A stretch of 64,000 bases of DNA from an uncultured Candidatus Saccharibacteria bacterium (GTDB lineage: Bacteria > Patescibacteriota > Minisyncoccia > Phycocordibacterales > PALSA-1337), in assembly GCA_964406895.1 (NCBI GenBank), contig CAYOTK010000006.1, positions 557-64,556 on the forward strand, given 5' to 3'. Shown here piece by piece: positions 1 to 64,000 of this stretch. The notes beneath the pieces were generated by a model. It worked only from the letters and a program-made list of their open reading frames with translations, did not search any database and was not told the origin of the DNA. Each line of letters begins with the position of its first letter. Positions within the stretch are counted from its first letter, which is position 1. The position numbers were made by a program, and so were the translations under genes.

Positions 1-47
1 CCGCCGTTCCCTCACGGGAACCGTGGGTTCGAATCCCACTCTCTCCG
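1..47 (+). tRNA. tRNA-Ser (class II, long variable arm), 3' portion only; window begins inside the gene
   Basis: Variable-arm hairpin gttccc-tcac-gggaac, T-arm GTGGGTTCGAATCCCAC, acceptor 3' strand TCTCTCC + discriminator G (matches the canonical tRNA-Ser 3' end ...CTCTCCG); CCA not encoded. Confidence 0.6.
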
Positions 48-205
48 CTGATGATCTGTACCCCATAAAGTGGACACAATCTACAGTTTTCTTTTGTATA
101 ATTAATAACTAATTAACAAAAGGATATGAAAAAATATCTATAATCGAGCATTTTTACTTTTTTGTATTTGTATGGTAGAAATGAATTAGACTAAAAAGAA
201 AGGGG

Positions 206-541
206 GTGATTAAATTGAATGTTTTTGACGAAAAGAGATTTCGTGAAGAGGTGGGAGAATCGCTGGGAAATGATCTGGAACGAGCGGTCATCGTTCTAAA
301 CAACTTCGGACCAAGACTGTCCGCTGATGTGACCAACGTCATACTTCACGCAATCGACAAAAAAATGGTTGCGGAGGTTTTGGCGCTTCTGGAAGAACAT
401 TGGGAGAAATATCTCTGTTATCAACACCCCAGTGTTCGTGGAACGGTCAGGAGTTGGTCCGGTATCAACGAAACCAAAGCACTGTTTCTGAGAATCTGTC
501 AGGAGGTTCTCAAACTTGAACCCACCATTACGACCGATTGA
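206..541 (+). CDS. hypothetical small protein (111 aa)
   Basis: ORF followed by inverted repeat cgccgcttcgag/ctcgaagcggcg at 547-578; no recognisable motif. Confidence 0.4.
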   Translation: MIKLNVFDEKRFREEVGESLGNDLERAVIVLNNFGPRLSADVTNVILHAIDKKMVAEVLALLEEHWEKYLCYQHPSVRGTVRSWSGINETKALFLRICQEVLKLEPTITTD

Positions 542-546
542 CTCAA

Positions 547-590
547 CGCCGCTTCGAGCCTGACCCTCGAAGCGGCGGTCAGTATTTTCA
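547..590 (+). terminator. stem-loop (12-bp GC-rich stem) downstream of ORF 206..541, weak T-tract
   Basis: cgccgcttcgag ... ctcgaagcggcg perfect inverted repeat followed by gtcagtattttcattt. Confidence 0.45.
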
Positions 591-705
591 TTTAACCATC
601 ACCTCCACGAATCAAACAACATTCTATAAAGCAAACATTATTACTTTCGCTATAATGAAATATTAACAATCAATTTATAAAAACATTCTGTGTTAAAATA
701 CCTTC

Positions 706-1413
706 ATGATTCAATATTTCGGAATGATCATAAAGAAATACTTACGCAAATATGGTTATGATATAAAAAAATATCACCCATTATTTGAAACACTCGTAAA
801 GAAATACAACATATCAACAGTATTTGATATTGGCGCAAACAACGGTCAATTTGCGATGAAAATTCACAAAAAATTACCAAATGGCAGAATTTACTCATTC
901 GAACCATTGAAAGATTGCTATGATATTCTGGTTCAAAACCTTGAGAAAGAACGCATCCAATTCAAAGCATTCAATTTTGCCTTAGGTCAGGAAAATGGCG
1001 AGACCATGATTAAACTCAACAATTTCTCTCCCAGTTCTTCAATTTTGCCAATTACTAAAGAGCACGAAAAACTATATCCCAAGAGCAAAGAGATGAACGA
1101 GAGGAAGATTATTATAAGGAAACTTGATGATGTTGCAAAAGAATTGGAAATTACGAATGACATACTTATCAAAATTGATGTTCAAGGATTCGAGGATAAA
1201 GTCATAAAAGGCGGATCTAACATAATCTCAAAAGCAAAAATTATTCTCGTTGAAAACTCTTTTATTCCCCTCTATGAAGGCCAATCTCTTTTCGGCGACA
1301 TACATAAATTACTTTCAGAATTAGGCTTCAATTATTCTGGTCATGGGGATCAGCATTGGAATGAAAAAACCGGTGAGCTTGTCTACGAGGACTCTATTTA
1401 TACAAAATCTTAG
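706..1413 (+). CDS. FkbM-family SAM-dependent methyltransferase
   Basis: FDIGANNGQFAMKI motif (DIGANxG signature of FkbM-family methyltransferases); 235 aa. Confidence 0.65.
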   Translation: MIQYFGMIIKKYLRKYGYDIKKYHPLFETLVKKYNISTVFDIGANNGQFAMKIHKKLPNGRIYSFEPLKDCYDILVQNLEKERIQFKAFNFALGQENGETMIKLNNFSPSSSILPITKEHEKLYPKSKEMNERKIIIRKLDDVAKELEITNDILIKIDVQGFEDKVIKGGSNIISKAKIILVENSFIPLYEGQSLFGDIHKLLSELGFNYSGHGDQHWNEKTGELVYEDSIYTKS

Positions 1414-1470
1414 GGTGAAATACTTTTTGATCTCATAGACCAAATATAGATATGGATTTATAATATATTC

Positions 1471-3114
1471 ATGAAAAAATCAAACTCAATTTATATATAC
1501 ACCACATTTATAACATTACTAATCGCACTGTATACCTTGTCTTTTTTTACTAGATCAAGTCTCATTCCGTTAGTATTGATAATTTTTTACTCAGTATCCC
1601 TTGTACTCATATACAAGAGGAATAGATTTGCCAAAATAATAAACCAAATATCACTCCTAATCACAGCATCAATCCTTTCACTAAATTTATACACCCTCAT
1701 TCATTCAGGATACAACTATAAAGACAGTTTCTTACAATCACTTTTAGTCTTCTATTTATTTATAATCATCATTTCTATTGCATTTATAATATATTGGCAA
1801 AAATCTCAAGCCATAAAATCATTCTTTGACAAATCAACAACAGGGTCTCAAGCAACAGACACATCAAAAACAGGACCAGACGCCTTAAACAATATTCAAA
1901 ATACCTACAAGTTTAATTCTGATCATATAGTTGTATTGTCTATCTTTTCATTTATAAGCTGTATGATGTTCCTATTCACGGGTTGGGGATTTTTATTCGC
2001 AATACCAATTTCACTTGTATTCAGTTTGGTATATGTATTAATATTTGCATCCTCATTGAAGCGAAACAATGCCAGAGCTTTTGCAGTTTATTCTGTGATC
2101 ATTACGCTCATACTTTCTTATGTTTCAATTCTTCTAAATATTGGCGTGGCATCTGATTCCCCAGAGACATACTACATATCCACTGGTCTTTTCGGCGTTC
2201 CAAGCACAAGTCTCAAAGACATATTCGATCAATTGCTTAATATTTCTTATTATTATTTGATTTTTTCAATTCCAGTAAACCTATTATTCATTAAGAAAAA
2301 TGCAAACAAAATCATTTTTTCGATTATTCCTGTATTGGGCATATTGCTTATAGGTACACATTTCGGATTCATCTATAAAAATTTACCCGAATTGAGAGCC
2401 CAGGTAATAAAAGCAAAACAAACTGCTCAAAAAGAAGAACAAGAAAACATCGAGAAAAGATACGAATACAATCCACAAAATATTAATAAAAAAACATTTG
2501 AGAATCGAGTATTTTCAATATTCACTCCTCCAGAACCAGATCCAAGAATATCTACGAATGATTGCCCTTATTCACTAAAAATCTTAAACGAGAATATAAC
2601 TAAAGATCCAATGAGTGTTAGTTGTTTGAATGAATGGTTGAGTGAAGTTAAACAAGTACCGTTTACAGATAAAAACCCTTTTAGCATTACACTTTCAAAC
2701 TCAAGAAATACACTACTGAAAGGGTATGTAATGGTTCTGGTTGTGGAATTAGAAAATCCAAGCTATGTACGTATTTATGCAAATGGCAACGCTGCTAAAG
2801 ATTGTGGATGCAGAATGTGGCCGTATGACTATTCAGGCATTGTGGATTACAAGATAATCAGCTCATCAACAACAATTTATGAACAAAGTGTAGTACAGGC
2901 AGGAGTTACCGATAAGAAAAGGACAATTATGATACTCTATCCTATCAATATTAATGGACTCAAAGATTTGAATTTCAAACTTTCTCAATTTGATGACAAG
3001 CCAGATGTCAAAGTTACATTAAAAGAATTCGGCATATTGAGACCAAAACCACAGACAACTGATCCAGAGTGGCTAATAGAATGGTCGAAAAAACCAAATC
3101 CCTTCTTAAAATAA
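1471..3114 (+). CDS. polytopic membrane protein with soluble C-terminal domain (547 aa), function unknown
   Basis: About 8 N-terminal hydrophobic helices, then Cys-containing soluble C-terminal half; no recognisable family. Confidence 0.5.
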   Translation: MKKSNSIYIYTTFITLLIALYTLSFFTRSSLIPLVLIIFYSVSLVLIYKRNRFAKIINQISLLITASILSLNLYTLIHSGYNYKDSFLQSLLVFYLFIIIISIAFIIYWQKSQAIKSFFDKSTTGSQATDTSKTGPDALNNIQNTYKFNSDHIVVLSIFSFISCMMFLFTGWGFLFAIPISLVFSLVYVLIFASSLKRNNARAFAVYSVIITLILSYVSILLNIGVASDSPETYYISTGLFGVPSTSLKDIFDQLLNISYYYLIFSIPVNLLFIKKNANKIIFSIIPVLGILLIGTHFGFIYKNLPELRAQVIKAKQTAQKEEQENIEKRYEYNPQNINKKTFENRVFSIFTPPEPDPRISTNDCPYSLKILNENITKDPMSVSCLNEWLSEVKQVPFTDKNPFSITLSNSRNTLLKGYVMVLVVELENPSYVRIYANGNAAKDCGCRMWPYDYSGIVDYKIISSSTTIYEQSVVQAGVTDKKRTIMILYPININGLKDLNFKLSQFDDKPDVKVTLKEFGILRPKPQTTDPEWLIEWSKKPNPFLK

Positions 3115-3126
3115 TAAATCGATCTC

Positions 3127-3702
3127 TTATCCCCCTCTTTTTTCCTTCAGAATTCCAGAAGCCTGCTGATAGTAAAGATCCTCTTCATTGAGATTATAAG
3201 AAACTATTATTGACTCAATCTTGTGTAATTCTTGATCAGTTAATCTTCTGAATCCATCATTTTTCAACATATTTTGTTTTTGTTGAGCAGTGAGTTTGGG
3301 ACCATCAATTCTTCTTGTTGTAAACTCAACAAGTTTTGTATTATGCAGAAGCTCGGCGACGCTTTCATCTCTTGAAGCCATATAGAGCTGCGCCCTTCTA
3401 ATCAATGACTCAACATATTCCTTATACTTATCATCCAATTCAGGCAAAGATTCCCTAACCATATCAATCACTTCGGGCAATGAGTCGCCGTACAATACTA
3501 GACTCGAAACCGAACAGTCATCATGAGAAAATGTATTTGAAGCTATATAACGTATATTATTTACATCGACAGTCGCGGACCTGCCCTCCCCATATTCAAC
3601 ATCCGGTCTTTTTATGCTTTCCAGAGATTGCAAGAAAATCTCCAAGGTTTTCATTCTCTCCAAAGCCTCTGGTTTACCCTCTATTGGTAATTCATAATTC
3701 AT
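3127..3702 (-). CDS. hypothetical protein (191 aa)
   Basis: Clean ORF between convergent neighbours; acidic, no recognisable motif. Confidence 0.45.
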   Translation of the reverse strand: MNYELPIEGKPEALERMKTLEIFLQSLESIKRPDVEYGEGRSATVDVNNIRYIASNTFSHDDCSVSSLVLYGDSLPEVIDMVRESLPELDDKYKEYVESLIRRAQLYMASRDESVAELLHNTKLVEFTTRRIDGPKLTAQQKQNMLKNDGFRRLTDQELHKIESIIVSYNLNEEDLYYQQASGILKEKRGG

Positions 3703-3756
3703 ACAACTAGAATACTTGATAATTTTTTATTTGCAAGAATGAATCATGACAATAAA

Positions 3757-5196
3757 TCATCTCCACCCAGGCAACCACATCCTAGAGAAAAGCTCGGAAT
3801 CATTCAGATTGTAACCATAAGTCAGTGGACTAAAATACAAGAATAAAAGAATAGTAACAATGATAACAACAAAAATAACTGGATAGAAATACTTCTTATT
3901 TCTCATAATATTCAGTAGATAAGCAAGAGCCATGATACTGAATATTAACGCAGGTTCATAGTGATACAAAAACATTACACGTCCTATGAAAGAAAATGGC
4001 AGGAAATTGGCCAAAAATCCAAGAAGAATAAAAATCGTTGGAAAATTGACATAATCTTCCGAAGGATTTTTCTTCGAGAATATATTCTTGCAAAATTCAA
4101 AAACAAAAGAGAAAAATAAGAATAAGACAGAAACAATGCCAGCCCAATAAATAAATGGATTACCAATGAGATATATATAGTGACTAGTAGAATTCCAATA
4201 ATATATAGAACGCAACATGAGTGGCCACGTATACCATTTACTAGAATAAGGGTGTGTAGAACCAAAATTAACGTTAGCTTCAATCATGACCTTATTCAAT
4301 TCTAGGGTTTTTTCCATAGAATTCATCTTATTTGTCTGGGTTAACTTACCATCGACGAAAGCAAAAGGTTTCGGCAATTTACTACCAGAAAGTGAGTTCT
4401 GGAAACGTTCACTCATGTAATTATCCCCCGGACCAGAACGAGGAAGTAGTGAAAAATGAATTACGAAAGAAGATATATATAAGATCAAGAATACAAAAAT
4501 AAATATTGTCTTGAATAATATGTATTCCGACCAGTTTTTGCGACTGCAATTCTTACGAAAAACAGAAAAAGAAATTTGATTGTGCATGAAGATGCGCACA
4601 AATTCTAGGCAAATAATGATGAGTGCGAAAGAAAGACCGGTCCACTTCGTGTCGAAAGCAGCCGAAGCAAGAATGGCAGATAAAACTATAAATAAGAAAG
4701 AAAGTTTACGCGAATGCTTATGAACACCTTGAGCATATATCATATAAACGAGCAAAGAAGTGAAACCAAAAAACAAAAGAAAAGTGTCGAAAAGCACAAA
4801 ACGGGATTGTAAGACAAGAGAATTTTCGAACACAACGAAAAGGCCCGCTATGAAAGAAACGATTTTAGAAAAACCAATTCTGCGCGATATGAAGTATATA
4901 ATTACGGGTATGAGAGAACCCAAAAGACTAGGCAAAATCCTCATCAAGATATATGAATGAGGCAAAGCATTACCTATTGTACTAAAATCGACATTTGGAA
5001 CTGCTCCAACAATATGACTGAAAAGAAGGAGTATCAATTTCGCAAGAGGAGGATGAACATCAAAAAAATAAGTACCATGCCAATAATTACTGATGAAATT
5101 CCCAGAATGAACTTCATCGAACACAACCTGACTCGGATAGCCAAAATCAAAAAAACGAGTTGCCAAACCAAGAACAATAAGAACCAAAGGAGTCAT
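3757..5196 (-). CDS. GT39/PMT-like (GT-C fold) polyprenol-phosphate-sugar-dependent glycosyltransferase (protein O-mannosyltransferase / ArnT-like)
   Basis: N-terminal VVFDEVHSGNF ... YFFDVHPPLAKLILL, matching the conserved DE-loop and FDVHPPLGK motifs of PMT/GT39 enzymes; multi-TM 479 aa. Confidence 0.75.
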   Translation of the reverse strand: MTPLVLIVLGLATRFFDFGYPSQVVFDEVHSGNFISNYWHGTYFFDVHPPLAKLILLLFSHIVGAVPNVDFSTIGNALPHSYILMRILPSLLGSLIPVIIYFISRRIGFSKIVSFIAGLFVVFENSLVLQSRFVLFDTFLLFFGFTSLLVYMIYAQGVHKHSRKLSFLFIVLSAILASAAFDTKWTGLSFALIIICLEFVRIFMHNQISFSVFRKNCSRKNWSEYILFKTIFIFVFLILYISSFVIHFSLLPRSGPGDNYMSERFQNSLSGSKLPKPFAFVDGKLTQTNKMNSMEKTLELNKVMIEANVNFGSTHPYSSKWYTWPLMLRSIYYWNSTSHYIYLIGNPFIYWAGIVSVLFLFFSFVFEFCKNIFSKKNPSEDYVNFPTIFILLGFLANFLPFSFIGRVMFLYHYEPALIFSIMALAYLLNIMRNKKYFYPVIFVVIIVTILLFLYFSPLTYGYNLNDSELFSRMWLPGWR

Positions 5197-5250
5197 GGCA
5201 CAATTCTAACATACATACACAATGTGCCAAATAAATATTATACTTGTATT

Positions 5251-6036
5251 ATGCAAAATGATAATAAACCCAAAGCAGTTATAGTCCTACCAACATACAA
5301 TGAAGCAGATAATATCGGCAAAATGATAGACGAATTGCACAACCACATCTTCCCTATTATTCAAAACTGGCAAATGAAAATACTCATTGTTGATGGTGAT
5401 TCGAAAGACGGTACCAGAGAAATAGTCAAAGACAGAATGTCTCGATATGATGATGTATATCTCTTCCTAGAAAATAAAAAAGAAGGCATAGGATCCGCAT
5501 ACATGAATGGTTTCAAATTGGCTTGTTTTACACTAGGCGCACAAGCTGTTTTCGAATTCGACGCAGACTTCCAGCATCCGCTGAATACTATTCCTGAATT
5601 GTTGAATAAACTCGATCAAGGTTACGATTATATTATTGGTTCAAGGAAAATACCAGGTGGCAGCGAAACAAAAGACAGGAATTTCCTGCGCTCATTCCTG
5701 ACCAACGCAGGATCTTTCATTGCAAGAATGATACTTTTCTTCCCCGAAGAAACATTCAAAATCGTCACCGATCCAACCTCTGGCCTAAGAGCAGTGAGAG
5801 TACAGAATTTCCTGGAAAAAATAGACCTTGATCCAACACACCTATACAGTAAGAAATTTGGCTATAAACTGCAATTATTGAAAGAGCTTATAGATCTCAA
5901 ACCAAAATATACCGAGATCCCACTTCAATTCCAGAATAGAAATGCTGGCAAATCCAAATTCGAATTAGGCACAATATTCGAAATTCTCTATACTTGCTTC
6001 CAAACACGTTTCCATAAGAAAACAAAAAAAGTATAA
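5251..6036 (+). CDS. GT2 polyprenol/dolichol-phosphate mannose synthase-like glycosyltransferase (Ppm1/DPM1-like)
   Basis: MQNDNKPKAVIVLPTYNEADNIGKMIDEL ... ILIVDGDSKDGT ... FEFDADFQHP, typical GT2 Dpm1 motifs. Start placed at ATG 5251 because the longer ORF from 4957 overlaps the divergent GT39 gene. Confidence 0.75.
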   Translation: MQNDNKPKAVIVLPTYNEADNIGKMIDELHNHIFPIIQNWQMKILIVDGDSKDGTREIVKDRMSRYDDVYLFLENKKEGIGSAYMNGFKLACFTLGAQAVFEFDADFQHPLNTIPELLNKLDQGYDYIIGSRKIPGGSETKDRNFLRSFLTNAGSFIARMILFFPEETFKIVTDPTSGLRAVRVQNFLEKIDLDPTHLYSKKFGYKLQLLKELIDLKPKYTEIPLQFQNRNAGKSKFELGTIFEILYTCFQTRFHKKTKKV

Positions 6037-6043
6037 TCAATAC

Positions 6044-8266
6044 ATGAAACTTACTCCACAAAGCAGAGTCACAGAGATATTCCGGACTACTGATCTCCAA
6101 AAAGACGCACTGAGAAGAATGGGCATAGAAAGCATAAAAGATCTCATATATTACTTCCCCGTGAGATATGGCGACACAGCTGAAGCAAAAAATATAGACA
6201 GTCTTATTCACGGAGAGAATGTCGTCGTTTATGGCAAAATAACAAATCTCAAAACCAAGAAAAGTTTCCGAAGCAAAATACCGATGGCGCAAGGATACAT
6301 AGAAGATGAAACTGGCAAAATACCTTGTGTTTGGTTCAATCAACCCTACTTGGCCAAAATGTTTTCCGACAACATGCTTGTGAGAATAGAGGGCAAAGTT
6401 TCAGAGAGAAGGAAGAAGCCTCACTCAATAACATTAAACGAAACCCAAGAGGTTGAAGCCGAATCCGGACAATTGTATTTCTCAAATCCCAAAATAGAAA
6501 AAGTAGACAGTGTACCACTGGGTGTCGGAGATTCTCTTTTCGAAAATCAAGAATCAATACACAATCTCTATCCTGTATATCCTGAATCTCGTGGCATAAG
6601 TTCTAGTTGGATATATCACAATATTCAAAAAGTTTTCAAAGCAGGAATTCTAGAACAAATCGTAGAAACTATACCTGAAGAAGTTCTGAATAAATATCAC
6701 CTCCCTTCTATCAAAACAGCCCTTATATGGATACATGCCCCACAGAAACAAGACGACGCAATATCTGCCAGAAAAAGATTTTCATTCGAGGAAATATTCA
6801 CTATTCAACTAGGCAAACAACAAGCAAGAATTGAATATAATAAAAGTCAGTTCTATGATATTACCGTGAATCCACAACATGTCAGAGAATTCGTAAAACG
6901 TTTCCCTTTCACGGCAACACAAGCACAAATGCGTGCAATCGAAACAATCATAAGTGATATGAGTAAAGGTAAAGCCATGACAAGATTGATCGAGGGCGAT
7001 GTTGGTTCAGGCAAAACAGCGGTTGCAGCTTCTGCAACATATGCGGTCATTACGTCGAAAATGAAAGACATGCCTTCGACCAAACTGAGCGTTGCATACA
7101 TGTGCCCTACCGAAATATTAGCCACGCAACATTTCGAATCATTCATAAAATTTTTCTCTTATATGCCTGTACAAATAGGCCTTCTCACATCTTCAGGTTG
7201 CAGGAAATTCCCGTCAAAAATAAATCCAAAAGGTTGGACAGATATATCTAGGACACAACTATTGAAATGGGTTCAAAACGGCGAAATATCTGTTCTGGTA
7301 GGCACACATTCCCTCATCCAAAAATCTGTGAAATTCAAACACCTTGCATTGGCAATAATAGACGAACAACATCGTTTCGGCACATCGCAAAGGTCAAGAT
7401 TAATCAAAAGAGAAGACACAATCATATCACCCCATTTATTGACCATGACAGCTACGCCCATACCGCGCACTCTGGCTTTGACACTATACGGCGATCTAGA
7501 CATCACTTTATTAGATGAAGTACCAGCAGGAAGAAAACCTGTCATTACCGAACTTGTCCTACCTCAAGATCGAGATGCAACATATGAGAAAGTCCGAGAG
7601 GAGCTAAAGAAGGGACATCAATGTTTCGTCATATGTCCCAGAATTGATGAACCGGACCCAGAGAAAGAAATTTTCATAAATGCAAAATCAGTAAAGGAAG
7701 AAGCAAAAAGATTGAAGAAAAAAGTATTTCCAGAATATGAAATAGGCGTCTTGCACAGCAAACTCTCTCCAAAAGAAAAAGATAATGTCATGAATGATTT
7801 CAAAGATGGCAAAACACATATATTATGTTCGACCTCTGTTGTCGAGGTTGGAGTCAATGTACCGAACGCCACTGTTATTCTCATAGAAGGTGCTGAAAGA
7901 TTTGGCCTTGCGCAACTGCATCAACTCCGCGGTAGGGTTCTTAGAAGCACTGATCAAGCTTATTGCTATGTATTCACAGAAACAAATTCCAAGAAATCAA
8001 TCGATAGATTGAAGGCCTTGCAAACAGCAAAAAATGGTTTTGAATTGGCTGAAATAGACCTAAGTCAACGAGGAGCTGGCATGCTGTCGGGCGCAAAACA
8101 GTGGGGCGTATCTGATATCGCAATGGAAGCATTGAAGAATTTGAAAATGGTTGAGGCGGCGAGAAATGAAGCAGCGAGAATTATAGAGGAAGATCCACAA
8201 CTAGAGAAATATCCTCTTCTCAAAGAACGGGTCAAGGCGCATATGGTAGTCTCTCATTTTGAATAG
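6044..8266 (+). CDS. recG: ATP-dependent DNA helicase RecG
   Basis: Wedge-domain N-terminus (YYFPVRYGD), Walker A GDVGSGKT, IIDEQHRFG motif, helicase C-terminal domain; 740 aa. Confidence 0.9.
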   Translation: MKLTPQSRVTEIFRTTDLQKDALRRMGIESIKDLIYYFPVRYGDTAEAKNIDSLIHGENVVVYGKITNLKTKKSFRSKIPMAQGYIEDETGKIPCVWFNQPYLAKMFSDNMLVRIEGKVSERRKKPHSITLNETQEVEAESGQLYFSNPKIEKVDSVPLGVGDSLFENQESIHNLYPVYPESRGISSSWIYHNIQKVFKAGILEQIVETIPEEVLNKYHLPSIKTALIWIHAPQKQDDAISARKRFSFEEIFTIQLGKQQARIEYNKSQFYDITVNPQHVREFVKRFPFTATQAQMRAIETIISDMSKGKAMTRLIEGDVGSGKTAVAASATYAVITSKMKDMPSTKLSVAYMCPTEILATQHFESFIKFFSYMPVQIGLLTSSGCRKFPSKINPKGWTDISRTQLLKWVQNGEISVLVGTHSLIQKSVKFKHLALAIIDEQHRFGTSQRSRLIKREDTIISPHLLTMTATPIPRTLALTLYGDLDITLLDEVPAGRKPVITELVLPQDRDATYEKVREELKKGHQCFVICPRIDEPDPEKEIFINAKSVKEEAKRLKKKVFPEYEIGVLHSKLSPKEKDNVMNDFKDGKTHILCSTSVVEVGVNVPNATVILIEGAERFGLAQLHQLRGRVLRSTDQAYCYVFTETNSKKSIDRLKALQTAKNGFELAEIDLSQRGAGMLSGAKQWGVSDIAMEALKNLKMVEAARNEAARIIEEDPQLEKYPLLKERVKAHMVVSHFE

Positions 8267-8340
8267 TCCGCCCTCTAGGATTCGAACCTAGGACCCCAGA
8301 GGTATAAGCTCTGTGCTCTAACCAACTGAGCTAAGGGCGG
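8267..8340 (-). tRNA. tRNA-Ile with anticodon UAU (reads AUA)
   Basis: 74-nt cloverleaf on minus strand: acceptor CCGCCCT/AGGGCGG, D-arm GCTCAGTTGGTTAGAGC, anticodon arm CAGAG-CTTATAC-CTCTG (U33, anticodon TAT, A37), T-arm CTAGGTTCGAATCCTAG, discriminator A. Abuts recG stop. Confidence 0.75.
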
Positions 8341-8368
8341 GTTATTGGTTACATTATTATCAGTTTAA

Positions 8369-8415
8369 AAGTTCTGTGCTCGGTGCTTTCTAGCCAAAAC
8401 AGCTAAGGGCGGGTG
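8369..8415 (-). pseudogene. degenerate partial copy of the 5' half of the adjacent tRNA-Ile (pseudo-tRNA fragment)
   Basis: ctgtgctcggtgctttctagccaaaacagctaagggcggg aligns with ctgtgctctaaccaactgagctaagggcggg of the intact tRNA, and the flanking gggcgggt[tg]t..ttggtta is also duplicated. Confidence 0.4.
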
Positions 8416-8416
8416 T

Positions 8417-8440
8417 TTGGTTATTGGTTATTGGTTATTT
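8417..8440. repeat. tandem heptamer repeat (TTGGTTA)x3
   Basis: tttggttattggttattggttattt read directly. Confidence 0.5.
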
Positions 8441-8472
8441 ATGGTGAGCCTGTCGAACCATACCCTCATATC

Positions 8473-10380
8473 TTACTGATTTTTTGTCTTCAACGCAATT
8501 CCATGAACACTCAAGAAACCTTCATACTCATCTCGCTCTATAGTCTCCTTCTCTATCAACTTCTTGGCTACAGCCTCAAATACGAGACGATTGTCTATCA
8601 AAGTCTTCTCTGCTTTGACCTTAGCCTCATGCATAATCTTCGTAATCTCAGCATCAACCTCCGCTGCCACGCGCTCGGAGTAATCCCTGTCATTCACACC
8701 CATACCAAACAACACTCTTCCTGTCGGACTCTCGAGAGCTACCGGACCGAGCTTATCTGACATGCCGTACTGAGTGACCATACTCCTCGCAAGAGCAGTC
8801 GACACCTGCAAATCATTCGAGGCACCTGTTGTTATATCACCAAACATCATTTGTTCGGCCACATAACCTCCGAGAGAAACAGCGATGTCGTCCAAGAATT
8901 CACGTCTTGATTGCAATTTCCTATCTTCAATCGGTAATTTGAGTGTATAACCCGCCGCACGACCACGAGAAATAATTGAGATCTTATGTACAGGATCTGC
9001 ATTAGGTAAAACCGAAGCAACAATAGCGTGTCCCGCTTCGTGGTAGGCTGTTATTTCTTTTTCTTTCGCTGACAATATATGACTTCTCCTTTCCGGACCG
9101 AGCATTACTTTCTCGATCGATCTTACTAGATCGAATTGACCTATCTTTGTTCTTTCTTCTCTGGCGGCCAATATAGCTGACTCATTCATAAGTGAATACA
9201 AATCTGCTCCAGAAAAACCCGGCGTTCTTTCTGCTACCACCTGAAGATTGACGTCTTCTGCCAATTTCTTCTTGGATGCATGTATCTTCAATATTTCTTC
9301 CCTATCACTTCGATCTGGCAAATCAATAACTACTCTTCTGTCGAATCTTCCGGGTCTCAAAAGAGCTGGGTCTAGTACATCTGGTCTATTTGTGGCAGCC
9401 ATCACTATGACTTTTTCGTTTGGCTCGAAGCCGTCCATCTCAACAAGTATTTGATTGAGTGTTTGTTCGCGCTCGTCATTACCACCACCAACACCCGAAC
9501 CTCTTGCTCGACCTACTGCGTCTATCTCGTCTACGAATACGATAGAAGGTGCAGTATTTTTGGCTGCCCTGAATAAATCTCTGACCCTCGAAGCACCTAC
9601 ACCTACGAACATTTCTACGAACTCTGAACCAGAAATCGAATAAAAAGCGACATTTGCCTCACCAGCCACCGCTCTTGCCAATAATGTCTTACCACAACCT
9701 GGAGCGCCCATAAGAATAACACCCTTTGGAATTTCTGCGCCTATTTCTATGAATTTCTTTGGATTCTTCAAGAAGTCAACGATCTCTGCCAATTCTTGCT
9801 TTGCTTCTTTTGCACCCGCAACATCTTTGAAAGTTACTTTTTGTTTCTGATCATCGGGCATACTTATTCTGGCTTTTGATTGACTGAATGACAAAGCTTG
9901 CATTCCAGCCCCTCTCACTTGTCTCGATAGAAACCAAATGAAGAAAATCAAGAGCAATAATGGTGCGAGAAATGGCATTAGTAAACTAGCCCAATAAGTA
10001 AATCCGCTAGGCTCAACCACACTGATGGTGGTTGTTGATAATTTTTCTTCCTTGACCCCCAATCTAGAAAGAGTCTCTGTGATCGACGAATCATTTTCCT
10101 TCTGAGAAATTTTCACCGTGCCATCTTTGTATGCTGCAGATATTTTATTATCAGATATTGTCAACGACTGTATTTTGCCTGAATTGATATCGGATGCGAC
10201 CGTATTCAAAGATATTTTGTTTGATTGCTGATTGACATTAGAAAATTCATTGTATATTCCAGCAATAAGCAAGAAGACAATAATAACTATTGCTAGTGCG
10301 TTCAAAAAACGAAGTCCTGAAGACAGGAAACTATTACCCTTCTTACCTTTTGGGTTTTTATTCTTAGGATTAACGGGCAT
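8473..10380 (-). CDS. ftsH: ATP-dependent zinc metalloprotease FtsH
   Basis: N-terminal TM, AAA Walker [22 protein letters not shown] region, zinc-binding HEAGHAIV; 635 aa. Confidence 0.95.
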
Positions 10381-10442
10381 ATGTTTATATATGCTACTTT
10401 AGCTTCTTTTGAGCGTTGTGGCAAGGATTGAACGCTCAACCA

Positions 10443-11168
10443 CTATTTCACCTTCAGCGTAGACATTATTCCAAAGAAATATTCTTCTGCTCTACTAGGA
10501 ATAATCACGCCTGCAATTTCATAAGCTTTCTTATAATCAGCATTGATTGGTGAAAATTCTGGCACAAGAGGACTTGTAATAACAACTGTTTTATTAGAAG
10601 AGATAACTAAATAATAAATATTCAAGCCGCAACCTTCAACTCCAGGAGTTACATGATATCCACTATAAGGTCCGAACTTATATGGACTGTTGGAAACATA
10701 ATCCCATTCCGGCCAACCGCTAGTCTTCAAATATTCTCGAACGCTCTGATTGACAACTTTTATTGATACCTGGAAATCATTTAGAACATTAAGCATTGGA
10801 CCACCTCCTTTCATGTCACAAAAATCATAATGTTTATAAGGCACAGAATGAGAAACAGTAACTTCGCCGTTTTCTTCTTTCAGTGTCAGGATTGATGGAT
10901 AGTCAAAAGAAAAATTACTTCCAGAATATGACTGAATTTTTGAGACTGTAGATTGAACGCCCGCAGGAATGATCTGTGCATTATTGTCTTCCTGTATTTT
11001 GTTTACAATATTTTTTGGGATTTGAGTATTTACAAAAGAATCTTCAATGACTACGTCTGATTTCATCTCCACATTTGCTTTTCTGAAATAAAATAAACCG
11101 CCTGCCAGCAAAGCAACGATGATCACTAATAAAGATACTATTACATAATTTTTTTGTGTGTTGTTCAT
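10443..11168 (-). CDS. hypothetical membrane-anchored/secreted protein (241 aa)
   Basis: Single N-terminal TM helix (VIVSLLVIIVALLAGGLFYF) then soluble domain; no recognisable motif. Confidence 0.45.
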   Translation of the reverse strand: MNNTQKNYVIVSLLVIIVALLAGGLFYFRKANVEMKSDVVIEDSFVNTQIPKNIVNKIQEDNNAQIIPAGVQSTVSKIQSYSGSNFSFDYPSILTLKEENGEVTVSHSVPYKHYDFCDMKGGGPMLNVLNDFQVSIKVVNQSVREYLKTSGWPEWDYVSNSPYKFGPYSGYHVTPGVEGCGLNIYYLVISSNKTVVITSPLVPEFSPINADYKKAYEIAGVIIPSRAEEYFFGIMSTLKVK

Positions 11169-11233
11169 GAGGTGATTATATTATAAAGGGATGAGTAAGT
11201 AAAAATGAGAAATTAGAAAATTGCAATAATAAA

Positions 11234-11257
11234 CGGGAATCTCGCCTTACAGGCGCT
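11234..11257. repeat. 24-nt direct repeat copy (cgggaatctcgccttacaggcgct), partner at 11835..11858; distal boundary of an ssrA-associated islet
   Basis: 24/24 identity with 11835..11858. Confidence 0.6.
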
Positions 11258-11459
11258 CGGAGCTATTTTTTATTGTGGACTTGGTGAGCCAAAGTTGGAA
11301 CAAACTACATCCTTGGGTTTTTGAGGCGTCTGAAATGATTACAGGGGGCAGGAGGTTTCGGAAAAAGACTTACATCTGCTTAACAGTTAGTTATCCATTA
11401 ATCACATGATGAGATTAAAACTTACATAAATGAGAAAGACCTTCCTGAGAAAGCCATTT

Positions 11460-11760
11460 GAAGGTCAGTCTCATGAAGGTCTGGTCAGTGACATGTGTTA
11501 ATGTAACTCGCGATTTCCATGGCATACTTGCTGTCCAGGCTATCGCCAACTTCACCAACACACACGTCGTTTACTCTCCGAGCCACAAACCTTTGCTGAC
11601 TCGCATCCAACTGGGCATTTTCATTAACGCCTTCCCGGAGAAAGATAACGAACATTCGTCGGCGATTCTCAGAATGCGCACAAAGATCTGCCATATTCGC
11701 AAGAAACCTATCCGCTTTCATTTTTTCAGAAGGCATTTCACCTTGGTCCTGTTGTTTCTT
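11460..11760. other. GC-enriched (~48% GC) segment with overlapping candidate ORFs on both strands (11458..11946 +, 11485..11736 -); coding strand unresolved
   Basis: Base composition clearly above the ~35% window background; neither ORF has a recognisable motif. Confidence 0.3.
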
Positions 11761-11823
11761 TGGAGGCAGGAATACCTCAAAACTACTACTAAAATGTTAG
11801 CATGTATATACATAAAAGTCAAT

Positions 11824-11842
11824 AGTGGAGATGGCGGGAATC
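11824..11842. repeat. 19-nt direct repeat of the ssrA 3' terminus (agtggagatggcgggaatc), partner at 12361..12379
   Basis: 19/19 identity to the tmRNA T-arm/acceptor 3' end; the next 16 nt instead continue into the 11234 repeat. Confidence 0.65.
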
Positions 11843-11867
11843 TCGCCTTACAGGCGCTGTACAGGTC

Positions 11868-12131
11868 TCACATTTTCGTCTCAAAACCGTTTGCATACAT
11901 ATTTATCAAAAAATCCTTCTTTTCTCTACGCCACTTCTTTATTTGATTTTCCCTTTTGCGCGCCTCACTGAAAGTTAAATATTCCTCCAAAAATACAATA
12001 CTAAATCCACCAATCTTAGTAAAAGAAGCACCTCTTTTTGAGTTGTGATCATAAAGACGCTTTTGAGGGTCGTTAGAAACACCGACATACAATCGATTAT
12101 TCATATCACGTATCATATAAACAAATGGCAT
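11868..12131 (-). CDS. stand-alone GIY-YIG nuclease family protein (UPF0213-like, 87 aa)
   Basis: FVYMIRDMNNRLYVGVSNDPQKRLYDHN ... EARKRENQIKKWRREKK matches GIY-YIG (URI) domain motifs. Confidence 0.7.
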   Translation of the reverse strand: MPFVYMIRDMNNRLYVGVSNDPQKRLYDHNSKRGASFTKIGGFSIVFLEEYLTFSEARKRENQIKKWRREKKDFLINMYANGFETKM

Positions 12132-12362
12132 ATTATTAATATAAAAAATTATGGTTTTTAAATGTTAAAACGCGCAATCAAAGATCAAAAACATATGCAA
12201 AAATGTCCTTCGACTACGCTTCGATCATATTATAAGATAATACATAGAGTTCGTGCCTCAGCTTCGCTCAGGGCACTCGCCTCTATTGCAATTCTCAATG
12301 TTCGTGGCACATGGTGGTTTACCACGAGCGAGTCCTTCGCGATTAGCGAAGGACGAGTCGAG

Positions 12363-12733
12363 TGGAGATGGCGGGAATCGAACCCGCGTGCAATCGAGAT
12401 TTGTCGGTTACTTCTACGATGATATCAAACTTTATCCGCAAAGCGGTTTAACAAATGTGCCCAAGAAAGTTTGCAAAAAGCACAATTGCGATCTCTATGT
12501 TTCGGGTCTTGGAGTGAGAAGTTCCACTACCCTACATCCAAGTTATTACGCCAACACTACAGTTAGGATCCCTGCAGAGTGACGGCACTTAAACAAGTGC
12601 GAATGCGAAGTCCTTGGCTCCGAAATACGGAGATACAGAAGATTTAGCATTTATGGTTTCTGTCAGATTTACGAGTTAACAGTGCTCGCATCGCATGACC
12701 GGAAATGTTCAATTGTCTAGACCGATCATCCCC
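12363..12733 (-). ncRNA. ssrA: tmRNA (SsrA)
   Basis: 5' GGGGATGATCGGTCTAGAC..., 3' GCGGGTTCGATTCCCGCCATCTCCA (T-arm and acceptor with G3:U70 alanine identity pair), located immediately downstream of smpB on the same strand. Candidate tag ORF GCT AAA ... CTT GTT TAA. Confidence 0.8.
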
Positions 12734-12788
12734 AAACTTTATTCAATAACCAAAATTTGGTTATTGTTTATTGGTGTTTGATTATTAT

Positions 12789-13235
12789 TTACCTGTCAAT
12801 GAACTCTCTTCTAATTTCCCTATCCACTTCTCTCTTCTTTGTGGTTTCGCGCTTGTCGAATTTCTTTTTACCACGGACAACTGCAATACTTACCTTAACT
12901 AAAGGACCCTTATTATATATTGAAATTGGCACTATTGTCAAACCCTTACTACCCTCAGCATCAGCTAGACGTCGAATTTCATCTCTAGTCAGAAGTAGGC
13001 GGCGATTTCTTCTTGGTTCATAACCTTTCGGAGTATTGTTTTCCTGATACGGTGGCAAGAATATATTCACGGCGTAAGCTTCTCCCCCACGCACGATGAC
13101 ATAGGCGCCATCTAGAGAACCTTGGCCTTTCTTTATTGATTTAACTTCGAAACCATAGAGTTCGATTCCTGCTTCGTATTTGTCGATGATTTCATAGTTA
13201 AAATTTACCTTTTTATTATCTACGAAAGTTGTCAT
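12789..13235 (-). CDS. smpB: SsrA-binding protein SmpB
   Basis: 148 aa, FNYEIIDKYEAGIELYGFEVKSIKKGQGSLDGAYV typical of SmpB; adjacent to tmRNA. Confidence 0.9.
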   Translation of the reverse strand: MTTFVDNKKVNFNYEIIDKYEAGIELYGFEVKSIKKGQGSLDGAYVIVRGGEAYAVNIFLPPYQENNTPKGYEPRRNRRLLLTRDEIRRLADAEGSKGLTIVPISIYNKGPLVKVSIAVVRGKKKFDKRETTKKREVDREIRREFIDR

Positions 13236-13302
13236 GAATTAATGCTAACATTTTTTCGCCAAAAATAAGAGCACATTTCATATTCATGAAATATGGTAAA
13301 AT

Positions 13303-13833
13303 GTGAAGATGAGTCAAAAAACAAAACCAAAAAATTACGCTTTCATAGATAGCCAAAATCTGAATCTGGGAATAAGGAAACTCGGCTGGAAATTAGACTA
13401 CAAGAAATTTAGAGTATACCTCAAAGAAAAATACAACGTTGAAAAAGCCTATATGTTTATAGGATTTGTTTCTTTAAATCAAGGACTGTATAGCCGACTG
13501 CAAGAATCTGGTTTTATTGTAAATTTTAAACCGACAATACCAGACGAAGAAGGAAAGATTAAAGGCAATGTCGATGCGGATTTGGTATTACAAGCAATGA
13601 TCGAATGGAATAATTATGACAAGGCAGTAATCATTTCAAGTGATGGTGATTTCTATTCATTAGCTCGACATTTAAATGAAAACGACAAACTCAGTGCTGT
13701 GATTAGCTCGGATATCGAAAATTGTTCGAGTTTACTCAAAAAAGTTGTAAGAGATAAAATCCAATTCATGTACGATCTTAAAAACAAACTTCAGTACATA
13801 AACGACAAACACCACTTAAGGACGAAACCTTAA
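13303..13833 (+). CDS. NYN/LabA-like (PIN-related) domain protein
   Basis: YAFIDSQNLNLGIRKLGWKLDYKKFRVYL ... resembles the NYN domain N-terminal motif (xxFIDgxNl). Confidence 0.45.
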   Translation: MKMSQKTKPKNYAFIDSQNLNLGIRKLGWKLDYKKFRVYLKEKYNVEKAYMFIGFVSLNQGLYSRLQESGFIVNFKPTIPDEEGKIKGNVDADLVLQAMIEWNNYDKAVIISSDGDFYSLARHLNENDKLSAVISSDIENCSSLLKKVVRDKIQFMYDLKNKLQYINDKHHLRTKP

Positions 13834-13883
13834 GCAGTGCTCATCTTTAGAGATACAAGACTATTTTATCAAACCACAATCAT

Positions 13884-14984
13884 TTGTCAATGCCAAATAT
13901 AAACAACAAAAATTCCTGGACACTATACTCATCGAACGAAGAAGCGTGGGCTTCTATTCTCGAAGATTGTTCGAAAGCACAGACAAGTATCGATTTGGAG
14001 CAATTCATTTTTGCCACAGATGATTTCGGACAAAAACTCATTGATGTATGTGCAGAAAGAGCGAGAAACGGCGTACAAGTCAGATTCTTGTGGGATGCGG
14101 CAGGCAGCTTCACATTCTGGGGCTCAAATATCGCAGAAGATCTGAAGTCAAAAGGCATTGAACTGCTTTTTTGGAGAACACTTATTCCTGAATATTTCCA
14201 AGTGCCAGATTTCCGTTCGTGGTATTTGCGCAACCACAGACGCACACTTGTTATCGATAATGAGATTGGCTATACAGGCAGTATTTGTGTCGATGATAGA
14301 CTCAAAAACTGGCGCGATACGAATGTTCGACTCGAAGGTCCGGTTGCAAACAAAATGCAAAAAGCCTTCAACAATATGTGGCTAAGAGCAAAAGAAAATA
14401 AAGTCAGATTCCCGAAACACAAACCAATACCGAAAACCAATGGTTTTTCTTATATCACCAATTTTCCTTTTCCCAGAAGAAGATTGCTCTACAAAACAAT
14501 CGTAGACGCTATCAGAAACGCAGATCGATACATTTATATTACAACTCCGTATTTTGTACCGACTCACAGACTATTCAAGGCGATCAAGAATGCCGCAGAG
14601 CGCGGAGTGCAAGTCATAATATTATTACCAGAGAAGACTGATCATTATTCCGTCGATCTCGGAGCTAGATCTTTCTTCAGTGCACTCATGGAATCCGGTG
14701 TCAAAATTTTCCTTTACACCGGGAATATAATTCACAGCAAATCCATAGTCATAGATGGCAAGTGGTCTACGGTCGGTTCTCTCAATCTAGACAGTGCCAG
14801 CCTGCTATACAATTTCGAGGCAAATATTGTTTCTACAGATCCTGAATTCGCCAAAGAACTAGAGTCTCATTTCATAACAGATATACAAAATTCTATCGAG
14901 GTTAGCATTACTGAATGGAAGAGTAGATTTTTCCTTGAGAAAATCCCAGAGATTCTCATAAAATTAGTAAGGAAATTCCTGTGA
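13884..14984 (+). CDS. phospholipase D / cardiolipin synthase family protein with one canonical and one degenerate HKD motif
   Basis: Second motif HSKSIVIDGKWSTVGSLNLD is canonical; first is HRRTLVIDNEIGYTGSIC (K to R, N to C). 366 aa. Confidence 0.75.
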   Translation: MSMPNINNKNSWTLYSSNEEAWASILEDCSKAQTSIDLEQFIFATDDFGQKLIDVCAERARNGVQVRFLWDAAGSFTFWGSNIAEDLKSKGIELLFWRTLIPEYFQVPDFRSWYLRNHRRTLVIDNEIGYTGSICVDDRLKNWRDTNVRLEGPVANKMQKAFNNMWLRAKENKVRFPKHKPIPKTNGFSYITNFPFPRRRLLYKTIVDAIRNADRYIYITTPYFVPTHRLFKAIKNAAERGVQVIILLPEKTDHYSVDLGARSFFSALMESGVKIFLYTGNIIHSKSIVIDGKWSTVGSLNLDSASLLYNFEANIVSTDPEFAKELESHFITDIQNSIEVSITEWKSRFFLEKIPEILIKLVRKFL

Positions 14985-15002
14985 TATATAAGCATAAAGA
15001 GG

Positions 15003-15563
15003 TTGCATTTATCGACCCTTTATGCTATAAATATGTCCTATAACCATAAGACATTGAGTAATAAAGTCAAAATCAATCATCAGATCAAAGCACCCGAACT
15101 TCGGGTCGTAACAGCCGAAGGCGAAAATCTTGGTGTTATAACGCTTTCTCAAGCTATATCAGAAGCAGAAAAACGTTCACTTGACCTTATTGAGATCTCC
15201 CCTACTGCCAATCCGCCAGTTGCGAAGATCATGGATTATGGAAAGTATTTGTACGATGAAAAGAAAAAGCAAAAGTCTACCAAGGCCAACACCCAAAGCT
15301 CTGAGCTAAAAAACATTCAAGTCAAGATCGGAACTAGTGATCATGACCTAGAATTAAAAGCCAAAAAAGCTTCAGAATGGCTATCACAGGGCAACAGAGT
15401 GAGAATTGACCTGTATTTGGTAGGACGATCCAAATTCATGGACATGAATTTCTTGAAAGAACGTCTAGAGAGAATACTCAAACTCATTACAGTTGAGCAC
15501 AAAATATCTCAAGACATACTCAAGGGACCGAAGGGATTGACTATAGTTATTCAGAAAAAGTAA
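15003..15563 (+). CDS. infC: translation initiation factor IF-3
   Basis: ELRVVTAEGENLGVITLSQAISEAEKRSLDLIEISPTANPPVAKIMDYGKYLY matches IF3 N- and C-domains. True start uncertain (possibly 15033 or a non-AUG start as in many infC genes). Confidence 0.85.
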   Translation: MHLSTLYAINMSYNHKTLSNKVKINHQIKAPELRVVTAEGENLGVITLSQAISEAEKRSLDLIEISPTANPPVAKIMDYGKYLYDEKKKQKSTKANTQSSELKNIQVKIGTSDHDLELKAKKASEWLSQGNRVRIDLYLVGRSKFMDMNFLKERLERILKLITVEHKISQDILKGPKGLTIVIQKK

Positions 15564-15572
15564 ACAAATTTT

Positions 15573-15761
15573 ATGATAAAAACAAATAAATCATACACAA
15601 AGAGATTGAAGATCACCAGAAATGGTAAGATTATGTCTCGTCACGCAGGACAAGACCACTTCAATTCTCGTGAAAGAGGTCCACAAAAATCCCGCAAAGC
15701 AGGTTATATGTCTATTCATATGGACAACAAAAGCAAGAGTCGTTTCTTGGCTAATATATAA
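15573..15761 (+). CDS. rpmI: 50S ribosomal protein L35
   Basis: MIKTNKSYTKRLKITRNGKIMSRHAGQDHF; infC-rpmI-rplT order. Confidence 0.9.
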   Translation: MIKTNKSYTKRLKITRNGKIMSRHAGQDHFNSRERGPQKSRKAGYMSIHMDNKSKSRFLANI

Positions 15762-15780
15762 AGTCTAATAATTAACTAAC

Positions 15781-16125
15781 ATGGCAAGATCAAAAAAAGC
15801 AGTACACGCACTCAAAAATCGTCGCTCTACCCTACGCGCAGCAAAGGGTTTCCGTTTCCGCAGATCAAAAACAGAAAGAGCGGCAAATGAAGCTCTCATG
15901 CACGCAGGTGTATATGCCTTCGTGCACAGAAGAGACAAGAAAGGAGACTTCCGTCGTCTATGGAATGTTCGCCTGAATGCAGCTCTTAGACCACTCGGCC
16001 TCTCATACAGCAAATTCATTGGCGCCGCAAAGAAGAAAGGCATTGCTTTGGACCGCAAATCTCTATCTCATTTGGCAGAAACAAAGCCAGAAACATTCAG
16101 AAAGATAGTCGAGGCAGTCAAATAA
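15781..16125 (+). CDS. rplT: 50S ribosomal protein L20
   Basis: MARSKKAVHALKNRRSTLRAAKGFRFRRSK ...; operon context. Confidence 0.9.
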   Translation: MARSKKAVHALKNRRSTLRAAKGFRFRRSKTERAANEALMHAGVYAFVHRRDKKGDFRRLWNVRLNAALRPLGLSYSKFIGAAKKKGIALDRKSLSHLAETKPETFRKIVEAVK

Positions 16126-16147
16126 TATTTTAAGGAAGATATTTACG

Positions 16148-16176
16148 AAAAGTCCCTTATGGGGATTTTTTGTTTA
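16148..16176 (+). terminator. rho-independent terminator of infC-rpmI-rplT
   Basis: tccc-ttat-ggga hairpin followed by TTTTTTGTTT. Confidence 0.6.
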
Positions 16177-16220
16177 TGCAATGAATTAAGCATAATCAAG
16201 AATTAAAGGTGGGCCTCCAA

Positions 16221-16380
16221 GGGCGACCGGAGCCACATACATAATTCAAGATTGAAACTGTTTGAGCGACCATAAATTTCTTAGAAAAAGCCGAACCGTG
16301 ATGACCTCGTGAGGCTTTTTCTTAGAAATTTAGGGAGCGAGTTTTTCAATCTTGAATTATGTATGTGGCTCCGGTCGCCC
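16221..16380. repeat. 160-bp element with perfect 37-bp terminal inverted repeats and nested inner palindrome
   Basis: gggcgaccggagccacatacataattcaagattgaaa (16221-16257) is exactly reverse-complemented at 16344-16380; inner 19-bp near-perfect IR aaatttcttagaaaaagcc / ggctttttcttagaaattt. Confidence 0.7.
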
Positions 16381-16391
16381 CTTCGCAAACC

Positions 16392-17762
16392 TCAAATTTC
16401 ATACTCTTCTCCACTTTCTGGTACGATGGCTTTCGTCATAAGCTCATTATTAATTCTTTGGGCCAAAAACATTTCTGATTTGGGTTCTCCCATAACCACA
16501 AAGACATTTTTCAATCTTTCTGTTGCTGTGGTCACGAATTCTACGAGATGATCACTGTCTTTGTGCGCTGAATATCCATACAGAGTCTCGATTTTTGCTT
16601 TGACAGGAATACTTTGACCATGAATGTTAACCTTCTTTGTCCCATCAGCCAGCCTTCTTCCCAGAGAACCAGCAGTCTGATAACCAACTAGCAAAATAGT
16701 ATTTCTCTCATCAGGCAGATAGTGTGCCTCATGACCAACCACCCTACCACCAACAGACATACCTGAACCGGCCAAAATAATCTTTGCACCTTTGAGCTTG
16801 TCTATATCTTGTGAATCATTCTTGGAAAAAGTAAATTCAAGGTGCGGAAAGGAAAATATATCATCGCCTTTTGCAATTTGCTCTTGAACTTTATCATTGA
16901 AAAGATGAGAGTTCTTTCTATAAACTTCGGTGGCCTTTATAGCCATTGGCGAATCTACGAATACAGGAACTCTAGGTATGCGATTTTTCTCTACCATATT
17001 GTTTAGCTCATAGAGCAGAACTTGAGTACGATCTACAGAAAATGCAGGAATAACTAGCGTGCCTCCGCGGGAAATCGTGCTCTTTACAACCTCTTCAAGT
17101 TTTTGAACTCTCGCTTCTTTCGACTCATGATTCCTGTCACCATATGTACTTTCAATAACCAAATAATCCACATCTCCAATATTTTCTGTATCTCGAAGCA
17201 ATGGTGCTGGTGAATTCCCGAGGTCACCTGAGAACAATATTTTCTTCTCAAGATTTTGCTCCATAATAGAGAACTCAAGCATTGATGAACCAAGAATATG
17301 ACCAGCATCCTTGAGGACGAGAGTCAATTCTGGACTGATTTTGATCTGCTCATGATATTGAAAAACTTTCCATTGATCAAATATTCGTGGCACATCTTGT
17401 TCAGAATACAGGGGTTCAACACCTCTTTCTTTGGCCTCAAATGCAAGCAATTGTACTGCATCTTCCAATACAATTCGTGCCAACTCTTTTGTCTGTGGAG
17501 TAGAATATATCGGACCCGAATAACCTTCTTTCACAAGTTTCGGTATACGACCAACATGATCCAAATGCGAGTGACTAATAATAAGCGCACTTATGCTAGA
17601 AATATCAAAACCAAAATCCAAATAATTCTCTTCCGAAGCAGTCCTCTCCCCTTGCACCAAGCCACAATCAATAAGAATATTGGTACCCGCCCCTGTAGTC
17701 AATAAAAAATTTGAACCCGTAACCGTGCTTACTCCTGTTAGAAATTTGATCTTCGATGACAT
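16392..17762 (-). CDS. beta-CASP family MBL-fold ribonuclease (COG1236-like RNA-processing metallo-beta-lactamase)
   Basis: ISHSHLDHVGRIPKLVKEGYSGPIYSTPQTKELARIVLEDA (HxHxDH MBL motif), beta-CASP region and C-terminal RNA-specificity domain; 456 aa. Confidence 0.7.
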   Translation of the reverse strand: MSSKIKFLTGVSTVTGSNFLLTTGAGTNILIDCGLVQGERTASEENYLDFGFDISSISALIISHSHLDHVGRIPKLVKEGYSGPIYSTPQTKELARIVLEDAVQLLAFEAKERGVEPLYSEQDVPRIFDQWKVFQYHEQIKISPELTLVLKDAGHILGSSMLEFSIMEQNLEKKILFSGDLGNSPAPLLRDTENIGDVDYLVIESTYGDRNHESKEARVQKLEEVVKSTISRGGTLVIPAFSVDRTQVLLYELNNMVEKNRIPRVPVFVDSPMAIKATEVYRKNSHLFNDKVQEQIAKGDDIFSFPHLEFTFSKNDSQDIDKLKGAKIILAGSGMSVGGRVVGHEAHYLPDERNTILLVGYQTAGSLGRRLADGTKKVNIHGQSIPVKAKIETLYGYSAHKDSDHLVEFVTTATERLKNVFVVMGEPKSEMFLAQRINNELMTKAIVPESGEEYEI

Positions 17763-17763
17763 T

Positions 17764-18147
17764 TTATTTTTTTATTTTAAGGAAAACAAAAGAACCGATA
17801 GCACCGCCAATAAAATCATTAACTAGATCTTTCAAGGTATCAATGATGTATGGATTAGACCAAAGTGGAAAACCGGAAACATCTTCTACTATTTCGAATA
17901 ATTCCCAAAGCAAACCAAAAAACATTGTTCCGAGAATGATGTTTCGGAAAAGAGTTTTATTGGACATGTTTTTCGTCCTTCTGCCCATGATAGCAATACA
18001 AAGCAACGCGATGCCAAATCCGCCTGCAATATGCATACCAACATCAAAATACTGTATGTAATACCATCCATTAAACATAGCGAATATATGAGCAACCAAT
18101 ATAAGTATAAGAACTACAAGTGCTAAAACATATCTTTTTATTATCAT
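17764..18147 (-). CDS. small 4-TM membrane protein (127 aa), function unknown
   Basis: Four hydrophobic helices; no family-specific motif recognised. Confidence 0.4.
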   Translation of the reverse strand: MIIKRYVLALVVLILILVAHIFAMFNGWYYIQYFDVGMHIAGGFGIALLCIAIMGRRTKNMSNKTLFRNIILGTMFFGLLWELFEIVEDVSGFPLWSNPYIIDTLKDLVNDFIGGAIGSFVFLKIKK

Positions 18148-18171
18148 GACTTTATTATAACTTCTAATTAT

Positions 18172-18203
18172 CCAAATAGAAAACGCCCAACTAGAAGGCG
18201 TTC
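18172..18203 (-). terminator. rho-independent terminator on minus strand, 270 nt downstream of ndk
   Basis: aacgcc-N9-ggcgtt hairpin; on the minus strand it is followed by TTTCTATTT. Confidence 0.45.
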
Positions 18204-18473
18204 TCTATTGGTTGCATGTATAACAAACCTGGTAATCCAGGTGGGTGATCTCACATCAAACACCAAGGTGCTGACGAATTTGATCTCCCGTAAAATAAAT
18301 TTTGTAGGATTTATACAATGCAACCTGTACTAATTTTAATACTCTCTCAATCAAAAACAAGTGCAGAAAAAGTTGCGACACTTTTTGGAATTTTGGGCAA
18401 CGTTGACAAGGGAAAAGGAGAGGTAATAATGAAACACCAATGATTCGACAAGCTCATCATAAATAACCAATAA

Positions 18474-19082
18474 CTATTCGAGTATTCCGTCGAGGTTTAC
18501 ATCATACAAGATTTTCTCGGCAATAATACCGTAATCAATAATTTCATTATTCTTGAACCAGTGCTTAATCTCATCCTCTGCTTCTTTCACAGAGCCAGAC
18601 GCGTGCACCAAATTCCTGACCGCTCTACCATCACCGTCACTCATACTATAAGAATCAATGACATAATCTCCTCGAATAGTACCGACGTCAGACATGAGTG
18701 GTTCAGTGCCACCTGTGATCTTCCTAACCAACTGAACAGCATGTGCACCTTGCCAAATCATGATAATAATAGGACCCGAAGTCATATATTTTTCATTATT
18801 TTTAAGTATAATCTCTGTGATTTTCAACGGATCATTATACGGGGGTTTAAGTCCTTTATCCTCGTAGCCCTTTATGGTTTTCAAGCCTGTTTTGACTCGC
18901 CATTCTGGGTCTAAAGTATAGTGCTTCATTATTTGACTCGCAGTTGGCACAAGCATTTTTAATGCAACAAGCTTTAATCCTACCCTTTCATACCTCTGAA
19001 TGATTTCTCCGATCAAACTTCTCTGAATACCATCTGGTTTTATAATAACTAGTGTACGTTCTGTCTTGGGATGCTTTTTCAT
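18474..19082 (-). CDS. ndk: nucleoside diphosphate kinase-like protein with C-terminal extension
   Basis: TLVIIKPDGIQRSLIGEIIQRYERVGLKLVALKM (NDK N-terminal fold); 202 aa, longer than the canonical ~140 aa. Confidence 0.7.
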   Translation of the reverse strand: MKKHPKTERTLVIIKPDGIQRSLIGEIIQRYERVGLKLVALKMLVPTASQIMKHYTLDPEWRVKTGLKTIKGYEDKGLKPPYNDPLKITEIILKNNEKYMTSGPIIIMIWQGAHAVQLVRKITGGTEPLMSDVGTIRGDYVIDSYSMSDGDGRAVRNLVHASGSVKEAEDEIKHWFKNNEIIDYGIIAEKILYDVNLDGILE

Positions 19083-19099
19083 ATTATTAAAATTAATTT

Positions 19100-19870
19100 C
19101 TAAAGCACTGTTAATATTTCTGCATTACCCTTTGTAATCAAAATCGTATGCTCGAAATGTGCGCTCGGCTGACCATCTTCAGTCTTATAAGTATATCCAT
19201 CTTTATCCAAGAATATTTCTTTGCTACCGATATTAAACATAGGCTCGATTGCAATCACCAGTCCAGGACTAAGGATCATTCCTTTGTGAGCCTCACCGTA
19301 GTTTGGCACAAACGGATCTTCGTGTACACCATAACCTACACCATGCCCACACAATTCTTCTATCAAACCATAACCATTCGCCACGGCAATTCTTTCTATG
19401 GCCGAACTTATATCTCCGATTCTATTCCCTCCTTTTGCCTGCTTGATTCCTGCCATAAGTGCTGATTTTGTATCTTGAAGTAATTTACTCAATTCTTGCG
19501 AAACATTGCCAACTGGCAGAGTAATTGCCGCATCCGTGATGAGACCTTTATGCTTCAAACCCAAATCCAGACTGACTATATCTCCTTCTTTCAAAATCTT
19601 AACCTCTTCGTTTGGTATACCGTGCACTACTTCATCATTCACAGAAACACATAAAGCAGCTGGGTAAGGTTTTTTGGCACCCTTAGGTGTGTAATTCAAA
19701 AAAGCAGGTATATCACCACCCTCTTTTATGAGTTCTAGAGCATAATCATTAAGTTCTTTTGTACTAACACCAGGAATAACTTTCTTTGCAATTTCATTCA
19801 GGATATAAGCATGCCTTTTACCACCTTCTCTCAGAATAGCTATATCTTCTTTGGTCTTTAGTTTAACCAT
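19100..19870 (-). CDS. map: type I methionine aminopeptidase
   Basis: VHGIP ... DIVSLDLG ... GHGVGYGVHEDP ... metal-ligand motifs; secY-adk-map order. Confidence 0.9.
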   Translation of the reverse strand: MVKLKTKEDIAILREGGKRHAYILNEIAKKVIPGVSTKELNDYALELIKEGGDIPAFLNYTPKGAKKPYPAALCVSVNDEVVHGIPNEEVKILKEGDIVSLDLGLKHKGLITDAAITLPVGNVSQELSKLLQDTKSALMAGIKQAKGGNRIGDISSAIERIAVANGYGLIEELCGHGVGYGVHEDPFVPNYGEAHKGMILSPGLVIAIEPMFNIGSKEIFLDKDGYTYKTEDGQPSAHFEHTILITKGNAEILTVL

Positions 19871-19879
19871 ACTATGAGA

Positions 19880-20473
19880 CTACAACAAACCGACTTTTTG
19901 TACAATATCGGCATGAATGTCCTGCGGTTCTCTATTACCATCGACAACTATACAATTGTATCTTGGATTTTTCTTGAAATATTCGATCGTGGGCACTACT
20001 TCTGTTTTGTACCATTGCAAACGTTTTTTGATCTCTGATTCTTCATCGTCCAATCTCTTGCGTAAAAGAAGTCTTCTCAAAGATTCTTCTTCTGTAACAT
20101 CAATATCTATGACCCATATCTTGTGTATGCCATAAAATTCAAAAGCTGAATCTAGAACTTCTGCTTCTCGGATTTTCCTAGGCGTGCCGTCAAATATTAT
20201 ATGTTCATTGCCAGTATATCTTTCGACAAGTGCTCTAACCCACATATAAACAGCAATAAATTCTGGGAATAATCCCCCCGTATCATAAAATTTCTTGGCT
20301 AATTTCTCGGTGCTTGTATTACCTTGAATAAACTGCCGTATTTCTTGTCCTTCTTGTATACATAATTGCTTTATGTTTGGATCTTTGTTTTTGAGAACTT
20401 GAGAAAGTAGTTCTACTTGTGTTCCTTTTCCACTACCTGAACGTCCCGTGAAAATAAAAGATTGTTGTTGCAT
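19880..20473 (-). CDS. adk: adenylate kinase
   Basis: P-loop GRSGSGKGTQ, IFDGTPRKIREAEVLD; position between secY and map. Confidence 0.8.
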   Translation of the reverse strand: MQQQSFIFTGRSGSGKGTQVELLSQVLKNKDPNIKQLCIQEGQEIRQFIQGNTSTEKLAKKFYDTGGLFPEFIAVYMWVRALVERYTGNEHIIFDGTPRKIREAEVLDSAFEFYGIHKIWVIDIDVTEEESLRRLLLRKRLDDEESEIKKRLQWYKTEVVPTIEYFKKNPRYNCIVVDGNREPQDIHADIVQKVGLL

Positions 20474-20504
20474 GGTTATATTTTAACATAGAAATTATGC
20501 TCAG

Positions 20505-20860
20505 TGTTGAAAACACCGTTGTATTATGATTTTTGTTTGATTGCAAGGTCGCCATTCCAAATTGCAACCGTATTCGTCTTCGACAGTCCCCGTATTATTT
20601 TTGTAAAATCTCGAACTCCACTCATCATGTACGGGAATTTTCACAAAAGCCAGCTTCCAAGGCTTCAGCTGGCATTTGGAAAATTCAACCGTACATTCTT
20701 CGTGGATTATTCGAGATTTTACAAAAATAATACGGGGGCTGTTCTCGACAAATACGGGCAATTTGTTCATGGCTCAAATCGCATTGCAATTAAAAAAAAC
20801 ACATCACAACGGTGTTTTACCTTCGTGGATTATTTGAGATTTTATAAAACACTATTATGC
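20505..20860. repeat. MITE-like repeat-rich intergenic insertion between adk and secY
   Basis: Perfect 28-bp IR (20588-20615 vs 20710-20737), outer 13-bp IR aaaacaccgttgt / acaacggtgtttt (20510-20522 vs 20806-20818), 29-nt direct repeat 20698-20726 vs 20821-20849 (27/29), hairpin gccagct/agctggc 20649-20673. Confidence 0.65.
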
Positions 20861-20884
20861 TAAGCTCGACGAACAATAGAAATT

Positions 20885-22159
20885 TTAGTACTCTCTCATT
20901 GAAACCTGAGCATCGATCTTCTTCAAAAGATCTAGGACCACAGAGACAACGATAAGAAGCGCTGTACCACCGATAGCAAATGAACGACTAGAAGTGAAGG
21001 CTTGCATTATGAGAGGAAGAATAGCTACAACACCAAGGAATATGGCGCCAACCAAAGTGATACGAGTAACTATAGACGCGAGGTATTCTTGAGTATGCTC
21101 ACCAGGACGAACACCAGGAATGAATGCGCCTGAGCGCTGTAAATTCTCGGAAATCATCTTTGGATCAAATGTAACTGCTGTATAGAAGTAAGTGAAAGCA
21201 ACAACGAAGATGAAATAGAATGCTCCGTAAACAATTGGCTTGTTGAAAAATAGACTAAATGCAGAAGCATAGCCAGCCAAAGTTGGGAATGAAGTTGAAT
21301 GAGACAAGAAATTGGAAATAATCTGAGGGAAAAGAAGAATAGACAAAGCAAATATTATTGGAATAACACCTGCCTGATTGAGACGCAAAGGCAAATATGT
21401 AGAAGCACCGCCATAAACTTTGTTACCTCTAACTTGTTTGGCGTAAGTAACAGGAACTGATCTTTCGGCTTCAGAAACATAGACAACTCCTGCAATAACA
21501 ATAATACCAACTATAAGTGCGCCTATGTATATAGGAAGATCAGAAGGATTGAAACTGGCGAAGAATTGAGTGATTCTTGCAGGAAGAACAGCAACTATAC
21601 CAGAGAATATGATGAGAGAAACACCATTACCGATACCGAACTCTGATATAAGTTCACCGATCCACATGAGCAACATTGAACCCGCAGTTATAACAATAAT
21701 ATTGATAAGAAGCGAAAATGAACCCAGATGTGGCAAAACGTTTTGAGACTGCAAAACAGTCATGAAGCCAACAGCTGACAATATTGCAAGAGGAACAGCT
21801 AATAGTCGTGAATAATGAGAAAGTTTCAATCTACCAGCTTCACCCTCATCATGTAATAATGCTTTCCATTTTGGAAACATCATCGTTAAAAGCTGAATTA
21901 TGATAGAAGCTGTGATGAATGGACCTACTCCCAACATACCGATAGATCGATTGGACAAACCACCACCAGAGAAAATATTCAAAAAACCAAAAAACTGACT
22001 AGAAGAAAGGAGTTTGGACAAATTGCCGAGATCTACACTGGGAATAGGTATAGCGACCAAAAGTCTGAATAGGACCAATGCAAGAACAGTAAAGCCAAGC
22101 CTTTTCCTAAGTATAGGATCCTTGAAAGCCATACTCATTTTCACAAAAAAATTTTGCAT
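20885..22159 (-). CDS. secY: preprotein translocase subunit SecY
   Basis: 10-TM protein, GGLSNRSIGMLGVGPFITASIIIQLL; spc operon position. Start may be a few codons downstream of 22159. Confidence 0.95.
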   Translation of the reverse strand: MQNFFVKMSMAFKDPILRKRLGFTVLALVLFRLLVAIPIPSVDLGNLSKLLSSSQFFGFLNIFSGGGLSNRSIGMLGVGPFITASIIIQLLTMMFPKWKALLHDEGEAGRLKLSHYSRLLAVPLAILSAVGFMTVLQSQNVLPHLGSFSLLINIIVITAGSMLLMWIGELISEFGIGNGVSLIIFSGIVAVLPARITQFFASFNPSDLPIYIGALIVGIIVIAGVVYVSEAERSVPVTYAKQVRGNKVYGGASTYLPLRLNQAGVIPIIFALSILLFPQIISNFLSHSTSFPTLAGYASAFSLFFNKPIVYGAFYFIFVVAFTYFYTAVTFDPKMISENLQRSGAFIPGVRPGEHTQEYLASIVTRITLVGAIFLGVVAILPLIMQAFTSSRSFAIGGTALLIVVSVVLDLLKKIDAQVSMREY

Positions 22160-22164
22160 TGTTT

Positions 22165-22779
22165 TTATTTCTTAACGTTCCTCTTCTCGACTTTTTTGAC
22201 TGGTTTTGCTTCTTTCTTTGCATCTACTGACTTTTTTGTTTCTTTCTTTGCTTTTGGTGTTGATTCTGCTACTTCTTCTACTACTGGTGCGCTCGCAACT
22301 TTTGCAACTGGGGCAACAACTTCTTCTTTGACTACAAGTAATGTTACCACACCTCCCGCTTTCTCTATCTTCTCCTTTGCACTTGTAGAGATGAAACAAC
22401 CAGAAATATTGAGGGATTTGGTCAATTCACCATCACCAAGAATTTTAACAGTTGGTATTTTGCCAGACAAAGTACTCAATATACCCTTCTCAACTATTGT
22501 TGTTGGTGTAACACTTTCTCCTGCCTTGAATGATGTCTCCAAAGCTGAAAGGTTGACGATTTCAGGCTTGATGCTGTATGACTTGAAAGAATTGACTCCA
22601 CGACCGCGAAGCTTAGGAAGTTTCTTGATGATATCTCGCCATTCTGGTCTGCGCTTGTTACCAGCACGTGCTGATTGACCCTTACCTCCGCGACCAGCTG
22701 TTTTACCACGCTTGCCTCCACGAGCAACTATCATTCGCTTTGTATTTGGATGTATTCTTTTGAGTTGATGAGTTTGCAT
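22165..22779 (-). CDS. rplO: 50S ribosomal protein L15 with K/A/V/E-rich C-terminal extension
   Basis: MQTHQLKRIHPNTKRMIVARGGKRGKTAGRGGKGQ...; 204 aa versus ~145 canonical. Confidence 0.85.
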   Translation of the reverse strand: MQTHQLKRIHPNTKRMIVARGGKRGKTAGRGGKGQSARAGNKRRPEWRDIIKKLPKLRGRGVNSFKSYSIKPEIVNLSALETSFKAGESVTPTTIVEKGILSTLSGKIPTVKILGDGELTKSLNISGCFISTSAKEKIEKAGGVVTLLVVKEEVVAPVAKVASAPVVEEVAESTPKAKKETKKSVDAKKEAKPVKKVEKRNVKK

Positions 22780-22789
22780 GGTATTTGTA

Positions 22790-23485
22790 TTAATTCTTAG
22801 CTTTCATGTCTTTCCTAGAAACCTTAGTCAAATTGCTCAATGCTTCTATTGCTGACTTTGCATTATTAAGTTTGTTTTTACTTCCTGAAAGGAATTTGGC
22901 ACAAACGTCTTTTATACCTGCCAATTCGATGACTGAACGAGCCGAGCTTCCTGCTACGACTCCTCTACCTCTTGCAGGAAAAATCATGATGCGAGCACTT
23001 GCGTATTTGCCCTCTACTGCGTGAGGAATTGTCATTTGAGGCGAAAGAGGTATTTTGATCAAGTTCTTTTTGGCCTCTCTTGTGGCTTTCTCTACAGCAG
23101 ATGCTGTATCTATACTCTTACCAAGACCGACACCTACTCTGCCCTTCCTATCACCAGCCACAACTGCGACACTGAAATTCATACGACGTCCGCCAGATGT
23201 AACTCTTGTTACTCTGCGAATATCAATAATCTTACTGTCGAATTCTGGCTTGACTCTTTCGCGATTTTCATTTCTGTTGTTTCTAGAACCACCTCTTTGG
23301 CCTTGTGCTGAATTCTGGCCCCCATGTCCACCTCGACGTGCTGTGTCACCACGGCCTCTGCGACCCAAAGTAACTTTTGAAGCGCCCTCAGTCACAGTCA
23401 CAGTTGCCTCACTTGCAACAGGAATAACAGGAGCAGTATTTGCTGTATTAGTATCTGTATTAATTTTTGTGTCTTTTTCTGTCAT
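22790..23485 (-). CDS. rpsE: 30S ribosomal protein S5 with N-terminal low-complexity extension
   Basis: IIDIRRVTRVTSGGRRMNFSVAVVAGDRKGRVGVGLGKS core; ~80 aa T/N/R/G-rich N-terminal extension. Confidence 0.85.
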   Translation of the reverse strand: MTEKDTKINTDTNTANTAPVIPVASEATVTVTEGASKVTLGRRGRGDTARRGGHGGQNSAQGQRGGSRNNRNENRERVKPEFDSKIIDIRRVTRVTSGGRRMNFSVAVVAGDRKGRVGVGLGKSIDTASAVEKATREAKKNLIKIPLSPQMTIPHAVEGKYASARIMIFPARGRGVVAGSSARSVIELAGIKDVCAKFLSGSKNKLNNAKSAIEALSNLTKVSRKDMKAKN

Positions 23486-23494
23486 ATAAATATA

Positions 23495-23845
23495 TTAAAA
23501 TTCTAGTCCACCTTCTCGTGCGGCATCGGCTACGACTTTTATTTTACCGGTGTATAAATATCCACCCCTATCGAATACAACCTTGGTAATATTAGCGGCT
23601 TTTGCTTTTTTGGCAATATCGACTCCGAGCAATTTGGCCTGCTCTGTTGGTGTGCCTTTTGTCTTCTTTGTATCACCAGAAACAAGAGTGTGACCCTTAT
23701 CATCGTTTATGATCTGTGCGTATATATATTTGTGAGATTTGAAAACAGACAAACGAGGTCTTTCTGCTGTACCAGAAATCTTAGCGCGAGTTCTCGCTTT
23801 TCTTCTTATGAATTTCTGTTGCTTTGTTTTTAGGATGTTTGCCAT
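23495..23845 (-). CDS. rplR: 50S ribosomal protein L18
   Basis: C-terminal [22 protein letters not shown]; operon order. Confidence 0.9.
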
Positions 23846-23850
23846 GTTTT

Positions 23851-24384
23851 TTATGCGGCCTTCTTGCCTTGCTTACGTCTTATAACTTCATCTGAATATC
23901 TAATACCTTTACCAAGATATGGTTCCGGTTTCTTGATAGCCCTGACTTTTGCTGCGAACTGACCGACTTGTTCACAATCTATACCAGAAACTGATATACC
24001 ACTCTTATCAGAAACAACTTTGAGATCTGCTGGTATTGGTACAGATACTGGGTGTGAAAAGCCAACCGCCAAAACAAGATCCTTGCCTTTAACGTCTGCT
24101 TTGTAACCGATACCTTCTATGATGAGTTTCTTCTCATAAGCTTTATTTACTCCTGCAATCATATTCTTGAGATGTGAAGCATATGTTCCCCACAAGGCTT
24201 TTGCTTGTAGTGAGTTGTGATTGAGTGTCAAAACAACATTGTCTTTTTCGATTGCAATACCAATATCGTCTTTGAATCTTTTCTTCAATTCTCCCAATGG
24301 GCCTTTGACAACCACAAAACCGTCTTTGAGGGAGACCTCTGTCTTTGCTGGTATTATGATTGGTTTTTTGGCTATTCTTGACAT
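23851..24384 (-). CDS. rplF: 50S ribosomal protein L6
   Basis: [33 protein letters not shown]; 177 aa. Confidence 0.9.
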
Positions 24385-24400
24385 AGTATTTTTTTATTTA

Positions 24401-24793
24401 TTACCAGATTCTGAACAAGACTTCTCCACCGACTTTGTTTTTCTTGGCTTCCATATCTGTCATCACTCCTTTTGGAGTAGACAAGAATGTATTGCCGAAA
24501 CCACTTCTGAAGACTCTTATATCACTGGATCTCTGATATATTCTCTTGGAAAGTTTCGAAATCCTCTCAACACCATTGACTCTGGCCATGTCACCTATAT
24601 ATGCAATACCAACTTCTAGGAATTTTGAATTACCTTCTGACTTCTTCTCGACTGAAGAAACATAACCTGCCTTCTTGAGAGCGTGAGCTATGTTTTCTAC
24701 GAATTTTGAATGAGAAACACGAATAGAAGGCTTGTTGGCGTCACTGCCATTCTTGATGCGAATTATGAAGTCTGAAACTGGGTCTGTTACCAT
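24401..24793 (-). CDS. rpsH: 30S ribosomal protein S8
   Basis: MVTDPVSDFIIRIKNG; 130 aa. Confidence 0.9.
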   Translation of the reverse strand: MVTDPVSDFIIRIKNGSDANKPSIRVSHSKFVENIAHALKKAGYVSSVEKKSEGNSKFLEVGIAYIGDMARVNGVERISKLSKRIYQRSSDIRVFRSGFGNTFLSTPKGVMTDMEAKKNKVGGEVLFRIW

Positions 24794-24972
24794 GATGATT
24801 TTTTTATACCTGGTATTGTGCCTTCGTTGGCAAATTCACGGAAACAAATACGGCAAAGATCGAAATCTCTCATATAACCGCGCTTCCTGCCGCATCTGAA
24901 ACAACGCCTAACGACGCGCGACTTGAATTTCGGCTTTTTCTGCGATCTTGCTATTACTGATGTTTTTGCCAT
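24787..24972 (-). CDS. rpsN: 30S ribosomal protein S14 type Z (zinc-binding)
   Basis: 61 aa, CFRCGRKRGYMRDFDLCRICFRE zinc ribbon. Confidence 0.9.
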   Translation of the reverse strand: MAKTSVIARSQKKPKFKSRVVRRCFRCGRKRGYMRDFDLCRICFREFANEGTIPGIKKSSW

Positions 24973-25075
24973 TTTATAACAATAAAACTTGGATTGGTCA
25001 GCTTTTTCGTCTTATGACTAAATGCTTCCAAACACTACCTTTAAGACACATATTTAATGAAACTTAAGGTAATGA

Positions 25076-25106
25076 TGATACTAGCAGATTGATATATTTT
25101 GGTCAA
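25076..25106 (-). promoter_or_regulatory. candidate sigma70-type promoter for rpsN and downstream spc genes
   Basis: On minus strand TTGACC (25106-25101), 17-nt spacer, TAGTAT (25083-25078), about 100 nt upstream of rpsN start. Confidence 0.35.
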
Positions 25107-25183
25107 TACTCCTCTCATTTATTATTACAAACGCAAAATCACATAATGCGCTATAATTCATGTATTAATAAATATCAAATCAT

Positions 25184-26131
25184 ATGAATCCAAAACCCAT
25201 AACAACACCAAAAGATTTCTTCCTAGATCTTACTTGGCTTATTGCTTTATACGCCAGTATTATAAGCCTCATCAACATATTGTTTGAGACCATCAATCGT
25301 TCTTTCCCTGATGTATTATCGTATCAAAACTACTATGTTGGAACATATGACACTTCTATTAGACTATCAATAGCCTGCCTTATCGTATTCTTCCCTGTCT
25401 ATATATTGATAACAAGATACGTAAGAAAAATTACAGAGAATGATCCGAGCAAGAAAGATATTCGCTCACACAAATGGTTTGTATACTTGACTGTATTTCT
25501 AACGAGCATAACCATGCTTGTCGACCTTATAGCACTCATAAATACATTCTTGAATGGAGAGATAACAACAAGATTTATCCTAAAAGTAATTGCCATATTG
25601 ATAGTGATGGGTGTGGCGTTTGGATATTACATGTTCGAACTCAGGAAAGAAGGCGTGAGTAATAAGATTGGAAATATATTTGTATCAATCTCAATATTGA
25701 TTACAGTAGGCACTCTTGTATATGCTTTCATAATCATAGGTTCTCCCAATCAAGAAAGACTGAGGAAAATAGATCAACAGAAAATATATGATCTACAAAA
25801 TATTCAGTACAAAATTCTAGATTATTGGCAGAAGCAGTCACGAATACCAGCAAGTTTAAATGTCTTGAATGATCCTATATATTCTTTCACCATCCCTCAT
25901 GATCCAGATTTTCGTTCAGGCAAGAATAGTTCTGACTATGTATATACAGTTATAGATGCAAACACCTTTGAATTATGTGCAGTATTCAATGCAAAAAGCA
26001 TCAACGACGCAGATAAGTATTCGAGCGCGTCTTATCCTGTCATGGCAAATGATGACAATTGGACACATGAACAAGGAATGAAGTGTTTCAAAAGAGTTTT
26101 GGACAAAACCAAATATCCACCGGTAAAATAA
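25184..26131 (+). CDS. polytopic membrane protein (5-6 TM) with C-terminal soluble domain, function unknown
   Basis: 315 aa; hydrophobic helices through residue ~190; precedes the HlyD-FtsX-ABC cluster on the same strand. Confidence 0.5.
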   Translation: MNPKPITTPKDFFLDLTWLIALYASIISLINILFETINRSFPDVLSYQNYYVGTYDTSIRLSIACLIVFFPVYILITRYVRKITENDPSKKDIRSHKWFVYLTVFLTSITMLVDLIALINTFLNGEITTRFILKVIAILIVMGVAFGYYMFELRKEGVSNKIGNIFVSISILITVGTLVYAFIIIGSPNQERLRKIDQQKIYDLQNIQYKILDYWQKQSRIPASLNVLNDPIYSFTIPHDPDFRSGKNSSDYVYTVIDANTFELCAVFNAKSINDADKYSSASYPVMANDDNWTHEQGMKCFKRVLDKTKYPPVK

Positions 26132-26172
26132 AGTGACGTTTGTGCTATAATTGAATTATAATAAATAAAAAA

Positions 26173-27687
26173 ATGAAGAAATCTTTCATAAGACGTCCTT
26201 TCGTATATGTTCCTATTGTCGTAGTTATTATTTTAATAATATTTGTTGTCGTATTTAGAGGTTCTAGCACAAAATATGAGACAACTATCGCCAAAAGAGG
26301 CAATTTCAAACTCGAAGTCTCCGCGTCCGGTCGCGTGGTCGCGAAGGATCGTGCCGATCTCGGTTTCGAACAAAACGGCAAAATCAGCGCAATATACGCC
26401 AAGGTCGGTGATTCAGTGAAAGTAGGCTCTCCGATAGCAAGCATAGAAAATGCAGATCTCAAAGCCGAACTTGCACAAAAATCCGCAAATCTTGCAAAAG
26501 AACAAGCCAAACTTGCTTCCCTATTACAAGGCACAAGACCAGAACAATTAGTCATAGACAAACAAAATTTTGCCGATTCTTCAAAGGCAATGATAATAGC
26601 AATGCGTTCAGCATACGCAATAGCAGAAGGCGCGATGCTTAACAATGCCGATACAATGTTTACGAATGGCAACAGTGTCAATCCAACTCTGAAAATAAAC
26701 GCGCAAAGTTACAACGAACAAAGAGATATGGAAGGTAGAAGACAGCAGATTACAGAAAGACTCAAGGCATGGAAAGATGCCATGACCAATATTACAGACA
26801 CAACAAATACCAAACAAATAGACAATGCTAGAGTTGCAGCAGAATCAGCATTTACTCTCATGAAGACATTCTCTGACAAATTGAGTTATATTACCAACAA
26901 TATATATGAGGGTAATTCGGGACTGAGTCAAAGCACTATAGATTCATACAAAAATTCCGCTAATGTATTGGGCACGAATATAGCAAGTGCATTAGAAACA
27001 TATCAAACCGCCTCGACCGCATGGAACAAATACAAAGCCGGCCTAGATCTTTCTCTTGCAGGAGCAACAAAAGAAGATATAGTCGCAGAGCAAGCACAAG
27101 TACAATCTGCAATGGCGGATGTAGAGGCAGCAAGATCAAAACTTGCCAAATCAATAATATTCGCTCCATTCGATGGCATAATAACAAAAGCCGATGGCAA
27201 AATTGGCGAAATCATTTCACCCAATACTTCTCTATTCTCTGTCATGAGCACATCTACTTTCGAAATAGAGAGTTATGTACCAGAAGTACATATAGCCAAT
27301 ATCAAAGCTGGCGACAAGGCTTCTGTGATTCTGGACGCATATGGAGAAGATGTAATATTCAATGCTCTAGTTTACTCCGTTGATCCTGCAGAAACAATAA
27401 AAGACGGCGTATCAACCTACAAAGTAACTCTTGTATTCAAAGATAACGATCCTCGTATCAAGTCAGGAATGACCGCTAGTGTCAAAATAACAACCTTAGA
27501 AAAAAATGACACGATTGTTGTACCACAAGGCTTCATAAAAATGATTGATGGTAAGAAAACAGTAACGATTCTGAATGGCAAAAACAAAACCACAGTACCT
27601 GTAGTAACAGACGGTTTATCAGCTTTAGGTCAATCAGAAATAGTACAGGGCCTCGCGGGTGGCGAAACCCTAATATTAGAAAAATAA
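26173..27687 (+). CDS. HlyD/MacA-family periplasmic adaptor (membrane fusion protein) of an ABC efflux system
   Basis: N-terminal TM anchor, biotin-lipoyl-like hairpin ISAIYAKVGDSVKVGSPIASIE, long coiled-coil (A/Q/K/E-rich), C-terminal beta-barrel region; 504 aa. Confidence 0.7.
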   Translation: MKKSFIRRPFVYVPIVVVIILIIFVVVFRGSSTKYETTIAKRGNFKLEVSASGRVVAKDRADLGFEQNGKISAIYAKVGDSVKVGSPIASIENADLKAELAQKSANLAKEQAKLASLLQGTRPEQLVIDKQNFADSSKAMIIAMRSAYAIAEGAMLNNADTMFTNGNSVNPTLKINAQSYNEQRDMEGRRQQITERLKAWKDAMTNITDTTNTKQIDNARVAAESAFTLMKTFSDKLSYITNNIYEGNSGLSQSTIDSYKNSANVLGTNIASALETYQTASTAWNKYKAGLDLSLAGATKEDIVAEQAQVQSAMADVEAARSKLAKSIIFAPFDGIITKADGKIGEIISPNTSLFSVMSTSTFEIESYVPEVHIANIKAGDKASVILDAYGEDVIFNALVYSVDPAETIKDGVSTYKVTLVFKDNDPRIKSGMTASVKITTLEKNDTIVVPQGFIKMIDGKKTVTILNGKNKTTVPVVTDGLSALGQSEIVQGLAGGETLILEK

Positions 27688-27690
27688 AAT

Positions 27691-28947
27691 ATGTTTTCTG
27701 CTCTCAATCTCAGAATTGGATTATTCCTAGCGATAAGACAAATCAAGAGGTCTAGCAAATGGACCAATGGTCTTATTATTTTCGTCATGATACTTACCTT
27801 CTTGAATCTAGTTATCATTTCTGGGATTCTAGTTGGACTTATTCAAGGAGCTGTTGATTCTGTTAGGAAACAATATACAAGTGACGTCATCATATCTACT
27901 CTCAAAGACAAAACGTTCATTGAATATAGTCCGGAAATATTGAAAATACTAGAGAAAGTACCGGAAGTACAAAACGTCAGTCCGAGATATATAGGAGGTG
28001 CAGTATTAGAAGCTAATTACAAAGAAAAAATCAACGATACAGACAAACCCAATACAGCAAATGCACAAATCGTCGGCATAAATCCAGAAGCAGAAGATGC
28101 AATTACAAATCTCAGTAAATTCGTCATAGAAGGTTCATATCTACAACCGAATGATTATGACCAAATACTTCTTGGTTCATATCTCTTGAAGAAATATTTA
28201 CCCGTCGACTCTCCAGGATTTAGTGCTCTCTATAACGTAGAAGTAGGTAGTAAAATAAGAATCAAAATTAACGGCGTCAATCGTGAAGTAACAGTCAAAG
28301 GCATCATAAAAACCAAAACTGATGAGGTCAGTATGCGCGCTTTCATGGTTGATACACAGCTACGAAGTATCATAGGCAGGAATGATTTCAACGTTTCAGA
28401 GATTTCAGTCAAACTCAAAGACGGTGTAGACCCTGCGCATGTACGAGATTATTTGAAAACAAACGGTATTGATAAATTCGCAAAAGTCCAAACCTATACA
28501 GATGCCGAACCCAAGTTCATCAAAGACATGATGAATACCTTTGCTCTTCTCGGTAATCTTATCAGTTCGATAGGCCTTGCTGTGGCTTCTATCACAATAT
28601 TCATTGTTATATTCATTAACGCTCTTACACGCAGGAAATATATTGGCATATTGAAAGGCATAGGAATAAGCGGTGAAGCCATAGAAGTTTCTTATATTTT
28701 CCAATCAATATTTTATTCGGTTACAGGATCTATTATTGGCTTTGTCGTGTTGTATGCAGTGCTCCAGCCAACAATTGCTGCTCACCCTATAAACTTCCCA
28801 TTCAGTGATGGCATTCTAGTCGCACCTCTTTCTGGCACATTTTTCCGCATTGCCCTTCTTGTCATTGCTACCGTCATTGCAGGTTATATTCCTGCCAGAA
28901 TGATTGTCAGAAAAAATACCCTAGATTCCATACTAGGTAGAAAATAA
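27691..28947 (+). CDS. ABC transporter permease, FtsX/MacB-like
   Basis: N-terminal TM, large extracytoplasmic domain, 3 C-terminal TM helices; 418 aa; start is 4 nt after the adaptor gene. Confidence 0.75.
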   Translation: MFSALNLRIGLFLAIRQIKRSSKWTNGLIIFVMILTFLNLVIISGILVGLIQGAVDSVRKQYTSDVIISTLKDKTFIEYSPEILKILEKVPEVQNVSPRYIGGAVLEANYKEKINDTDKPNTANAQIVGINPEAEDAITNLSKFVIEGSYLQPNDYDQILLGSYLLKKYLPVDSPGFSALYNVEVGSKIRIKINGVNREVTVKGIIKTKTDEVSMRAFMVDTQLRSIIGRNDFNVSEISVKLKDGVDPAHVRDYLKTNGIDKFAKVQTYTDAEPKFIKDMMNTFALLGNLISSIGLAVASITIFIVIFINALTRRKYIGILKGIGISGEAIEVSYIFQSIFYSVTGSIIGFVVLYAVLQPTIAAHPINFPFSDGILVAPLSGTFFRIALLVIATVIAGYIPARMIVRKNTLDSILGRK

Positions 28948-28951
28948 AAAT

Positions 28952-29632
28952 ATGATTAAAACAAAAAATCTAAAAAAATCATTCCAGAATGGAAACATTC
29001 AAACAGAAATACTCAAAGGTATTGATTTCGAGGTATCCGCAGGTGAATTCATCGCTATCATGGGAAGATCTGGAGCCGGAAAAAGTACTTTCATGTATCA
29101 AATCAGCTTATTGGATGAACCAACTAGTGGCGAAGTTATCATAGACGGAACCAATACACACAACATGTCCAATGAAGAAAAAACTTCTTTCCGACTAACT
29201 AAACTCGGCTACGTATTCCAGGACTATGCTCTCATACCAGAATTAACAGCCCTAGAAAATGTTGCCCTGCCCCTACTCATGCAGAGTGCTCCGAAAGAAA
29301 AAGCCTTTCGAGTTGCTACCGAGGCTCTTACAAAAGTTGGTCTTGGTGATCATTTATCGCAATTGCCTAGCCAACTTTCTGGTGGTGAACAACAAAGAGT
29401 CAGTATATCGAGAGCTATCGCTCACAAACCAGAAATCCTTTTCGCCGATGAGCCCACTGCAAATCTAGATAATGAGTCATCGAAAACTGTCATGGCTATT
29501 TTCGATCAGCTTCATAAAGAAGGTCAAACTATAATCATGGTCACTCATGAAGAGCAATATGCAAAAATGTCAGAGAAAATCATCAAACTTGATGATGGAA
29601 GAATAGTTGAAGAGATACGAAATAAGAAATAA
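28952..29632 (+). CDS. ABC transporter ATP-binding protein (MacB/LolD-type)
   Basis: Walker A GRSGAGKST, ABC signature LSGGEQQRVSISRA, Walker B ILFADEPTANLD, H-loop VTHE. Confidence 0.9.
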   Translation: MIKTKNLKKSFQNGNIQTEILKGIDFEVSAGEFIAIMGRSGAGKSTFMYQISLLDEPTSGEVIIDGTNTHNMSNEEKTSFRLTKLGYVFQDYALIPELTALENVALPLLMQSAPKEKAFRVATEALTKVGLGDHLSQLPSQLSGGEQQRVSISRAIAHKPEILFADEPTANLDNESSKTVMAIFDQLHKEGQTIIMVTHEEQYAKMSEKIIKLDDGRIVEEIRNKK

Positions 29633-29721
29633 AAACATTGACAGTAAGCGATTTTTATTCTAATGTATACACAGAACGGTTGCCGAACCGTCCGGATGGT
29701 ATGAAGTATTTGTGGACATGA

Positions 29722-30459
29722 TTGTCTACAGATGGCCGCAAGCCCATACTCCGAAAAGAGGCATTTGACATTATGACGCTACCTGAAATGTTGGACGCGA
29801 TTCCGCCCGAGTGGTTGGAGCGGTACGAGAAGACTCGAAAGGTCAAGCCGTACGAACTCCTCGCGGAGTACAAGAAGGTTGAGGGAAAAAACTACGGACT
29901 GAGAATGGTGTTCAAATTTTTGATTGGACTGGTATCAGCAGTATCGGTTTGCCTCCTCTTTCAACACAACAAATTGCATGATGAAAGGTCTGGCACAGAG
30001 ATAGTCAACCTGGCCCTCGTGCTGTTTATTGGTCTTCCCATTTGGTGGTGGATGAACCGCAGCGCCAGCAAGGAAGTTGCTCGATTGGAGTTGATCCACC
30101 AACTGGATAAAATCGGCGACGACATTCAGGCCTTGATCGACCTCGTCGGTGGTGAGAGGTGGTTAAACGATCATGGGATCAAGGGGGCCATGATCCGACT
30201 AGCCGGAGAAGCCGTCACGCAGGAAAAATTTATAGTAAAAATCGCCAAAAAAGTTGGGGACGGTGATCTCGAACTCGTCTACAAAATTCAAACTTGCATA
30301 GGCAATCTCAATTCGAAGGAGAAGGCCTACGAGAGAGCGATCAACCTGATCTGCTGTTTCGTTAATCCACCTTACGATTTCGAAAGGGCAAAAGAGTTGG
30401 CAAGAGAAGCCCTGCAGATCGGCGAACCCGACATCGCCGAAGAACAACCTCTCACCTGA
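29722..30459 (+). CDS. hypothetical membrane protein encoded in a GC-enriched (~50% GC) segment
   Basis: 245 aa, two central TM helices, compositionally atypical; own terminator downstream. Confidence 0.4.
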   Translation: MSTDGRKPILRKEAFDIMTLPEMLDAIPPEWLERYEKTRKVKPYELLAEYKKVEGKNYGLRMVFKFLIGLVSAVSVCLLFQHNKLHDERSGTEIVNLALVLFIGLPIWWWMNRSASKEVARLELIHQLDKIGDDIQALIDLVGGERWLNDHGIKGAMIRLAGEAVTQEKFIVKIAKKVGDGDLELVYKIQTCIGNLNSKEKAYERAINLICCFVNPPYDFERAKELAREALQIGEPDIAEEQPLT

Positions 30460-30483
30460 AAAGGTGCGAGGTAAGAACACAAA

Positions 30484-30516
30484 CCGGGAGGCTCACACCT
30501 CCCGCGTTTTTTTATT
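30484..30516 (+). terminator. rho-independent terminator
   Basis: cgggagg-ctcaca-cctcccg hairpin followed by TTTTTTTATTT. Confidence 0.7.
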
Positions 30517-30563
30517 TGAAATTATTATTTTTATGAAATTATTACAAAATTATTATAAGAATA

Positions 30564-31763
30564 TCAAATGTTCTTCCTAACAGTTCTTGAACTAAGATAG
30601 AAAAATACAAGACCAACAACAACGACAACACTCGCGCCAAGTAGGGCTACACTGGACCCATAAACTTGCCATACATAACCACCAACAATACCGGCAATCA
30701 TAGAACCAAAACCAATAGAGGCGTTGTAGAGACCATAAGCGGAGCCGCGGTCATATTCTGGGACAGTATGAGCAATGAAAGATCGCTGGGTAGCATCTGT
30801 ACAAGCAGAAAATACGCCCATAATGATGAATGAAAGCGCGAGAGATATTGCCGACGCAGACATGGCAATGGCAATATACGAAATAATAAGTATGACGTAA
30901 CCATATGCCAAAACTCTAGTTATACCAATACGATCACTGGTTTTACCTGCAAGATATGAAAAGCTAGAATAAGACAAACTATACAACATATAGAAAAGCG
31001 GGACTGAAGCAATAACAAGACCAATAGAAGTAGTTTTGAGTAGAAGAACAGCTGATGGCAAACTACCGATAGACAGAACGAAAATAGCGATCAAATAATA
31101 TTTGAATGCTAGAGACGAACGACTGAAATTGTTGAGATTAAATATTTTGGCACCGTGTTCATTCTTCATAGTCACAACTTCTTTGACAAAAAATATTGTT
31201 ACGAAAGAGATGATGCCTAGCACGAAAGCTGTCATGAAAAGCAAAGTCCAATTGTTGGGAGCCCGAGTAAGGATAATATATGCAACCAATGGACCCAGAA
31301 TACCACCTATAGTATCCATAGTTCTGTGATACCCGAAGGAGCGACCCATTTCATTTTCGGGAGAAGAAACAGAGATAATGACATCTCTAGGCGCTTCACG
31401 AACACCCTTACCTACCCTGTCCAAAATCCTAAGACCCAAAACTCCAGATACACTACTGGCCAAAATATAAAAAGGTCTTACAGTTACAGATAATCCATAC
31501 CCTAGGAATATAAAAGGCCTTCTTTTGGCCAACTTGTCAGAAAGTCTACCTGAATAAATCTTCAAGATATTAGATGCGCCATCCGCAATACCCTCAACAA
31601 GTCCCAAAGAAGCAGCGCCTGATTTCAATACCGAGGTAAAAAAAGCGGGAAAGGAAGATAGGATTATTTCATTGGAAAAGTCATTGAAGAAACTAGTGAG
31701 ACCGAGAATGAATATGTTTTTTTCTAGTCCAAATATTTTCTTTTTGCCGTCTTGCATAAGCAT
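30564..31763 (-). CDS. MFS transporter
   Basis: 12 predicted TM helices, 399 aa, conserved MFS loop between TM2 and TM3. Confidence 0.7.
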   Translation of the reverse strand: MLMQDGKKKIFGLEKNIFILGLTSFFNDFSNEIILSSFPAFFTSVLKSGAASLGLVEGIADGASNILKIYSGRLSDKLAKRRPFIFLGYGLSVTVRPFYILASSVSGVLGLRILDRVGKGVREAPRDVIISVSSPENEMGRSFGYHRTMDTIGGILGPLVAYIILTRAPNNWTLLFMTAFVLGIISFVTIFFVKEVVTMKNEHGAKIFNLNNFSRSSLAFKYYLIAIFVLSIGSLPSAVLLLKTTSIGLVIASVPLFYMLYSLSYSSFSYLAGKTSDRIGITRVLAYGYVILIISYIAIAMSASAISLALSFIIMGVFSACTDATQRSFIAHTVPEYDRGSAYGLYNASIGFGSMIAGIVGGYVWQVYGSSVALLGASVVVVVGLVFFYLSSRTVRKNI

Positions 31764-31765
31764 GA

Positions 31766-33496
31766 TTATAACACGCCGTATTTGCTGAGTCCTGTCAGAG
31801 CGCGAACAAGCTTGATCTCAGCATAAGAATAATTCGGGCCCAGTCTATCTTTGACTGGAAAAAGTAGTATTTTACCCTTCTCGTCATATATCTCTTGCAA
31901 AATAGATTTGATCTTCGCGAAATGAGCGTGACTTATCTCTGATTTCAAATATTTGATATCGACATTATAACCATCATGAACCAACTGATCTATATGACTT
32001 ATTATTGTTTCTCTATTCAATTTTCTTGCTTTTGCTATTTCTTCCAAGCTTTTCTTGTCCTGAATAAGAAGCGCCGTCTTCTCGTATGTGTTTATCTTTT
32101 TCTTTTTTTCTTTCTTAATCTTGGGTGATATTTTATATAGCGTTTCTCTTATTTCGAAGCTGTGTAATGGAGCAATTTTTGCTAAGAATTGTTTCTGAAC
32201 TCTAGATATTTCTTCACGGCCAATATTCTTGAGTCGTTGTTCAGCCATATCTGATTGTTTCCTCAATAATATATCGTGTTCGAGAATATCAGGATGAACC
32301 TTGAGAGCGTGTTCATTCAGGCCTAGAATTTTGAGGCCATTGAAATTGCGCACGCGAGACAATGCTACATAACCCATTCCAAGTTCAAATGATTTCGACA
32401 AGTCAACTTCGACCGCATCTAGACTCATTCCTTGGCTCTTATGAACTGTTATGGCCCAAGCCAATCGCAACGGATACTGATTGATCTCTGCAATGATCCT
32501 ACCGTTGTCTTCTATTACCCAACTCGCTCGCTCTATTCTGATTTGTTCGCCTTTGGCATTTTGTATTACTGGATCTATTCCCCATCCGCAACTAACAACC
32601 ACACCGAGTGTGCCGTTCACATAACCTTTATCAAAATTGTTCTTAACACACATTACTCTCGCGCCTTTTTTCAATCTGAGATTTTGAGGAGCCAAGCAGG
32701 TTTTCTTCAGCGTTTCTACTATGGCCTTTTTGCCTTTCGATGTCATTTCGTAAACTGCGTAATTGCCTTCTATCTTGTCTATTTCTTGATCGTTGATACC
32801 ATCTACATCTGCATTATGAGTATATAAAGATGTTGGTTGCACTGAATCATCAATTTTTGCGTTAAATCTTGTTTGTATTTGTCTTAAAGATTCCTCACTC
32901 AGAGATCCGCTACGAATTTCATTCAAAACATGAATAGAAATATCATCCTTTTGTCTGTGTTGTTCGGACAAATAACAAATTACAAAATTAGCTTCTTGCC
33001 ACGCCTTGGATCGATATGCAAAATACGCCTCGGGTTCTCCCGCTCTTCTCACAGGCGGTAATTGGAAAAAATCGCCACATAAAACAATTTGCACACCACC
33101 AAATGGCTTATCTTCACTCATATCTTTGCGTCTTATTTTGCGCATGATCTTGTCGAGTAAATCTAAACGATAATGATGCAACATGGATATTTCATCTATT
33201 ATGAGGACATGCACGCTCTGAACTTTTTTTGTTACGTATTTCTTTTCCAAAAGTTCTTCTAGTTCGTATTCATTCATGTCGTCTTTTACTCCCATTCCTG
33301 ACCATGAATGTATCGTTACACCGCCCATATGAGTAGCTGCAATGCCTGTAGAAGCGGTTATGCCTATTGCTACGTCATGTTCCCTAAGGAATTTGATGTA
33401 TTCATTGACTACGAAGGTTTTGCCACTGCCTGCTGGACCAGTGATAAACACATTCTTACCCATCTTCAATATATCTAATGCGTCTTTTTGAGTCAT
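31766..33496 (-). CDS. Pif1/RecD-family SF1 5'-3' ATP-dependent DNA helicase
   Basis: Walker A FITGPAGSGKTFV, Pif1 signature region GGVTIHSWSGMG, Walker B LIIDEISML, QLPPV motif; C-terminal HTH-like extension; 576 aa. Confidence 0.75.
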   Translation of the reverse strand: MTQKDALDILKMGKNVFITGPAGSGKTFVVNEYIKFLREHDVAIGITASTGIAATHMGGVTIHSWSGMGVKDDMNEYELEELLEKKYVTKKVQSVHVLIIDEISMLHHYRLDLLDKIMRKIRRKDMSEDKPFGGVQIVLCGDFFQLPPVRRAGEPEAYFAYRSKAWQEANFVICYLSEQHRQKDDISIHVLNEIRSGSLSEESLRQIQTRFNAKIDDSVQPTSLYTHNADVDGINDQEIDKIEGNYAVYEMTSKGKKAIVETLKKTCLAPQNLRLKKGARVMCVKNNFDKGYVNGTLGVVVSCGWGIDPVIQNAKGEQIRIERASWVIEDNGRIIAEINQYPLRLAWAITVHKSQGMSLDAVEVDLSKSFELGMGYVALSRVRNFNGLKILGLNEHALKVHPDILEHDILLRKQSDMAEQRLKNIGREEISRVQKQFLAKIAPLHSFEIRETLYKISPKIKKEKKKKINTYEKTALLIQDKKSLEEIAKARKLNRETIISHIDQLVHDGYNVDIKYLKSEISHAHFAKIKSILQEIYDEKGKILLFPVKDRLGPNYSYAEIKLVRALTGLSKYGVL

Positions 33497-33688
33497 GAAT
33501 GAATTCTACACTACTTCATAAGAAGAACACATAACATTTTTCGGATAATGAGAGGATAAACTGAGGATTATGTGTATTGACACCACAAACAATAGGAGTA
33601 ATCTTTCAGTTAGAACAGCATAGCAAAACAAACCCGTTCCGGTTTCAAAACTGGAACAGAAAGGCATCTCGAGAGAGATGAAAAATGT

Positions 33689-34309
33689 ATGAACGACAGA
33701 ACACCTGTTGGCCTAAGATTGATTCTGAATCGACACACCGGTGGTGGGACGGTCGGCGGAAATGTCGGCGGAGGATCCCCGACGGCAATACAGCCGAATC
33801 AATTCGGACTGCCGGATGATTTGGCGAACGCATTACTTCACCCGTTCTGGGATCTCAAGGAAAAAACCAGAGGTCCTTTCGTGGTCGGAGTAGTGGCCGA
33901 CTACGCCACCAGGTTGGTGCGACTGATAAACGCGGAAACGCAGATCGAGTCGGCCGTAAAGGTGGTCCTCGAGCAGTTCAATGGCAAACTTCGGGTGATC
34001 AGTTTTGCCATCGACCTTGAAAAGCACTGCTTCACCAGCATTACGATCAGGGTGGAACTCAACGGCCAGCCCCTGTATCCAGAAGCGCCGAGACCGCCCA
34101 ATCTGAGTGGCGACATCCGGCAAGCGGTTGCCGATGTTCTTCAGCCTCTCGGGATCACGCCACCACACATCATCATTCCGTCCGACTATTCGGAATCGCA
34201 TGAGCCCCAAGAAATCCAGAAGGGTGAACCGACGAGGCTCTCACCCCCTACTCAGCCAAGGGTAGCCGAAGTCGAAGCCGACACAGACGAGAGTGGGACT
34301 CCGAGTTAG
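33689..34309 (+). CDS. orphan hypothetical protein in a strongly GC-rich (~58% GC) island
   Basis: 206 aa ORF, G-rich N-terminus; flanked by its own terminator at 34361-34390. Confidence 0.35.
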   Translation: MNDRTPVGLRLILNRHTGGGTVGGNVGGGSPTAIQPNQFGLPDDLANALLHPFWDLKEKTRGPFVVGVVADYATRLVRLINAETQIESAVKVVLEQFNGKLRVISFAIDLEKHCFTSITIRVELNGQPLYPEAPRPPNLSGDIRQAVADVLQPLGITPPHIIIPSDYSESHEPQEIQKGEPTRLSPPTQPRVAEVEADTDESGTPS

Positions 34310-34360
34310 ACCATACCCTTTCCCCACAGTTAGCGGCAACTATGCCGACCCAATGCAAAC

Positions 34361-34390
34361 GCGCCACCCCCGTGGCGCGACCTTTTTTTA
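34361..34390 (+). terminator. rho-independent terminator of the GC-rich orphan gene
   Basis: gcgccac-cccc-gtggcgc hairpin followed by gaccTTTTTTTA. Confidence 0.7.
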
Positions 34391-34441
34391 TGCAAACAAA
34401 AAACATATCACCAAAGACAAGGAAAAAATGTGATCAAAATA

Positions 34442-34993
34442 TTATTTGAGATTAGTCCTACTCAAAGGCAAACCGAGATATTCCAAGAAAGCGAGTGTAT
34501 TATCTTTTTTATTTGAACTTGTAACTATAGTAACAGCAAAACCAAAAACATCCTTCAAATCTTCGTCGGAAGTTTCAGCAAATATTGTGTGTTCCTTGAT
34601 ACCGAATGTGAAATTACCCATAGCATCAACAGATTTCCTATTAATACCTCTGAAGTCTTTTGTACGAGGAAGAGCTACGTGTATGAGACGATCTAGGAAT
34701 TCACACATTCTCTTGCCCCTCAATGTGATTTGGTAACCAATAGCGTCACCTGTGCGTGTCTTGAATGTTGCAATGGCTTTCTTTGCAGAACGTACTGCAG
34801 GCTTCTGACCTGTGATCTTAGCTAGTCTATCAGCAATAAGATCAATTTTTCTCTTGTCTTTTATTGAACCGAAACCGTTAGATATAACAACTTTAACAAG
34901 CTTTGGGGCTTGCATTGGATTCTTGATAGAAAGCTTGTCTTTCAAAGCCTTGAATGAATCTCTATTCAATTCGTAAACTGTTTTGTAATTCAT
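34442..34993 (-). CDS. rplE: 50S ribosomal protein L5
   Basis: KNPMQAPKLVKVVISNGFG; 183 aa. Confidence 0.9.
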   Translation of the reverse strand: MNYKTVYELNRDSFKALKDKLSIKNPMQAPKLVKVVISNGFGSIKDKRKIDLIADRLAKITGQKPAVRSAKKAIATFKTRTGDAIGYQITLRGKRMCEFLDRLIHVALPRTKDFRGINRKSVDAMGNFTFGIKEHTIFAETSDEDLKDVFGFAVTIVTSSNKKDNTLAFLEYLGLPLSRTNLK

Positions 34994-34997
34994 GGTA

Positions 34998-35216
34998 TTA
35001 TTTTTGCTTTACTGCATTGGAAACATCGATAGGCATAGCGATATCTACTACTTGACCCTTCTGGCCTTGTTTCCTGGAACGCTCATGTTTCTTCATGACA
35101 TTGATACCTTCAACGACTATTTTGTTGAGAGCAGGAATAGCTTTGACAACCTTGCCCGTTCTGCCTTTGTCATCACCTGAAATTATTTTAACTGTATCGC
35201 CTTTTTTGATATTCAT
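34998..35216 (-). CDS. rplX: 50S ribosomal protein L24 (short form)
   Basis: KKGDTVKIISGDDKGRTGKVV KOW motif; 72 aa. Confidence 0.85.
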   Translation of the reverse strand: MNIKKGDTVKIISGDDKGRTGKVVKAIPALNKIVVEGINVMKKHERSRKQGQKGQVVDIAMPIDVSNAVKQK

Positions 35217-35220
35217 GGTA

Positions 35221-35592
35221 TTAGACTATTTCCGATGCCTTTGAAGCTATGGTCTTGAATCCGGCCTCTTGTACTTCTCTTGGTATAGGTCCGAATATAC
35301 GTCCTGCAATAGGCTCTTTCTTTAATTTTTCTATAATAACAACTGCATTCTCATCGAATCTGATATATGAACCGTCTTTTCTTCTGATTGGCTTGGTCTG
35401 TCTAACTATTACAGCATGCAAAACGTCTTTTTTCTTGATGGCTTTTCTTGGTTCTGCTTTCTGCACTGATAATACGACTACTTCACCAACTTCTGCGTAT
35501 CTCTTGTGACTTGCTCCAAGCACCTTGAAAATACGACCTATCTTGGCCCCTGAATTATCTGCGATTTTTACGATTGCGCGTGGTTGAAGCAT
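35221..35592 (-). CDS. rplN: 50S ribosomal protein L14
   Basis: MLQPRAIVKIADNSGAKIGRIFKVLG; 123 aa. Confidence 0.9.
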   Translation of the reverse strand: MLQPRAIVKIADNSGAKIGRIFKVLGASHKRYAEVGEVVVLSVQKAEPRKAIKKKDVLHAVIVRQTKPIRRKDGSYIRFDENAVVIIEKLKKEPIAGRIFGPIPREVQEAGFKTIASKASEIV

Positions 35593-35601
35593 GTTGGTAT
35601 A

Positions 35602-35862
35602 TTAAGCGATAACTTTGAATGACTTATTCTTGGACAAAGGTCTGCATGACTCGATCGTTACTTTGTCACCAATCTTCTTGGTATTACCTGGATCGTGAGC
35701 CATAAGTTTTGTCTTTCTATTCATGAATTTGTGGTATTTTGGGTGTTTCTCATAACGAGAAATAACAACAGTAACAGTGTCTTTCATTTTGTCTGAAGAA
35801 ACAACACCAGAGAATATCTGTCGCTTTGATTCATTATTTGTTTGTTTTGTTTCTGTTGTCAT
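35602..35862 (-). CDS. rpsQ: 30S ribosomal protein S17
   Basis: 86 aa, KQIFSGVVSSDKMKDTVTVVISRYEKHPKYHKF. Confidence 0.9.
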   Translation of the reverse strand: MTTETKQTNNESKRQIFSGVVSSDKMKDTVTVVISRYEKHPKYHKFMNRKTKLMAHDPGNTKKIGDKVTIESCRPLSKNKSFKVIA

Positions 35863-35874
35863 GTAACTATTTGA

Positions 35875-36066
35875 TTAGGATTTCTTGGTTGTATTCAAAA
35901 CAGTCAATATACGAGCTATGTCTTTGCGTATTTCTCTGCCCTGTTTCACATTCTTGGTCTTTGATCCAGACGCACCAAATCGAAAAACTCTGAGGGCCTC
36001 TCTTTTCTCTGCAACCATTTTATTCAGGTCTGCGGCTGTTTTGTTTGATATATCTTTTATTTTCAT
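35875..36066 (-). CDS. rpmC: 50S ribosomal protein L29
   Basis: MKIKDISNKTAADLNKMVAEKREALRVFRF; 63 aa. Confidence 0.85.
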   Translation of the reverse strand: MKIKDISNKTAADLNKMVAEKREALRVFRFGASGSKTKNVKQGREIRKDIARILTVLNTTKKS

Positions 36067-36125
36067 AAAAAATGCTCAATCGAGCTATGCCCCATGCTAA
36101 CAAAGACCATGAATAAAGTCAATTA

Positions 36126-37274
36126 CTATAAGCCATGCCTAGCGTCAAGACGACCCAGGACGTTTTCTCTCAATAAATTGGTTATTTTGTCTGCATCAGA
36201 CTTGGAAACCCCTTGTATCACAACCGCGTTTGATATTTCGAAATTTTTATTACTAGAGAAGTTTGGCACAGAAGTAGCGTTTTCTATTCTAACCTCTGCA
36301 ATTCCGAAAATTTTGCTTATTATATCCTGTTTGATCGTAACATCTTGAATAGTACTATATGGCATATGTTTCTCTGATAAAGAAAGCATACCGCTCCTGA
36401 AATATATATTATCGGACATGAATGAGAATTTGTAATTCTGCTTCCAGAGAAATAAGCCTATAATTCTAGCTGTAGTAGTTAACAATATTATCCCCAAGAA
36501 AACATACAATCCTCCGAAATCACCATTGTTATTGCTGACCAATATGCTTGTAGACACAATCACAGATATGGTCAGGAAACCCGCCAATATTTGGATAAGC
36601 GATATCATAAACCATTTACCAGTCAATGGATAAACATCACTTGATATTTCCTCTGATAAATTTATCTCAATATTCTTGGGTTTTTGTTCATTTGTTGTAG
36701 CTGTAGTATCACTATGCATCGTGGACATGGTTCCGCCCCTACTCACACCCACGACCTTATTTAACAAATAATCTTTAAGACCATTAGCAACATCTATATC
36801 AACCCCATCTATATGAGCAGCTATGCCAGAAGAAAAAGTTGCACTAGCAATATGAACATCACAAAGACCCATCATTCTATCTAGGATATCTTGATCCACA
36901 TAAACATCTTGAATTTTTTGCCATTGAACGTGTATTTCCGCAGGTGCAAAGACCCCCTTCTTAATAGTAAGGAAGTTGTCATCAGCTGAATAGTAATATC
37001 TTTTGATATATTCTCGGACGTATATAATATATGGCAAAATCACTATCAAAAAACCAATAATAAACAGTACTCCCGCCAAAACAAGCAGAAGTGGCACACT
37101 GAATTTCTTGCTTATGAAAATACCGACATAAACAGTCGAAGCGGTTGCCGACAATATAAAACCGAACATGAAAGCACTTATTGCTTTTTCTATGATCTTT
37201 TTCCAAAACTTTTTTGGACTAAGTGGGAAATTCTTTTGTAAATCACTAACTATATTTTGATTATTCATATACAT
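36126..37274 (-). CDS. membrane protein with tandem bacterial PH (bPH_2/YdbT-like) domains, inserted between rpmC and rplP
   Basis: 382 aa; two copies of the TM-hairpin-plus-PH-like module (e.g. FLTIKKGVFAPAEIHVQWQKIQDVYVDQDILDRMMGLCDVHIASA). Family assignment is from pattern recognition, not a search. Confidence 0.5.
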   Translation of the reverse strand: MYMNNQNIVSDLQKNFPLSPKKFWKKIIEKAISAFMFGFILSATASTVYVGIFISKKFSVPLLLVLAGVLFIIGFLIVILPYIIYVREYIKRYYYSADDNFLTIKKGVFAPAEIHVQWQKIQDVYVDQDILDRMMGLCDVHIASATFSSGIAAHIDGVDIDVANGLKDYLLNKVVGVSRGGTMSTMHSDTTATTNEQKPKNIEINLSEEISSDVYPLTGKWFMISLIQILAGFLTISVIVSTSILVSNNNGDFGGLYVFLGIILLTTTARIIGLFLWKQNYKFSFMSDNIYFRSGMLSLSEKHMPYSTIQDVTIKQDIISKIFGIAEVRIENATSVPNFSSNKNFEISNAVVIQGVSKSDADKITNLLRENVLGRLDARHGL

Positions 37275-37333
37275 ATCTTACAACAAAAAAGCAGATTTCG
37301 CTCTGCTTTTTTGTCACTAAGAGTTTGAGAATA

Positions 37334-37759
37334 TTAAACTCGACTTATTATTTTGGTTTTGACTGGAAGCTTCGTACCAGCTTTTATGAGGGCTTCACTT
37401 GCTGTTTTTGCATCAACACCGTCGATTTCGAACATTATGCGTCCAGGACGAACTTCAGCAACGAAACCTACAGGATCACCTTTTCCTTTACCCATTTTTA
37501 CTTCTGCTGGCTTCTGAGTAAATGGATGATCCGGGAAGACTCTGATCCAGAGTTTGCCTGTCTTAGAAACGTATCTGGTCAATACTTTACGAGAAGCTTC
37601 AATTTGGTTCGATGTTATTCTTGCATAATTGACGGCTTTCAAACCGAAAGACCCGAAAGAGAGTCTTACACCTCTTGTCTCATGCTTGTTGGCCTCCTTT
37701 ACAGGATGCTTACGCTTTGTGAACCACTTGCGATGTTTTACTTTCTTTGGGAATAACAT
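37334..37759 (-). CDS. rplP: 50S ribosomal protein L16
   Basis: MLFPKKVKHRKWFTKRKHP ...; 141 aa. Confidence 0.9.
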   Translation of the reverse strand: MLFPKKVKHRKWFTKRKHPVKEANKHETRGVRLSFGSFGLKAVNYARITSNQIEASRKVLTRYVSKTGKLWIRVFPDHPFTQKPAEVKMGKGKGDPVGFVAEVRPGRIMFEIDGVDAKTASEALIKAGTKLPVKTKIISRV

Positions 37760-37773
37760 GATAGTTAATTAAA

Positions 37774-38445
37774 TTATTTCTTTTGATCTTTACTGAAAAT
37801 CTCACCCTTGTATATCCAAACCTTGATACCTATATCTCCATATGTCATATGAGCCTTCTCGCGGGCGAAATCAATATCTGCACGCAATGTTTGCAAAGGT
37901 ATTTGGCCTTTCTTAAGCTCTTCACTGCGAGCAATATCGGCACCACCCAATCTTCCACCAAGTCTAATGCGAATACCCTTGACCTCTTTGTTTGCCATGA
38001 CTTTTTCGATGGTCTGCTTCATGACTCTTCTGAATGGCAATCTCTTTTCGAGTGCTTCTGCTATCATCATTCCTGCAATAGCTGCGTTTGATTCTGGGTT
38101 ACGAACTTCTTCTATGTCTATTTTGAGTTCTTGATTACCAAGACTGATTTTGTTTTTCTTGATAAGAGTCAATACTTTCTCTCTCAGCTTGACTACTCCA
38201 TCCCCCGCCTTACCGATAAGCATACCTGGACGTGAAGTCTTGATCACGACTCTGATTGCTTTTTGGTTTCTTTCAATATCCACGCCACCTACATAGAACG
38301 CTCTTAGCTCTTTCTGCAAGAATTCACGGATCAAAAGATCTGTTTTCAATGCATTTCTGTATGATTTGTCCGTAGCAAACCAGCGACTCTTCCAGTCTCT
38401 GATGATGCCTAGTCTATGTGAATATGGGTGAACTGTATGTGACAT
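37774..38445 (-). CDS. rpsC: 30S ribosomal protein S3
   Basis: KH domain and C-terminal S3 domain; 223 aa. Confidence 0.9.
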   Translation of the reverse strand: MSHTVHPYSHRLGIIRDWKSRWFATDKSYRNALKTDLLIREFLQKELRAFYVGGVDIERNQKAIRVVIKTSRPGMLIGKAGDGVVKLREKVLTLIKKNKISLGNQELKIDIEEVRNPESNAAIAGMMIAEALEKRLPFRRVMKQTIEKVMANKEVKGIRIRLGGRLGGADIARSEELKKGQIPLQTLRADIDFAREKAHMTYGDIGIKVWIYKGEIFSKDQKK

Positions 38446-38449
38446 AATA

Positions 38450-38839
38450 TTATTTTTTAATTTTCTTGGTTGATTTTGTGACAGGCTTTGAAGCTTTCTT
38501 TGCTTTTGATTCTGCTGGTGCCAAAACTATACTTATATGACTTGTCTTCTTCTTGATAGGATGTGCAGAACCCCTAGAAACAGGCATGAATCTCTTCATG
38601 ACCAAACCCTGATCAACTCTTATCTCTTTTATGAAAAGTGAATCTTTTTCCATCTTGAAATTGTTGACGGCATTTGCAATAGCGGAATCGATCAAATTTG
38701 AAATTGGATGTCTGCCTGCCTTGAGAGCATTTGCCAACAAGTCCTTTGCAATCAAAACGTTTTTACCTCTTACCATATCTGCTACTAGTCTGGCTTTACG
38801 AGGTGATATTCTGAAGTTTTTTAGAGATGCTGTAATCAT
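38450..38839 (-). CDS. rplV: 50S ribosomal protein L22
   Basis: MITASLKNFRISPRKARLVADMVRGKNV; 129 aa. Confidence 0.9.
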   Translation of the reverse strand: MITASLKNFRISPRKARLVADMVRGKNVLIAKDLLANALKAGRHPISNLIDSAIANAVNNFKMEKDSLFIKEIRVDQGLVMKRFMPVSRGSAHPIKKKTSHISIVLAPAESKAKKASKPVTKSTKKIKK

Positions 38840-38844
38840 GGTGG

Positions 38845-39192
38845 TTATTTCTTAGTGGCTGTTGTTGCTGCTTCTTTTGCTGATTTTGCTGCTGCCATTT
38901 CGGCCTCTTTGGCTTTCATTTCGATCTCCTTCTGCATCTTACCACCATGTCTTATAAATTTGCGTGTAGGAGAAAATTCGCCCAAACGATGACCTACCAT
39001 GTCTTCTGTTACGAAAACCTCAACATGTTGTCTGCCGTTGTGAACTCCGAAGGTGAAACCTACCATTTCAGGAGCTATCTGACTTGCTCTTGCCCATGTC
39101 TTAATAACACCACCTGTTCCAGGCTTCTTGCCACCGATTTTTTTCATCAGCTTTTCATCAACGTATGGACCTTTCTTTAGTGAGCGAGCCAT
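38845..39192 (-). CDS. rpsS: 30S ribosomal protein S19 with A/K/E-rich C-terminal tail
   Basis: [19 protein letters not shown] ... [29 protein letters not shown]. Confidence 0.9.
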
Positions 39193-39374
39193 TGGTAATT
39201 GGTTATTAGTTCTTGGTAATTAGTAATCTCACAACAATAATATTATCTATATAAATATGTGTTGTTTTTGGAATAAAATAAGCTCTAACGAGCTAAGTAG
39301 CATACTAACAGAGCCGTATTTCGAAGTCAAGGCGTTATTATTGTTCCATCATTGAATATTAGAAAGTTTATGAG

Positions 39375-39540
39375 AAAACTCACGAATTGTATGATTTGAG
39401 GACCATTTCGCAAAGCACCATGTACTATTAGTTTGAATGATCACTCTCAGATGGTGCTGCGAATAGACAGCCCCATCGACTCTTCCCCTATTGTCGATGG
39501 GGCTGATCGTGGTCCTCAAATCATACAATTCGTGAGTTTT
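39375..39540. repeat. 166-bp element bounded by perfect 31-bp inverted repeats with internal 13-bp stem-loop, inserted between rpsS and rplB
   Basis: aaaactcacgaattgtatgatttgaggacca (39375-39405) is exactly reverse-complemented at 39510-39540; inner cagccccatcgac / gtcgatggggctg (39468-39480 vs 39493-39505). Confidence 0.7.
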
Positions 39541-39565
39541 CTTGATTATTTAAGTATAAAAATTA

Positions 39566-39591
39566 GGAGGGGTAATGCGCATTACCCCTCC
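39566..39591 (+). promoter_or_regulatory. 26-nt perfect palindrome sequestering an SD-like sequence and an ATG (ggaggggtaATGcgcattacccctcc), with an 11-codon mini-ORF
   Basis: Exact self-complementarity read directly; AGGAGG then ATG 6 nt later; ORF MRITPPPDCKS*. Confidence 0.3.
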
Positions 39592-40021
39592 CCCTGATTG
39601 CAAAAGCTAAGGGACTCAGGCTGTGTCCCGCGCCCATAGATATTGTTAAATGTGCTTTGAAGTTGATCACCGTCCGATACGATAACCAAATCACCTGCAT
39701 TTGGCGCTATGTGTATGTGTAAGCACGTTTGGAACGGAGCATGCTATTTATTACGGAGTTGCAACTTTTCCGTCTTCATTCTGCACGTCGCTCCAAAAAC
39801 ACCGACACATCCACCGTGTCCTTTGGGCCCATGACACAACAGATGATATTTGGAATATAGCATTTTGCAAAGATAAATCAAATCGATAAATTGTAATATA
39901 GAAATATTGATGCTTGGAAAAAACACAAAAAGTCCTGCATTTTGTATTTTTCCTTATTGTTACCAATATTATTTATGAAACACGAGTTGCATCGACGTTA
40001 TTTTTATACTAGATTATATGC

Positions 40022-40423
40022 ATGACCATAGACACAAAATCTCACTCAACTAAAATAAAATCACCATATAATATATTCTATATACCGCATATTTATTGGT
40101 TTGGCTTAACTACCAGAATATGTCTATATGCTTTAGCACTATTTTACTTTATATCCTACAACTATAAGATAGTTGTCAGTGCACACAATACATCCTCATC
40201 AAATTCATTAATTATAATGATTGTTACAATTGTTGGGATTATAGGAATGTTTGCTGGATTATTTTTTATTGAAAAATCTAGACGTTACATAATACTATCT
40301 TTTTGGGCGGCATTTGGTCTACTAAGTATTATCGTGTATTTAACTTTATTGACTGTTTTACCGATATTGTCCGGGTATATATCAATTTCATTATTGTTTG
40401 GACCAGCCTTTCGCGGTTATTAG
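40022..40423 (+). CDS. small hydrophobic membrane protein (133 aa), opposite strand to the r-protein genes
   Basis: Three or four predicted TM helices; AT-rich; no recognisable motif. Confidence 0.35.
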   Translation: MTIDTKSHSTKIKSPYNIFYIPHIYWFGLTTRICLYALALFYFISYNYKIVVSAHNTSSSNSLIIMIVTIVGIIGMFAGLFFIEKSRRYIILSFWAAFGLLSIIVYLTLLTVLPILSGYISISLLFGPAFRGY

Positions 40424-40433
40424 ATTTAAACAT

Positions 40434-41300
40434 TTAACTACCACTTCTCATCAACCTACCAGGTTGTCTGCGACTAACAACAAATATATTGGAATATTTC
40501 TTAGGTGTACGTGTCTTCTGGCCCTTACCTGCTGGTTTACCCCAACGAGTCTTGAGTCTTCTCAAACCTCTACCTGACCTCTGTTCTCCTCCACCGTATG
40601 GGTGATCAACAGGGTTCTGAGCTGTACCACGAACAGTAGGACGAATACCCATCCAGCGGCTTCTTCCGGCCTTACCGATATTGACCAATCGTGATTCTTC
40701 GTTCGAAACAGCACCAACAGAAGCCCAAGCATCTTCGTGAACTTTACGAACTTCAGAAGAAGGCATTTTGATATGAGTATAACCAGCATCGTTTGCAACT
40801 ACCTGAGCGAATGAACCAGCGGAACGAACAAGCTTGGCACCACTTCCTGGCTTGATCTCAATATTGTATATGAAAGTACCAACTGGAATATTTTTGAGAG
40901 GCAAACGATTGCCTGTTTGTATAGGAGCCTTATCAGATACCAAGAATGAATTGCCGACTTTCATTGTCTTTGGCAAAAGTACATATCTCTTTGTACCATC
41001 TTTGTAATTGACAAGACCGATGTATCCTGTACGGAAAGGATCGTATTCTATTGTTTTGACTGTTGCTACTATATCCTTCTTGTCATACATGAAGTCTATC
41101 AAACGATAAAGTTTCTTATGACCCCCACCCTTGTGTCTAACTGTTATACGACCAAAAGCATTGCGACCCATATCGCGCTTAAATCCAACCGTCAAAGGTT
41201 TGTAAGGTTCAGAAGCTGTGACATATTCCTTGAAAGGAAGTGTTGTCATGTGTCTGCGTGATTTACTTGTTGGTCTGTATGATTTCATGTTTTTATACAA
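40434..41300 (-). CDS. rplB: 50S ribosomal protein L2
   Basis: 288 aa, ...GGGHKKLYRLIDF ... RWGKPAGKGQKTR conserved L2 C-terminal region. Confidence 0.95.
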   Translation of the reverse strand: MYKNMKSYRPTSKSRRHMTTLPFKEYVTASEPYKPLTVGFKRDMGRNAFGRITVRHKGGGHKKLYRLIDFMYDKKDIVATVKTIEYDPFRTGYIGLVNYKDGTKRYVLLPKTMKVGNSFLVSDKAPIQTGNRLPLKNIPVGTFIYNIEIKPGSGAKLVRSAGSFAQVVANDAGYTHIKMPSSEVRKVHEDAWASVGAVSNEESRLVNIGKAGRSRWMGIRPTVRGTAQNPVDHPYGGGEQRSGRGLRRLKTRWGKPAGKGQKTRTPKKYSNIFVVSRRQPGRLMRSGS

Positions 41301-41724
41301 AGTCTATTTTATCGCCTTTCTTAAGAGTAACTATTGCTTTTTTCAAACCTGGAACAACTCCTCTTTTGCCTCTTACAAAAACATTCTTGGCTGGCAAATT
41401 GACTATTGAAACTTTGATTGGAGTTACTTTGTACAAAGATTTGATAGCGGAAGAAATAAGAGATTTGTTTGAATTCTTAGTAACTTGGAAAGTATATATA
41501 CCATCTCTACTCATAAGTCCTGACTTTTCTGTTACATAAGGTCTTATGATAGAACCAGCAGAATCACCAAAAGAACCTGTGGGAACAGAAACAGCAACAA
41601 CTGCTTTTTCTTTCTTGATCTTTGGGGCCTTGGTCTCTACTGACTTCTTTGTATTGGTTGCAGAAACTGCCTTGCGAGTTTCGCCTGTTTTCTCTGTTTG
41701 CCTTTTGAAACCAAAAATTCCCAT
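41293..41724 (-). CDS. rplW: 50S ribosomal protein L23 with ~50-aa N-terminal extension
   Basis: Core IIRPYVTEKSGLMSRDGIYTFQV; 143 aa versus ~95 canonical. Confidence 0.85.
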   Translation of the reverse strand: MGIFGFKRQTEKTGETRKAVSATNTKKSVETKAPKIKKEKAVVAVSVPTGSFGDSAGSIIRPYVTEKSGLMSRDGIYTFQVTKNSNKSLISSAIKSLYKVTPIKVSIVNLPAKNVFVRGKRGVVPGLKKAIVTLKKGDKIDFV

Positions 41725-41732
41725 GGTATTAA

Positions 41733-42398
41733 TTATTTCTTATCGTTAACAGACAATCTTTTCAAGGACTGCTCTGGGTTTGTAATAATCAAAAATGTAT
41801 TGTTAAGAACAGAAACAGGGTTTACGTTACGGAATTCTTCGACTTTGATAGAGCCGATATTATTGAAACTCTTTGTTATGGCTTCTGATTTGCTATCGAG
41901 GGCCAATATTGCTGTATTAATCTTCTTTGTATTGAGTCTTTCATAACCTTTTATTTTAGACAATGAGACTAGAATATTTTTTGCCTCTTTTGTCTTTGGA
42001 GTTGTCATATTGAGAGAATCGACAAAGAGAACCTCACCATCTTTGAATTTGCGGGACAATATTGTAAGAAGAGCTTTTGTCTTTACTTTCTTGTTGATCT
42101 TACGTGAGAAATTCTGATCATTTCTTGGTCCATGTGCTATACCTCCACCAACCCATATAGGTGAGCGTGTAGAACCATGACGTGCACGTCCAGTACCCTT
42201 TTGTTTCCAAGGCTTCTTACCTCCACCTCTGACTTCACCTCTGGTTTTGGTATGAGCTATATTGTCGCGAGAATTGGAATTCATGAGACGTACTACTTCA
42301 TGAACAAGATCAGCATTCCAAGGCAAATCGAAAATACCTTTTGGAATATTGAACTTCCCTGCTTCTTTACCTGTTTGATTGTATATTGTTGTTTCCAT
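41733..42398 (-). CDS. rplD: 50S ribosomal protein L4
   Basis: 221 aa; ...RGGGKKPWKQKGTGRARHGS... L4 loop motif. Confidence 0.9.
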   Translation of the reverse strand: METTIYNQTGKEAGKFNIPKGIFDLPWNADLVHEVVRLMNSNSRDNIAHTKTRGEVRGGGKKPWKQKGTGRARHGSTRSPIWVGGGIAHGPRNDQNFSRKINKKVKTKALLTILSRKFKDGEVLFVDSLNMTTPKTKEAKNILVSLSKIKGYERLNTKKINTAILALDSKSEAITKSFNNIGSIKVEEFRNVNPVSVLNNTFLIITNPEQSLKRLSVNDKK

Positions 42399-42461
42399 GA
42401 AAGAAAAATGCTCACTCGAGCTGTGTCGCTATGCTAGCAAAATCATTACAAAGAGTCAATT

Positions 42462-43067
42462 TTATCCAACGATCTCCACTAATGTTCCCCTTCTTCCTGG
42501 AACTGCACCAGAAAGATATATTACATTCTCATCTTGATCAATATGCACAACTTTGAGATTTCTTACAGTGATCCTGTCACTACCCATTCTTCCCGCCATG
42601 CGCATACCTACAGGAACACGAGTACGCAAACCGCCACCAATAGAACCTGGCTCGCGCTCTGAGTGTTTCTGACCGTGAGAGCGAGGGCCTCCACCGAAAC
42701 CGTGTCTCTTGACGACACCTTGGAAGCCCTTACCCTTCGAAACGGCACTGACTGTAACCATGTCACCAATTGTAAACTGAGAAATAGATACAGAATCACC
42801 AACTTTCAGGGTAGGATTCGCTACTCTGATCTCTTTCAATGAAGCAAATGAACCTAGATCCTTGAAATGTCCCTTCTGTGCTTTGTTGATGCGATTTGGA
42901 TTGCGGCTACCTTCACCGATCTGTACAGCCTCATAACCATCACGAGTGACAGTTTTGACATCTGTAATGACATTATTCCTGATCGATATTGCTGTCACAG
43001 GCACAGCTGTTCCGGCAGCATCGAAAATCTGTGTCATATTAAGTTTTCTTCCCAAAATGAATTTCAT
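42462..43067 (-). CDS. rplC: 50S ribosomal protein L3
   Basis: MKFILGRKLNMTQIFDAAGTAVPVTAI; 201 aa. Confidence 0.9.
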   Translation of the reverse strand: MKFILGRKLNMTQIFDAAGTAVPVTAISIRNNVITDVKTVTRDGYEAVQIGEGSRNPNRINKAQKGHFKDLGSFASLKEIRVANPTLKVGDSVSISQFTIGDMVTVSAVSKGKGFQGVVKRHGFGGGPRSHGQKHSEREPGSIGGGLRTRVPVGMRMAGRMGSDRITVRNLKVVHIDQDENVIYLSGAVPGRRGTLVEIVG

Positions 43068-43083
43068 GGTATTTCTTTATTTC

Positions 43084-43458
43084 TTACATCATCTTCACAT
43101 CTATATTGACTCCCGACGGCAAACTCATATTGGTCAAGGCTTCAATGACTTTTGGATTTGGATTGATAATGTCAATAAGTCTCTTGTGAACTCTCATTTC
43201 GAATTGTTCACGTGAATTCTTATCGATGAATGAGGAGCGGTTTACTGTGTATTTCTTGATTTCTGTTGGCAAAGGTACTGGTCCATGTATTACAGCATCG
43301 TATCGTGCAGCTGTATCCATGATCTGCTTCAATGAAGCATCGAGAATTTTGTGTTCATATGCTCGAACACGTATTCTAAGCTGATGAACAACTCCGTCAA
43401 CCTTAACCTTCTTCTTTTTTGTTTCTTTTGTAGCAGTCATGTTTTTATTACTAAGCAA
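43084..43458 (-). CDS. rpsJ: 30S ribosomal protein S10 with N-terminal extension
   Basis: Core [21 protein letters not shown]; 124 aa. Confidence 0.9.
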
Positions 43459-44635
43459 CTACCTTTGTAACGACTCCAGCACCTACGGTCTTACCTCCTT
43501 CACGAACTGCGAAACGCTGTTGATTTTCTAGAGCTACAGGAGCTACTAGTTTGACCTTGAATGTAATTGTATCTCCAGGCATGACCATTTCTACCTTCTC
43601 AGGAAGAGTAACCTCGCCAGTAACATCTGTTGTTCTGATATAGAACTGAGGCTTGTATCCTGTGAAGAATGGAGTGTGGCGACCACCTTCTTCTTTCTTC
43701 AAAACGTAAACTTCTGCCTCGAATTCTGTGTGAGGCTTGACTGAACCTGGTTTTGCCAATACTTGTCCACGAGAAACATCATCCTTTGCTGTACCACGTA
43801 GTAGCAAACCAGCATTGTCTCCTGCCAAACCTTCCTTTAGAGACTTGTTGAACATTTCGATACCTGTAATAGTTGTCTTCGTAGTATCTTTGAAGCCGAT
43901 TATTTCGACTTCTTCACCTACTGTGATCTTTCCGCGTTCAATACGACCTGTAACTACTGTTCCACGACCTTCGATAGAGAATATATCTTCGATAGGCATA
44001 AGGAATGTTTTGTCGACTTCACGAACTGGAGTTGGGATATAAGTATCGAGAGCATTCATAAGCTCATCGATCTTTGCTGTCCATTCTGCTTCACCGTTCA
44101 AGGCGCCTGTTGCTGAACCGCGAATAACTGGAACGTTTTTACCGTCGAATTGATTCTTGGTTAGGAGCTCACGCACTTCTTCCTCAACAAGGTCAATAAG
44201 ATCCTTTTCTGGTACCAAGTCACACTTGTTCAAAAAGACAATGATCTTTGGAACACCAACCTGACGTGCTAGCAATACGTGTTCGCGTGTCTGAGGCATA
44301 ACACCATCTGTTGCTGATACAACAAGAATAGCACCGTCCATTTGAGCGGCACCTGTAATCATGTTTTTCACGAAGTCAGCGTGTCCTGGACAGTCGATGT
44401 GAGCATAGTGACGAGATGCAGACTCATATTCAACGTGTGAAAGTGAGATTGTTACTGTCTTTGTTGCATCACGAACTGTACCTCCCTTTGTAATATCTGA
44501 GTAAGCTTTGACTTGAGCCATACCCTTCTTGGACTGAACAGCCAAGAGCGCCGCTGTCAAAGTAGACTTTCCGTGGTCAATGTGACCAATTGTTCCTACG
44601 TTAACGTGTGGCTTTGTACGATTGAATTCTGCCAT
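43451..44635 (-). CDS. tuf: elongation factor Tu
   Basis: [22 protein letters not shown]-motifs; 394 aa. Confidence 0.97.
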
Positions 44636-44868
44636 ATTATTATTTTATTGCTTTGGCTCGCATCGCATGGGCGTGAAATAACAACCATACGACGAGATCC
44701 AAAGATAAATTATATTAGTTAATAAAACGCAATTTTATTTAGCGTAGCGTCATGTTAACACACGCTATCATTTATTGCAAATTCTCTATATATCAAGACC
44801 TTACGCACTTCACCCCATACAAGAAGAGTAATAAAGAATACCCTACTCTATGTATGGGGTGTAAATGC

Positions 44869-46359
44869 TTATCTAAACAAACCTTGAACGGCGTCGAGAA
44901 CACTAGCTGACAATGAATCTTTTCCTGTTTTACCTGTTGGACTTGAACTTGGTACAGGAGTTGCTGTTGCTGTAGGGGTTGGTATCAATTCTGGATTGAT
45001 GATTGTTACCATCTGAGCACTCTTGCCTGAAGCAGATATTGATTCATCTGGACCAATCTGAACATATACGAAGTATCTAGCATATGGAACTGTCTTTGGT
45101 ACAGTCCAAACATATGAGTACATAACAGCAGGTGAAATATCTGGTCTTGTATAATCCAATATATCGATTTTCTGTCCGCCATTTACAGGAATAAGTTGTA
45201 TTCTTCTAACTTCCTGTGCCGTACTCAATGACCATTGAATGACCATTTTCTCGCCAACTTGGAAATAAGTACCTCCTGTGACTTGGCTTGTAGGTGTGAG
45301 AACTGTGAGAGCGGGAGAATTAACATTCTTTTCGGCTGTCTTTGAATTTGTTGTTACAAGAGGAAGTTGACTGTTGGTCACTCTGAAATATGAACTTTCT
45401 CCGTATGTCTGTGCATCGGCAGAATAAACCTTGACCTTATAATATCCTGTTGCAAGATTTGAAGGTATTGTCCAAGAATAATCTGTTCTTTGATATGGTG
45501 CTGTATAAGCTGGATTCTGATAAACACTTACGGTTAAGCCATCGTATGATTCTAGGACTATTTTGTTTATGCCTATTTCAGTTGAAGACCAATTAATGTT
45601 TAATTTCTCTCCGGGAGCAAATATTGTCGAAGAATTCTTGCTATTTACAGGTGTTAGAACTGTTATTGATGTTGTTTTCTTGGCTGGAATTATTGTGGTG
45701 CTAGTTACAGCAGGCTGATAATTGACAGTAGAAACTGGTGTTGGTGTATATACAGGAGTTGGGGTTTGTGTAACAACAGGTTTAACTACTGGTTGAACCT
45801 TATTTGCTGGAACTGGAGTTGGTGTGTAAGAAGGTGTTGGAGTTTGTTTTGCAACATTATTGGCAACACTATTACCACACAATTCTGCATTGATTTTGCC
45901 ACGAGTAAGAGGTCCGACGAATCCTGTAGTAGGCAAACCCTGACTTGCTTGATATTCCATGACTGACTGTGCGGTTGCTTCATCATACACACCATCTCTA
46001 CTCGAAGCACCGTAAACATCCCAATTGTAAAGTCCTTTAGAATCTAGAAATTTCTGAAGACTAGTCACAGACTCCCCCACACTGTCGAGGCCCATATTGA
46101 CGTTGAATATTGCACAAGAATTTTCTTTCCTTGGAATATTAGTCTGGGTACAAATATAGCCTTCCGGACAGATATTTTGATTGGAAACATTGTTTGGTAC
46201 GCACGTATAACCTACAGGACAGACAAATGTCGAAGGTGTACATACATATCCAGCAGGACAGACGAATACCGACTGTGCTTCAGCCTTTGTATTGGAGCCT
46301 AATATAACGAAACAAGTAACGATCAAGACTGGAATCAAATAAAGTGAAAATTTTTTCAT
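44869..46359 (-). CDS. secreted protein with Cys-rich N-terminal repeats, PG_binding_1-like domain and PT-rich linker
   Basis: Signal peptide MKKFSLYLIPVLIVTCFVILG; repeats CPAGYVCTPSTFVCPVGYTCVP; LQKFLDSKGLYNWDVYGASSRDGVYDEATAQSVMEYQASQGLPTTGFVGPLT resembles the peptidoglycan-binding domain (pfam01471); TPTPSYTPTPVP linker. Confidence 0.5.
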   Translation of the reverse strand: MKKFSLYLIPVLIVTCFVILGSNTKAEAQSVFVCPAGYVCTPSTFVCPVGYTCVPNNVSNQNICPEGYICTQTNIPRKENSCAIFNVNMGLDSVGESVTSLQKFLDSKGLYNWDVYGASSRDGVYDEATAQSVMEYQASQGLPTTGFVGPLTRGKINAELCGNSVANNVAKQTPTPSYTPTPVPANKVQPVVKPVVTQTPTPVYTPTPVSTVNYQPAVTSTTIIPAKKTTSITVLTPVNSKNSSTIFAPGEKLNINWSSTEIGINKIVLESYDGLTVSVYQNPAYTAPYQRTDYSWTIPSNLATGYYKVKVYSADAQTYGESSYFRVTNSQLPLVTTNSKTAEKNVNSPALTVLTPTSQVTGGTYFQVGEKMVIQWSLSTAQEVRRIQLIPVNGGQKIDILDYTRPDISPAVMYSYVWTVPKTVPYARYFVYVQIGPDESISASGKSAQMVTIINPELIPTPTATATPVPSSSPTGKTGKDSLSASVLDAVQGLFR

Positions 46360-46486
46360 ATAATATTGTGGGTTTTGTTTAATTCGAACCCAATATAATA
46401 ATGTGCGCATCATATCATAAATCTAGAAAAAATCAAAATAATAAAAGCTCCTTTCGGAGCTTTTATTATTCGAAGAATTAGTACTA

Positions 46487-49400
46487 TTAGAACGTAAACC
46501 TAAGGAACTTAAGCATCAAAGTCCAAACAGAAGCTGTCTGATATTCACCAAATACACTTGATACAGGAGACGATGTTGGACGAGGTGTTGTAGAAGGCGT
46601 TGGAGAATATGTCGAAGTTGGATAATTGTAATTTGGACTAGGAGTTGATGTTGTTGTAGGTGACGCAGTAGTTGTTGGTGTAGGTGATGTTGTAGGAGTA
46701 GAAACAGGAGCAACATAAGTTGTAGGAGTTGGAGTACTTGTAACTACCGGTGCTGGAGAGTAAGTAGCAGTCGGAGAATATGATGGCGTTGGCGTTACAG
46801 TAGTATTCACAGTTTTTGTATCAACAGTGTTTACGTCTTTGGCAGCACTCTTGCCTCCAAACATTGCGTATAGGGACAAATTCTCTAATCCACTCCTTAT
46901 ACTCATATTGTTCGTGACATTTGATGAATTTCCATAGAATATGCTTGTTATTTTATATGAAGCATAACCAGCAACACCTGAATTCATCAAAACACCATTA
47001 TATTTGACGACTCTGCTTGTGTTTGAAGGTATCACTATATAATTAGCACTATCTCCTGCAACTGTTGCGGGAGTATAACTATTGTCAGCAAATGAAACCG
47101 TAGCTGTGTTTGGACTTATAACGGTCACAATCTCATTACCGACATGTTTCTTGCTCATAAATATATCTTTGTCTCCATTATTATTGACTGTAAACGTCAT
47201 TGAGAATGGATATGCGACAACTACATTATTCGACATTACCGGATCACCGAAACTTGTGTTGACACTAGATATATTAACCCCACCCTGAGCAGTAGAGCCG
47301 GCAAATGTTACAACACCCGAATACAACACCGGCTTCAATACAACTTTCATATTATTGAAGTTTCCATCAGTAGCTGTGACATTGGCATTTGAAGCATACA
47401 AAACAACTTCAGCGGATGATTTATTCAAGATATTATTGGTATTCTTAGCAACCACTCCATATATAGTAACTGGTACCCAAGTATCTGTGGGCAATGGTGC
47501 TGCCATATTACTGAATACTATTTTCTGACCCTTTTCTGTTTTAATGATAGTATCAATTGAATCATACTGATATGACTTATCACCTATCTTCACATAGACA
47601 CGATCGAATAGTTTATTAACATTACTACCCTTCCAGTTTGGACTTATGGCATTCACATTCAACTTTAATGAATTGAGCACTGATGACAATCCTTCTGATT
47701 TTATATCGAATATTGCTAATACAACATCGCTAGTATTTTGCGTAGAAGAAATATTTACAATTCTAGCTGAAGGATTAGCAGGATCAAGCCTGAAAGTTAG
47801 AGAACCAGATTTTGCATTTTCTGTAATTGGTCTGTTATCTTCCGGAACAACATTACAAGACTTATTATTTAATGCTTCTCTGGTAAGAGGACCGACACTA
47901 CCAGTTGCTGTTATATTTACAGAGTTTTGAAAACCCTTTACTGCTGCGGTTGTAGACGGGCCGTAGTAGCCTTTTTGGGTCAAATCCTTAGACAAGAAGC
48001 CTAGTTTAATCAATAATTCCTGCAAAGTAACCACTTCTCCACCTGTGCTTCCCTCATCCATGTTGGTAGTAAGTTTCAAACACTGTGGAGTTGTACTAGC
48101 AACTCCTCTCACAATGATTCTTGTACTAGATCCAAAAGCGTATGCATTTCCTGGGAAACGTTCATAGAAGTTAACAGATATTTCTTTGGTTGTAGGATTA
48201 CTATTGAAGACTTGCAAAGTCATTGCAGGAAGTGAACGAGGATTGAATGACTTGGACACATTACATATGTTCTTGTTGCTTTCTGTGGACTGTAACCAAT
48301 CTGCCCTAACACCTTGAGGACATACAGCCATCAATTCTGTACTACTTGCATTACTGTGCGCAGTCATGGAGAGGGTTGTAGTTGCGCCACTTGAGATTTC
48401 TTTTGGTGTGGCGGATATGAAAAGTGCTTCTGAAACAGTGGGGCTTGCAAGAGAAATCCTATATCTATTGACCGCCACTTGTGTAATCGCATCATAATTA
48501 CCTGTATCTTCGCCTGGATTTAGATAACCCTCTTTGATCAACTGATTCTGTAATGTCTTGACTCTCTCACCGCTGGATCCAAATGATAAATTGTTAATCA
48601 ACGAATCTGGAATAGGGGTTGGTTTGGGTAATGGAGTTGGAGTTGGGGGTGCCTTTCGAGGAATAGGTGTGCCTGGTTTGTCTTCTGAATTTGTTATTTC
48701 TCCATAATAAAAACCCCAATAATCAACATCCCAAACGTCTGGAGTTATATCCGCAGTATATAAGACTTTATTAATCGCCCCAGACATATGCAGATCTTCT
48801 GCTTTTTTATTTTTTGAAAGAGGTAAAATAATATAACAATAACCCGCTTTATCTTCTTTAGCACTGACGCTACCATTTATATCGTTCAGTTTCATACGTA
48901 TATCTTTACAAGGTATTTTTCTACCAGTGTTTTCAAGAACAAATTGACTTTTCTCTTCATTGAAGACTGGCTTAAGTTCTGATACAGTTATAGGAATTCG
49001 GATCGAATAGATTTTGTTTGGTTTTGCATCTGAATCTGAATCTATCGCTACATATAAAATATTGAGGCTTTGATTTTTTGAGAAATGGAAAACCTGCCCA
49101 TCAAACTCAACTTCAGAGTATGTTTTTCCAATTTCAAGGTTAGGACGTTTATCGTCCCTTGGTGAATTATACTTTTCATCTATATTAGTGGTCTTATCAT
49201 GGTAAAACATTGTGCCCTTTCTAGTAGTAACTGATACCTCTTTCCCAGCTACAGGATAATAACTTTGTCTATAATCATAATTAGTGTTAATGTCACTCTT
49301 AAAAATATATTCTCCGTTTAAATTTTTTGCATAAGAATTTTCAATCGTGTCACGTTCATACCTCTCTACACGATAGAATCCTTCCGAATTTTCTATAATT

Positions 49401-49606
49401 TCTATTTTACTTTTAGAAATTTTCGGTCTAGTAATCTCGTTAATATAATCTGATGAGTATTTTGTTACCATATACAGCCCTGCTTTGCCAGGATCAAAAG
49501 CATATGCGACATTAGGAGCTTTTAAAATAATCACTCCACAAAAAACAAACACACCAATTAGAACAAGACTGGTTAAACTTTTCCTCACCGATATTATATT
49601 TTTCAT
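46487..49606 (-). CDS. large secreted/surface protein with two PG_binding_1-like domains and extensive C-terminal PT/ST-rich region
   Basis: ~1040 aa; signal peptide MKNIISVRKSLTSLVLIGVFVF; GSSGERVKTLQNQLIKEGYLNPGEDTGNYDAITQVAV and GSTGGEVVTLQELLIKLGFLS...; C-terminal TPTPSYSPTATYSPAPVVTSTPTPTTY... low-complexity. Confidence 0.5.
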   Translation of the reverse strand: MKNIISVRKSLTSLVLIGVFVFCGVIILKAPNVAYAFDPGKAGLYMVTKYSSDYINEITRPKISKSKIEIIENSEGFYRVERYERDTIENSYAKNLNGEYIFKSDINTNYDYRQSYYPVAGKEVSVTTRKGTMFYHDKTTNIDEKYNSPRDDKRPNLEIGKTYSEVEFDGQVFHFSKNQSLNILYVAIDSDSDAKPNKIYSIRIPITVSELKPVFNEEKSQFVLENTGRKIPCKDIRMKLNDINGSVSAKEDKAGYCYIILPLSKNKKAEDLHMSGAINKVLYTADITPDVWDVDYWGFYYGEITNSEDKPGTPIPRKAPPTPTPLPKPTPIPDSLINNLSFGSSGERVKTLQNQLIKEGYLNPGEDTGNYDAITQVAVNRYRISLASPTVSEALFISATPKEISSGATTTLSMTAHSNASSTELMAVCPQGVRADWLQSTESNKNICNVSKSFNPRSLPAMTLQVFNSNPTTKEISVNFYERFPGNAYAFGSSTRIIVRGVASTTPQCLKLTTNMDEGSTGGEVVTLQELLIKLGFLSKDLTQKGYYGPSTTAAVKGFQNSVNITATGSVGPLTREALNNKSCNVVPEDNRPITENAKSGSLTFRLDPANPSARIVNISSTQNTSDVVLAIFDIKSEGLSSVLNSLKLNVNAISPNWKGSNVNKLFDRVYVKIGDKSYQYDSIDTIIKTEKGQKIVFSNMAAPLPTDTWVPVTIYGVVAKNTNNILNKSSAEVVLYASNANVTATDGNFNNMKVVLKPVLYSGVVTFAGSTAQGGVNISSVNTSFGDPVMSNNVVVAYPFSMTFTVNNNGDKDIFMSKKHVGNEIVTVISPNTATVSFADNSYTPATVAGDSANYIVIPSNTSRVVKYNGVLMNSGVAGYASYKITSIFYGNSSNVTNNMSIRSGLENLSLYAMFGGKSAAKDVNTVDTKTVNTTVTPTPSYSPTATYSPAPVVTSTPTPTTYVAPVSTPTTSPTPTTTASPTTTSTPSPNYNYPTSTYSPTPSTTPRPTSSPVSSVFGEYQTASVWTLMLKFLRFTF

Positions 49607-49773
49607 ATTATTAAATAATTTATATAAATTCATCTTAAAAAAATAAGTACTGAATACAATTATACACCTCTCGTCAGTAATCACAAAAAATTTTATCCCC
49701 TAATATTCCCCAACAACAAAGAGCGGTATTACCGCCCCTTGTTGTGAGAACCTATTTAAATAGTCATGAAATA

Positions 49774-51918
49774 TTATTTCCTCTTCTCAATAATCTCCTG
49801 TGCGACATTGGCAGGAACAACCTCATAATGATCGAATTCCATCATAGCACTACCCTGTCCAGAAGTCATAGAGCGAAGTTGTGTAGTGTATCCGAACATT
49901 TCTGATAGAGGAACAGTAGCGCGAATAGAGAGTACTTGGCCTTTTGGTTCTGAACCTTCGACTTGACCCCTCTTGGCTGCAATCGAACCATTGATATCAC
50001 CCATATATTTCTCAGGAGCGACGACTTCGAGTTTCATTATAGGCTCAAGAATAACAGGTTTTGCCCTCTTGGCTGCTTCTTGGAAAGCCTGTGAAGCAGC
50101 AATCTTGTAAGCAATTTCTGATGAGTCAACATCGTGATATGAACCATATGTCAATTCACAGGAAACATTTACCATCTTGAATCCAGCAACAATACCGCGA
50201 TCCATGGCTTCATGTACGCCCTTTTCGACGGCAGGAATGAATTCGTTAGGAATAACACCTCCCTTGATAGAGTTGACGAATTCGAAATCATCATAACGCT
50301 TGACGTTCTTGGGGATTTTCTCGCCTTCAACGAGTTTTTCCATAGGTTTGATATTGATCTTAACGTGACCGTATTGACCCTTACCACCTGTCTGTTTGAT
50401 ATATTTGTGTTCAGCCTCTGCAGTGCCAAGAATAGTTTCGCGGTATGCTACTTGAGGTTCACCAACATTGGCCTCAACACTGAACTCTCTCTTCATACGA
50501 TCAACCATGATTTCGAGGTGAAGCTCTCCCATACCAGAAATTATAGTTTCGCCTGTTTCTTGGTTTGAAGAAATCTTGAAAGTAGGATCTTCGTTGGCAA
50601 GTTTGCGCAAAGCCATACCCATTTTCTCCTGATCAGCTTTTGTTTTTGGCTCAATTCTAAGAGAGACGACAGGCTCAACGAACTTGATAGCTTCTAGGAC
50701 TATAGGATTGGTCTCATCACAGAATGTGTGAGATGTAAGAGCATCCTTGAGGCCTACAGCGGCAGCGATTTCTCCGGCATAGACCTTCTTGACCTCTTCT
50801 CTTTCATTGGCCTGAAGTCTAACAATACGACCGAGGCGTTCTTTCTTGCCTGTAGTTGAGTTGTAAATATAAGTTCCTGCCTCAATAGTACCTGAATAAA
50901 CTCTGAAGAATGTTAGCTGTCCAACGAATGGATCGTTCTGGAGTTTGAAAGCAAGAGCAGCAAAAGGCTCAGCGTCAGAAGCGTGTCGCACTACTTCCTC
51001 ACCAGTGTTTGGGTTGATACCTTTGACAGGAGGCATATCTATAGGGGAAGGAAGATAATCAACGACAGCATCGAGTACTAGCTGAACACCCTTATTCTTC
51101 AAGGCAGAACCGGTGAAGACTGGGAAAATCTTACATGAAATGACTGATTTTCTAACAACTTTCTTCAACTCATCAATAGAAATCTCTTTACCTTCCAAGT
51201 ATTGAGACATGAGAACATCATCGTGCTCCACTATCTTTTCTATCATATTAGCGCGATGTTTCTTGGCATCTTCGAGCAATTCTGCAGGAATGTCTTTCTC
51301 AATAACTTTTTCACCCATTTGGCCTTCAAAATAATAAGCCTTCATCCTCATCAAATCTACAACTCCAGAATGTTCACCTTCCAAACCTATAGGAATCTGG
51401 AATGGCACGGCGTTTTTGTTTAGTCTTTCTAGTATGGACTTGAATGACTTGTCAAAAGAAGCACCCATTCTATCCATTTTGTTGATGAAACAGAGTCTAG
51501 GAACATTACCCTCATCTGCATAACGCCAATTGGTCTCTGATTGAGGCTCTACACCTGCTACACCGTCGAAAACAACCACCGCTCCATCGAGCACTCTTAG
51601 AGATCTTTTTACCTCGGCTGTGAAATCGATGTGTCCTGGCGTATCAATAATATTGAAGCGAACTTTCTTTGAAGTATCAGAAACTGGCATGTATGTAGGA
51701 TTCCAGAAACATGTGATGGCAGCGGCTGTAATAGTAATACCCCTCTCTCTTTCCTGTTCCATCCAATCTGTGACTGTTTCTCCTTCATGCACCTCACCAA
51801 TCTTGTGAGTCATGCCTGTATAGAAAAGCACTCTTTCACTAGTTGTGGTTTTTCCGGCATCGATGTGTGCGATGATTCCGAAATTTCTAACTCTTTCCAA
51901 TGGGTAATCTCTGTTCAT
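49774..51918 (-). CDS. fusA: elongation factor G
   Basis: [32 protein letters not shown]; 714 aa. Confidence 0.97.
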
Positions 51919-52003
51919 ATAATAATAAGTAAATAATAAAAAGCACTAGGCCTTGTTGCGTATAAGATACAGCAAAGTCGCTTATTTAGCAATACGATAC
52001 TTG

Positions 52004-52915
52004 CTATTTGGATATATAGAGAGATGAGTTAACAGTAGATCCTTGAATTTGATCGGAGCTATTGAAAGCTTGAAGTACAATTGTTGCTTGCCTTGGTGTA
52101 GCTGTTGGCTCAGAATTTACGTAACCCACGATATAATTTTTCACTCCTCCTGATGACACAATCTTTTCCTTTGAACCACAAGCATCTCCTGAAGTTATTG
52201 GGTTACCACTTGAATCATATTTATAGGCCTTAATATTGGTATCGCATTTAATTTCTAGAGTGAAATACGAAATCGGGAATGAATAATTGATAGAATATGT
52301 AACCTTCTTTCCAGCAACACCTGACAATGTTGTTGCTGTTGAATTTGAAGATACTGTTGGTTTTAGAACCGTGGTCGCGCCGAACATCCCAAATGTATTG
52401 GTCGTAGGAACGGTACTTGTATTACCCACAGTTGTATTAGATGTAGAATTCGTAGCAGTATTTGTAGATGAGTTGGTCGACGTGTTAGTCGTTGTATTTG
52501 TGGTCGTATTTGTATTTGTATTCGAAGTGGTATTGGTGGTTGATGCTTTTATTTGGACCGGTGGGACCTGCACAGGAGGTAAACTAGTAGTAATAGTCGT
52601 AGTAGCCTTTATGGTAGGAGGAATTACTGGTGGTATTTCAATAGGAATAATTTTTACTTGCGTCGTTGTTGATGTTGTGGCCACAGTGCCGTCTTTTTTT
52701 AGGGAACTTAATAATTTCAATAATTGCTCCCTTCGTGCTTTCAATATCTTCAATTTGTTTTCACTGTTCAATCTCTTCTCTTTCAAATATTGTAATCTCT
52801 CCGAGGTAGTACTAGCTGTACCACTAACACTTTTTACTGATGATATGAACGAGAATATGACACCGAGAATCAACAGCAATCCTATTTGATAAAGTAGGCG
52901 TCTATGATTTTTCAT
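52004..52915 (-). CDS. secreted protein with coiled-coil segment and T/N-rich low-complexity region
   Basis: Signal peptide MKNHRRLLYQIGLLLILGVIF; TNTTSNTNTNTTTNTTTNTSTNSSTNTATN repeats. Confidence 0.45.
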   Translation of the reverse strand: MKNHRRLLYQIGLLLILGVIFSFISSVKSVSGTASTTSERLQYLKEKRLNSENKLKILKARREQLLKLLSSLKKDGTVATTSTTTQVKIIPIEIPPVIPPTIKATTTITTSLPPVQVPPVQIKASTTNTTSNTNTNTTTNTTTNTSTNSSTNTATNSTSNTTVGNTSTVPTTNTFGMFGATTVLKPTVSSNSTATTLSGVAGKKVTYSINYSFPISYFTLEIKCDTNIKAYKYDSSGNPITSGDACGSKEKIVSSGGVKNYIVGYVNSEPTATPRQATIVLQAFNSSDQIQGSTVNSSLYISK

Positions 52916-53029
52916 AGTAATAGTTTAATAATTAATTATACTAATAATAGCACCTATACATAAAAATATAAACAAAAAACGCTCATCGATATACTTTGAG
53001 CGTTTTTTGTTTTTGAATTTTGAGCGTTT

Positions 53030-53500
53030 TTACCAGGCAAAGTGAGCGAAGGCTTTGTTTGCTTCGGCCATTTTGTGGACATTTTCTCGCTTCTTGACTG
53101 CTTCACCTTCATTCTTAGATGCTGATATGATCTCGTCTGCTAGTTTATCAGCAATAGGCTTGCCTTTCTTCGAGCGAGCGGCCTCTATGATCCATTTCAT
53201 GGACAAAGACTGTTTACGTTCTGGACGGACTTCTCTTGGAACTTGATAGTTGGCACCACCCACTCTTCTTGAACGAACTTCCATAGCGGGTGTTGTATTC
53301 TTCAAGGCCAATTCGAATACTTCAAGAGGATTTTCGACTTTGGCTATCTCTTTTATTTTATTCATGCAATCGAAGACAATATTTCTGGCAACATTCTTCT
53401 TGCCCTCTTCCATGACATAGTTAATAAACTTAGATATTTTGAGTGAGTTATATACCAAATCAGGCTTCAATTCTCTCTTTATTTTTATTTTTCTTCTCAT
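53030..53500 (-). CDS. rpsG: 30S ribosomal protein S7
   Basis: 156 aa; ...[31 protein letters not shown]... Confidence 0.9.
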
Positions 53501-53513
53501 TGTATTTTATTTA

Positions 53514-53936
53514 TTAACTATTCTTATTTTCTTTTGGCCTTTTATTGCCGTACTGACTTCGACCTTTTCTGCGCTTCTCTACTCCTGCACAGTCAAGCAC
53601 ACCACGAACCACTGAATAACGTAGACCTACGTCCTTCACACGACCACCTTTGAGCAAAACAACTGAGTGTTCCTGTAGATTGTGTCCTTCTCCTGGAACA
53701 TATGCTGTAACTTCAACACCGTTAGTCAAACGTACGCGAGCGATCTTACGAATAGCTGAGTTAGGCTTTTTTGGAGTCTTAGTTGTTACCTTGACGCAAA
53801 CACCTCTTTTGAAAGGTGCGGGAAAGAAACTAGGACGATTTTCAATTGTGTTGAAAGTACGGGTCAAAGCGATGGACTTTGATTTCCTTTTGAAACTTAC
53901 TCTATTCGACTTTGTTAGTTGATTTATTGTAGGCAC
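53514..53936 (-). CDS. rpsL: 30S ribosomal protein S12
   Basis: [20 protein letters not shown] ... [19 protein letters not shown]; 140 aa. Confidence 0.95.
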
Positions 53937-54120
53937 GGGCTTTATTATTGATTATTTTATAATTATTAATAATTTCCAAGATTGAATTCTTCACAATGTC
54001 TGATATGAGAATCCATATATTATATGGAGTATCAGGCAAAGTTACTCAACCTTGAAGAAACGAACCAATCCTTATTCAGGATTGCAATTGACATTAACAC
54101 AATAGTCCTCAATTAGCAAA

Positions 54121-54732
54121 TTACATGAAACCCACGCCAGTAATAAGGTGGAATAAGAAAGGAATGATAGGCGAAATGATCTGCCACAAGAAGAATACTA
54201 CGACTAGAATAAATATTGTTGAGTATTTTTCGAGCACCATGCGGAATCGACCGTATTGATGTGGGAGTATAGAAAATAGTATTTTAGAACCATCGAGCGG
54301 AGGAAGAGGTATTAGATTGAAAATTGTAAGGACTATATTGATAACAACAATATATGAACAGACAATTACAAAAGCACTAAGTGCACTAGTATCGATATTT
54401 GATAATCTTATAATAACTCCGAAAACCAAAGCCAATATAAGATTGGACATAGGGCCAGCTAGCGATATCAAGAATTCACCCATACGCATATTCTTCAAAT
54501 TATAAGGATTATATGGCACGGGTTTGGCCCAACCAAAAGTAAAACCGGCCAATGACGTTATAAGAGGGATAATAATTGAACCAACCGGATCCAAATGTTT
54601 CAATGGGTTCAAGGATAATCTACCCTGTTTCCTAGCTGTTGGATCACCTAGAATATCTGCCATATAACCATGAGAAACCTCATGGATAACAACGGACATA
54701 ATCAATATAATTATTGTAAGAATAGTAAACAT
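54121..54732 (-). CDS. site-2 protease family (peptidase M50) membrane metalloprotease
   Basis: HEVSHGYMA (HExxH) in first TM, 203 aa multi-TM. Confidence 0.7.
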   Translation of the reverse strand: MFTILTIIILIMSVVIHEVSHGYMADILGDPTARKQGRLSLNPLKHLDPVGSIIIPLITSLAGFTFGWAKPVPYNPYNLKNMRMGEFLISLAGPMSNLILALVFGVIIRLSNIDTSALSAFVIVCSYIVVINIVLTIFNLIPLPPLDGSKILFSILPHQYGRFRMVLEKYSTIFILVVVFFLWQIISPIIPFLFHLITGVGFM

Positions 54733-54777
54733 TTGATTTTTCCTGATACTATGCTAGTATACCCCCTACAAACTTCA

Positions 54778-55020
54778 ATGGCAAAAATTTGTCCAATAAC
54801 AAAGAAAACATCGGTAGTTGGAGGAAGATATTCCAACCGTACTCGCGCAACCCAGTTCAACCCATCTGGTCTCATTCGACGTTATCCAAATCTTCAGAAA
54901 AAGCGCATTTACATTCCTGAAATCAAAAAGTCTATCTCTATTCGCATATCAACAAGAGGTCTTCGTACAATACAGAAGAACGGCGCATACCAAACACTCA
55001 AGAAAGCGGGCGTGATATAA
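54778..55020 (+). CDS. rpmB: 50S ribosomal protein L28
   Basis: MAKICPITKKTSVVGGRYSNRTRATQFNPSGLIRRYPNLQKK...; start set at ATG 54778 within the longer ORF. Confidence 0.8.
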   Translation: MAKICPITKKTSVVGGRYSNRTRATQFNPSGLIRRYPNLQKKRIYIPEIKKSISIRISTRGLRTIQKNGAYQTLKKAGVI

Positions 55021-55036
55021 AGCCTCTATTCCCTCC

Positions 55037-55062
55037 ACCTGCCAGAAGCAGGTTATTTTTTT
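55037..55062 (+). terminator. rho-independent terminator after rpmB (overlaps the stop of the convergent gene)
   Basis: acctgc-cagaa-gcaggt hairpin followed by TATTTTTTTGTCTTTTTT. Confidence 0.6.
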
Positions 55063-55568
55063 GTCTTTTTTCTAGTATTTAGTTTCTCTGTATTGTCTTT
55101 TGCCTGTTTAACCAACCAAGAACTAGACTGAACCTTACCACCATGACCAATTTCATTTACGATCAAACAACCAATTTCTTCACAAACTGGTGTCTCAGGT
55201 ATATTACCACTGTGTCTATCGCCACCCTTGGCAAAAATATTTGGTCTAATTTTCTTTAATTCTTCACATATACTTATGTCTTTTGTATTTTCTTGGTGGA
55301 AAGACATGATAACTTCATCGACAGCCCTGAATGATTCTATTATTTCTTTTCTTTCTTCTTGATCCATGAATACATATCCTTTTTTCAAACGTAGCCAATT
55401 ATCATTGTTAAGAATGACTATCAATTTGTCACCCAATCTTTTGGCTTCATTGAACATCCTTACATGTCCTTTGTGAACAGGATCAAAGCCACCACTGACT
55501 GCTACTATAATCTCTTTTTTCTTATCAGCATTCTTCTTGTTTTTCAATTTAAGTTTTTTTATTTTCAT
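55053..55568 (-). CDS. cytidylyltransferase-like nucleotidyltransferase (RfaE-II/TagD-like fold)
   Basis: IIVAVSGGFDPVHKGHVRMFNEAKRLGDKLIV matches the (H/T)xGH nucleotidyltransferase motif; 171 aa. Confidence 0.6.
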   Translation of the reverse strand: MKIKKLKLKNKKNADKKKEIIVAVSGGFDPVHKGHVRMFNEAKRLGDKLIVILNNDNWLRLKKGYVFMDQEERKEIIESFRAVDEVIMSFHQENTKDISICEELKKIRPNIFAKGGDRHSGNIPETPVCEEIGCLIVNEIGHGGKVQSSSWLVKQAKDNTEKLNTRKKTKK

Positions 55569-55629
55569 GGTTTTATATAAATATTATTTCATGTTCAGAT
55601 TTGAATTGAAAGAGCCCATTGTGTTCAGC

Positions 55630-56490
55630 TCATATTCTGTGCACACCAATATCGCCATCACTAATATCCATAAAAATAGAACCTGTTTCTTTTATATTAT
55701 AAGCGTCTTTGAAGATTCCACCTTTTGCTTGCGAATATATGATTATTTTGTGATTCAATGTATCTAGTAATCTCTCGTCCGTGTTTGATTTTGATAAGCC
55801 ATGTGGAATAATCAGTGCATTAGTTGAGGTTGCAAAATTTGATACAAGAAATGTATCTGATAGTAAATATTTTTGTATTTTTTTTGACACGTTACCGAGA
55901 ATTAAAAAATTAAAATCCTTGTAAGATACGACTAGCACCAATTCTGGCGAACTGGATTTTGAATATTTAAAGTCGGTGAATTGAACAGGAAAAAGAACTT
56001 CTATCTTTGTATTTTCATCTAGTTTGATCACATCCCCTTTTATTAATTCTTGTACATATGTCTTCCTCGCTTTTAATTTGTGAATATAAGTATCATAAAT
56101 TTTGCTAGAAGTTGTAGAGAGATTGAGATTGTGAGAATTTATTTTTTGCAAATATGCTCGGTCAACCTTATACCGATCGACGACACTTATAAGCCCTGTA
56201 ATATTTTTGTCTTCTTCATTGGTAGAGATGATCGTATCAATATGTCGCGAATAAAACGGTATGACTTTTGTTATCTTCCTTATAATCTCAGAATTACCTC
56301 CCCCATTAATCAATATTCTTTTACCGCCAGAAGTCTGTAGGAAAACAGCAATATTATTTTTTAATTCGAAAACATAGAGATGGAAGTTTCGAGAACGCGC
56401 ATCTATTCGTATCAAATATATTGTGATCAAAACCAAAAAAAGAAAAATGGATATCGATAAATATATTCTTTTGTTCATAACAAATTTCAT
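55630..56490 (-). CDS. stand-alone ComEC C-terminal MBL-like domain with degenerate metal-binding motif
   Basis: N-terminal TM; ILINGGGNSEI ... IDTIISTNEEDKNITGLISVV aligns with ComEC MBL ILIDGG ... LDYLVLTHPDADHIGGL but H/D ligands are replaced by TNEEDK. Confidence 0.4.
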   Translation of the reverse strand: MKFVMNKRIYLSISIFLFLVLITIYLIRIDARSRNFHLYVFELKNNIAVFLQTSGGKRILINGGGNSEIIRKITKVIPFYSRHIDTIISTNEEDKNITGLISVVDRYKVDRAYLQKINSHNLNLSTTSSKIYDTYIHKLKARKTYVQELIKGDVIKLDENTKIEVLFPVQFTDFKYSKSSSPELVLVVSYKDFNFLILGNVSKKIQKYLLSDTFLVSNFATSTNALIIPHGLSKSNTDERLLDTLNHKIIIYSQAKGGIFKDAYNIKETGSIFMDISDGDIGVHRI

Positions 56491-56575
56491 TATTTCAATT
56501 TAGCATTTTGTGCTAAAGATTAATTAAAGAAATTTTAAAGATTTAATCAAGATTTTATGAAAATATTGAGGTATA

Positions 56576-57202
56576 ATGATTGTAATTATTAGTAAATCAA
56601 AATTCATGAAATCATTTATTGAAGCAAAATTCGACATTCCTGATTTGAAGGGTATATCAAAAAATACGATAGAAGAACACCTAAAGTTATATTCTGGCTA
56701 CGTGAAACACGCCAATCTGATTCTTGAACAAATAGAAGAACTTAGGAAACAAGGCCCGACTATATCTCCAGGCGCAACCTATACTATCAATGAATTACAA
56801 AGAAGATTCAGCTTCGAATTCAACGGCATGGTCAATCATCAATACTATTTCAATGCTTTTGTTGGTGGTCCCAAACCAATCAATCAAGATGGAAGATTAA
56901 TCAAAAATATTTCAGAAGAATGGGGTTCATTCGAAAATTGGCTCACTGCTTTCAAAGCAATGGCGCTTACGCGTGGCATCGGCTGGGCCATGCTCTATTA
57001 TGATCCAACGACCAAGCGCCTTATCGATTCATGGGTCGATGAACAACACTTAGGTCAACTCAACGGTTGCAAAACGATTCTAGCGCTCGATATGTGGGAG
57101 CATTCTTTCGTCGCTGACTACAAACCATCTGGTAAGAAAAATTACGTTGAAGATTTTTTCGCCAATTTGAATTGGGAGATTATTGAGGGAAATTACAATT
57201 AA
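56576..57202 (+). CDS. Fe/Mn superoxide dismutase-like protein
   Basis: NHQYYFNAF, GWAMLYYD, LALDMWEHSFVADY match SOD conserved blocks including the D..H metal ligands; start may be ATG at 56606. Confidence 0.65.
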   Translation: MIVIISKSKFMKSFIEAKFDIPDLKGISKNTIEEHLKLYSGYVKHANLILEQIEELRKQGPTISPGATYTINELQRRFSFEFNGMVNHQYYFNAFVGGPKPINQDGRLIKNISEEWGSFENWLTAFKAMALTRGIGWAMLYYDPTTKRLIDSWVDEQHLGQLNGCKTILALDMWEHSFVADYKPSGKKNYVEDFFANLNWEIIEGNYN

Positions 57203-57213
57203 TATTATTCGTA

Positions 57214-57814
57214 ATGACTGAAATAAAATTCAAAGCAAATTCTGATGTATTAAACCTTGGAGTAAAAATCATCACAGCTCTTGTAATGAATATAAAGAAT
57301 GAAGATTTAAACTCGGCATTTGAAGAATACAAAAAATCAGAACTTGCAATCTTAAAAGAAAAATTCGCAAATAAAAAATACAAGGACGATCCGATTTTAG
57401 AAGGATTTAGAGAATTACACACAAAAGTCGGTCGCAGCAATAGAGATTATTGATATATACAATTTAATATCATTGAAAACGGGTCTGGCTTTGGGAGCTC
57501 ATGATACAAATGGAATCAAAGCAAATATTACACTAAAAATTACAAACGGCTCAGAGAGCTTTATTCCTCTGGGCAAAAAGGATAAAACCGAAATATTTCC
57601 TGGAGAATATTGTTATGTTGATGACGATAATAATGTTATTTGTCGTATGGAAGTCCTACAAGTCGAGCCTACAAAAATTACAACTGAGACAGAAAATATA
57701 TTCTTAATTATTCAAGGAAACCGAAATACCGAACAATCATATGTGAATGAGACTGCCCAGATATTGTGCAATACAATTGTAAAATATTGCGGTGGAAGCT
57801 GTAAATTAATTTGA
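57214..57814 (+). pseudogene. B3/4-domain protein (PheT B3/B4-like) split by a single-nucleotide frameshift at an A4 tract (57423-57426)
   Basis: ORF 57214-57453 and ORF 57473-57814 fuse into one B3/4-like reading frame (...FRELHTKSVAAIEIIDIYNLISLKTGLALGAHD...) if one A is removed from the tract AAAA at 57423-57426. Confidence 0.45.
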
Positions 57815-57889
57815 CTTTGCAAGTTTTTTTCTTATAATAATATTATACCTTTTTGGTTTCGATCTTCTCTAAGAGTGGAAAATTTCGGG

Positions 57890-59779
57890 TCAGCCGCCAG
57901 CGTTCACTTTATGTGAATATGCGATGGAGGGATCGCCTTGATCATGCAAGGCCCCCGTCCTCCAGAGAAGATCAAAGCCTGAAAGGTATTTTTCGTCGGT
58001 GAAAAAAGAAGTTACGATCAAGAAATCATGTTTTGCTTTTACAGGAACGCGTTCCAAAACAACGGCCTGCAACCTGGCACGATCAGTAATTTTTTTAGAT
58101 AAAATAAATCTATTTTTATCATTACTTTTTCTAATTTCATCTGGTTTAATTGTGATTTTCTCGAGCGAAGCAAGGATCTTCTTACATACTTTCCCTTTTT
58201 CCAGAACATGATTAAGTGAATATTGAGTGAACACGGAAAAAGACCGTTCTTTATCATTTTTGCACACTTCAAAAACATAGGTTTTAAAGTAAACTGGGAT
58301 TATCTTATTTGTCTCATTTAACAAACCTAATTGAATCAACCATTTATAATTAAATAAAATAACATTGTTTCGAAATCCACCAAACTTTTCGAGTAATTTC
58401 TTTCGGTACAAAAACAAAATCGTAAAGACCGCGTAAAAACAGACAACATACCAGAATGAAAATTGCGAAACATGCGCTGAAGCAAATGGAATTCTGGCGA
58501 ACTTTTCGACCATAAAAAGTTCATATGAAAGCAAACCGTGCGCTATAAGACCGGTTGCATATGACAAAGTATAAGAAACATATCCAAGAATTCCTGTCAC
58601 AAAAACAAATAACATTGTCACAGGAATAAACGGCAGAACCAAAATATTCACGACCATACCAATAATAGATATCTGCCCCATCATATATAGAATGTATGGG
58701 GAAACGAAAATCTGAGTAGCAATAGTCGAGGCAACGATACCACGCATGCCGAATTTCTCTGGTATAAACAACAATTTTCCCTCTATGGGACTCGAGAGAA
58801 ACATAAGTCCCATAGTTGCCAAGAAAGAAAGTTGAAAAGATGGATCGTGCAACAGAATAAGCGGATTTTGGATGAGCATGATGAGCCCCGCAAAAGCCAA
58901 AGCGCGACCGACATTATAATCACGCCTGATCAAACTCGCCATAAGAGCGATACTAGCCATCACACACGACCTCACAACGGTTGCGCCACCACCGACTAGA
59001 ATTCCGAATGAAGCAATACCGACACCGCCAATTATTATTCCCCATATGCGAGGCAAGAACACGAGCATTCTTCTCATCGAATCAGCAACAATAGTGATGT
59101 TATAACCGGACAGAACAACAATATGTATCAATCCCACAGTCCTGAAATCATCTATGAGCTCTTTGCCCAAAGCGCTTTTTTCCCCCACCACGAGTCCAGC
59201 TGCCAGAGCTGCATGTGGTTCACCCAGTACATTTTCTAGATTTGAAACGAAGCCTCTTTTGAGAGAGTAAAGGGCGTATGGCACAGAATTTAACAATTTT
59301 ATAAACCATGAATGACTTGCATCAACTGAACTTGTTCCGTTTTCGTGGGATGAATTCCTATTACTCAATTCGAGCAGATCAATTCTTGCACTTTTCATTT
59401 CATAAAAAATATTATCTTTGGCAAGATAACCTTCATAATCGAAACTTCTACCATCATTGCTTCGAAAATTGAAAGGTTTAGATATTTTTCCAGCGAATTT
59501 GACCCTGTCTCCATATCTATATACAGGATAAAGTTTGGTTTTGACTCTTACCAATAATTCAGCACCGCAAATATCTAAGCTTTTTATGATGAAAACCTGA
59601 CCCGACTCTTTCCTTTCTGGCTCTTGTACTATCATACCCACGCTTTCAATATTCTTTTTCAAACAATCAGAAATATCTGGAGCACGAATTCTGGCTGAAG
59701 CAATCAATCTCATCAAAGCCAAACCAATGAAAATGCCCCAAAAGACATACGTACTCCTCGAATATTTGCTCATCATCAA
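57890..59779 (-). CDS. comEC: DNA internalization-related competence protein ComEC/Rec2 (channel domain only; no intact MBL domain)
   Basis: AGLVVGEKSALGKELIDDFRTVGLIHIVVLSGYNITIVA (Competence domain), multiple TM helices; 3' end uncertain because the last ~130 codons run through GC-rich, possibly noncoding sequence. Confidence 0.75.
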   Translation of the reverse strand: MMMSKYSRSTYVFWGIFIGLALMRLIASARIRAPDISDCLKKNIESVGMIVQEPERKESGQVFIIKSLDICGAELLVRVKTKLYPVYRYGDRVKFAGKISKPFNFRSNDGRSFDYEGYLAKDNIFYEMKSARIDLLELSNRNSSHENGTSSVDASHSWFIKLLNSVPYALYSLKRGFVSNLENVLGEPHAALAAGLVVGEKSALGKELIDDFRTVGLIHIVVLSGYNITIVADSMRRMLVFLPRIWGIIIGGVGIASFGILVGGGATVVRSCVMASIALMASLIRRDYNVGRALAFAGLIMLIQNPLILLHDPSFQLSFLATMGLMFLSSPIEGKLLFIPEKFGMRGIVASTIATQIFVSPYILYMMGQISIIGMVVNILVLPFIPVTMLFVFVTGILGYVSYTLSYATGLIAHGLLSYELFMVEKFARIPFASAHVSQFSFWYVVCFYAVFTILFLYRKKLLEKFGGFRNNVILFNYKWLIQLGLLNETNKIIPVYFKTYVFEVCKNDKERSFSVFTQYSLNHVLEKGKVCKKILASLEKITIKPDEIRKSNDKNRFILSKKITDRARLQAVVLERVPVKAKHDFLIVTSFFTDEKYLSGFDLLWRTGALHDQGDPSIAYSHKVNAGG

Positions 59780-59826
59780 ATCATACAGATCGATGATAAA
59801 GATTTTCTAAAGATTAAATAAAGATT

Positions 59827-60591
59827 TTATGAATTTCGAGGTCGGACCTTTTGGAGGTCGGACCTCAAAAAATCTTCTTCTGCTTGATTGAGCGCCTTCT
59901 TATACCTGGCACCTTTCACACCCTTTACTCTCGCTTCGCAGTCCGCCCAACTTCTGTGAACTTTAACAACATTGTTAACACAACTTACATATGAATAGGC
60001 CTTAGCTTTTGATCTAGAATTCGAATCTGATTTCCTTTTATTTGCATTTTCATCCAAAGAAACATTTAGAATATTTGGTATTGAGTAGTTCTGAATCGAC
60101 CCTGAATATAATGCAACCGGATTGCCATCAGCAAACGATGTAGCAATAATATCGCAACGTTCATTGCCTAATATTCCCACATGACCTCCTATGTATTTCC
60201 ATGTAATATTCATATTGCCCGCAATCATATCAAGTTCTTCCCATAGATCCCTGTTTGAAACATCATCTTTTGTTTTTGTTTTCCAACCATTTCTTTTCCA
60301 GCCTTTTATCCATTTAGTAAATCCGTCCAAAAGATATTTGGAGTCTGTAAATATAGTTATATCTTCTTTATTTGAAACTTCATCGATACTTTTTAGGGCT
60401 TCTATTGCAGCCATGATTTCCATGCGATTATTCGTAGTATCAGCAACAAAACCACCGATTTCTCTTATAGAGGTCGGACCTTTTGGAGGTCGGACCTCGA
60501 TAACGACTGCTCCCCACCCACCATTGCCAGGATTACCTCTAGAGGATCCGTCTGTAAATATTGTTATTCCCATAGTTCTAAATATTATCAC
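59827..60591 (-). CDS. rnhA: ribonuclease HI with C-terminal hybrid-binding (caulimovirus viroplasmin-like) domain
   Basis: IFTDGSSRGNPGNGGWGAVV ... TTNNRMEIMAAIEAL RNase H catalytic motifs; C-terminal YSYVSCVNNVVKVHRSWADCEARVKGVKGARYKKALNQAEE resembles the HBD. Confidence 0.8.
   Translation of the reverse strand: MIIFRTMGITIFTDGSSRGNPGNGGWGAVVIEVRPPKGPTSIREIGGFVADTTNNRMEIMAAIEALKSIDEVSNKEDITIFTDSKYLLDGFTKWIKGWKRNGWKTKTKDDVSNRDLWEELDMIAGNMNITWKYIGGHVGILGNERCDIIATSFADGNPVALYSGSIQNYSIPNILNVSLDENANKRKSDSNSRSKAKAYSYVSCVNNVVKVHRSWADCEARVKGVKGARYKKALNQAEEDFLRSDLQKVRPRNS
59838..59866. repeat. 29-nt twin-hairpin repeat copy 1 (gaggtcggaccttttggaggtcggacctc); encodes the C-terminal residues of rnhA
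   Basis: 29/29 identity with 60470-60498; each half aggtcggacct is a 5-bp hairpin. Confidence 0.7.
60470..60498. repeat. 29-nt twin-hairpin repeat copy 2, in-frame inside the rnhA catalytic domain (encodes EVRPPKGPTS)
   Basis: Exact copy of 59838-59866. Confidence 0.7.
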
Positions 60592-62314
60592 AAATATCTT
60601 CTACTCGTAGCCTCAGCTCTATTTTATTTCTATAGAATGATTTTTCAATAGATGCGACTAGATTTATCTTTTCATTCTCTTTTATATTGCACAGTCTACT
60701 ATTTTCCACACCAAAGAAAGAAATCGCTGATATTTTCTGCCCATTACCTTTATCAAAAACAAATTCTAAATGATTGTTTGTCTTGCCGAATCTCCTAACT
60801 TGGATAGGAATAATATTCTGGAAAAGAAAAAGTGGTTTTGGATTACCCATACCAAACGGTGAAAGACTCATAATATCATTAATGAAATCATTGTTTATAT
60901 CTTTGAGTGATAAAATAGCATCTATCATATCAACATTATCATTACAAACTTCTTTGTTTGCATTTACCTTGCAACATGCATCATTGATTCTCTGTTCCAA
61001 TTGAAATACATCTTCATTACTAACCACAAAACCTCCTGAATGTTTGTGACCACCATATTGTACGAAAGTGTCCATGTGCGATTCTTTCATGACTTCTACT
61101 ATGTTTGTTGTGCCTTCAGATCTACATGAACCTTTTATTGTATTGTCTCCATCTCTTCCCCAGAGGAAAACCGGCCTGTTGAATTCTTCAGCACAACTAT
61201 TAGCCACAAGTCCGAGCAAAGAAGGTCTCCATTCAGGGTTTCCAAGCACTATTGCATAAGGCAAACTTGTCTTATCCTTGCCATATCGATCGTGAATTAT
61301 CTTTTTTACTTCTTTGACCAATGAAGCGACCACACCCTTTCTTTCGTTATTTATATGTTCCAGTTTTTCCAAATATTCATGTGCCTCATCTTCATTCTCT
61401 GCAGAAAGCAGATTGAATGCATCCATGGGTGCGCCCATTCTGGAGGCGGCATTTATTCTTGGGGTAATCATGAAAGAAACATCATCTTCACTCAAATTCT
61501 TTTGTGAAATATTCAATTTCGAAAACAACTTTAGCAATCCCTTCCTAGGACTTTTCCGTAAAACCATAAGGCCGTAGTTCGCGAAAACTCTATTTTCACC
61601 CAATAAAGGCACCATATCTGACAATGTAGCGATGCCGACCATATCTAAAAGCCATTTTTCTTGTCCCTCCTTCATTCCCAATCTTTCTTTGGCGAGAATC
61701 CCCTGTATTAACTTGAAAACCACACCCGATCCACAAAGATTCTTATCAGGATAATTACAATCAACTTGCTTATGATCTACGATTGCATACGCTTCCGGCA
61801 AAACTTGTGGCGCTTCGTGATGATCAGTAATGATAACTTCCATGCCTAGCTCATTTGCCTTATCAACCGCTTTCTTATCAGCAATACCACAATCTGCTGT
61901 TATGATAAGTTTCACCCCCTGCTCTGCGATAGTGCTGACAGCTTCTTCATTCAGGCCAAAACCTTCATTGTGTCGATGAGGAATATAGATTATAAAGTTC
62001 TCATAATTTATCTTTTTGAAAAAATCCTTGAATATAACCGCCGCCGGTATTCCGTCCGCATCATAATCTGTATATACTGCTATCTTCTCATTGTTTTTTA
62101 TGGCATGAATGATTCTGTCTACGGCTTTTCCCATATCCTTGAATAGAAACGGATCATGCATATCTCTTTCGTAATCAGGTTCCTTGAATATACGCGCCGT
62201 TTCATTATCTTTTATACCTCTATGAAATAAAATATGAGAGATTATGTCATTGTGTTCACTTAGCTTGTTTCTTTCCTCAGCATTGAGTTGTCTGTGTATT
62301 TTGTATTTCTGCAT
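60578..62314 (-). CDS. recJ: single-stranded-DNA-specific exonuclease RecJ
   Basis: DHH motifs DYDADGIPAAVIF, ITDHHEAP, DHH-associated DHHA1 and OB-fold region; start set at MQKYK (62314) rather than the upstream extension. Confidence 0.85.
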   Translation of the reverse strand: MQKYKIHRQLNAEERNKLSEHNDIISHILFHRGIKDNETARIFKEPDYERDMHDPFLFKDMGKAVDRIIHAIKNNEKIAVYTDYDADGIPAAVIFKDFFKKINYENFIIYIPHRHNEGFGLNEEAVSTIAEQGVKLIITADCGIADKKAVDKANELGMEVIITDHHEAPQVLPEAYAIVDHKQVDCNYPDKNLCGSGVVFKLIQGILAKERLGMKEGQEKWLLDMVGIATLSDMVPLLGENRVFANYGLMVLRKSPRKGLLKLFSKLNISQKNLSEDDVSFMITPRINAASRMGAPMDAFNLLSAENEDEAHEYLEKLEHINNERKGVVASLVKEVKKIIHDRYGKDKTSLPYAIVLGNPEWRPSLLGLVANSCAEEFNRPVFLWGRDGDNTIKGSCRSEGTTNIVEVMKESHMDTFVQYGGHKHSGGFVVSNEDVFQLEQRINDACCKVNANKEVCNDNVDMIDAILSLKDINNDFINDIMSLSPFGMGNPKPLFLFQNIIPIQVRRFGKTNNHLEFVFDKGNGQKISAISFFGVENSRLCNIKENEKINLVASIEKSFYRNKIELRLRVEDICDNI

Positions 62315-62347
62315 GTGATAGGAGTATAACAGAAAACATACGAGTAA

Positions 62348-62374
62348 GGGCGGGGTGACTTCGTCACCCCGCCC
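62348..62374. other. GC-rich 12-bp stem hairpin with UUCG tetraloop (gggcggggtgac-ttcg-gtcaccccgccc)
   Basis: Perfect self-complementarity read directly; lies between recJ start and the upstream GC-rich gene. Confidence 0.6.
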
Positions 62375-62379
62375 AAAAG

Positions 62380-62628
62380 CTATCTCCTTTTCCACTCGCG
62401 TTCCTTCCATGTCACCGTGCCGTCTGCACGGACGATGAATGGGGAACTCTTAGTTGAAAGTGCGATTCGCAGGAAGTCCGTTCGGATGATTATCTCACTT
62501 CCGACCGTCTTCTGCAGGAGGTTTTGGAGAAACCCAAGGGTTGGTGGCACATTTTCGGCTTTCTCCAATTCCGAAAGCGCCACTTCCGTAAGTTCCCTCA
62601 AAACTAGGGAGTAATTGATATTTTTCAT
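62380..62628 (-). CDS. hypothetical protein (82 aa) in GC-enriched segment
   Basis: ORF only; composition ~52% GC. Confidence 0.3.
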   Translation of the reverse strand: MKNINYSLVLRELTEVALSELEKAENVPPTLGFLQNLLQKTVGSEIIIRTDFLRIALSTKSSPFIVRADGTVTWKEREWKRR

Positions 62629-62739
62629 CGTTCTAAGTTCACATACATATTGACATCAAAACTACTCCATGTCAACCGTCCGTTATGTTTCAATGCCTTT
62701 GCAACACCTGTCACTTTTTAGTATTGAAATGACAACAAA

Positions 62740-62772
62740 AAGGCCGGAGCGCGCACGCACGCTCCGGTTTGA
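62740..62772 (-). terminator. rho-independent terminator for the 341-aa GC-rich gene
   Basis: ccggagcg-cgcacgca-cgctccgg hairpin; on minus strand followed by TTTTTGTTGTC. Confidence 0.6.
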
Positions 62773-62808
62773 AATTGGCGACACCCGAGGGTGTCTCGGA
62801 AAACAGAC

Positions 62809-63834
62809 CTACATACCATGCATACTCAGAGGGGTTGAGGTCGTATCCTGACCCACTCCGCCGTCACCGGCATTCAGATAGTCAATCGGCGGTCCCATCT
62901 TTCTGACCGGTTCTCCGCCGTTGAGAACCTGAAGAAGGGTGCCGATGATCCTCGCTTCGCTGAGCGGTCCATCTTCAGCAGTATCCAAGATCGAATCGTA
63001 GTGTTCTTGAATCGTCTGGACTGAAACGCACGGCTCAGCCAGACGCCTGATGAGGCCGGCATACCTGACGGCATCGTCAAGTCCCAACAATCGCAGTACA
63101 CAGGCCAGTTGACCCTGATTGAAAGCGAGCGCCTGCGGCGCCTGCGCTTCCAAGGCCACCACAAGCAGGTCTCTTACTGTCGGTCCCAACCCACGAGGAT
63201 TATTGTGGGCGAGATCAAGCAACAGGCCCTTGAACTGCGCAACCGTAACCAACGGCGGCGCCGGATCTTCCCTCTGCGGTTTCGGCGGCAGGACCACCAT
63301 CTGTTGCGCAGCCAGGGACGCAGGAATCTGAAGATCGTCGGTGTACGCGAGTTCTTTGTGACGCGGGGCAATGTCATTCGCCAGCCGTATGATTGTCTGG
63401 ATAGTTCTTTCATCACTAGACGCCCTTTTGATCGCAGCCGTAACCGCAGGCGCGTGATTAGCCAACACCGTTAACAAATGACCGGTGTCGATCTTCGAAC
63501 GACCTGAGGCATGTGCTTCCCGTTCGACCGAGTCCATAAGCACCCTCATCGTATCGGACAGGTCATCGCTGGAAACGTTGCAATCACGGATGAGCCAATC
63601 CGTCATACCATGAGATATGCGGAGCGGATCTACGAGGTGCAATTCTTCAAGGACGCTGAAAGCCACTGTAAGACGGATCGACAGCAGCCCCCGAAACACA
63701 TCGTCAGATTCGACGCGTCCAGCACCACCCCACTGAGCATGACCCTTCGCCCACCTCAAAACCCGCAAGGAGGCAGCTGTGAACGTTCTATCACTTATTT
63801 CAAACGGCATAGTTTTACCTTTCCCTTCAATCAA
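62809..63834 (-). CDS. orphan hypothetical protein in ~60% GC island; weak resemblance to Clp N-terminal repeat domains
   Basis: 341 aa; segments FTAASLRVLRWAKGHA ... and IDTGHLLTVLANHA are reminiscent of Clp_N repeats (low confidence). Confidence 0.35.
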   Translation of the reverse strand: MIEGKGKTMPFEISDRTFTAASLRVLRWAKGHAQWGGAGRVESDDVFRGLLSIRLTVAFSVLEELHLVDPLRISHGMTDWLIRDCNVSSDDLSDTMRVLMDSVEREAHASGRSKIDTGHLLTVLANHAPAVTAAIKRASSDERTIQTIIRLANDIAPRHKELAYTDDLQIPASLAAQQMVVLPPKPQREDPAPPLVTVAQFKGLLLDLAHNNPRGLGPTVRDLLVVALEAQAPQALAFNQGQLACVLRLLGLDDAVRYAGLIRRLAEPCVSVQTIQEHYDSILDTAEDGPLSEARIIGTLLQVLNGGEPVRKMGPPIDYLNAGDGGVGQDTTSTPLSMHGM

Positions 63835-63928
63835 CCCTCATTGGCTGATCGAGTTTGTCACAGATTACAATGAAGAATATGCCGATGTCAATATTCCGCG
63901 CCCCACCTTTACCTCATATAATACATCC

Positions 63929-64000
63929 ATGGACTGCATTTTTTGCAAAATTGTTAAGAAGGAAATTCCTGCTCATATAGTCTATGAAGACACAAACTTT
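63929..64000 (+). CDS. HIT-family (histidine triad) protein, N-terminal fragment; window ends inside the gene
   Basis: MDCIFCKIVKKEIPAHIVYEDTNF matches the HIT N-terminal consensus (CIFCKI..GEIPA..VYED). Confidence 0.55.
   Translation, partial: MDCIFCKIVKKEIPAHIVYEDTNF

Follow-up and report, generated by a model that had tools for sequence, protein, structure and literature searches.

Two back-to-back glycosyltransferase genes in a 64,000-nucleotide stretch of DNA from an uncultured Candidatus Saccharibacteria bacterium (the window, hereafter) probably constitute a two-gene module for lipid-linked protein O-mannosylation, the acceptors of which would be Ser/Thr/Pro (S/T/P)-rich stalks. Protein O-mannosylation by this pair is a function that we infer, with good support, from sequence comparison. 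The GT2 enzyme would catalyse the reaction carried out by dolichyl-phosphate-mannose synthases (DPMS) and by actinobacterial Ppm1, a flippase would carry the mannosyl-phospholipid to the outer face, and the GT39 enzyme would move the mannose onto Ser or Thr in unfolded Pro/Thr/Ser-rich segments exiting the Sec channel. D27, in external loop 1 of this enzyme, would be the catalytic base, and D137, R406 and F409 would surround the donor phosphate and acceptor. Because the GT2 protein has no transmembrane (TM) segment and is fused to GT39 in some relatives, its probable docking site is the GT39 protein. In the window we saw neither genes for GDP-mannose synthesis nor one for a flippase; at 706-6036 there is no GtrA-like small flippase gene, and a small TM open reading frame (ORF) at 17764-18147 has no Pfam match.

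The host is a CPR/Patescibacteria member, as had been predicted: homologues bear Patescibacteria names, and the S5 gene directly adjoins the L15 gene, without an intervening L30. O-mannosylation depends on GT39 enzymes in all prokaryotes studied to date, every one of them an actinobacterium, and our literature search returned no match joining Patescibacteria/CPR with an O-mannosyltransferase or GT39. The enzymes are of a known kind, while the O-mannosylation pathway would be new to study in CPR bacteria.

The divergent gene pair and its GT39 enzyme

All five ORFs of the original prediction at 706-6036 exist and agree with independent gene predictions for contigs that are identical or related, but the GT2 start lies at 5251 and not at 4957. 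The 359-aa ORF that begins at 4957 overlaps GT39 by 240 bp; we place the start at the ATG at 5251 because the Pfam match begins only at residue 109 of that ORF and because the gene calls in L057, L141 and L052 are 261 aa long. The GT2 gene (5251-6036, plus strand, 261 aa) and the GT39 gene (3757-5196, minus strand) therefore diverge from a 54-bp spacer (5197-5250). This spacer holds overlapping promoter-like hexamers for both genes, TTGGCA-16-TAGAAT with a TG on the minus strand (5230-5203, towards GT39) and TACACA-17-TATACT on the plus strand (5216-5244, towards GT2); these are consensus matches only, and their regional count is not clearly higher than in shuffled sequence.

The 479-aa GT39 protein, with about 10-11 TM segments, is a firm member of its family as judged by profile and structure searches. 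It matches PF02366 (PMT, the N-terminal 7-TM module) over residues 5-251 (E 3.7e-39, 135.2 bits, cutoff 22.7) and PF16192 (PMT_4TMC) over residues 294-478 (E 5.6e-46, 157 bits, cutoff 32.4). Its best solved-structure matches are the fungal and animal protein O-mannosyltransferases (Pmt1/Pmt2, Pmt4, POMT1/2), which work with DPM1; yeast Pmt1 comes first (E 2.7e-52), Pmt4 and Pmt2 also match, and the fungal enzymes align over both conserved halves with E 1e-35 to 1e-52. The DE motif and FDVHPPL signature that had been read in the protein are both there, as VVFDEVH (D27, E28) and FFDVHPPL (residues 44-51), and are shared with the eukaryotic enzymes. D27-E28 corresponds to D77-E78 of ScPmt1, and D27 to D74 of MtPMT; in the Rx4-6D motif of external loop 2 (R132-x4-D137), D137 corresponds to ScPmt1 D189 and MtPMT D176; and in external loop 5, R406 and F409 (Rx2(Y/F) motif) correspond to ScPmt1 R649 and F652 and to MtPMT R441 and Y444. 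Across 22 CPR homologues D27/E28 is invariant, and the key residues as a set (D27/E28, R132-x4-D137, R406, F409) are invariant or nearly so. MtPMT D74, D176, R441 and Y444 are essential by mutagenesis (PMC12331936), and all four have counterparts in the alignment (D27, D137, R406 and F409).

Compared with fungal and animal enzymes of about 750-820 aa, the window protein is shorter, with a shorter N-terminus and, in the Pfam search, no MIR domain; only about 40 residues part the two Pfam modules, and the lipid carrier would presumably be a bacterial polyprenol rather than dolichol. The MIR domain of loop 5 is found in eukaryotic GT39 members only, and its absence does not exclude membership of the family, because the actinobacterial Pmt model is also short (530 positions).

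The original prediction held that exactly this pair performs O-mannosylation in Actinobacteria. The functional parallel stands: actinobacterial Pmt (Rv1002c, SCO3154, Cg1014) is likewise a MIR-less GT39 enzyme of the GT-C type served by a GT2 synthase, the four essential residues are held in common, the mannose donor is lipid-linked, and the acceptors are disordered, P/T/S/A-rich stretches within secreted proteins. Narrow orthology, however, does not, since the window protein scores 50.6 bits against the NCBIfam actinobacterial Pmt equivalog NF058602, whose cutoff is 800; on this score it is a member of a distinct GT39 subfamily. Neither enzyme of the pair reaches any NCBIfam equivalog threshold. 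The arrangements differ as well. Pmt and Ppm1 genes are unlinked in actinobacteria, whereas the window pair is adjacent and divergent, and fused in relatives; no partner like the Lnt-like Ppm2/D1 was seen, and the candidate substrates belong to a CPR-specific family of giant stalked proteins.

The two genes are divergent or adjacent in L001, L052, L060, L067, L072, L141 and L138, and in L055, L056 and L061 they are joined in a 694-aa GT2-GT39 fusion protein. The pairing is genuine: the two genes sit side by side in several lineages, P0064 is a fusion of both, and the view that they are functionally coupled is supported. In L001 the order is GT2, GT87, GT39, GT87 being a family of polyprenol-P-mannose-dependent mannosyltransferases, and the GT2 there (57% identical) is the closest orthologue beyond the window's own lineage. 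At the P0014 locus GT39 is followed by a GT2 that bears a GtrA_DPMS_TM domain, then by a PIG-M-like mannosyltransferase and lastly by a 1394-aa PG_binding_1 protein.

Candidate acceptors

Comparative genomics suggests as acceptors the stalks and linkers, rich in S/T/P, of large secreted surface proteins that bind peptidoglycan. The PT-rich surface proteins earlier proposed as targets are indeed present in the window, all on the minus strand around fusA and tuf and about 40 kb from the enzyme genes. The candidates are a 1065-aa secreted protein (46487-49684) with two PG_binding_1 domains and a P/T/S-rich C-terminal stretch of about 100 aa, the richest 40 aa of which are 85% S/T/P; a 514-aa secreted protein (44869-46413) with CPxGYxCT repeats, one PG_binding_1 domain and PT-rich linkers; and a 303-aa membrane-anchored or secreted protein (52004-52915) that is 36% S/T/P, with long Thr/Asn/Ser runs and no family match. 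The first two occupy the fusA-tuf slot and the third lies between rpsG and fusA. Mannosylation sites in mycobacteria are P/A/S/T-rich and disordered (PMC12331936).

Comparison with relatives lends independent support to the proposal that such proteins are the targets. In a neighbour-joining tree the window GT39 falls within a 'clade A' of about 16 lineages, and in at least nine independent loci of this clade GT39, with or without GT2, lies 1-5 genes from secreted proteins with long S/T/P stalks. In six of them (L053, L059, L066, L067, L138 and L140) GT39 occupies the fusA-tuf slot within the ribosomal operon; the window is syntenic with L053 around this slot and holds two PT-rich, peptidoglycan-binding proteins there. 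Some of these neighbours share a domain with the 1065-aa protein: its residues 782-943 match the secreted protein adjoining GT39 in L053 with 27% identity (E 2e-10), and its residues 831-924 match a 1464-aa GT39 neighbour in L067 with 25% identity (E 3e-6). The 514-aa protein and the L053 neighbour have the N-terminal motif CPxGYxCTP in common. The stalk proteins near clade-A GT39 genes share a C-terminal motif, an HMM of which matched such loci only among 5444 ORF tails, with one non-seed match (L066); the C-termini of the window's proteins fail it. The surface-protein link is confined to one clade and could in part be inherited synteny; across the CPR loci as a whole, the immediate neighbours of GT39 show no significant enrichment of S/T/P-rich proteins (5/163 vs 10/905, p=0.064).

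The same two-step lipid-linked mechanism might instead serve a cell-wall glycopolymer or a glycolipid or lipoglycan, on the model of YfhO/CsbB, of GtrB-type systems or of the mycobacterial PimE/Emb-type GT-Cs. The acceptor is not readable from sequence, the large CPR clade B has its GT39 in a housekeeping synteny (TrxR-RpiB-...|GT39|SOD-glutaredoxin) that gives no clue to a protein substrate, and some relatives couple GT39 with GT-Cs such as GT87, which build lipoglycans in mycobacteria. CPR walls are moreover Gram-positive-like, and systems that decorate glycopolymers or lipids are common in such walls. We nonetheless consider a non-protein acceptor unlikely: the window protein retains the four catalytic and acceptor-groove residues of protein O-mannosyltransferases, among them the aromatic one of the Rx2Y/F motif, the prokaryotic GT39 enzymes characterized to date are protein O-mannosyltransferases, and the association with stalked secreted proteins recurs in several genomic contexts.

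A broader and distinctly more tentative reading is that one clade of CPR/Patescibacteria possesses a dedicated glycoprotein coat made of giant secreted proteins of a previously undescribed family. Each such protein would combine a signal peptide, varied globular domains and a long S/T/P stalk and, at its C-terminus, would carry a conserved amphipathic motif some 20 aa long (…ASVFYAVGDFLDSxF). Their genes, often several per genome, would lie in or beside the fusA-tuf slot of the ribosomal str operon, alongside a GT39 O-mannosyltransferase and a lipid-sugar synthase of their own. On this reading the window would hold a rearranged form of the system, in which the enzymes moved beside recG and the diverged substrates stayed in the slot. 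Such a coat, if it exists, would parallel in bacteria the mannoproteins of fungal walls or the Thr-rich, C-terminally anchored S-layer glycoproteins of archaea, and it might mediate the attachment of these episymbionts to their hosts.

Three neighbouring genes

Beside the pair lie an FkbM/RfbT-family SAM methyltransferase gene (706-1413, plus strand), a gene for a 547-aa membrane protein with 8-9 TM helices and a C-terminal soluble domain (1471-3114, plus strand; the 8-TM protein of the original prediction) and a gene for a 191-aa cytoplasmic orphan protein (3127-3702, minus strand), downstream of GT39 on the same strand after a 54-nt gap. These had been suggested to belong to the same pathway, for example in sugar methylation. 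In such a five-gene pathway FkbM would methylate the glycan and the other two would be accessories such as an anchor, a flippase or a chaperone. In its favour, the GT2 lacks a membrane anchor, and the gene order is kept in L141 and, minus the 8-TM gene, in L052. We nevertheless judge it improbable, as about 100 other CPR GT39 loci contain none of the three and the synteny of FkbM and the 191-aa gene is limited to these two very close relatives. A Shedu-type (SduA_C) gene and a recombinase gene lie in the L052 flank, a sign of a variable region; a pathway role for the three genes is not supported, and they are better described as neighbours in a locally variable region.

FkbM matches TIGR01444 (108.5 bits, cutoff 37.7), PF05050 (E 5e-23, 82.4 bits, cutoff 22.7) and, above the cutoff for the RfbT O-antigen methyltransferase family, PF05575 (41.9 bits, cutoff 27.9), with no solved relative at E<=0.01. 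It is possible that it methylates a glycan, but its linkage to the locus, in L052 (75% identical) and L141 only, is seen only at roughly genus level, and because the protein is cytoplasmic, with neither signal peptide nor TM segment, it could act only before flipping. The 547-aa protein has no Pfam or NCBIfam match; its AF2 model (pLDDT 70) has an extracytoplasmic beta-sandwich, for which Foldseek yields only weak matches, resembling carbohydrate-binding modules (CBM), at E about 4e-3. Its gene is missing from L052, and homologues occur near RecG without GT39 in L142 and L143, a distribution by which it is a lineage-specific presence/absence difference (insertion or deletion) outside the conserved module. 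The 191-aa protein likewise has no Pfam or NCBIfam match and only three close homologues in 5.8 billion proteins; it evolves much faster than its neighbours (44% identity in L052 as against 72-89%), its AF2 model has a pLDDT of 48, and its C-terminal EKRGG is invariant.

The GT2 enzyme and the donated sugar

The GT2 protein (PF00535, E 3e-21) carries the DPMS signature as DADFQHP, and its best solved relative is PfDPMS (PDB 5mlz), to which residues 8-250, the full catalytic domain, align with E 3.7e-25. We therefore agree with its earlier description as DPM1-like, and predict that it is a polyprenyl-phosphate mannose synthase-like enzyme. The PfDPMS residues E12, D89, D91, Q93, H94, R117, R131, S135, F177, K178, R202 and K208 are all kept or conservatively replaced. 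Their counterparts in the alignment include E18, D104-A-D106-F-Q108-H109, R132 and R147; T151 (Ser to Thr) and a Tyr-Lys pair (Phe to Tyr) are conservative swaps, and the Arg and Lys of the A-loop sit in QNRNAGKSK. In DPMS, R117, R131 and S135 bind the acceptor phosphate, R202 and K208 belong to the A-loop, and D89, H94, R117 and K178 contact mannosyl hydroxyls. The catalytic domain, the DAD-x-QH motif, the acceptor-phosphate residues (R, R, S/T) and the A-loop Arg/Lys are common to the window protein, PfDPMS and human DPM1. The window protein differs from PfDPMS, a type III enzyme, in lacking the four-helix TM domain, which the relative at the P0014 locus does carry as GtrA_DPMS_TM; in this it resembles the TM-less type II enzymes and actinobacterial Ppm1, also a TM-less catalytic unit.

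A sugar other than mannose, such as glucose or an N-acetyl-hexosamine, might be donated by GT2 and transferred to protein by GT39. Several GT2s adjoining GT39 in CPR loci (L067, L060, L005 and L111) have no DPMS motif, and in Cohnella the genes that come after the distant GT39 homologues encode synthases of the GtrB type (DADLQDP), so the sugar may differ between lineages. NCBIfam models also give weak matches to ArnC (52 bits, cutoff 529), PgfS (49.9 bits, cutoff 500; E 2.5e-13), AglJ and PpgS. For the window we find another sugar quite unlikely, since ArnC (1e-10) and GtrB (1e-6) align over the N-terminal half only, the four residues that contact the mannosyl group are kept, and a GT87 mannosyltransferase gene accompanies the 57% identical orthologue of L001. 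DADFQH includes the His that touches the mannosyl group, where the Cohnella GtrB-type enzymes have DADLQD and ArnC has DADLQN.

The division of labour predicted for the mannosylating pair, between a cytoplasmic polyprenyl-phosphate-sugar GT2 and an external transferase, is also that of the Gtr/CsbB-YfhO systems and of Streptococcus mutans Pgf (PgfS GT2 with PgfM1/PgfM2), which modifies a Thr-rich region of wall-anchored adhesins. It differs from Pgf in the low PgfS score, in the family of the external transferase (GT39) and in the lack of a GtrA-like flippase gene at the locus.

Aminoarabinose modification of lipid A or another lipid by an ArnT-type (GT83) enzyme, already thought unlikely in the original prediction, is effectively refuted by the GT39 family assignment: GT39 and GT83 share the GT-C fold and the GT2 is weakly ArnC-like, but Pfam gives the window protein no PMT_2 (PF13231)/GT83 match at E<=0.01, its PDB search brings up no ArnT chain with E<=1, CPR hallmarks are present, and there are no LPS genes among the window genes examined. 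The top 150 GT39 relatives in 1.8 billion representative sequences include proteins of eukaryotic PMT length (738-903 aa), which align in two separate stretches, the pattern that a domain inserted between them would give.

The GT39 and GT2 enzymes of the window

Five genes lie at 706-6036, as originally described, and Pfam and NCBIfam confirmed the families of three of them: an FkbM-family methyltransferase (706-1413, + strand; TIGR01444, 108.5 bits), a GT39 protein of 479 amino acids (3757-5196, - strand; PF02366, E 3.7e-39; PF16192, E 5.6e-46) and a GT2 glycosyltransferase of 261 amino acids starting at 5251 on the + strand (PF00535, E 3e-21). The other two, a 547-aa membrane protein (the 8-TM protein; 1471-3114, + strand) and a 191-aa protein (3127-3702, - strand), matched no Pfam or NCBIfam model. 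A longer GT2 reading frame of 359 aa from 4957, which overlaps the GT39 gene by 240 bp, was rejected as an ORF-extension artefact, because the Pfam match begins at residue 109 of that frame and the 261-aa form is the one called on the identical contig and on two relatives. This start lies 54 bp from that of the divergent GT39 gene, and the spacer holds promoter-like hexamers on both strands that are plausible divergent promoters; a promoter and terminator scan around the pair gave counts not clearly above shuffles or chance.

Searched against solved structures, the GT39 protein matched yeast Pmt1 (E 2.7e-52), a Pmt4-type enzyme (1.5e-51), yeast Pmt4 (1.1e-41) and Pmt2 (4.8e-35) over both conserved halves. 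ArnT chains were absent from these matches, even at E<=1, and the Pfam PMT_2 model (GT83) found no match, so the GT83/ArnT identity that the original prediction had weighed against protein O-mannosylation was rejected. Mutagenesis of the Mycobacterium tuberculosis enzyme MtPMT has identified D74, D176, R441 and Y444 as essential, corresponding to D77, D189, R649 and F652 of ScPmt1 (PMC12331936). In the structure-search alignment their counterparts in the window GT39 are D27 (followed by E28), D137, R406 and F409, all of them invariant or nearly invariant among 22 aligned CPR homologues, and R132 precedes D137 in an Rx4D motif. The MIR domain of eukaryotic PMTs is missing and, unlike an equivalog of actinobacterial Pmt, the protein scored 50.6 bits against an NCBIfam cutoff of 800. 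A word-indexed search returned >1100 homologues and an exhaustive search 4494 50%-identity cluster representatives at E<=1e-3; the best 150 of these 4494 include proteins as long as eukaryotic PMTs (738-903 aa, with two matched stretches), namely P0215, P0220, P0250, P0262, P0265 and P0271. The window GT39 represents a distinct, large GT39 subfamily. Judging from the sequence matches, this CPR group may stand nearer to the PMTs of eukaryotes than to their actinobacterial counterparts.

The best solved relative of the GT2 is the Pyrococcus dolichyl-phosphate mannose synthase (DPMS; E 3.7e-25, residues 8-250), ArnC (1e-10) and GtrB (1e-6) matching over the N-terminal half only. Residues were read from an alignment against the DPMS structural paper, in which D91 and Q93 are metal/diphosphate ligands and D89, H94, R117 and K178 make mannosyl contacts (PMC5526996). 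The GT2, with the motif DADFQHP, is identical to DPMS at all six and at E12; of the residues at the acceptor phosphate, R117 and R131 are likewise kept and S135 is replaced by Thr, while A-loop R202 and K208 are identical and F177 is replaced by Tyr. As in type II DPM1, there is no TM segment. The DPM1-like identity first proposed for this protein is supported. Distant GT39 homologues (22-26% identity) also occur in Cohnella and other Bacillota (L022-L051, about 10001-12300), and each Cohnella homologue is directly followed by a GtrB-type GT2 (DADLQDP), which points to a GT39-like system of Paenibacillaceae that is so far uncharacterised, possibly with a different lipid-linked sugar.

Coupling of GT2 and GT39 across CPR genomes

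About 100 CPR GT39 loci were gathered from two collections and direct look-ups, and a neighbour-joining tree of their GT39 proteins resolved two groups, a large clade B and a clade A that holds the window (about 16 lineages). Clade B genes sit in housekeeping synteny without GT2 or stalk proteins, flanked on one side by divergent genes for thioredoxin reductase, RpiB, a 2-hydroxyacid dehydrogenase or FAD oxidase, Rpe and a PfkB kinase, and on the other by SOD and glutaredoxin (for example L095:5773-13103, with about 50 similar loci). This majority neighbourhood was set aside as uninformative about function.

The divergent GT2/GT39 pair is kept in very close relatives, at loci L052 (GT2 78%, GT39 72%) and L141. 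At L001 a 57% GT2 orthologue is followed by a GT87-family gene (28.2 bits, cutoff 25) and then GT39; GT87 enzymes are polyprenol-P-mannose users. GT2 directly adjoins GT39 at L060, L067, L072 and L138, and on three contigs (L055, L056 and L061) the two are fused in a single chain of 694 aa (P0064). The locus around another homologue, P0014, on a 469-kb contig, has same-strand genes for GT39, a GT2 that includes a GtrA_DPMS_TM domain, a PIG-M-like mannosyltransferase and a PG_binding_1 protein of 1394 aa. The repeated adjacency, together with the fusion, supports functional coupling and suggests that the TM-less GT2 docks on GT39. Immediately upstream of the fusion (L055:3061-4344; also L056 and L061) is a gene for a 427-aa VTT (DedA) and PAP2 protein, which would fit a role in polyprenyl-phosphate recycling or flipping for the fusion's pathway.

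The most likely function of the two enzymes, judging from these sequences, is two-step, lipid-linked protein O-mannosylation, in which the GT2 would act inside and the GT39 outside of the membrane; we infer mannose as the sugar and the involvement of a flippase. Prokaryotic protein O-mannosylation has been studied experimentally in Actinobacteria only, and a paper on Saccharibacteria pili calls protein glycosylation in CPR bacteria unexplored. Our literature search found no paper linking CPR/Patescibacteria with GT39 or an O-mannosyltransferase; the GT39 and GT2 genes had already been named by automatic annotation. With the fusion and the tightly packed operons, a compact system is at hand for reconstitution in a heterologous host.

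Stalk proteins as candidate substrates

In clade A, GT39 lies 1-5 genes from giant proteins that are secreted and bear long S/T/P stalks, found at L002 (three), L053/L054, L059, L060, L062, L063, L066, L067, L138 (three) and L140. Most of them share a C-terminal motif, for example SVLASVFYALGDFVDSIFAQ, which is about 20 aa long, amphipathic and conserved (…ASVFYAVGDFLDSxF). It is carried by the proteins at L067:11291-15685 (- strand), L002:487-5121 and 5148-9023, L059:127-963, L053:6334-7986, L062:1670-3904 (- strand), L063:5280-6638 (- strand), L140:43-4188 and L138:1321-3555, 3654-7988 and 10101-12953. Among 5444 ORF C-termini an HMM of the motif matched only clade-A stalk loci, including the non-seed L066, and several stalk proteins have a related motif right after the signal peptide (ASFFSDFVAWI, ASVLGDLVGWI, ASWWSDFIDWV). 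Pfam and NCBIfam contain no model that fits the C-terminal motif, which could be a novel signal for sorting or anchoring. The protein family defined by stalk and motif is the most original by-product of the analysis.

Around its own str operon (43451-53936) the window has genes for three S/T/P-rich proteins that are secreted or anchored. The gene order there, on the - strand, is rpsL, rpsG, a 303-aa protein, fusA, a 1065-aa protein (46487-49684), a 514-aa protein (44869-46413), tuf and rpsJ. The 1065-aa and 514-aa proteins have PG_binding_1 domains and PT-rich linkers; the gene for the 303-aa protein, the third one rich in S/T/P, comes after rpsG and before fusA. In clade A the interval from fusA to tuf houses large surface-protein genes and, in relatives, also GT39 with or without GT2, GT39 itself lying there in six loci (L053, L059, L066, L067, L138 and L140). 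The window and L053 share synteny that extends from ComEC via SOD, an M50 protease, S12, S7 and EF-G to EF-Tu. The 550-aa neighbour of GT39 at L053 has a globular domain in common with the 1065-aa protein of the window (27% over 168 aa, E 2e-10) and a CPxGYxCTP motif in common with the 514-aa protein. The same domain ties the 1065-aa protein to the GT39 neighbour at L067 (E 3e-6). We relied on these pairwise alignments because a phmmer search of the collected loci with the 1065-aa protein gave weak matches only (E about 3e-5).

Part of the adjacency between GT39 and stalk proteins may be inherited synteny. At the P0014 locus GT39 is likewise associated with a surface protein, but in a different context, beside dcw genes. 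Over all CPR GT39 loci the enrichment of S/T/P-rich immediate neighbours was weak (p=0.064) and the stalk signal is clade-specific; the linkage is therefore reported as such. The original prediction had proposed the PT-rich surface proteins of the window as targets, and this gains support from the clade-specific linkage and the two homology links to window proteins. The C-termini of the window's two large proteins are degenerate and fail the motif HMM. The probable targets, as we infer them, are the S/T/P stalks of the large peptidoglycan-binding surface proteins; known mycobacterial O-mannosylation sites are similarly P/A/S/T-rich and disordered. At L014:5687-7045, three genes from GT39, a 452-aa protein with an S/T/P-rich stalk ends in LPPTG and a hydrophobic tail. 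It has the look of a sortase substrate and is possibly another type of glycosylation target.

CPR/Patescibacteria are ultrasmall bacteria, and their cell surface determines to which host they attach. All cultivated members are episymbionts. If the GT39/DPMS pair, widespread in CPR bacteria, were shown to mannosylate the stalk proteins, a eukaryote-like modification would reach a second major bacterial lineage, with concrete substrates for testing and with lectins and pmt inhibitors as handles to study or enrich CPR organisms.

Neighbouring genes and the source lineage

The original prediction had also placed the FkbM, 8-TM and 191-aa genes in the same pathway. Comparison did not support this: tblastn and phmmer over 137 loci found the FkbM and 191-aa genes in the window's own lineage only, accompanying the GT2/GT39 pair at L052 and L141 alone, and the 8-TM gene is missing even from L052. 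The three were therefore rejected as conserved partners. Methylation of the glycan by the FkbM protein, which had no match among solved structures, is possible on the basis of local synteny and RfbT family resemblance. Next to the FkbM gene at L052 (6401-9124) lie a serine recombinase and an SduA_C (Shedu-type defence) gene. These neighbours point to a variable region, with a mobile or defence island at the locus edge.

The AF2 model of the 8-TM protein (pLDDT 70) is a helical bundle with an external beta-sandwich, for which Foldseek against the PDB produced no match at E<=0.001 and, beyond that, weak ones to CBM and toxin domains only; a hidden GT-C was thereby rejected. Homologues at L142 and L143 lie near recG without GT39 within 8 kb. 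The contigs of L139 and L142 are syntenic (FtsH and RecG to tRNA synthetase, PilM and T2SS ATPase) and hold different genes at the same position, GT39 (L139:8001-9368) and an 8-TM homologue (L142:8001-9683); this recG-proximal slot appears variable.

The 191-aa protein has three close homologues among 5.8 billion proteins and diverges faster than its neighbours (44% vs 72-89%), and its AF2 model (pLDDT 48) is unusable. It ends in EKRGG, invariant across five homologues down to 45% identity, a di-glycine terminus that recalls ubiquitin-like modifiers; genes for E1, E2 or a protease were not seen near it (3127-3702, - strand).

Membership of the CPR/Patescibacteria is borne out by the GT39 homologues, overwhelmingly labelled Patescibacteria, by RecG and FtsH adjoining the locus (65-71% identity to proteins of Patescibacteria and Saccharibacteria MAGs) and by ribosomal protein genes S5 and L15 (22165-23485, - strand), which lie 10 bp apart without L30 between them. 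This arrangement fits the loss of L30, with S5 and L15 abutting, that characterises the candidate phyla radiation. The window also encodes a tRNA-Ile with anticodon TAT (UAU) at 8266-8340 (- strand), an uncommon solution in bacteria for reading AUA.

Follow-up and report, generated by a model that had tools for sequence, protein, structure and literature searches.

Several described systems share features with the small insertions analyzed here, which lie behind the tmRNA gene (ssrA) and other RNA genes of Patescibacteria. As in our case, the GIY-YIG genes of the T4 Seg (free-standing) and I-TevI (intron-borne) systems are the sole genes of selfish cassettes, which are inserted beside rather than inside a conserved gene and have a patchy, host-incongruent distribution. 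However, the protein encoded here is a bare 87-aa catalytic domain of the UPF0213 type, and its cassette has a four-helix left end that pairs with the last nucleotides of the target as well as a defined right arm. The cassette is also flanked by repeats of the target end and has miniature derivatives that lack the GIY-YIG gene (hereafter GIY-less). To our knowledge, none of these cassette traits is a feature of Seg or I-TevI elements. The rRNA genes of CPR bacteria harbor non-intron insertions that encode GIY-YIG proteins and are unlike group I or group II introns (PMC11270868); tRNA and tmRNA are not mentioned in that report. By description, these insertions resemble the present ones in occurring within the same bacterial radiation and in having GIY-YIG ORFs tied to stable-RNA genes, but they reside inside rRNA genes, whereas ours start exactly at the 3′ terminus of a tmRNA or tRNA gene, which they leave intact.

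Two classes of mobile DNA with other enzymes also invite comparison. In islands integrated into tRNA or tmRNA genes by recombinases, the insert makes the gene whole again and direct repeats of its 3′ part begin in the T loop, and in tandem-accretion islands the inserts stack outward and the DNA beyond the distal repeat is variable. All of this is true here as well. Unlike these islands, the unit described below is 0.5 kb long, carries no recombinase in or near it, has its left junction after C74, and is also found behind several different tRNA genes and in ruvC. In its layout it resembles the IS200/IS605 family: the unit sits 3′ of a motif that is short and fixed, has hairpins near its ends and small non-autonomous derivatives, and has a flank predicted to base-pair with an internal sequence next to the foot of a hairpin. 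The IS200/IS605 enzyme is an HUH tyrosine transposase, whereas here the enzyme is of the GIY-YIG type and some of the sites have long flanking repeats.

In sequence, the encoded protein most resembles UPF0213 proteins (E. coli YhbQ-like; 1zg2 BH0048 and 1ywl EF2693), then SLX1. The latter is a larger eukaryotic structure-specific nuclease that has a partner subunit. Both UPF0213 chains are named hypothetical proteins in their PDB entries. Our literature searches found neither UPF0213 nor SLX1 described as mobile, and nothing on GIY-YIG or UPF0213 proteins at tRNA or tmRNA 3′ ends. A family of elements in ultra-small bacteria that insert exactly where tmRNA and tRNA genes end (3′) is apparently undescribed.

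The locus is located in a 64-kb stretch of DNA, called the window below, and its framework is as follows.

12789..13235, minus strand: smpB (PF01668, 1.3e-47), directly upstream of the tmRNA gene
12362..12733, minus strand: complete tmRNA gene (ssrA), from ARAGORN
12361..12379, minus strand: repeat copy 1, 3′-terminal tmRNA sequence (GATTCCCGCCATCTCCAC) that extends from the T loop to C74, plus a T
11824..11842, minus strand: repeat copy 2, which abuts the right arm and holds part of the tmRNA 3′ end, beginning in the T loop
11234..11257, minus strand: repeat copy 3, 16 nt of right arm plus an 8-nt tmRNA fragment
10443..11168, minus strand: conserved neighbor gene (241 aa), given for context

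The tmRNA gene, which also matches Rfam RF00023 (12360-12733, 99 bits), encodes A73 and C74 but not CCA. Its neighborhood comprises smpB, NYN, PLD, FtsH, and the 241-aa gene, and collinearity with the related loci L082 and L088 is restored from 11212. Rfam scans, one at gathering thresholds and one of 11000-12450 to E <= 10, returned the tmRNA and noise, with no other family at E = 0.1 across 11000-12450, and ten related loci gave matches to tmRNA and tRNA only. A group I intron that carries a GIY-YIG gene in the tmRNA T loop is a known kind of element. We rejected a group I intron or known ribozyme behind the tmRNA because these scans found no such core and the tmRNA is complete upstream of the unit.

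An earlier note on this DNA had the last 19 nt of the tmRNA recurring exactly. The 19-mer at 12361-12379 is indeed identical to 11824-11842, but because 12361 is one base past the tmRNA, the tmRNA-derived identity is 18 nt followed by one shared T, which in copy 1 is the first base of the unit. The 24-nt sequence that was reported to recur at 11234-11257 does so exactly (11835-11858 is the identical 24-mer). Chance repeats are ruled out, since for both the 19-mer and the 24-mer none of 100 dinucleotide-preserving shuffles of the 64-kb window gave two matches with <=3 mismatches. The 35-nt composite at 11824-11858 occurs once in the window. In copy 3, the right-arm part spans 11242-11257 and the tmRNA fragment (GATTCCCG) spans 11234-11241.

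Between copies 1 and 2 lies the proximal unit, an intact 519-bp segment that runs from 12361 down to 11843. Complete units like it are present at more than 100 related loci. Its layout is a structured left end, a GIY-YIG gene, a 25-nt right arm, and then a copy of the target's 3′ end from the start of the T loop.

12192..12373, minus strand: structured left end (covariance model R1, 93.3 bits; covariation; comparison with L082)
12354-12364, minus strand: 5′ strand of helix P1 (CAC plus TCGACTCG)
12334-12353, minus strand: hairpin H1
12314-12325, minus strand: hairpin H2 (GTGGTAAACCAC)
12274-12284, minus strand: 3′ strand of helix P1 (AGAGGCGAGTG)
11868..12131, minus strand: stand-alone GIY-YIG gene, 87 aa, UPF0213 (YhbQ-like) type (PF01541)
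11843..11867, minus strand: right arm (GACCTGTACAGCGCCTGTAAGGCGA), 25 nt, with hairpin CGCC-TGTAA-GGCG

The insertion point is precise and recurrent. The left end of the unit begins right after C74 of the tmRNA or tRNA gene, such that CCAC is followed directly by TCGACTCG. Because an 18-19-nt copy of the tmRNA terminus follows the right arm, direct repeats lie on both sides of the unit and the tmRNA gene stays complete. The right arm of the window is 100% identical to that of L082 and to that of the distant host L179.

The 87-aa ORF that had been read as a GIY-YIG nuclease between the repeats matches PF01541 over residues 2-71 (1.3e-18; 67.5 bits with a cutoff of 22.6). Among PDB entries, its family is closest to 1zg2 (9.1e-14) and 1ywl (2.3e-13), then to SLX1 (6e-4 to 8e-3), with weaker matches to I-TevI (0.05) and UvrC (0.45). 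Residues G17, R25, H29, E49, R60, and E61 are invariant among 26 homologues, Y15 is nearly so, and the first Tyr motif (VYM) is found in every homologue row that covers the N terminus. These residues are of the catalytic type, and catalytic roles are predicted for them by analogy. No DNA-recognition module of the I-TevI or Seg kind is present in this bare catalytic domain. Family searches found GIY-YIG as the only domain in the unit and no HUH (Y1) transposase, and the earlier report that an integrase is missing holds in that no integrase-type gene is near the unit in the window.

The left end is a conserved four-helix fold whose first helix, P1, takes in the last 3 nt of the RNA gene. Across 43 sequences, 90.1% of cells are paired in this fold, versus 33-39% when the partners are slid, and the covariation score (0.294 versus ~0.07) was matched by 0/500 shuffles. 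The pair formed by C74 is U-A in place of C-G in one aligned sequence (L119), and L122 and L161, which were read outside the alignment, have the same CAT/ATG change. Wobble counts (15 G-U/U-G and 7 A-C/C-A) favor neither strand type. Relative to L082, hairpin H3 of the window is interrupted by an insertion.

Via smpB, 80 related ssrA loci were fetched, which together with the window amount to 1.05 Mb. The GIY-YIG gene is present in 12 of the 80 loci and missing in the other 68. The DNA inserted behind ssrA is missing in the closest GIY-less relatives (L002-L004 and L010), whose SmpB proteins are 72-78% identical, and the uninterrupted ssrA 3′ region of L003 and L004 reads GGGTTCGATTCCCGCCATCTCCAC followed directly by AA. 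The earlier proposal of classic site-specific integration into ssrA is therefore right that DNA has been inserted, but the signature is not the classic att pattern of a decayed integrase island. The proposed search for an empty site yielded GIY-less relatives without the insert but no strain-level pair of empty and occupied sites, as judged by exact-protein look-ups with SmpB, the 241-aa gene, and FtsH.

The gene is kept behind ssrA across the immediate clade (window, L082, L174, L175, and L179). Even so, similarity among the GIY-YIG proteins is incongruent with that of their hosts, and the refuting condition named in the earlier note, a conserved core gene at this position, does not apply. 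The host proteins of L174 are 91-95% identical to those of the window but its GIY-YIG protein is 71% identical, whereas in L179 the host proteins are 57-66% identical and the GIY-YIG protein is 86% identical, with a right arm that is 100% identical. Because the unit is patchy among relatives and its similarity is at odds with host similarity, we conclude that it moves horizontally.

A target census was compiled from the 5′ neighbors of 59 distinct metagenome loci. The neighbor is tmRNA in 32 of these and tRNA in ~10, the latter being tRNA-Ala (three anticodons), tRNA-Glu, and tRNA-Ile. The remaining loci are non-RNA sites that mostly end in CCAC, four of them in the 3′ end of ruvC. Units with identical ends (0.4-0.5 kb) are also found in rRNA spacers, in ruvC, and behind several tRNA genes. 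Thus, one type of unit has several RNA-gene targets plus ruvC, and there is no single dedicated target. The left junction (CCAC, then TCGAYTCG) and the leader are located upstream of essentially every gene in the GIY-YIG subfamily. The covariance model gave ~80 matches above 50 bits in 83 loci. In the 1.05 Mb, every match above 90 bits is at a GIY-YIG site (a decayed gene in L025), L053 has the next matches, of 52 and 32 bits, which correspond to a mini unit that is GIY-less and to a fragment of a leader, and five matches elsewhere are weaker, at 16-25 bits. L025 and L053 thus provide decayed or truncated copies.

The flanking repeats vary among sites. A repeat flanking the unit is significant in 7/60 loci, and it reaches ~33 nt in ruvC. 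For this reason we rejected the idea that the repeat after the GIY-YIG stop codon is a universal target duplication. Where repeats are found, they can track the host: copy 2 of L179 has that host's own T-stem variant (CCCGG), and the L040/L173 pair is alike in this regard. In L053 and L130, the repeat is mismatched to the T stem of the host, which fits a unit-borne copy and does not fit an in-situ duplication. GIY-less miniature derivatives retain the last GIY-YIG codons and the right junction, or both ends of the unit (L053), and hold an antisense copy, ~20 nt long, of the tmRNA end of their own host. We had also considered that copies 2 and 3 are leftovers of host "U units" unrelated to the GIY-YIG unit. 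This was rejected because the right arm and the GIY-YIG gene occur together in the distant L179 and because the U units contain the last GIY-YIG codons.

Beyond copy 2, the islet continues with a segment of different character.

11794..11822, minus strand: candidate sigma-70-like promoter (TTGACT-17-TAACAT, TG-extended), by consensus match only
11485..11736, minus strand: 83-aa ORF of a very small family
11438..11455, minus strand: terminator-like hairpin past the 83-aa ORF
11258..11437, no strand assigned: stretch without a counterpart in L174 or L082, by sequence comparison

The candidate promoter sits directly past copy 2, and TTGACA boxes also follow the last tmRNA-end copy in L003, L037, L096, L130, and L179. 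The 83-aa ORF, already noted as uncharacterized, has no match in Pfam, NCBIfam, or PHROG, and its homologues are a handful of small proteins, all unannotated. A 162-aa plus-strand ORF (11458-11946) was treated as spurious because it has no family match and overlaps real minus-strand features. In L174, the same control regions (promoter and terminator) enclose a different ORF. Rather than a second GIY-type unit, the segment is a small cassette of promoter, ORF, and terminator, with control regions in common with this close relative, followed by ~180 nt and a right-arm stump. Copy 3 is the stump (right arm and truncated repeat) of an older, mostly lost unit, of which 11258..11437 is presumed to be an interior remnant. 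This composition agrees with the suggestion of two successive events, of which there were at least two. The GC content of ~48% once given for the whole ~590-bp segment is true of one 200-nt window (0.485, 11500-11699), but the others are lower, from 0.395; flanking DNA is at roughly 0.30-0.39. The DNA past copy 2 is swapped among close relatives, amounting to 0.6 kb in the window and 2.7 kb in L082, with other content in L175 and L179.

Our best explanation, to which we assign a probability of roughly 0.6, is that the islet arose from two or more stacked insertions by miniature selfish elements, which occupy the 3′ ends of tRNA-like genes in Patescibacteria and probably move by homing. Between the two options of the earlier note, an integrase-less homing-type element is the better one. 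The manner of movement that we favor is nuclease-triggered copying, or intron-less homing. The GIY-YIG nuclease, for which cleavage is predicted from its sequence, would cut an unoccupied tRNA or tmRNA gene close to its T loop or 3′ end, and an allele that already has the unit would be the template from which repair copies it. The left homology arm would be the highly conserved RNA gene, and the right one would be the copy of the gene's 3′ end that the unit carries. Homing with these two arms would account for both the T-loop start of the repeat and its usual agreement with the resident tmRNA. Counting against this explanation are the repeat lengths, which range from 8 to ~33 nt with the repeat undetectable at most sites, the mismatched repeats of L053 and L130, the bare catalytic domain of the protein, the failure of the look-ups to find a strain-level pair of empty and occupied sites, and the presence of an intrinsic terminator between the P1 strands in 12/63 leaders under a strict test, given which the fold may be one of RNA or of DNA.

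Direct repeats that run from the T loop to the gene end are also what integrase identity blocks look like at tRNA and tmRNA att sites. Perhaps, then, integrase-type islands struck the ssrA T loop, brought a replacement 3′ end, and decayed, leaving attL/attR scars and a GIY-YIG gene that had been cargo. The repeats in the window do have this layout, and in 6/80 loci (L006, L007, L024, L042, L073, and L078) a gene for a large serine recombinase directly adjoins the tmRNA 3′ end. A remnant of the tmRNA-proximal module of those loci is located between two mini units in L003, and the exchange of DNA past copy 2 among close relatives is also as expected. However, the islet lacks a recombinase and its ORFs are the GIY-YIG gene and an 83-aa orphan; a tblastn search of the 64-kb window gave no serine-recombinase-like match. 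The left junction is after C74 rather than in the T loop. Because units with identical ends are found at tRNAs, rRNA spacers, and ruvC, the same decay would have to have occurred many times, and the GIY-less derivatives retain both unit ends. The decayed island of the earlier note is set aside on these last two grounds, and we regard the island origin as improbable overall. In a variant that shares this low probability, the small units would be satellites that still depend on such a recombinase, acting in trans, to move; the ssrA-targeting large serine recombinases of relatives, which could act in this way, count against homing.

About equally improbable is a single-strand "peel and paste" process like that of IS200/IS605, in which insertion occurs 3′ of CCAC and the GIY-YIG enzyme cuts. 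The guide in this scheme is the GTG at the 5′ foot of hairpin H3, which pairs with the flank. Such a process would fit the fixed tetranucleotide of the 5′ flank, the lack of a target duplication of fixed length, the subterminal hairpins at each end (H1-H3 and the right-arm hairpin), and the covariation of CAC or CAT in the flank with internal GTG or ATG. The terminator between the P1 strands would likewise favor a DNA fold over an RNA fold. Yet an HUH or tyrosine transposase is absent, flanking repeats of 18-33 nt are not predicted, and the GIY-YIG enzyme class is hydrolytic. We know of no covalent intermediates or strand joining among GIY-YIG enzymes. Less probable still is a host-serving accessory gene, such as a nuclease that helps to mature or repair the 3′ end of the neighboring tRNA or tmRNA gene. 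Its retention behind ssrA in the immediate clade (window, L082, L174, L175, and L179), the intact ORF with conserved catalytic-type residues, and a leader that pairs with the terminal nucleotides of the RNA gene could be cited in its favor. Nevertheless, the gene is missing in the next relatives and in 68/80 ssrA loci, its similarity is incongruent with host similarity, the cassette is also present at unrelated sites such as ruvC, and decayed or truncated copies exist (L025 and L053).

A bolder proposal, which we consider doubtful, is that the 87-aa UPF0213 GIY-YIG protein and the ~130-nt folded left end constitute a complete autonomous element that finds its targets by base pairing of an antisense segment. 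This segment would be the GTG beside H3 in full units and the ~20-nt tmRNA-end copy in GIY-less ones. The covarying helix and the antisense tmRNA-end copies of the miniature derivatives hint at such target recognition, which would be new for the GIY-YIG enzyme class. If this proposal is true, the unit would be among the smallest mobile elements and a case of nucleic-acid-guided insertion built on a GIY-YIG enzyme, and the widespread UPF0213/YhbQ family would gain its first function.

The finding also bears on this protein family. No role has been assigned to the widespread UPF0213 (YhbQ-like) proteins; here, one branch behaves as the only gene in a mobile cassette whose target is defined, and this provides a concrete biochemical hypothesis. 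The exact 3′ end of tRNA-like genes is the best-conserved landing pad for a cross-species parasite. Much of the hypervariability of Patescibacteria DNA downstream of ssrA is explained by these units and the stumps they leave, which may also be the cause of contig breaks at this position.

The earlier note had claimed that the end of the tmRNA gene is repeated behind it and that a GIY-YIG ORF is associated with the copies, and both points are borne out. The 19-mer at 12361-12379 has an exact second copy at 11824-11842, and a 24-mer overlapping that copy (11835-11858) is found again without mismatch at 11234-11257; two matches of this level appeared in none of 100 shuffles of the window, and the GIY-YIG domain of the ORF was identified. 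The features concerned are the following, with the repeat copies given in tmRNA orientation.

12362-12733, minus strand: tmRNA gene, directly after smpB
12361-12379: copy 1, from the T loop to the gene end, GATTCCCGCCATCTCCAC, plus one T
11868-12131: ORF with GIY-YIG domain
11824-11858: copy 2, AGCGCCTGTAAGGCGA joined to the 19 nt of copy 1 (these at 11824-11842)
11822-11794: promoter-like site after copy 2
11485-11736, minus strand: 83-aa ORF between the promoter-like site and a hairpin
11455-11438: terminator-like hairpin after the 83-aa ORF
11234-11257: copy 3, AGCGCCTGTAAGGCGA joined to GATTCCCG only

The window comes from a Patescibacteria genome (Paceibacteria, Taylorbacteria-like), and the best matches of its SmpB protein among species-representative genomes are 72-78% identical. 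The predicted tmRNA tag (reading frame 12588-12647), AKSSVSPYFGAKDFAFALV, has the ending ALV in place of the usual ALAA, as is also predicted in the closest relatives (L002-L004, L007 and L009-L011; L numbers denote related ssrA loci, close-relative loci or metagenome loci compared with the window). A tRNA-Ile gene with anticodon UAU (8266-8340, minus strand) adjoins ftsH and recurs near ssrA in most related loci, and an NYN-domain gene for a predicted RNase (13303-13833, plus strand), divergent from smpB, keeps its position in close relatives.

The DNA between the tmRNA gene and copy 2 is a recurrent unit with sharp boundaries, a 519-bp insertion (12361 down to 11843) with a structured left end, an 87-aa GIY-YIG gene and a 25-nt right arm. 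In close relatives L082-L093, whose flanks are 94-98% identical, the GIY gene occupies the same place and the gene order is that of the window (PLD-NYN-smpB-tmRNA-GIY-...-241-aa gene-FtsH). A metagenome scan with a homologue alignment gave 80 loci, picked by GIY similarity alone, and here the gene lies 90-450 nt downstream of a tmRNA or tRNA on the same strand; in several loci without an ARAGORN call the tmRNA end is visible by eye. Among the 59 distinct loci with sufficient upstream DNA, the 5' neighbor is tmRNA in 32 and a tRNA in about 10 (Ala with three anticodons, including the Ile-Ala pair of rRNA spacers, Glu and Ile-UAU), and the upstream sequence of the others mostly ends in ..CCAC. 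The left junction is constant, ..CCAC|TCGAYTCG, directly after A73-C74 of the RNA gene. Compact and with defined ends, the unit precisely targets the 3' end of tRNA-like genes, minimally ..CCAC. It also sits, on the opposite strand, inside the 3' end of ruvC in four loci (L123 at 488-990, L133, L147 and L167). The ruvC end stays intact there because about 33 nt for the RuvC C-terminal tail flank the unit on either side, with roughly 80% identity between the two copies.

Independent assemblies break at most a few nucleotides from the tmRNA end or from the unit's left end. Contig L001 stops at window position 12393, one k-mer (31 nt) beyond the 3' end of tmRNA, and contigs L087 and L163 begin 5 nt before the left end. 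These breaks suggest graph branching induced by repeats or polymorphism at the tmRNA/unit junction.

Between the RNA gene and the start codon, the left end follows a plan that is constant across loci, with these elements in order.

P1 5' strand: the three 3'-terminal nucleotides of the RNA gene, then TCGACTCG
H1: hairpin of free sequence
H2: CTCGCTC, then hairpin GTGG-YAAR-CCAC, followed by a variable stretch
P1 3' strand: CGAGTCGA-GTG
H3: hairpin YCCY-GAGCG..AGTCGA-RGGR

In 43 sequences, paired cells in this fold amount to 90.1%, versus 33-39% with slid partners, and its covariation score of 0.294, versus about 0.07, was reached by 0 of 500 shuffles. One P1 position is C-G in 33 sequences and U-A in 10, and one in H2 is C-G in 26 and U-A in 17. 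The pair that involves C74 of the RNA gene is U-A in a single aligned sequence, L119; the same CAT/ATG change was read in L122 and L161, outside the alignment. A covariance model of the fold matches the window at 93 bits (12192-12373). Across 1.05 Mb of related ssrA loci, matches above 90 bits are without exception GIY sites, one of them a decayed gene (L025); next come two matches in L053, one to a mini unit that lacks GIY (52 bits) and one to a further leader fragment (32 bits), and five weaker matches elsewhere score 16-25 bits. In the metagenome set the model matches upstream of essentially every GIY gene, and no Rfam family matches the fold. Wobble counts favor neither RNA nor single-stranded DNA as its carrier. 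The GIY promoter would lie downstream of the fold, since a -10-like box lies at most 45 nt from the start codon in 36 of 63 leaders; by a strict test, 12 of the 63 contain a terminator (hairpin plus T-run) between H2 and the P1 3' strand. H3 of the window is split by an insertion relative to L082.

Some GIY genes are preceded by two or three tandem leader modules, each running from H2 through H3 (L104 3767-4000, L122 89-430, L159 347-600, L163 1-233 and L175 3704-4000). Other GIY genes have a solo leader-like match some 1 kb further downstream (L111 5036-5137, L112 1715-1832 and L115 2498-2599).

At the other end, the window, L082 and L179 share one 25-nt arm after the GIY stop codon, GACCTGTACAGCGCCTGTAAGGCGA, beyond which comes a partial tmRNA end, from the T loop onward. 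Although L179 is distant as a host (SmpB 57%, PLD 66%), its GIY protein is 86% and its right arm 100% identical to those of the window. Its repeat, GATTCCCGGCATCTCC, agrees with its own T stem and not with that of the window. Likewise, L040 and L173 carry near-identical units behind differing acceptor ends, and this difference is mirrored in the distal copies. Sequence of the 5' flank is repeated after the stop codon at a significant level in 7 of 60 loci, with other cases seen by eye at a non-RNA site (8 nt, L143) and in ruvC (about 33 nt). In L053 and L130 the repeat copy is incompatible with the host T stem. The unit is therefore bracketed by target-end repeats of variable length that usually, though not always, track the host.

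The unit is patchily distributed, and its similarity is incongruent with that of its hosts. A GIY-YIG gene is present at 12 of 80 ssrA loci of related species, some belonging to a second subfamily, and the closest GIY-less relatives (L002-L004 and L010) carry other DNA behind tmRNA. Host proteins of L174 are 91-95% identical to those of the window and its GIY protein 71%, a pattern that is reversed in L179. DNA identity to the relatives compared (including L174 and L179) is 62-87% for the GIY ORF, and for the tmRNA gene it ranges from about 60% (L179) to about 90% (L174). The unit has moved horizontally. The second subfamily, of 84 aa, directly follows a tmRNA with fully encoded CCA (L011 8889-9143; also L033, L041 and L074) and has an analogous leader of other sequence (CTTCGC-hairpin-GCTTCGCGGTGCAAGCACC). 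Further downstream in L011 (10643-11623 region) are an IS30-like transposase-sized ORF and a homologue of the window's 83-aa ORF. Another GIY-YIG gene, between FtsH and tRNA-Ile(UAU) in L045 (5262-5504, minus strand) and L069 (9119-9370), directly precedes its RNA gene instead of following it.

Gene-less derivatives of the unit also exist. These 'U units' of 120-160 nt lie directly behind the tmRNA terminator in many relatives: L002, L003 (two in tandem, 9008-9450), L030 (8992-9500), L098 and L109, as well as L035, L037, L075, L077 and L080 (in these five at most 300 nt after tmRNA). Every U unit opens with the tmRNA 3' end of its own host in antisense (acceptor strand, then T stem and loop, with a GC hairpin in between), a copy that co-varies with the host tmRNA in five genomes, and ends with a direct partial tmRNA copy from the T loop onward. 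The antisense copies could be guides, terminal inverted repeats, or fold-back scars from repair after repeated cleavage. U units are internally deleted, MITE-like derivatives of the GIY unit, because their right ends keep the last GIY codons plus the junction and because the 170-nt unit of L053 is a hybrid whose left end is of GIY type and whose interior and right end are of U type. For example, ..AAAAGACTTAGTRAYTYGTGAC|CGATTC.. in L030, L035 and L080 is comparable to the ORF ends of L126 and L113. Both L003 units end in ..GAAAATACGAGACCTCTACCGAGTCTGTAAGAC|TCGATTCCCG, homologous to ..GAAAATGTGAGACCTGTACAGCGCCTGTAAGGCGA|GATTCCCG of the window with compensatory changes in the TGTAA hairpin. Copy 3 (16 nt of arm, 8 nt of repeat) is what is left of an older unit, of the same type as the one in the window, and old copies are stacked outward from tmRNA.

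The DNA beyond copy 2 is a hypervariable slot rather than a second GIY unit, because L174 and L082 carry different DNA there. The very close host L174 has the promoter/5' UTR and terminator of the window around a different, longer ORF and lacks the stretch 11437-11213 that ends in copy 3; in L082, 11827-11212 is wholly replaced by 2.7 kb with three ORFs without recorded Pfam matches. Among 1.8 billion representative proteins, only about five, all small and none annotated, are related to the 83-aa protein; one lies behind the tmRNA of L011, and both ORFs end in ..INTCH. The GC content of about 48% that had been ascribed to this segment holds locally, not as a figure for the whole.

How might such a unit move? 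The protein is a catalytic domain alone, with catalytic-type residues conserved in the family. The family profile matches UPF0213 structures (1zg2, 9e-14; 1ywl, 2e-13), with SLX1 next and I-TevI and UvrC marginal; the nearest characterized relative cuts branched DNA. Our preferred reading, an inference, is intron-less homing. The nuclease would break a naive gene near its T loop or 3' end, and repair would copy the unit into it from an occupied allele by means of two arms: on the left the RNA gene, on the right the copy of its 3' end that the unit carries. Repair copying with these arms would account for repeats that begin in the T loop and mix donor and recipient sequence. One window ORF outside the islet matches the Competence (ComEC) family (1.8e-45), and DNA uptake would supply the second allele that homing needs.

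A rival reading is an integrase island at tmRNA, or a unit mobilized in trans, given that large serine recombinase genes adjoin the tmRNA end in six relatives, all on the minus strand.

L006, 8737-10314
L007, 8853-10514
L024, 8804-10183
L042, 8865-10376
L073, 8789-10432
L078, 5581-7182

These genes encode Resolvase, Recombinase and Zn_ribbon_recom domains and abut or overlap the tmRNA 3' end. However, the window has no large serine recombinase, and a 0.5-kb unit with multiple targets speaks against simple decay. In L078, besides the recombinase gene, the tmRNA end is duplicated in tandem over 40 nt. A module directly after tmRNA, TTTTGAGCCTCTGG..GGTAGCGACAGAATAGCGGTTTCAAACCC, is common to L006 and L070, with a looser version in L073 and a remnant between the two mini units of L003. 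Single-strand insertion of the IS200/IS605 kind fits in part: hairpins, a fixed flank and covariation between flank and guide agree with it, but the enzyme class does not. That the GIY gene serves the host is contradicted by patchiness, incongruence and ectopic copies.

Intron-less homing remains our preference, and the unit can be filed as a kind of selfish nuclease-gene cassette, in a form not previously described in the literature searched, where we found no account of GIY-YIG or UPF0213 cassettes at tRNA/tmRNA 3' ends. It has some traits of free-standing phage GIY-YIG homing genes, of integrase islands at tRNA/tmRNA genes, of IS200/IS605 and of the non-intron GIY-YIG insertions in CPR rRNA genes (PMC11270868), but fails a defining feature of each; the last report leaves tRNA and tmRNA unmentioned. 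It seems unlikely that the unit is a nucleic-acid-guided GIY-YIG insertion system, although, if true, this would be new in kind.

Follow-up and report, generated by a model that had tools for sequence, protein, structure and literature searches.

The ribosomal protein genes rpsN and rplE are separated by 9,469 bp (24973-34441) containing eight genes in the 64,000-nucleotide stretch of DNA analyzed here (the window), and this block very probably represents the occupants, at this locus, of a permissive junction, open lineage-wide in the ribosomal protein supercluster, rather than an inserted element. A block of about 9.5 kb had been described in an earlier note on this DNA and was borne out by the Pfam identification of S14 and L5; its gene content is also as described there (Pfam, NCBIfam), except for the strand of one GC-rich orphan gene. 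S14 heads the downstream ribosomal protein module (S14-S8-L6-L18-S5-L15-SecY) and L5 is the final gene of the upstream module (S19...L24-L5), the minus-strand flanks continuing with S8, L6 and onward on one side and with L24, L14, S17, L29 and onward on the other. The occupants of the block form three units (Table 1): a plus-strand unit of a DUF5671 gene, exporter genes and mem245; a minus-strand Pif1-MFS pair; and orf206 on the plus strand.

Table 1. Positions in the window of the genes and predicted elements of the rpsN-rplE interval and its borders.
Feature	Position	Strand	Basis
rpsN (S14, 61-aa zinc-ribbon type)	24787..24972	-	Pfam Ribosomal_S14, 78 bits
Candidate structured 5' leader of rpsN, ~100 nt	24973..25070	-	Core motif, RNAalifold, folding
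Putative internal promoter of S14 module (TTGACC, 17 nt, TAGTAT, TG upstream)	25078..25106	-	Consensus scan
DUF5671 polytopic membrane protein	25184..26131	+	Pfam DUF5671, 76 bits
Membrane-fusion adaptor (HlyD / RND_mfp / YknX-like)	26173..27687	+	Pfam HlyD_3, HlyD_D23; TIGR01730
MacB-type permease (MacB_PCD + FtsX)	27691..28947	+	PF12704, 53.8 bits; PF02687, 38.7 bits; both above cutoffs
Exporter ABC ATPase	28952..29632	+	Pfam ABC_tran, 119.5 bits
mem245, GC-rich two-TM orphan	29773..30459	+	GC 0.49, GC3 0.60
GC-rich hairpin between convergent mem245 and MFS	30485..30504	both	Terminator scan
MFS transporter	30564..31763	-	Pfam MFS_1, 135 bits
Pif1-family SF1B helicase, C-terminal HTH_40	31766..33496	-	Pfam PIF1, Pif1_2B_dom, HTH_40
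orf206, GC-rich soluble orphan	33689..34309	+	GC 0.56
GC-rich hairpin between orf206 (+) and L5 (-)	34360..34379	both	Terminator scan
rplE (L5)	34442..34993	-	Pfam Ribosomal_L5 and L5_C

Comparison of 80 related Paceibacteria species (one genome per species) identified exactly two open junctions in the ribosomal protein cluster, L5-S14 (median gap 2008 bp, range 0.1 to >10 kb, exceeding 300 bp in 48 of 55 species) and L2-S19 (median 1688 bp, exceeding 300 bp in 37 of 44). All 15 other junctions have medians below 50 bp, and the only ones ever to exceed 300 bp are L16-L29 (5/71), L24-L5 (1/78) and L15-SecY (1/45). The gaps of the relatives contain 273 ORFs in 194 clusters that differ by clade and are mostly ordinary genes, including RecA, SHMT, pyruvate kinase, Mur ligases and ThyA, along with type IV pilus genes, an ECF sigma/anti-sigma pair and MazF; the Pfam summary of these genes covers the 25 commonest families, and a few integrases or transposases may be present among the singletons. 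No description of an L5-S14 interruption in CPR was found in the literature.

A strict match to TTGACN-16..18-TANNNT is located upstream of S14 in 50 of 55 related species, and the T, A and T positions of its -10 element are invariant in an alignment of 43 species. The earlier note had placed an internal promoter at 25076-25106; this sequence is conserved across species, and its position is corrected to 25106-25078 on the minus strand. The case for this promoter is made by cross-species conservation and not by the scan, because the scan of the block was not enriched over shuffled sequences (34 promoters found versus 31 expected). Between the putative promoter and rpsN, the transcript would begin with a P1 hairpin (25070-25037) and a core hairpin (25033-24992), followed by a U-rich stretch that reaches the ATG. 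The core, G(A/U)UUGG-A-AGC, a variable stem and GCU-(A/G)A-CCAAUC, is present in 46 of 55 species, with a single copy per locus that in each case precedes S14. RNAalifold returned the same 9-pair core and no compensatory changes within it, because the core is invariant; what supports the structure is therefore its variable distal stem, which forms in 42 of 43 species, the single sequences folding to the core on their own (median z -3.8). Rfam searches gave only noise at E<=10 in the leader region (24700-25300) and nothing at gathering thresholds in the whole window. The near-invariant leader is a candidate ribosomal protein regulatory RNA. Together with the open junction, the promoter and the leader lend support to the suggestion, made in the earlier note, of a genuinely remodelled core operon.

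The hairpin between orf206 and L5 is the predicted terminator of orf206, on whose strand it has a T-run. For the S19...L5 module it is a weaker terminator candidate; some read-through into the Pif1 gene may occur, because the hairpin has a poor minus-strand T-tail here. It is retained in one relative (L098), and 41 of 80 species have a terminator-like hairpin after L5, versus 2 of 237 control coding windows.

In this Paceibacteria (Parcubacteria/Taylorbacteria-like) clade the S10-spc cluster is split into three modules, ...L4-L23-L2, S19...L24-L5 and S14-S8-L6...SecY. The second would often close with an intrinsic terminator, and transcription of the third would start anew at a sigma-70-type promoter of its own, strongly conserved, and run through the structured leader, the conserved elements being taken, from their sequence, to act as terminator, promoter and regulatory leader. 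Because such a junction would be transcriptionally insulated, ordinary genes could enter it by chromosomal rearrangement with ribosomal protein expression left intact, and its occupants would therefore differ between clades; we infer that insulation is the reason that the junction tolerates cargo.

Within the genus, the eight-gene set appears to be inherited vertically, with homologous recombination shuffling its divergent alleles. The earlier note had proposed that the same order in close relatives would mark an ancestral layout rather than an insertion, and every close relative recovered has the identical eight-gene order (L081-L099, in assemblies by JGI, ENA and Logan and with HlyD identity as low as 66%), at the genus level. 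One relative (L087, JGI) is colinear with the window over 18.3 kb and has a 100% identical S14. Outside about 27.8-35.4 kb, its nucleotide identity to the window lies mostly at 94-100%, except for a patch of 71% (25886-26085); inside that interval, identity is 60-90%, dS climbs from 0.03 to 0.4-3.2 and the dN/dS of conserved genes stays at 0.02-0.08.

The plus-strand unit opens with the DUF5671 gene, the C-terminal part of which contains the hypervariable patch (about 25886-26085, 71% nucleotide identity versus 98-99% around it), and homologs of which follow L5 in two relatives (L004, L016), with a partial match at the extreme end of a third contig (L009). The next three genes have the features of a MacB-type (type VII) ABC exporter: a permease with MacB_PCD and FtsX domains, a cognate ATPase and an adaptor (152 bits against TIGR01730, cutoff 94.9) in one operon; the 4-nt gene spacing given in the earlier note is correct for FtsX-ABC, but that of HlyD-FtsX is 3 nt. 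The adaptor has 713 homologs at E<=1e-30, with many Paceibacteria and Patescibacteria records among the best matches listed. The NCBIfam models nearest to the ATPase (LolD, FtsE and MacB-type) all score below their equivalog cutoffs, and the substrate of the exporter is not assignable because all NCBIfam equivalog scores are far below cutoff.

On the minus strand, the MFS transporter (dN/dS 0.045) and the Pif1 helicase are probably co-transcribed, because the MFS start lies 2 nt past the Pif1 stop. The helicase passes the thresholds of its families (PF05970, 141.7 bits, cutoff 25.9; PF21530, 37.5 bits, cutoff 23.9) and is under strong purifying selection (dN/dS 0.034).

Both GC-rich orphans have very few homologs and mosaic alleles, and evolve 6-20 times faster than their neighbors (dN/dS 0.30 for mem245 and 0.37 for orf206, versus 0.02-0.05). 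The longest ORF of mem245 begins at a TTG (29722), but the ATG at 29773 agrees with its homologs, of which there are nine among 5.8 billion proteins, in the same slot wherever context was examined. Its variation lies mostly in the TM/loop region, its predicted structure is all-helical with low confidence (pLDDT 66), and it has no match in Pfam, NCBIfam or PADLOC. It has its own candidate promoter (TTGACA, 17 nt, TAATGT, at 29638-29666), and the hairpin between it and the MFS gene is likely to be a bidirectional terminator. The earlier note had assigned the other orphan, at about 58% GC, to the strand of the ribosomal protein genes; orf206 is in fact on the opposite, plus strand, as indicated by its homologs, its dN/dS and the plus-strand terminator downstream, and it has a candidate promoter at 33577-33604 (TTGACA, 16 nt, TAATCT).

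The size of the block, its mixed strands and its accessory-type genes might suggest a horizontally acquired island or integrative element that used the rplE-rpsN spacer as a landing site, as the earlier note had considered, and so might mem245 and orf206, each with its own promoter-like site and terminator and with a GC3 of about 0.6 in all strains examined, versus about 0.33 in the host; several related contigs also stop soon after L5, as at strain-variable sites. Such an origin is very unlikely, however: no integrase, recombinase or transposase domain was found in the eight proteins (Pfam, NCBIfam), repeats, direct or inverted, were short, at chance level and absent from the borders, and no tRNA or tmRNA lies within 12 kb of the block. 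In composition, six of the eight genes are native (GC3 of 0.32-0.36, as in the ribosomal protein genes), only mem245 and orf206 deviating, and tetranucleotide z is below 0.6 throughout the block; the gene order is kept in every close relative found; and the exporter operon has native homologs elsewhere in the lineage, such as the HlyD-FtsX-ABC operon (47% identity) at an unrelated chromosomal site in a Taylorbacteria genome (L100), where it is ordinary. The atypical GC of mem245 and orf206 is compatible with a foreign origin or with special selection; the rearrangement model does not account for it. An assembly chimera joined at 24973 or 34441, for which nothing speaks but the unusual gene order, has practically no probability, since both junctions recur in independent projects and assemblers (L081 and L087 from JGI; L098 from Logan), with the whole arrangement found in JGI, ENA and Logan assemblies; the layout is therefore ancestral for the genus.

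It is also unlikely, if less so than an island, that the block or a part of it (Pif1 and the orphans) is an unrecognized anti-phage or conflict module in a variable hotspot resembling a defense island. The junction does vary between species, MazF-type toxins are present in some relatives, and mem245 and orf206 are fast-evolving mosaics with few homologs, mem245 being most variable in its TM/loop segment. Searches of PADLOC-DB v2, however, gave no specific match: Pif1 and the ABC ATPase hit only generic RecD-like/SF1B and P-loop models, and the orphans hit none; both orphans have dN/dS below 1; and the gap genes of relatives are mostly housekeeping genes. The Pif1 gene, which the earlier note had suspected of a defense role, has the strong purifying selection (dN/dS 0.03) and the conserved position expected of a housekeeping helicase, a homolog being the next gene after L5, in the same orientation, in 11 other species.

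Beyond the permissive junction itself, a wider proposal can be made more tentatively, at somewhat less than even probability: the supercluster would consist of three insulated modules, the two open junctions would be long-lived sites of gene flux in reduced genomes, and the rpsN-rpsH leader would be an undescribed ribosomal protein autoregulatory RNA that binds S8, or some other product of the module, and replaces rplE control of the E. coli type. The two GC-rich, fast-evolving orphans, in their fixed junction slots, could further be a new gene pair of conflict or surface interaction. Few prokaryotic gene orders are as conserved as that of the S10-spc-alpha cluster, which is the backbone of marker-gene phylogenies and of the binning of uncultured lineages. 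If a large CPR clade holds two of its junctions open, annotators should regard kilobases of unrelated genes inside it as normal in this clade, and caution is due before every interruption of a core operon is taken as a mobile or defense island. The junctions would mark where transcriptional units and regulation were redrawn in reduced genomes, and the leader would be a candidate ribosomal protein leader RNA in a phylum not known to have one.

The exporter resembles MacAB-TolC and the Gram-positive YknXYZ (type VII) systems in its adaptor, MacB_PCD/FtsX permease, separate ATPase and tight operon, but the block contains no gene for an outer-membrane (TolC-like) channel and the operon is preceded by the gene of the DUF5671 membrane protein. 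The helicase is similar to bacterial Pif1-family SF1B helicases in having a PIF1 core and 2B domain that score well above Pfam thresholds, and differs in its C-terminal HTH_40 domain and its location directly after rplE in about a dozen Paceibacteria species.

The E. coli S8 autoregulatory site is located on the spc mRNA, overlaps the rplE start and belongs to an element confined to Gammaproteobacteria (PMC3616713). Like that site, the leader is a hairpin whose near-invariant internal loop includes two unpaired adenosines and whose distal stem, above the loop, varies, and it stands at the head of a transcription or translation unit encoding S8; unlike it, the leader precedes rpsN instead of lying on rplE. 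In helix 21 of E. coli 16S rRNA, A595-A596-G597 / C643-U644 corresponds to the 5'-AAG / CU-3' core of the leader, where GG-A-AGC / GCU-AA-CC supplies one unpaired A followed, as in the helix, by an A-U and a G-C pair. The helix also has U641/A642 bulging from its 3' strand between C643 and A640, for which the leader has no equivalent. The loop topology differs because the two unpaired adenosines of the leader are 3' of the U644 equivalent and not at the U641/A642 position. Agreement of the leader with the S8 site is only partial. A likeness of GAAGCAC...GCUAAC to the 500 region of 16S rRNA was dismissed as coincidental, the bases after GGAAGC varying in the alignment.

In cyanobacteria and plastids, rps14 is found outside the ribosomal protein cluster. 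The E. coli spc operon has the layout rplN-rplX-rplE-rpsN-rpsH... (PMC3616713). The Paceibacteria cluster shares with other lineage-specific breaks of the S10-spc-alpha cluster the same genes in the same internal order and a break at a boundary adjoining S14, but S14 still leads the downstream module here, the junction ranges from 0.1 to >10 kb clade-wide, a second junction is open at L2-S19, and each downstream module has its own conserved putative promoter.

The ribosomal genes of the window lie on the minus strand, with S8, L6, L18, S5, L15 and SecY 3' of S14 (rpsN) and L24, L14, S17, L29, L16, S3, L22 and S19 5' of L5 (rplE), and the 9,469 bp between S14 and L5 contain eight genes (table). 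The gene content is as the earlier note first described it, except that the orphan of about 58% GC, which had been placed on the ribosomal-gene strand, sits on the plus strand. The L16-L29 gap of the window is also open, occupied by a membrane protein of 382 aa that carries two bPH_2 domains, and the L2-S19 gap measures 1.24 kb.

Features of the ribosomal cluster and of the genes within it
Feature	Position	Strand	Assignment
S14	24787-24972	-	Pfam
rpsN (S14) leader	24973-25070	-	
Candidate S14-module promoter	25106-25078	-	
DUF5671 membrane protein	25184-26131	+	
HlyD/RND_mfp adaptor	26173-27687	+	
MacB_PCD+FtsX permease	27691-28947	+	
ABC ATPase	28952-29632	+	
GC-rich two-TM orphan (mem245)	29773-30459	+	
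MFS transporter	30564-31763	-	
Pif1+HTH_40 helicase	31766-33496	-	
GC-rich soluble orphan (orf206)	33689-34309	+	
Terminator-like hairpin past L5	34379-34360		
L5	34442-34993	-	Pfam
bPH_2 membrane protein, L16-L29 gap	36126-37274	-	
L2-S19 gap	39193-40433		
Candidate promoter in L2-S19 gap	about 39330-39300	-	
Inverted-repeat element in L2-S19 gap	~39370-39540		

With L5 as the query and one genome per species, gaps were measured at all junctions from L4 to SecY in the best 80 Paceibacteria/Parcubacteria loci (L5 identity 56-83%). The L5-S14 junction has a median gap of 2008 bp (>300 bp in 48/55) and the L2-S19 junction a median gap of 1688 bp (>300 bp in 37/44); the median is <50 bp at L16-L29 (>300 bp in 5/71), L24-L5 (1/78), L15-SecY (1/45) and the remaining 12 junctions (none >300 bp). 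Forty of the L5-S14 gaps exceed 1 kb, and 8 additional loci have no S14 inside 10 kb. The earlier observation of a remodelled core cluster was correct; the remodelling is old and extends across the clade, and most of the cargo consists of ordinary genes. The most interesting by-products of the analysis are the architecture with two open junctions and the conserved leader of rpsN.

Several observations concern other parts of the cluster and its surroundings. The closest relatives (L081-L088, L098) also encode the bPH_2 protein between L16 and L29, and L091-L093 lack it. Many related contigs (L011, L017, L040, L048, L064, L073 and others) stop no more than a few hundred bases past L5, which fits strain-level heterogeneity breaking assemblies at the L5-S14 junction. 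The relative L081 (JGI) encodes a 999-aa protein without Pfam match (17945-20630, minus strand) directly 5' of L4, and in its place the window has ORFs (42462-43458) that correspond in size and position to L3 and S10 as annotated in L091; the ribosomal cluster may be interrupted 5' of L4 too in some strains. Positions 62001-64000 of the window have a GC content of 0.49-0.53 versus 0.39 overall, and a tetranucleotide z of 3.7, the window maximum.

The L5-S14 gaps of the surveyed loci contain 273 ORFs in 194 sequence clusters. Recurrent among them are an ECF sigma factor (13 species), alongside which occur a DUF5667 protein that is a candidate anti-sigma factor (10 species) and an fn3 surface protein (9 species), as well as Pif1 (11 other species, on the strand of L5 in all) and MazF-like toxins; the singletons include RecA, SHMT, pyruvate kinase, Mur ligases, thymidylate synthase, FolD, TruD, SSB, FtsK and type IV pilus genes. 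Judged by their 25 most frequent Pfam families, the gap genes look like ordinary chromosomal genes brought in by rearrangement rather than the contents of a hotspot for mobile elements. Since related subclades have occupants in common (for example L059/L060/L063, with Pif1 in L062 too, or L008/L010/L012), turnover at the junction is probably slow.

The arrangement with the eight-gene block is neither an assembly artefact nor a recent island. Relatives' assemblies were found by exact-protein look-ups of homologues of both orphans and of HlyD, and the order S8-(S14)-DUF5671-HlyD-FtsX-ABC-orphan-MFS-Pif1-orphan-L5 recurs in independent JGI, ENA and Logan assemblies, which disposes of a chimera; the conserved order extends from L087, whose ribosomal proteins are 98-100% identical to those of the window, to L099 (HlyD 66% identity, ribosomal proteins ~85%). 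The suggestion that an island had used the operon as a landing site finds no support in this retention of order in relatives or in the block itself: Pfam and NCBIfam detect neither an integrase nor a transposase domain among its eight proteins, its borders carry no repeats in direct or inverted orientation, no tRNA lies near it, GC3 equals that of the host (0.32-0.36) in 6/8 genes, and the tetranucleotide signature is ordinary. The exporter is native to the lineage, because a Taylorbacteria genome (L100) has a HlyD-FtsX-ABC operon of the same internal order among sugar-metabolism genes (HlyD 47% identity), and because HlyD has 713 homologues at E<=1e-30, with many Paceibacteria/Patescibacteria records among the best matches listed.

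The exceptions in composition are the two orphans, mem245 (GC3 0.60) and orf206 (GC3 0.62), which are GC-rich in all strains examined. Among 5.8 billion proteins, just 9 homologues of mem245 and 7 of orf206 were found, located in the same slot in every case for which the context was looked up. With dN/dS of 0.30 (mem245) and 0.37 (orf206), mosaic alleles, and, for each, its own promoter-like hexamers and GC-rich terminator, both are real, fast-evolving genes; in L098 (Logan) the mem245 slot holds a protein of equal architecture and no detectable sequence similarity. The earlier proposal that Pif1 and the orphans form a defence module is not borne out: PADLOC gave no specific match in the block, and Pif1, which recurs next to L5, evolves under strong constraint. 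For these reasons a defence role is retained solely for the two orphans, for which it has a low probability.

Within the genus, the window and L087 are 98-100% identical in nucleotide sequence over most ribosomal genes and the left-hand portion of the cargo, with a few 200-nt windows at 94-97% and one 200-bp patch at 71% (25886-26085, surroundings 98-99%) that replaces ~40 residues of the C-terminal domain of DUF5671. From ~27.8 kb (inside FtsX) to ~35.4 kb (inside L14), identity is 60-90% over ~7.5 kb, and dS climbs from ~0.03 (HlyD, bPH) to 0.4-3.2, with dN/dS of 0.02-0.08 for FtsX, ABC, MFS, Pif1, L5 and L24. This combination is the signature of homologous recombination that brought in a divergent allele of unchanged gene order. 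The tract of the window is about equidistant from all other strains.

The candidate promoter of the S14 module (TTGACC, 17 nt, TAGTAT) is one weak consensus match among many in the window; TTGACN-16..18-TANNNT is found 5' of S14 in 50/55 species (consensus TTGAC(T/C)...TCTGCTAGTATC, with -10 positions T, A and T invariant), strong cross-species conservation that favours the internal promoter predicted earlier for the downstream half of the operon. A terminator-like hairpin with a T-run follows L5 within 110 nt in 41/80 species, versus 2/237 coding control windows; that of the window is common to L5 and orf206. A conserved candidate promoter (CTTGACTTCAAA...GGCTCTGTTAACATG) and a small GAGCUC hairpin are found 5' of S19 as well. 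We infer that the ribosomal cluster comprises three insulated transcriptional modules, and that this insulation renders the L5-S14 and L2-S19 junctions permissive to cargo. The conserved candidate promoter of the L2-S19 junction has the form CTTGACTTCnAAA...GGCTCTGTTAGTATG, with a small GAGCUC...GAGCU hairpin 5' of S19; the L2-S19 gap of the window also contains a perfect inverted repeat of ~31 nt (GAAAACTCACGAATTGTATGATTTGAGGACC / complement) surrounding ~100 nt with an inner GC-rich hairpin (CAGCCCCATCGAC...GTCGATGGGGCTG), which may represent a MITE-like element or else a structured RNA.

The rpsN leader consists of a covarying P1 hairpin (ACCUY...RAGG) 3' of the promoter, a near-invariant core (GAUUGG-A-AGC ... 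GCU-AA-CCAAUC) that closes a distal stem variable in sequence and length, and a U-rich tract. The core is present in 46/55 related species, in a single copy per locus and solely 5' of S14 (L007-L064, L074, L081 and L087, besides the window). Its pairing is predicted by RNAalifold, and 42/43 leader sequences fold individually into it (z all < -2, median -3.8). No Rfam family matches the leader, a candidate for a new type of ribosomal-protein regulatory RNA. Attenuation by the stem and the U-tract behind it is conceivable, and in some species the stem adjoins the ATG, where it might block the start of translation.

In E. coli, repression of the spc operon by S8 depends on a hairpin at the start of rplE, whose invariant internal loop includes two bulged adenosines and whose distal stem varies (PMC3616713). 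The Paceibacteria leader shares this general design and heads a unit that encodes S8, and its AAG/CU core matches A595-A596-G597/C643-U644 of helix 21 of E. coli 16S rRNA. However, the two unpaired As of the leader lie on the opposite side of the C-U pair from U641/A642, so that mimicry of the S8 site counts as a lead rather than a result.
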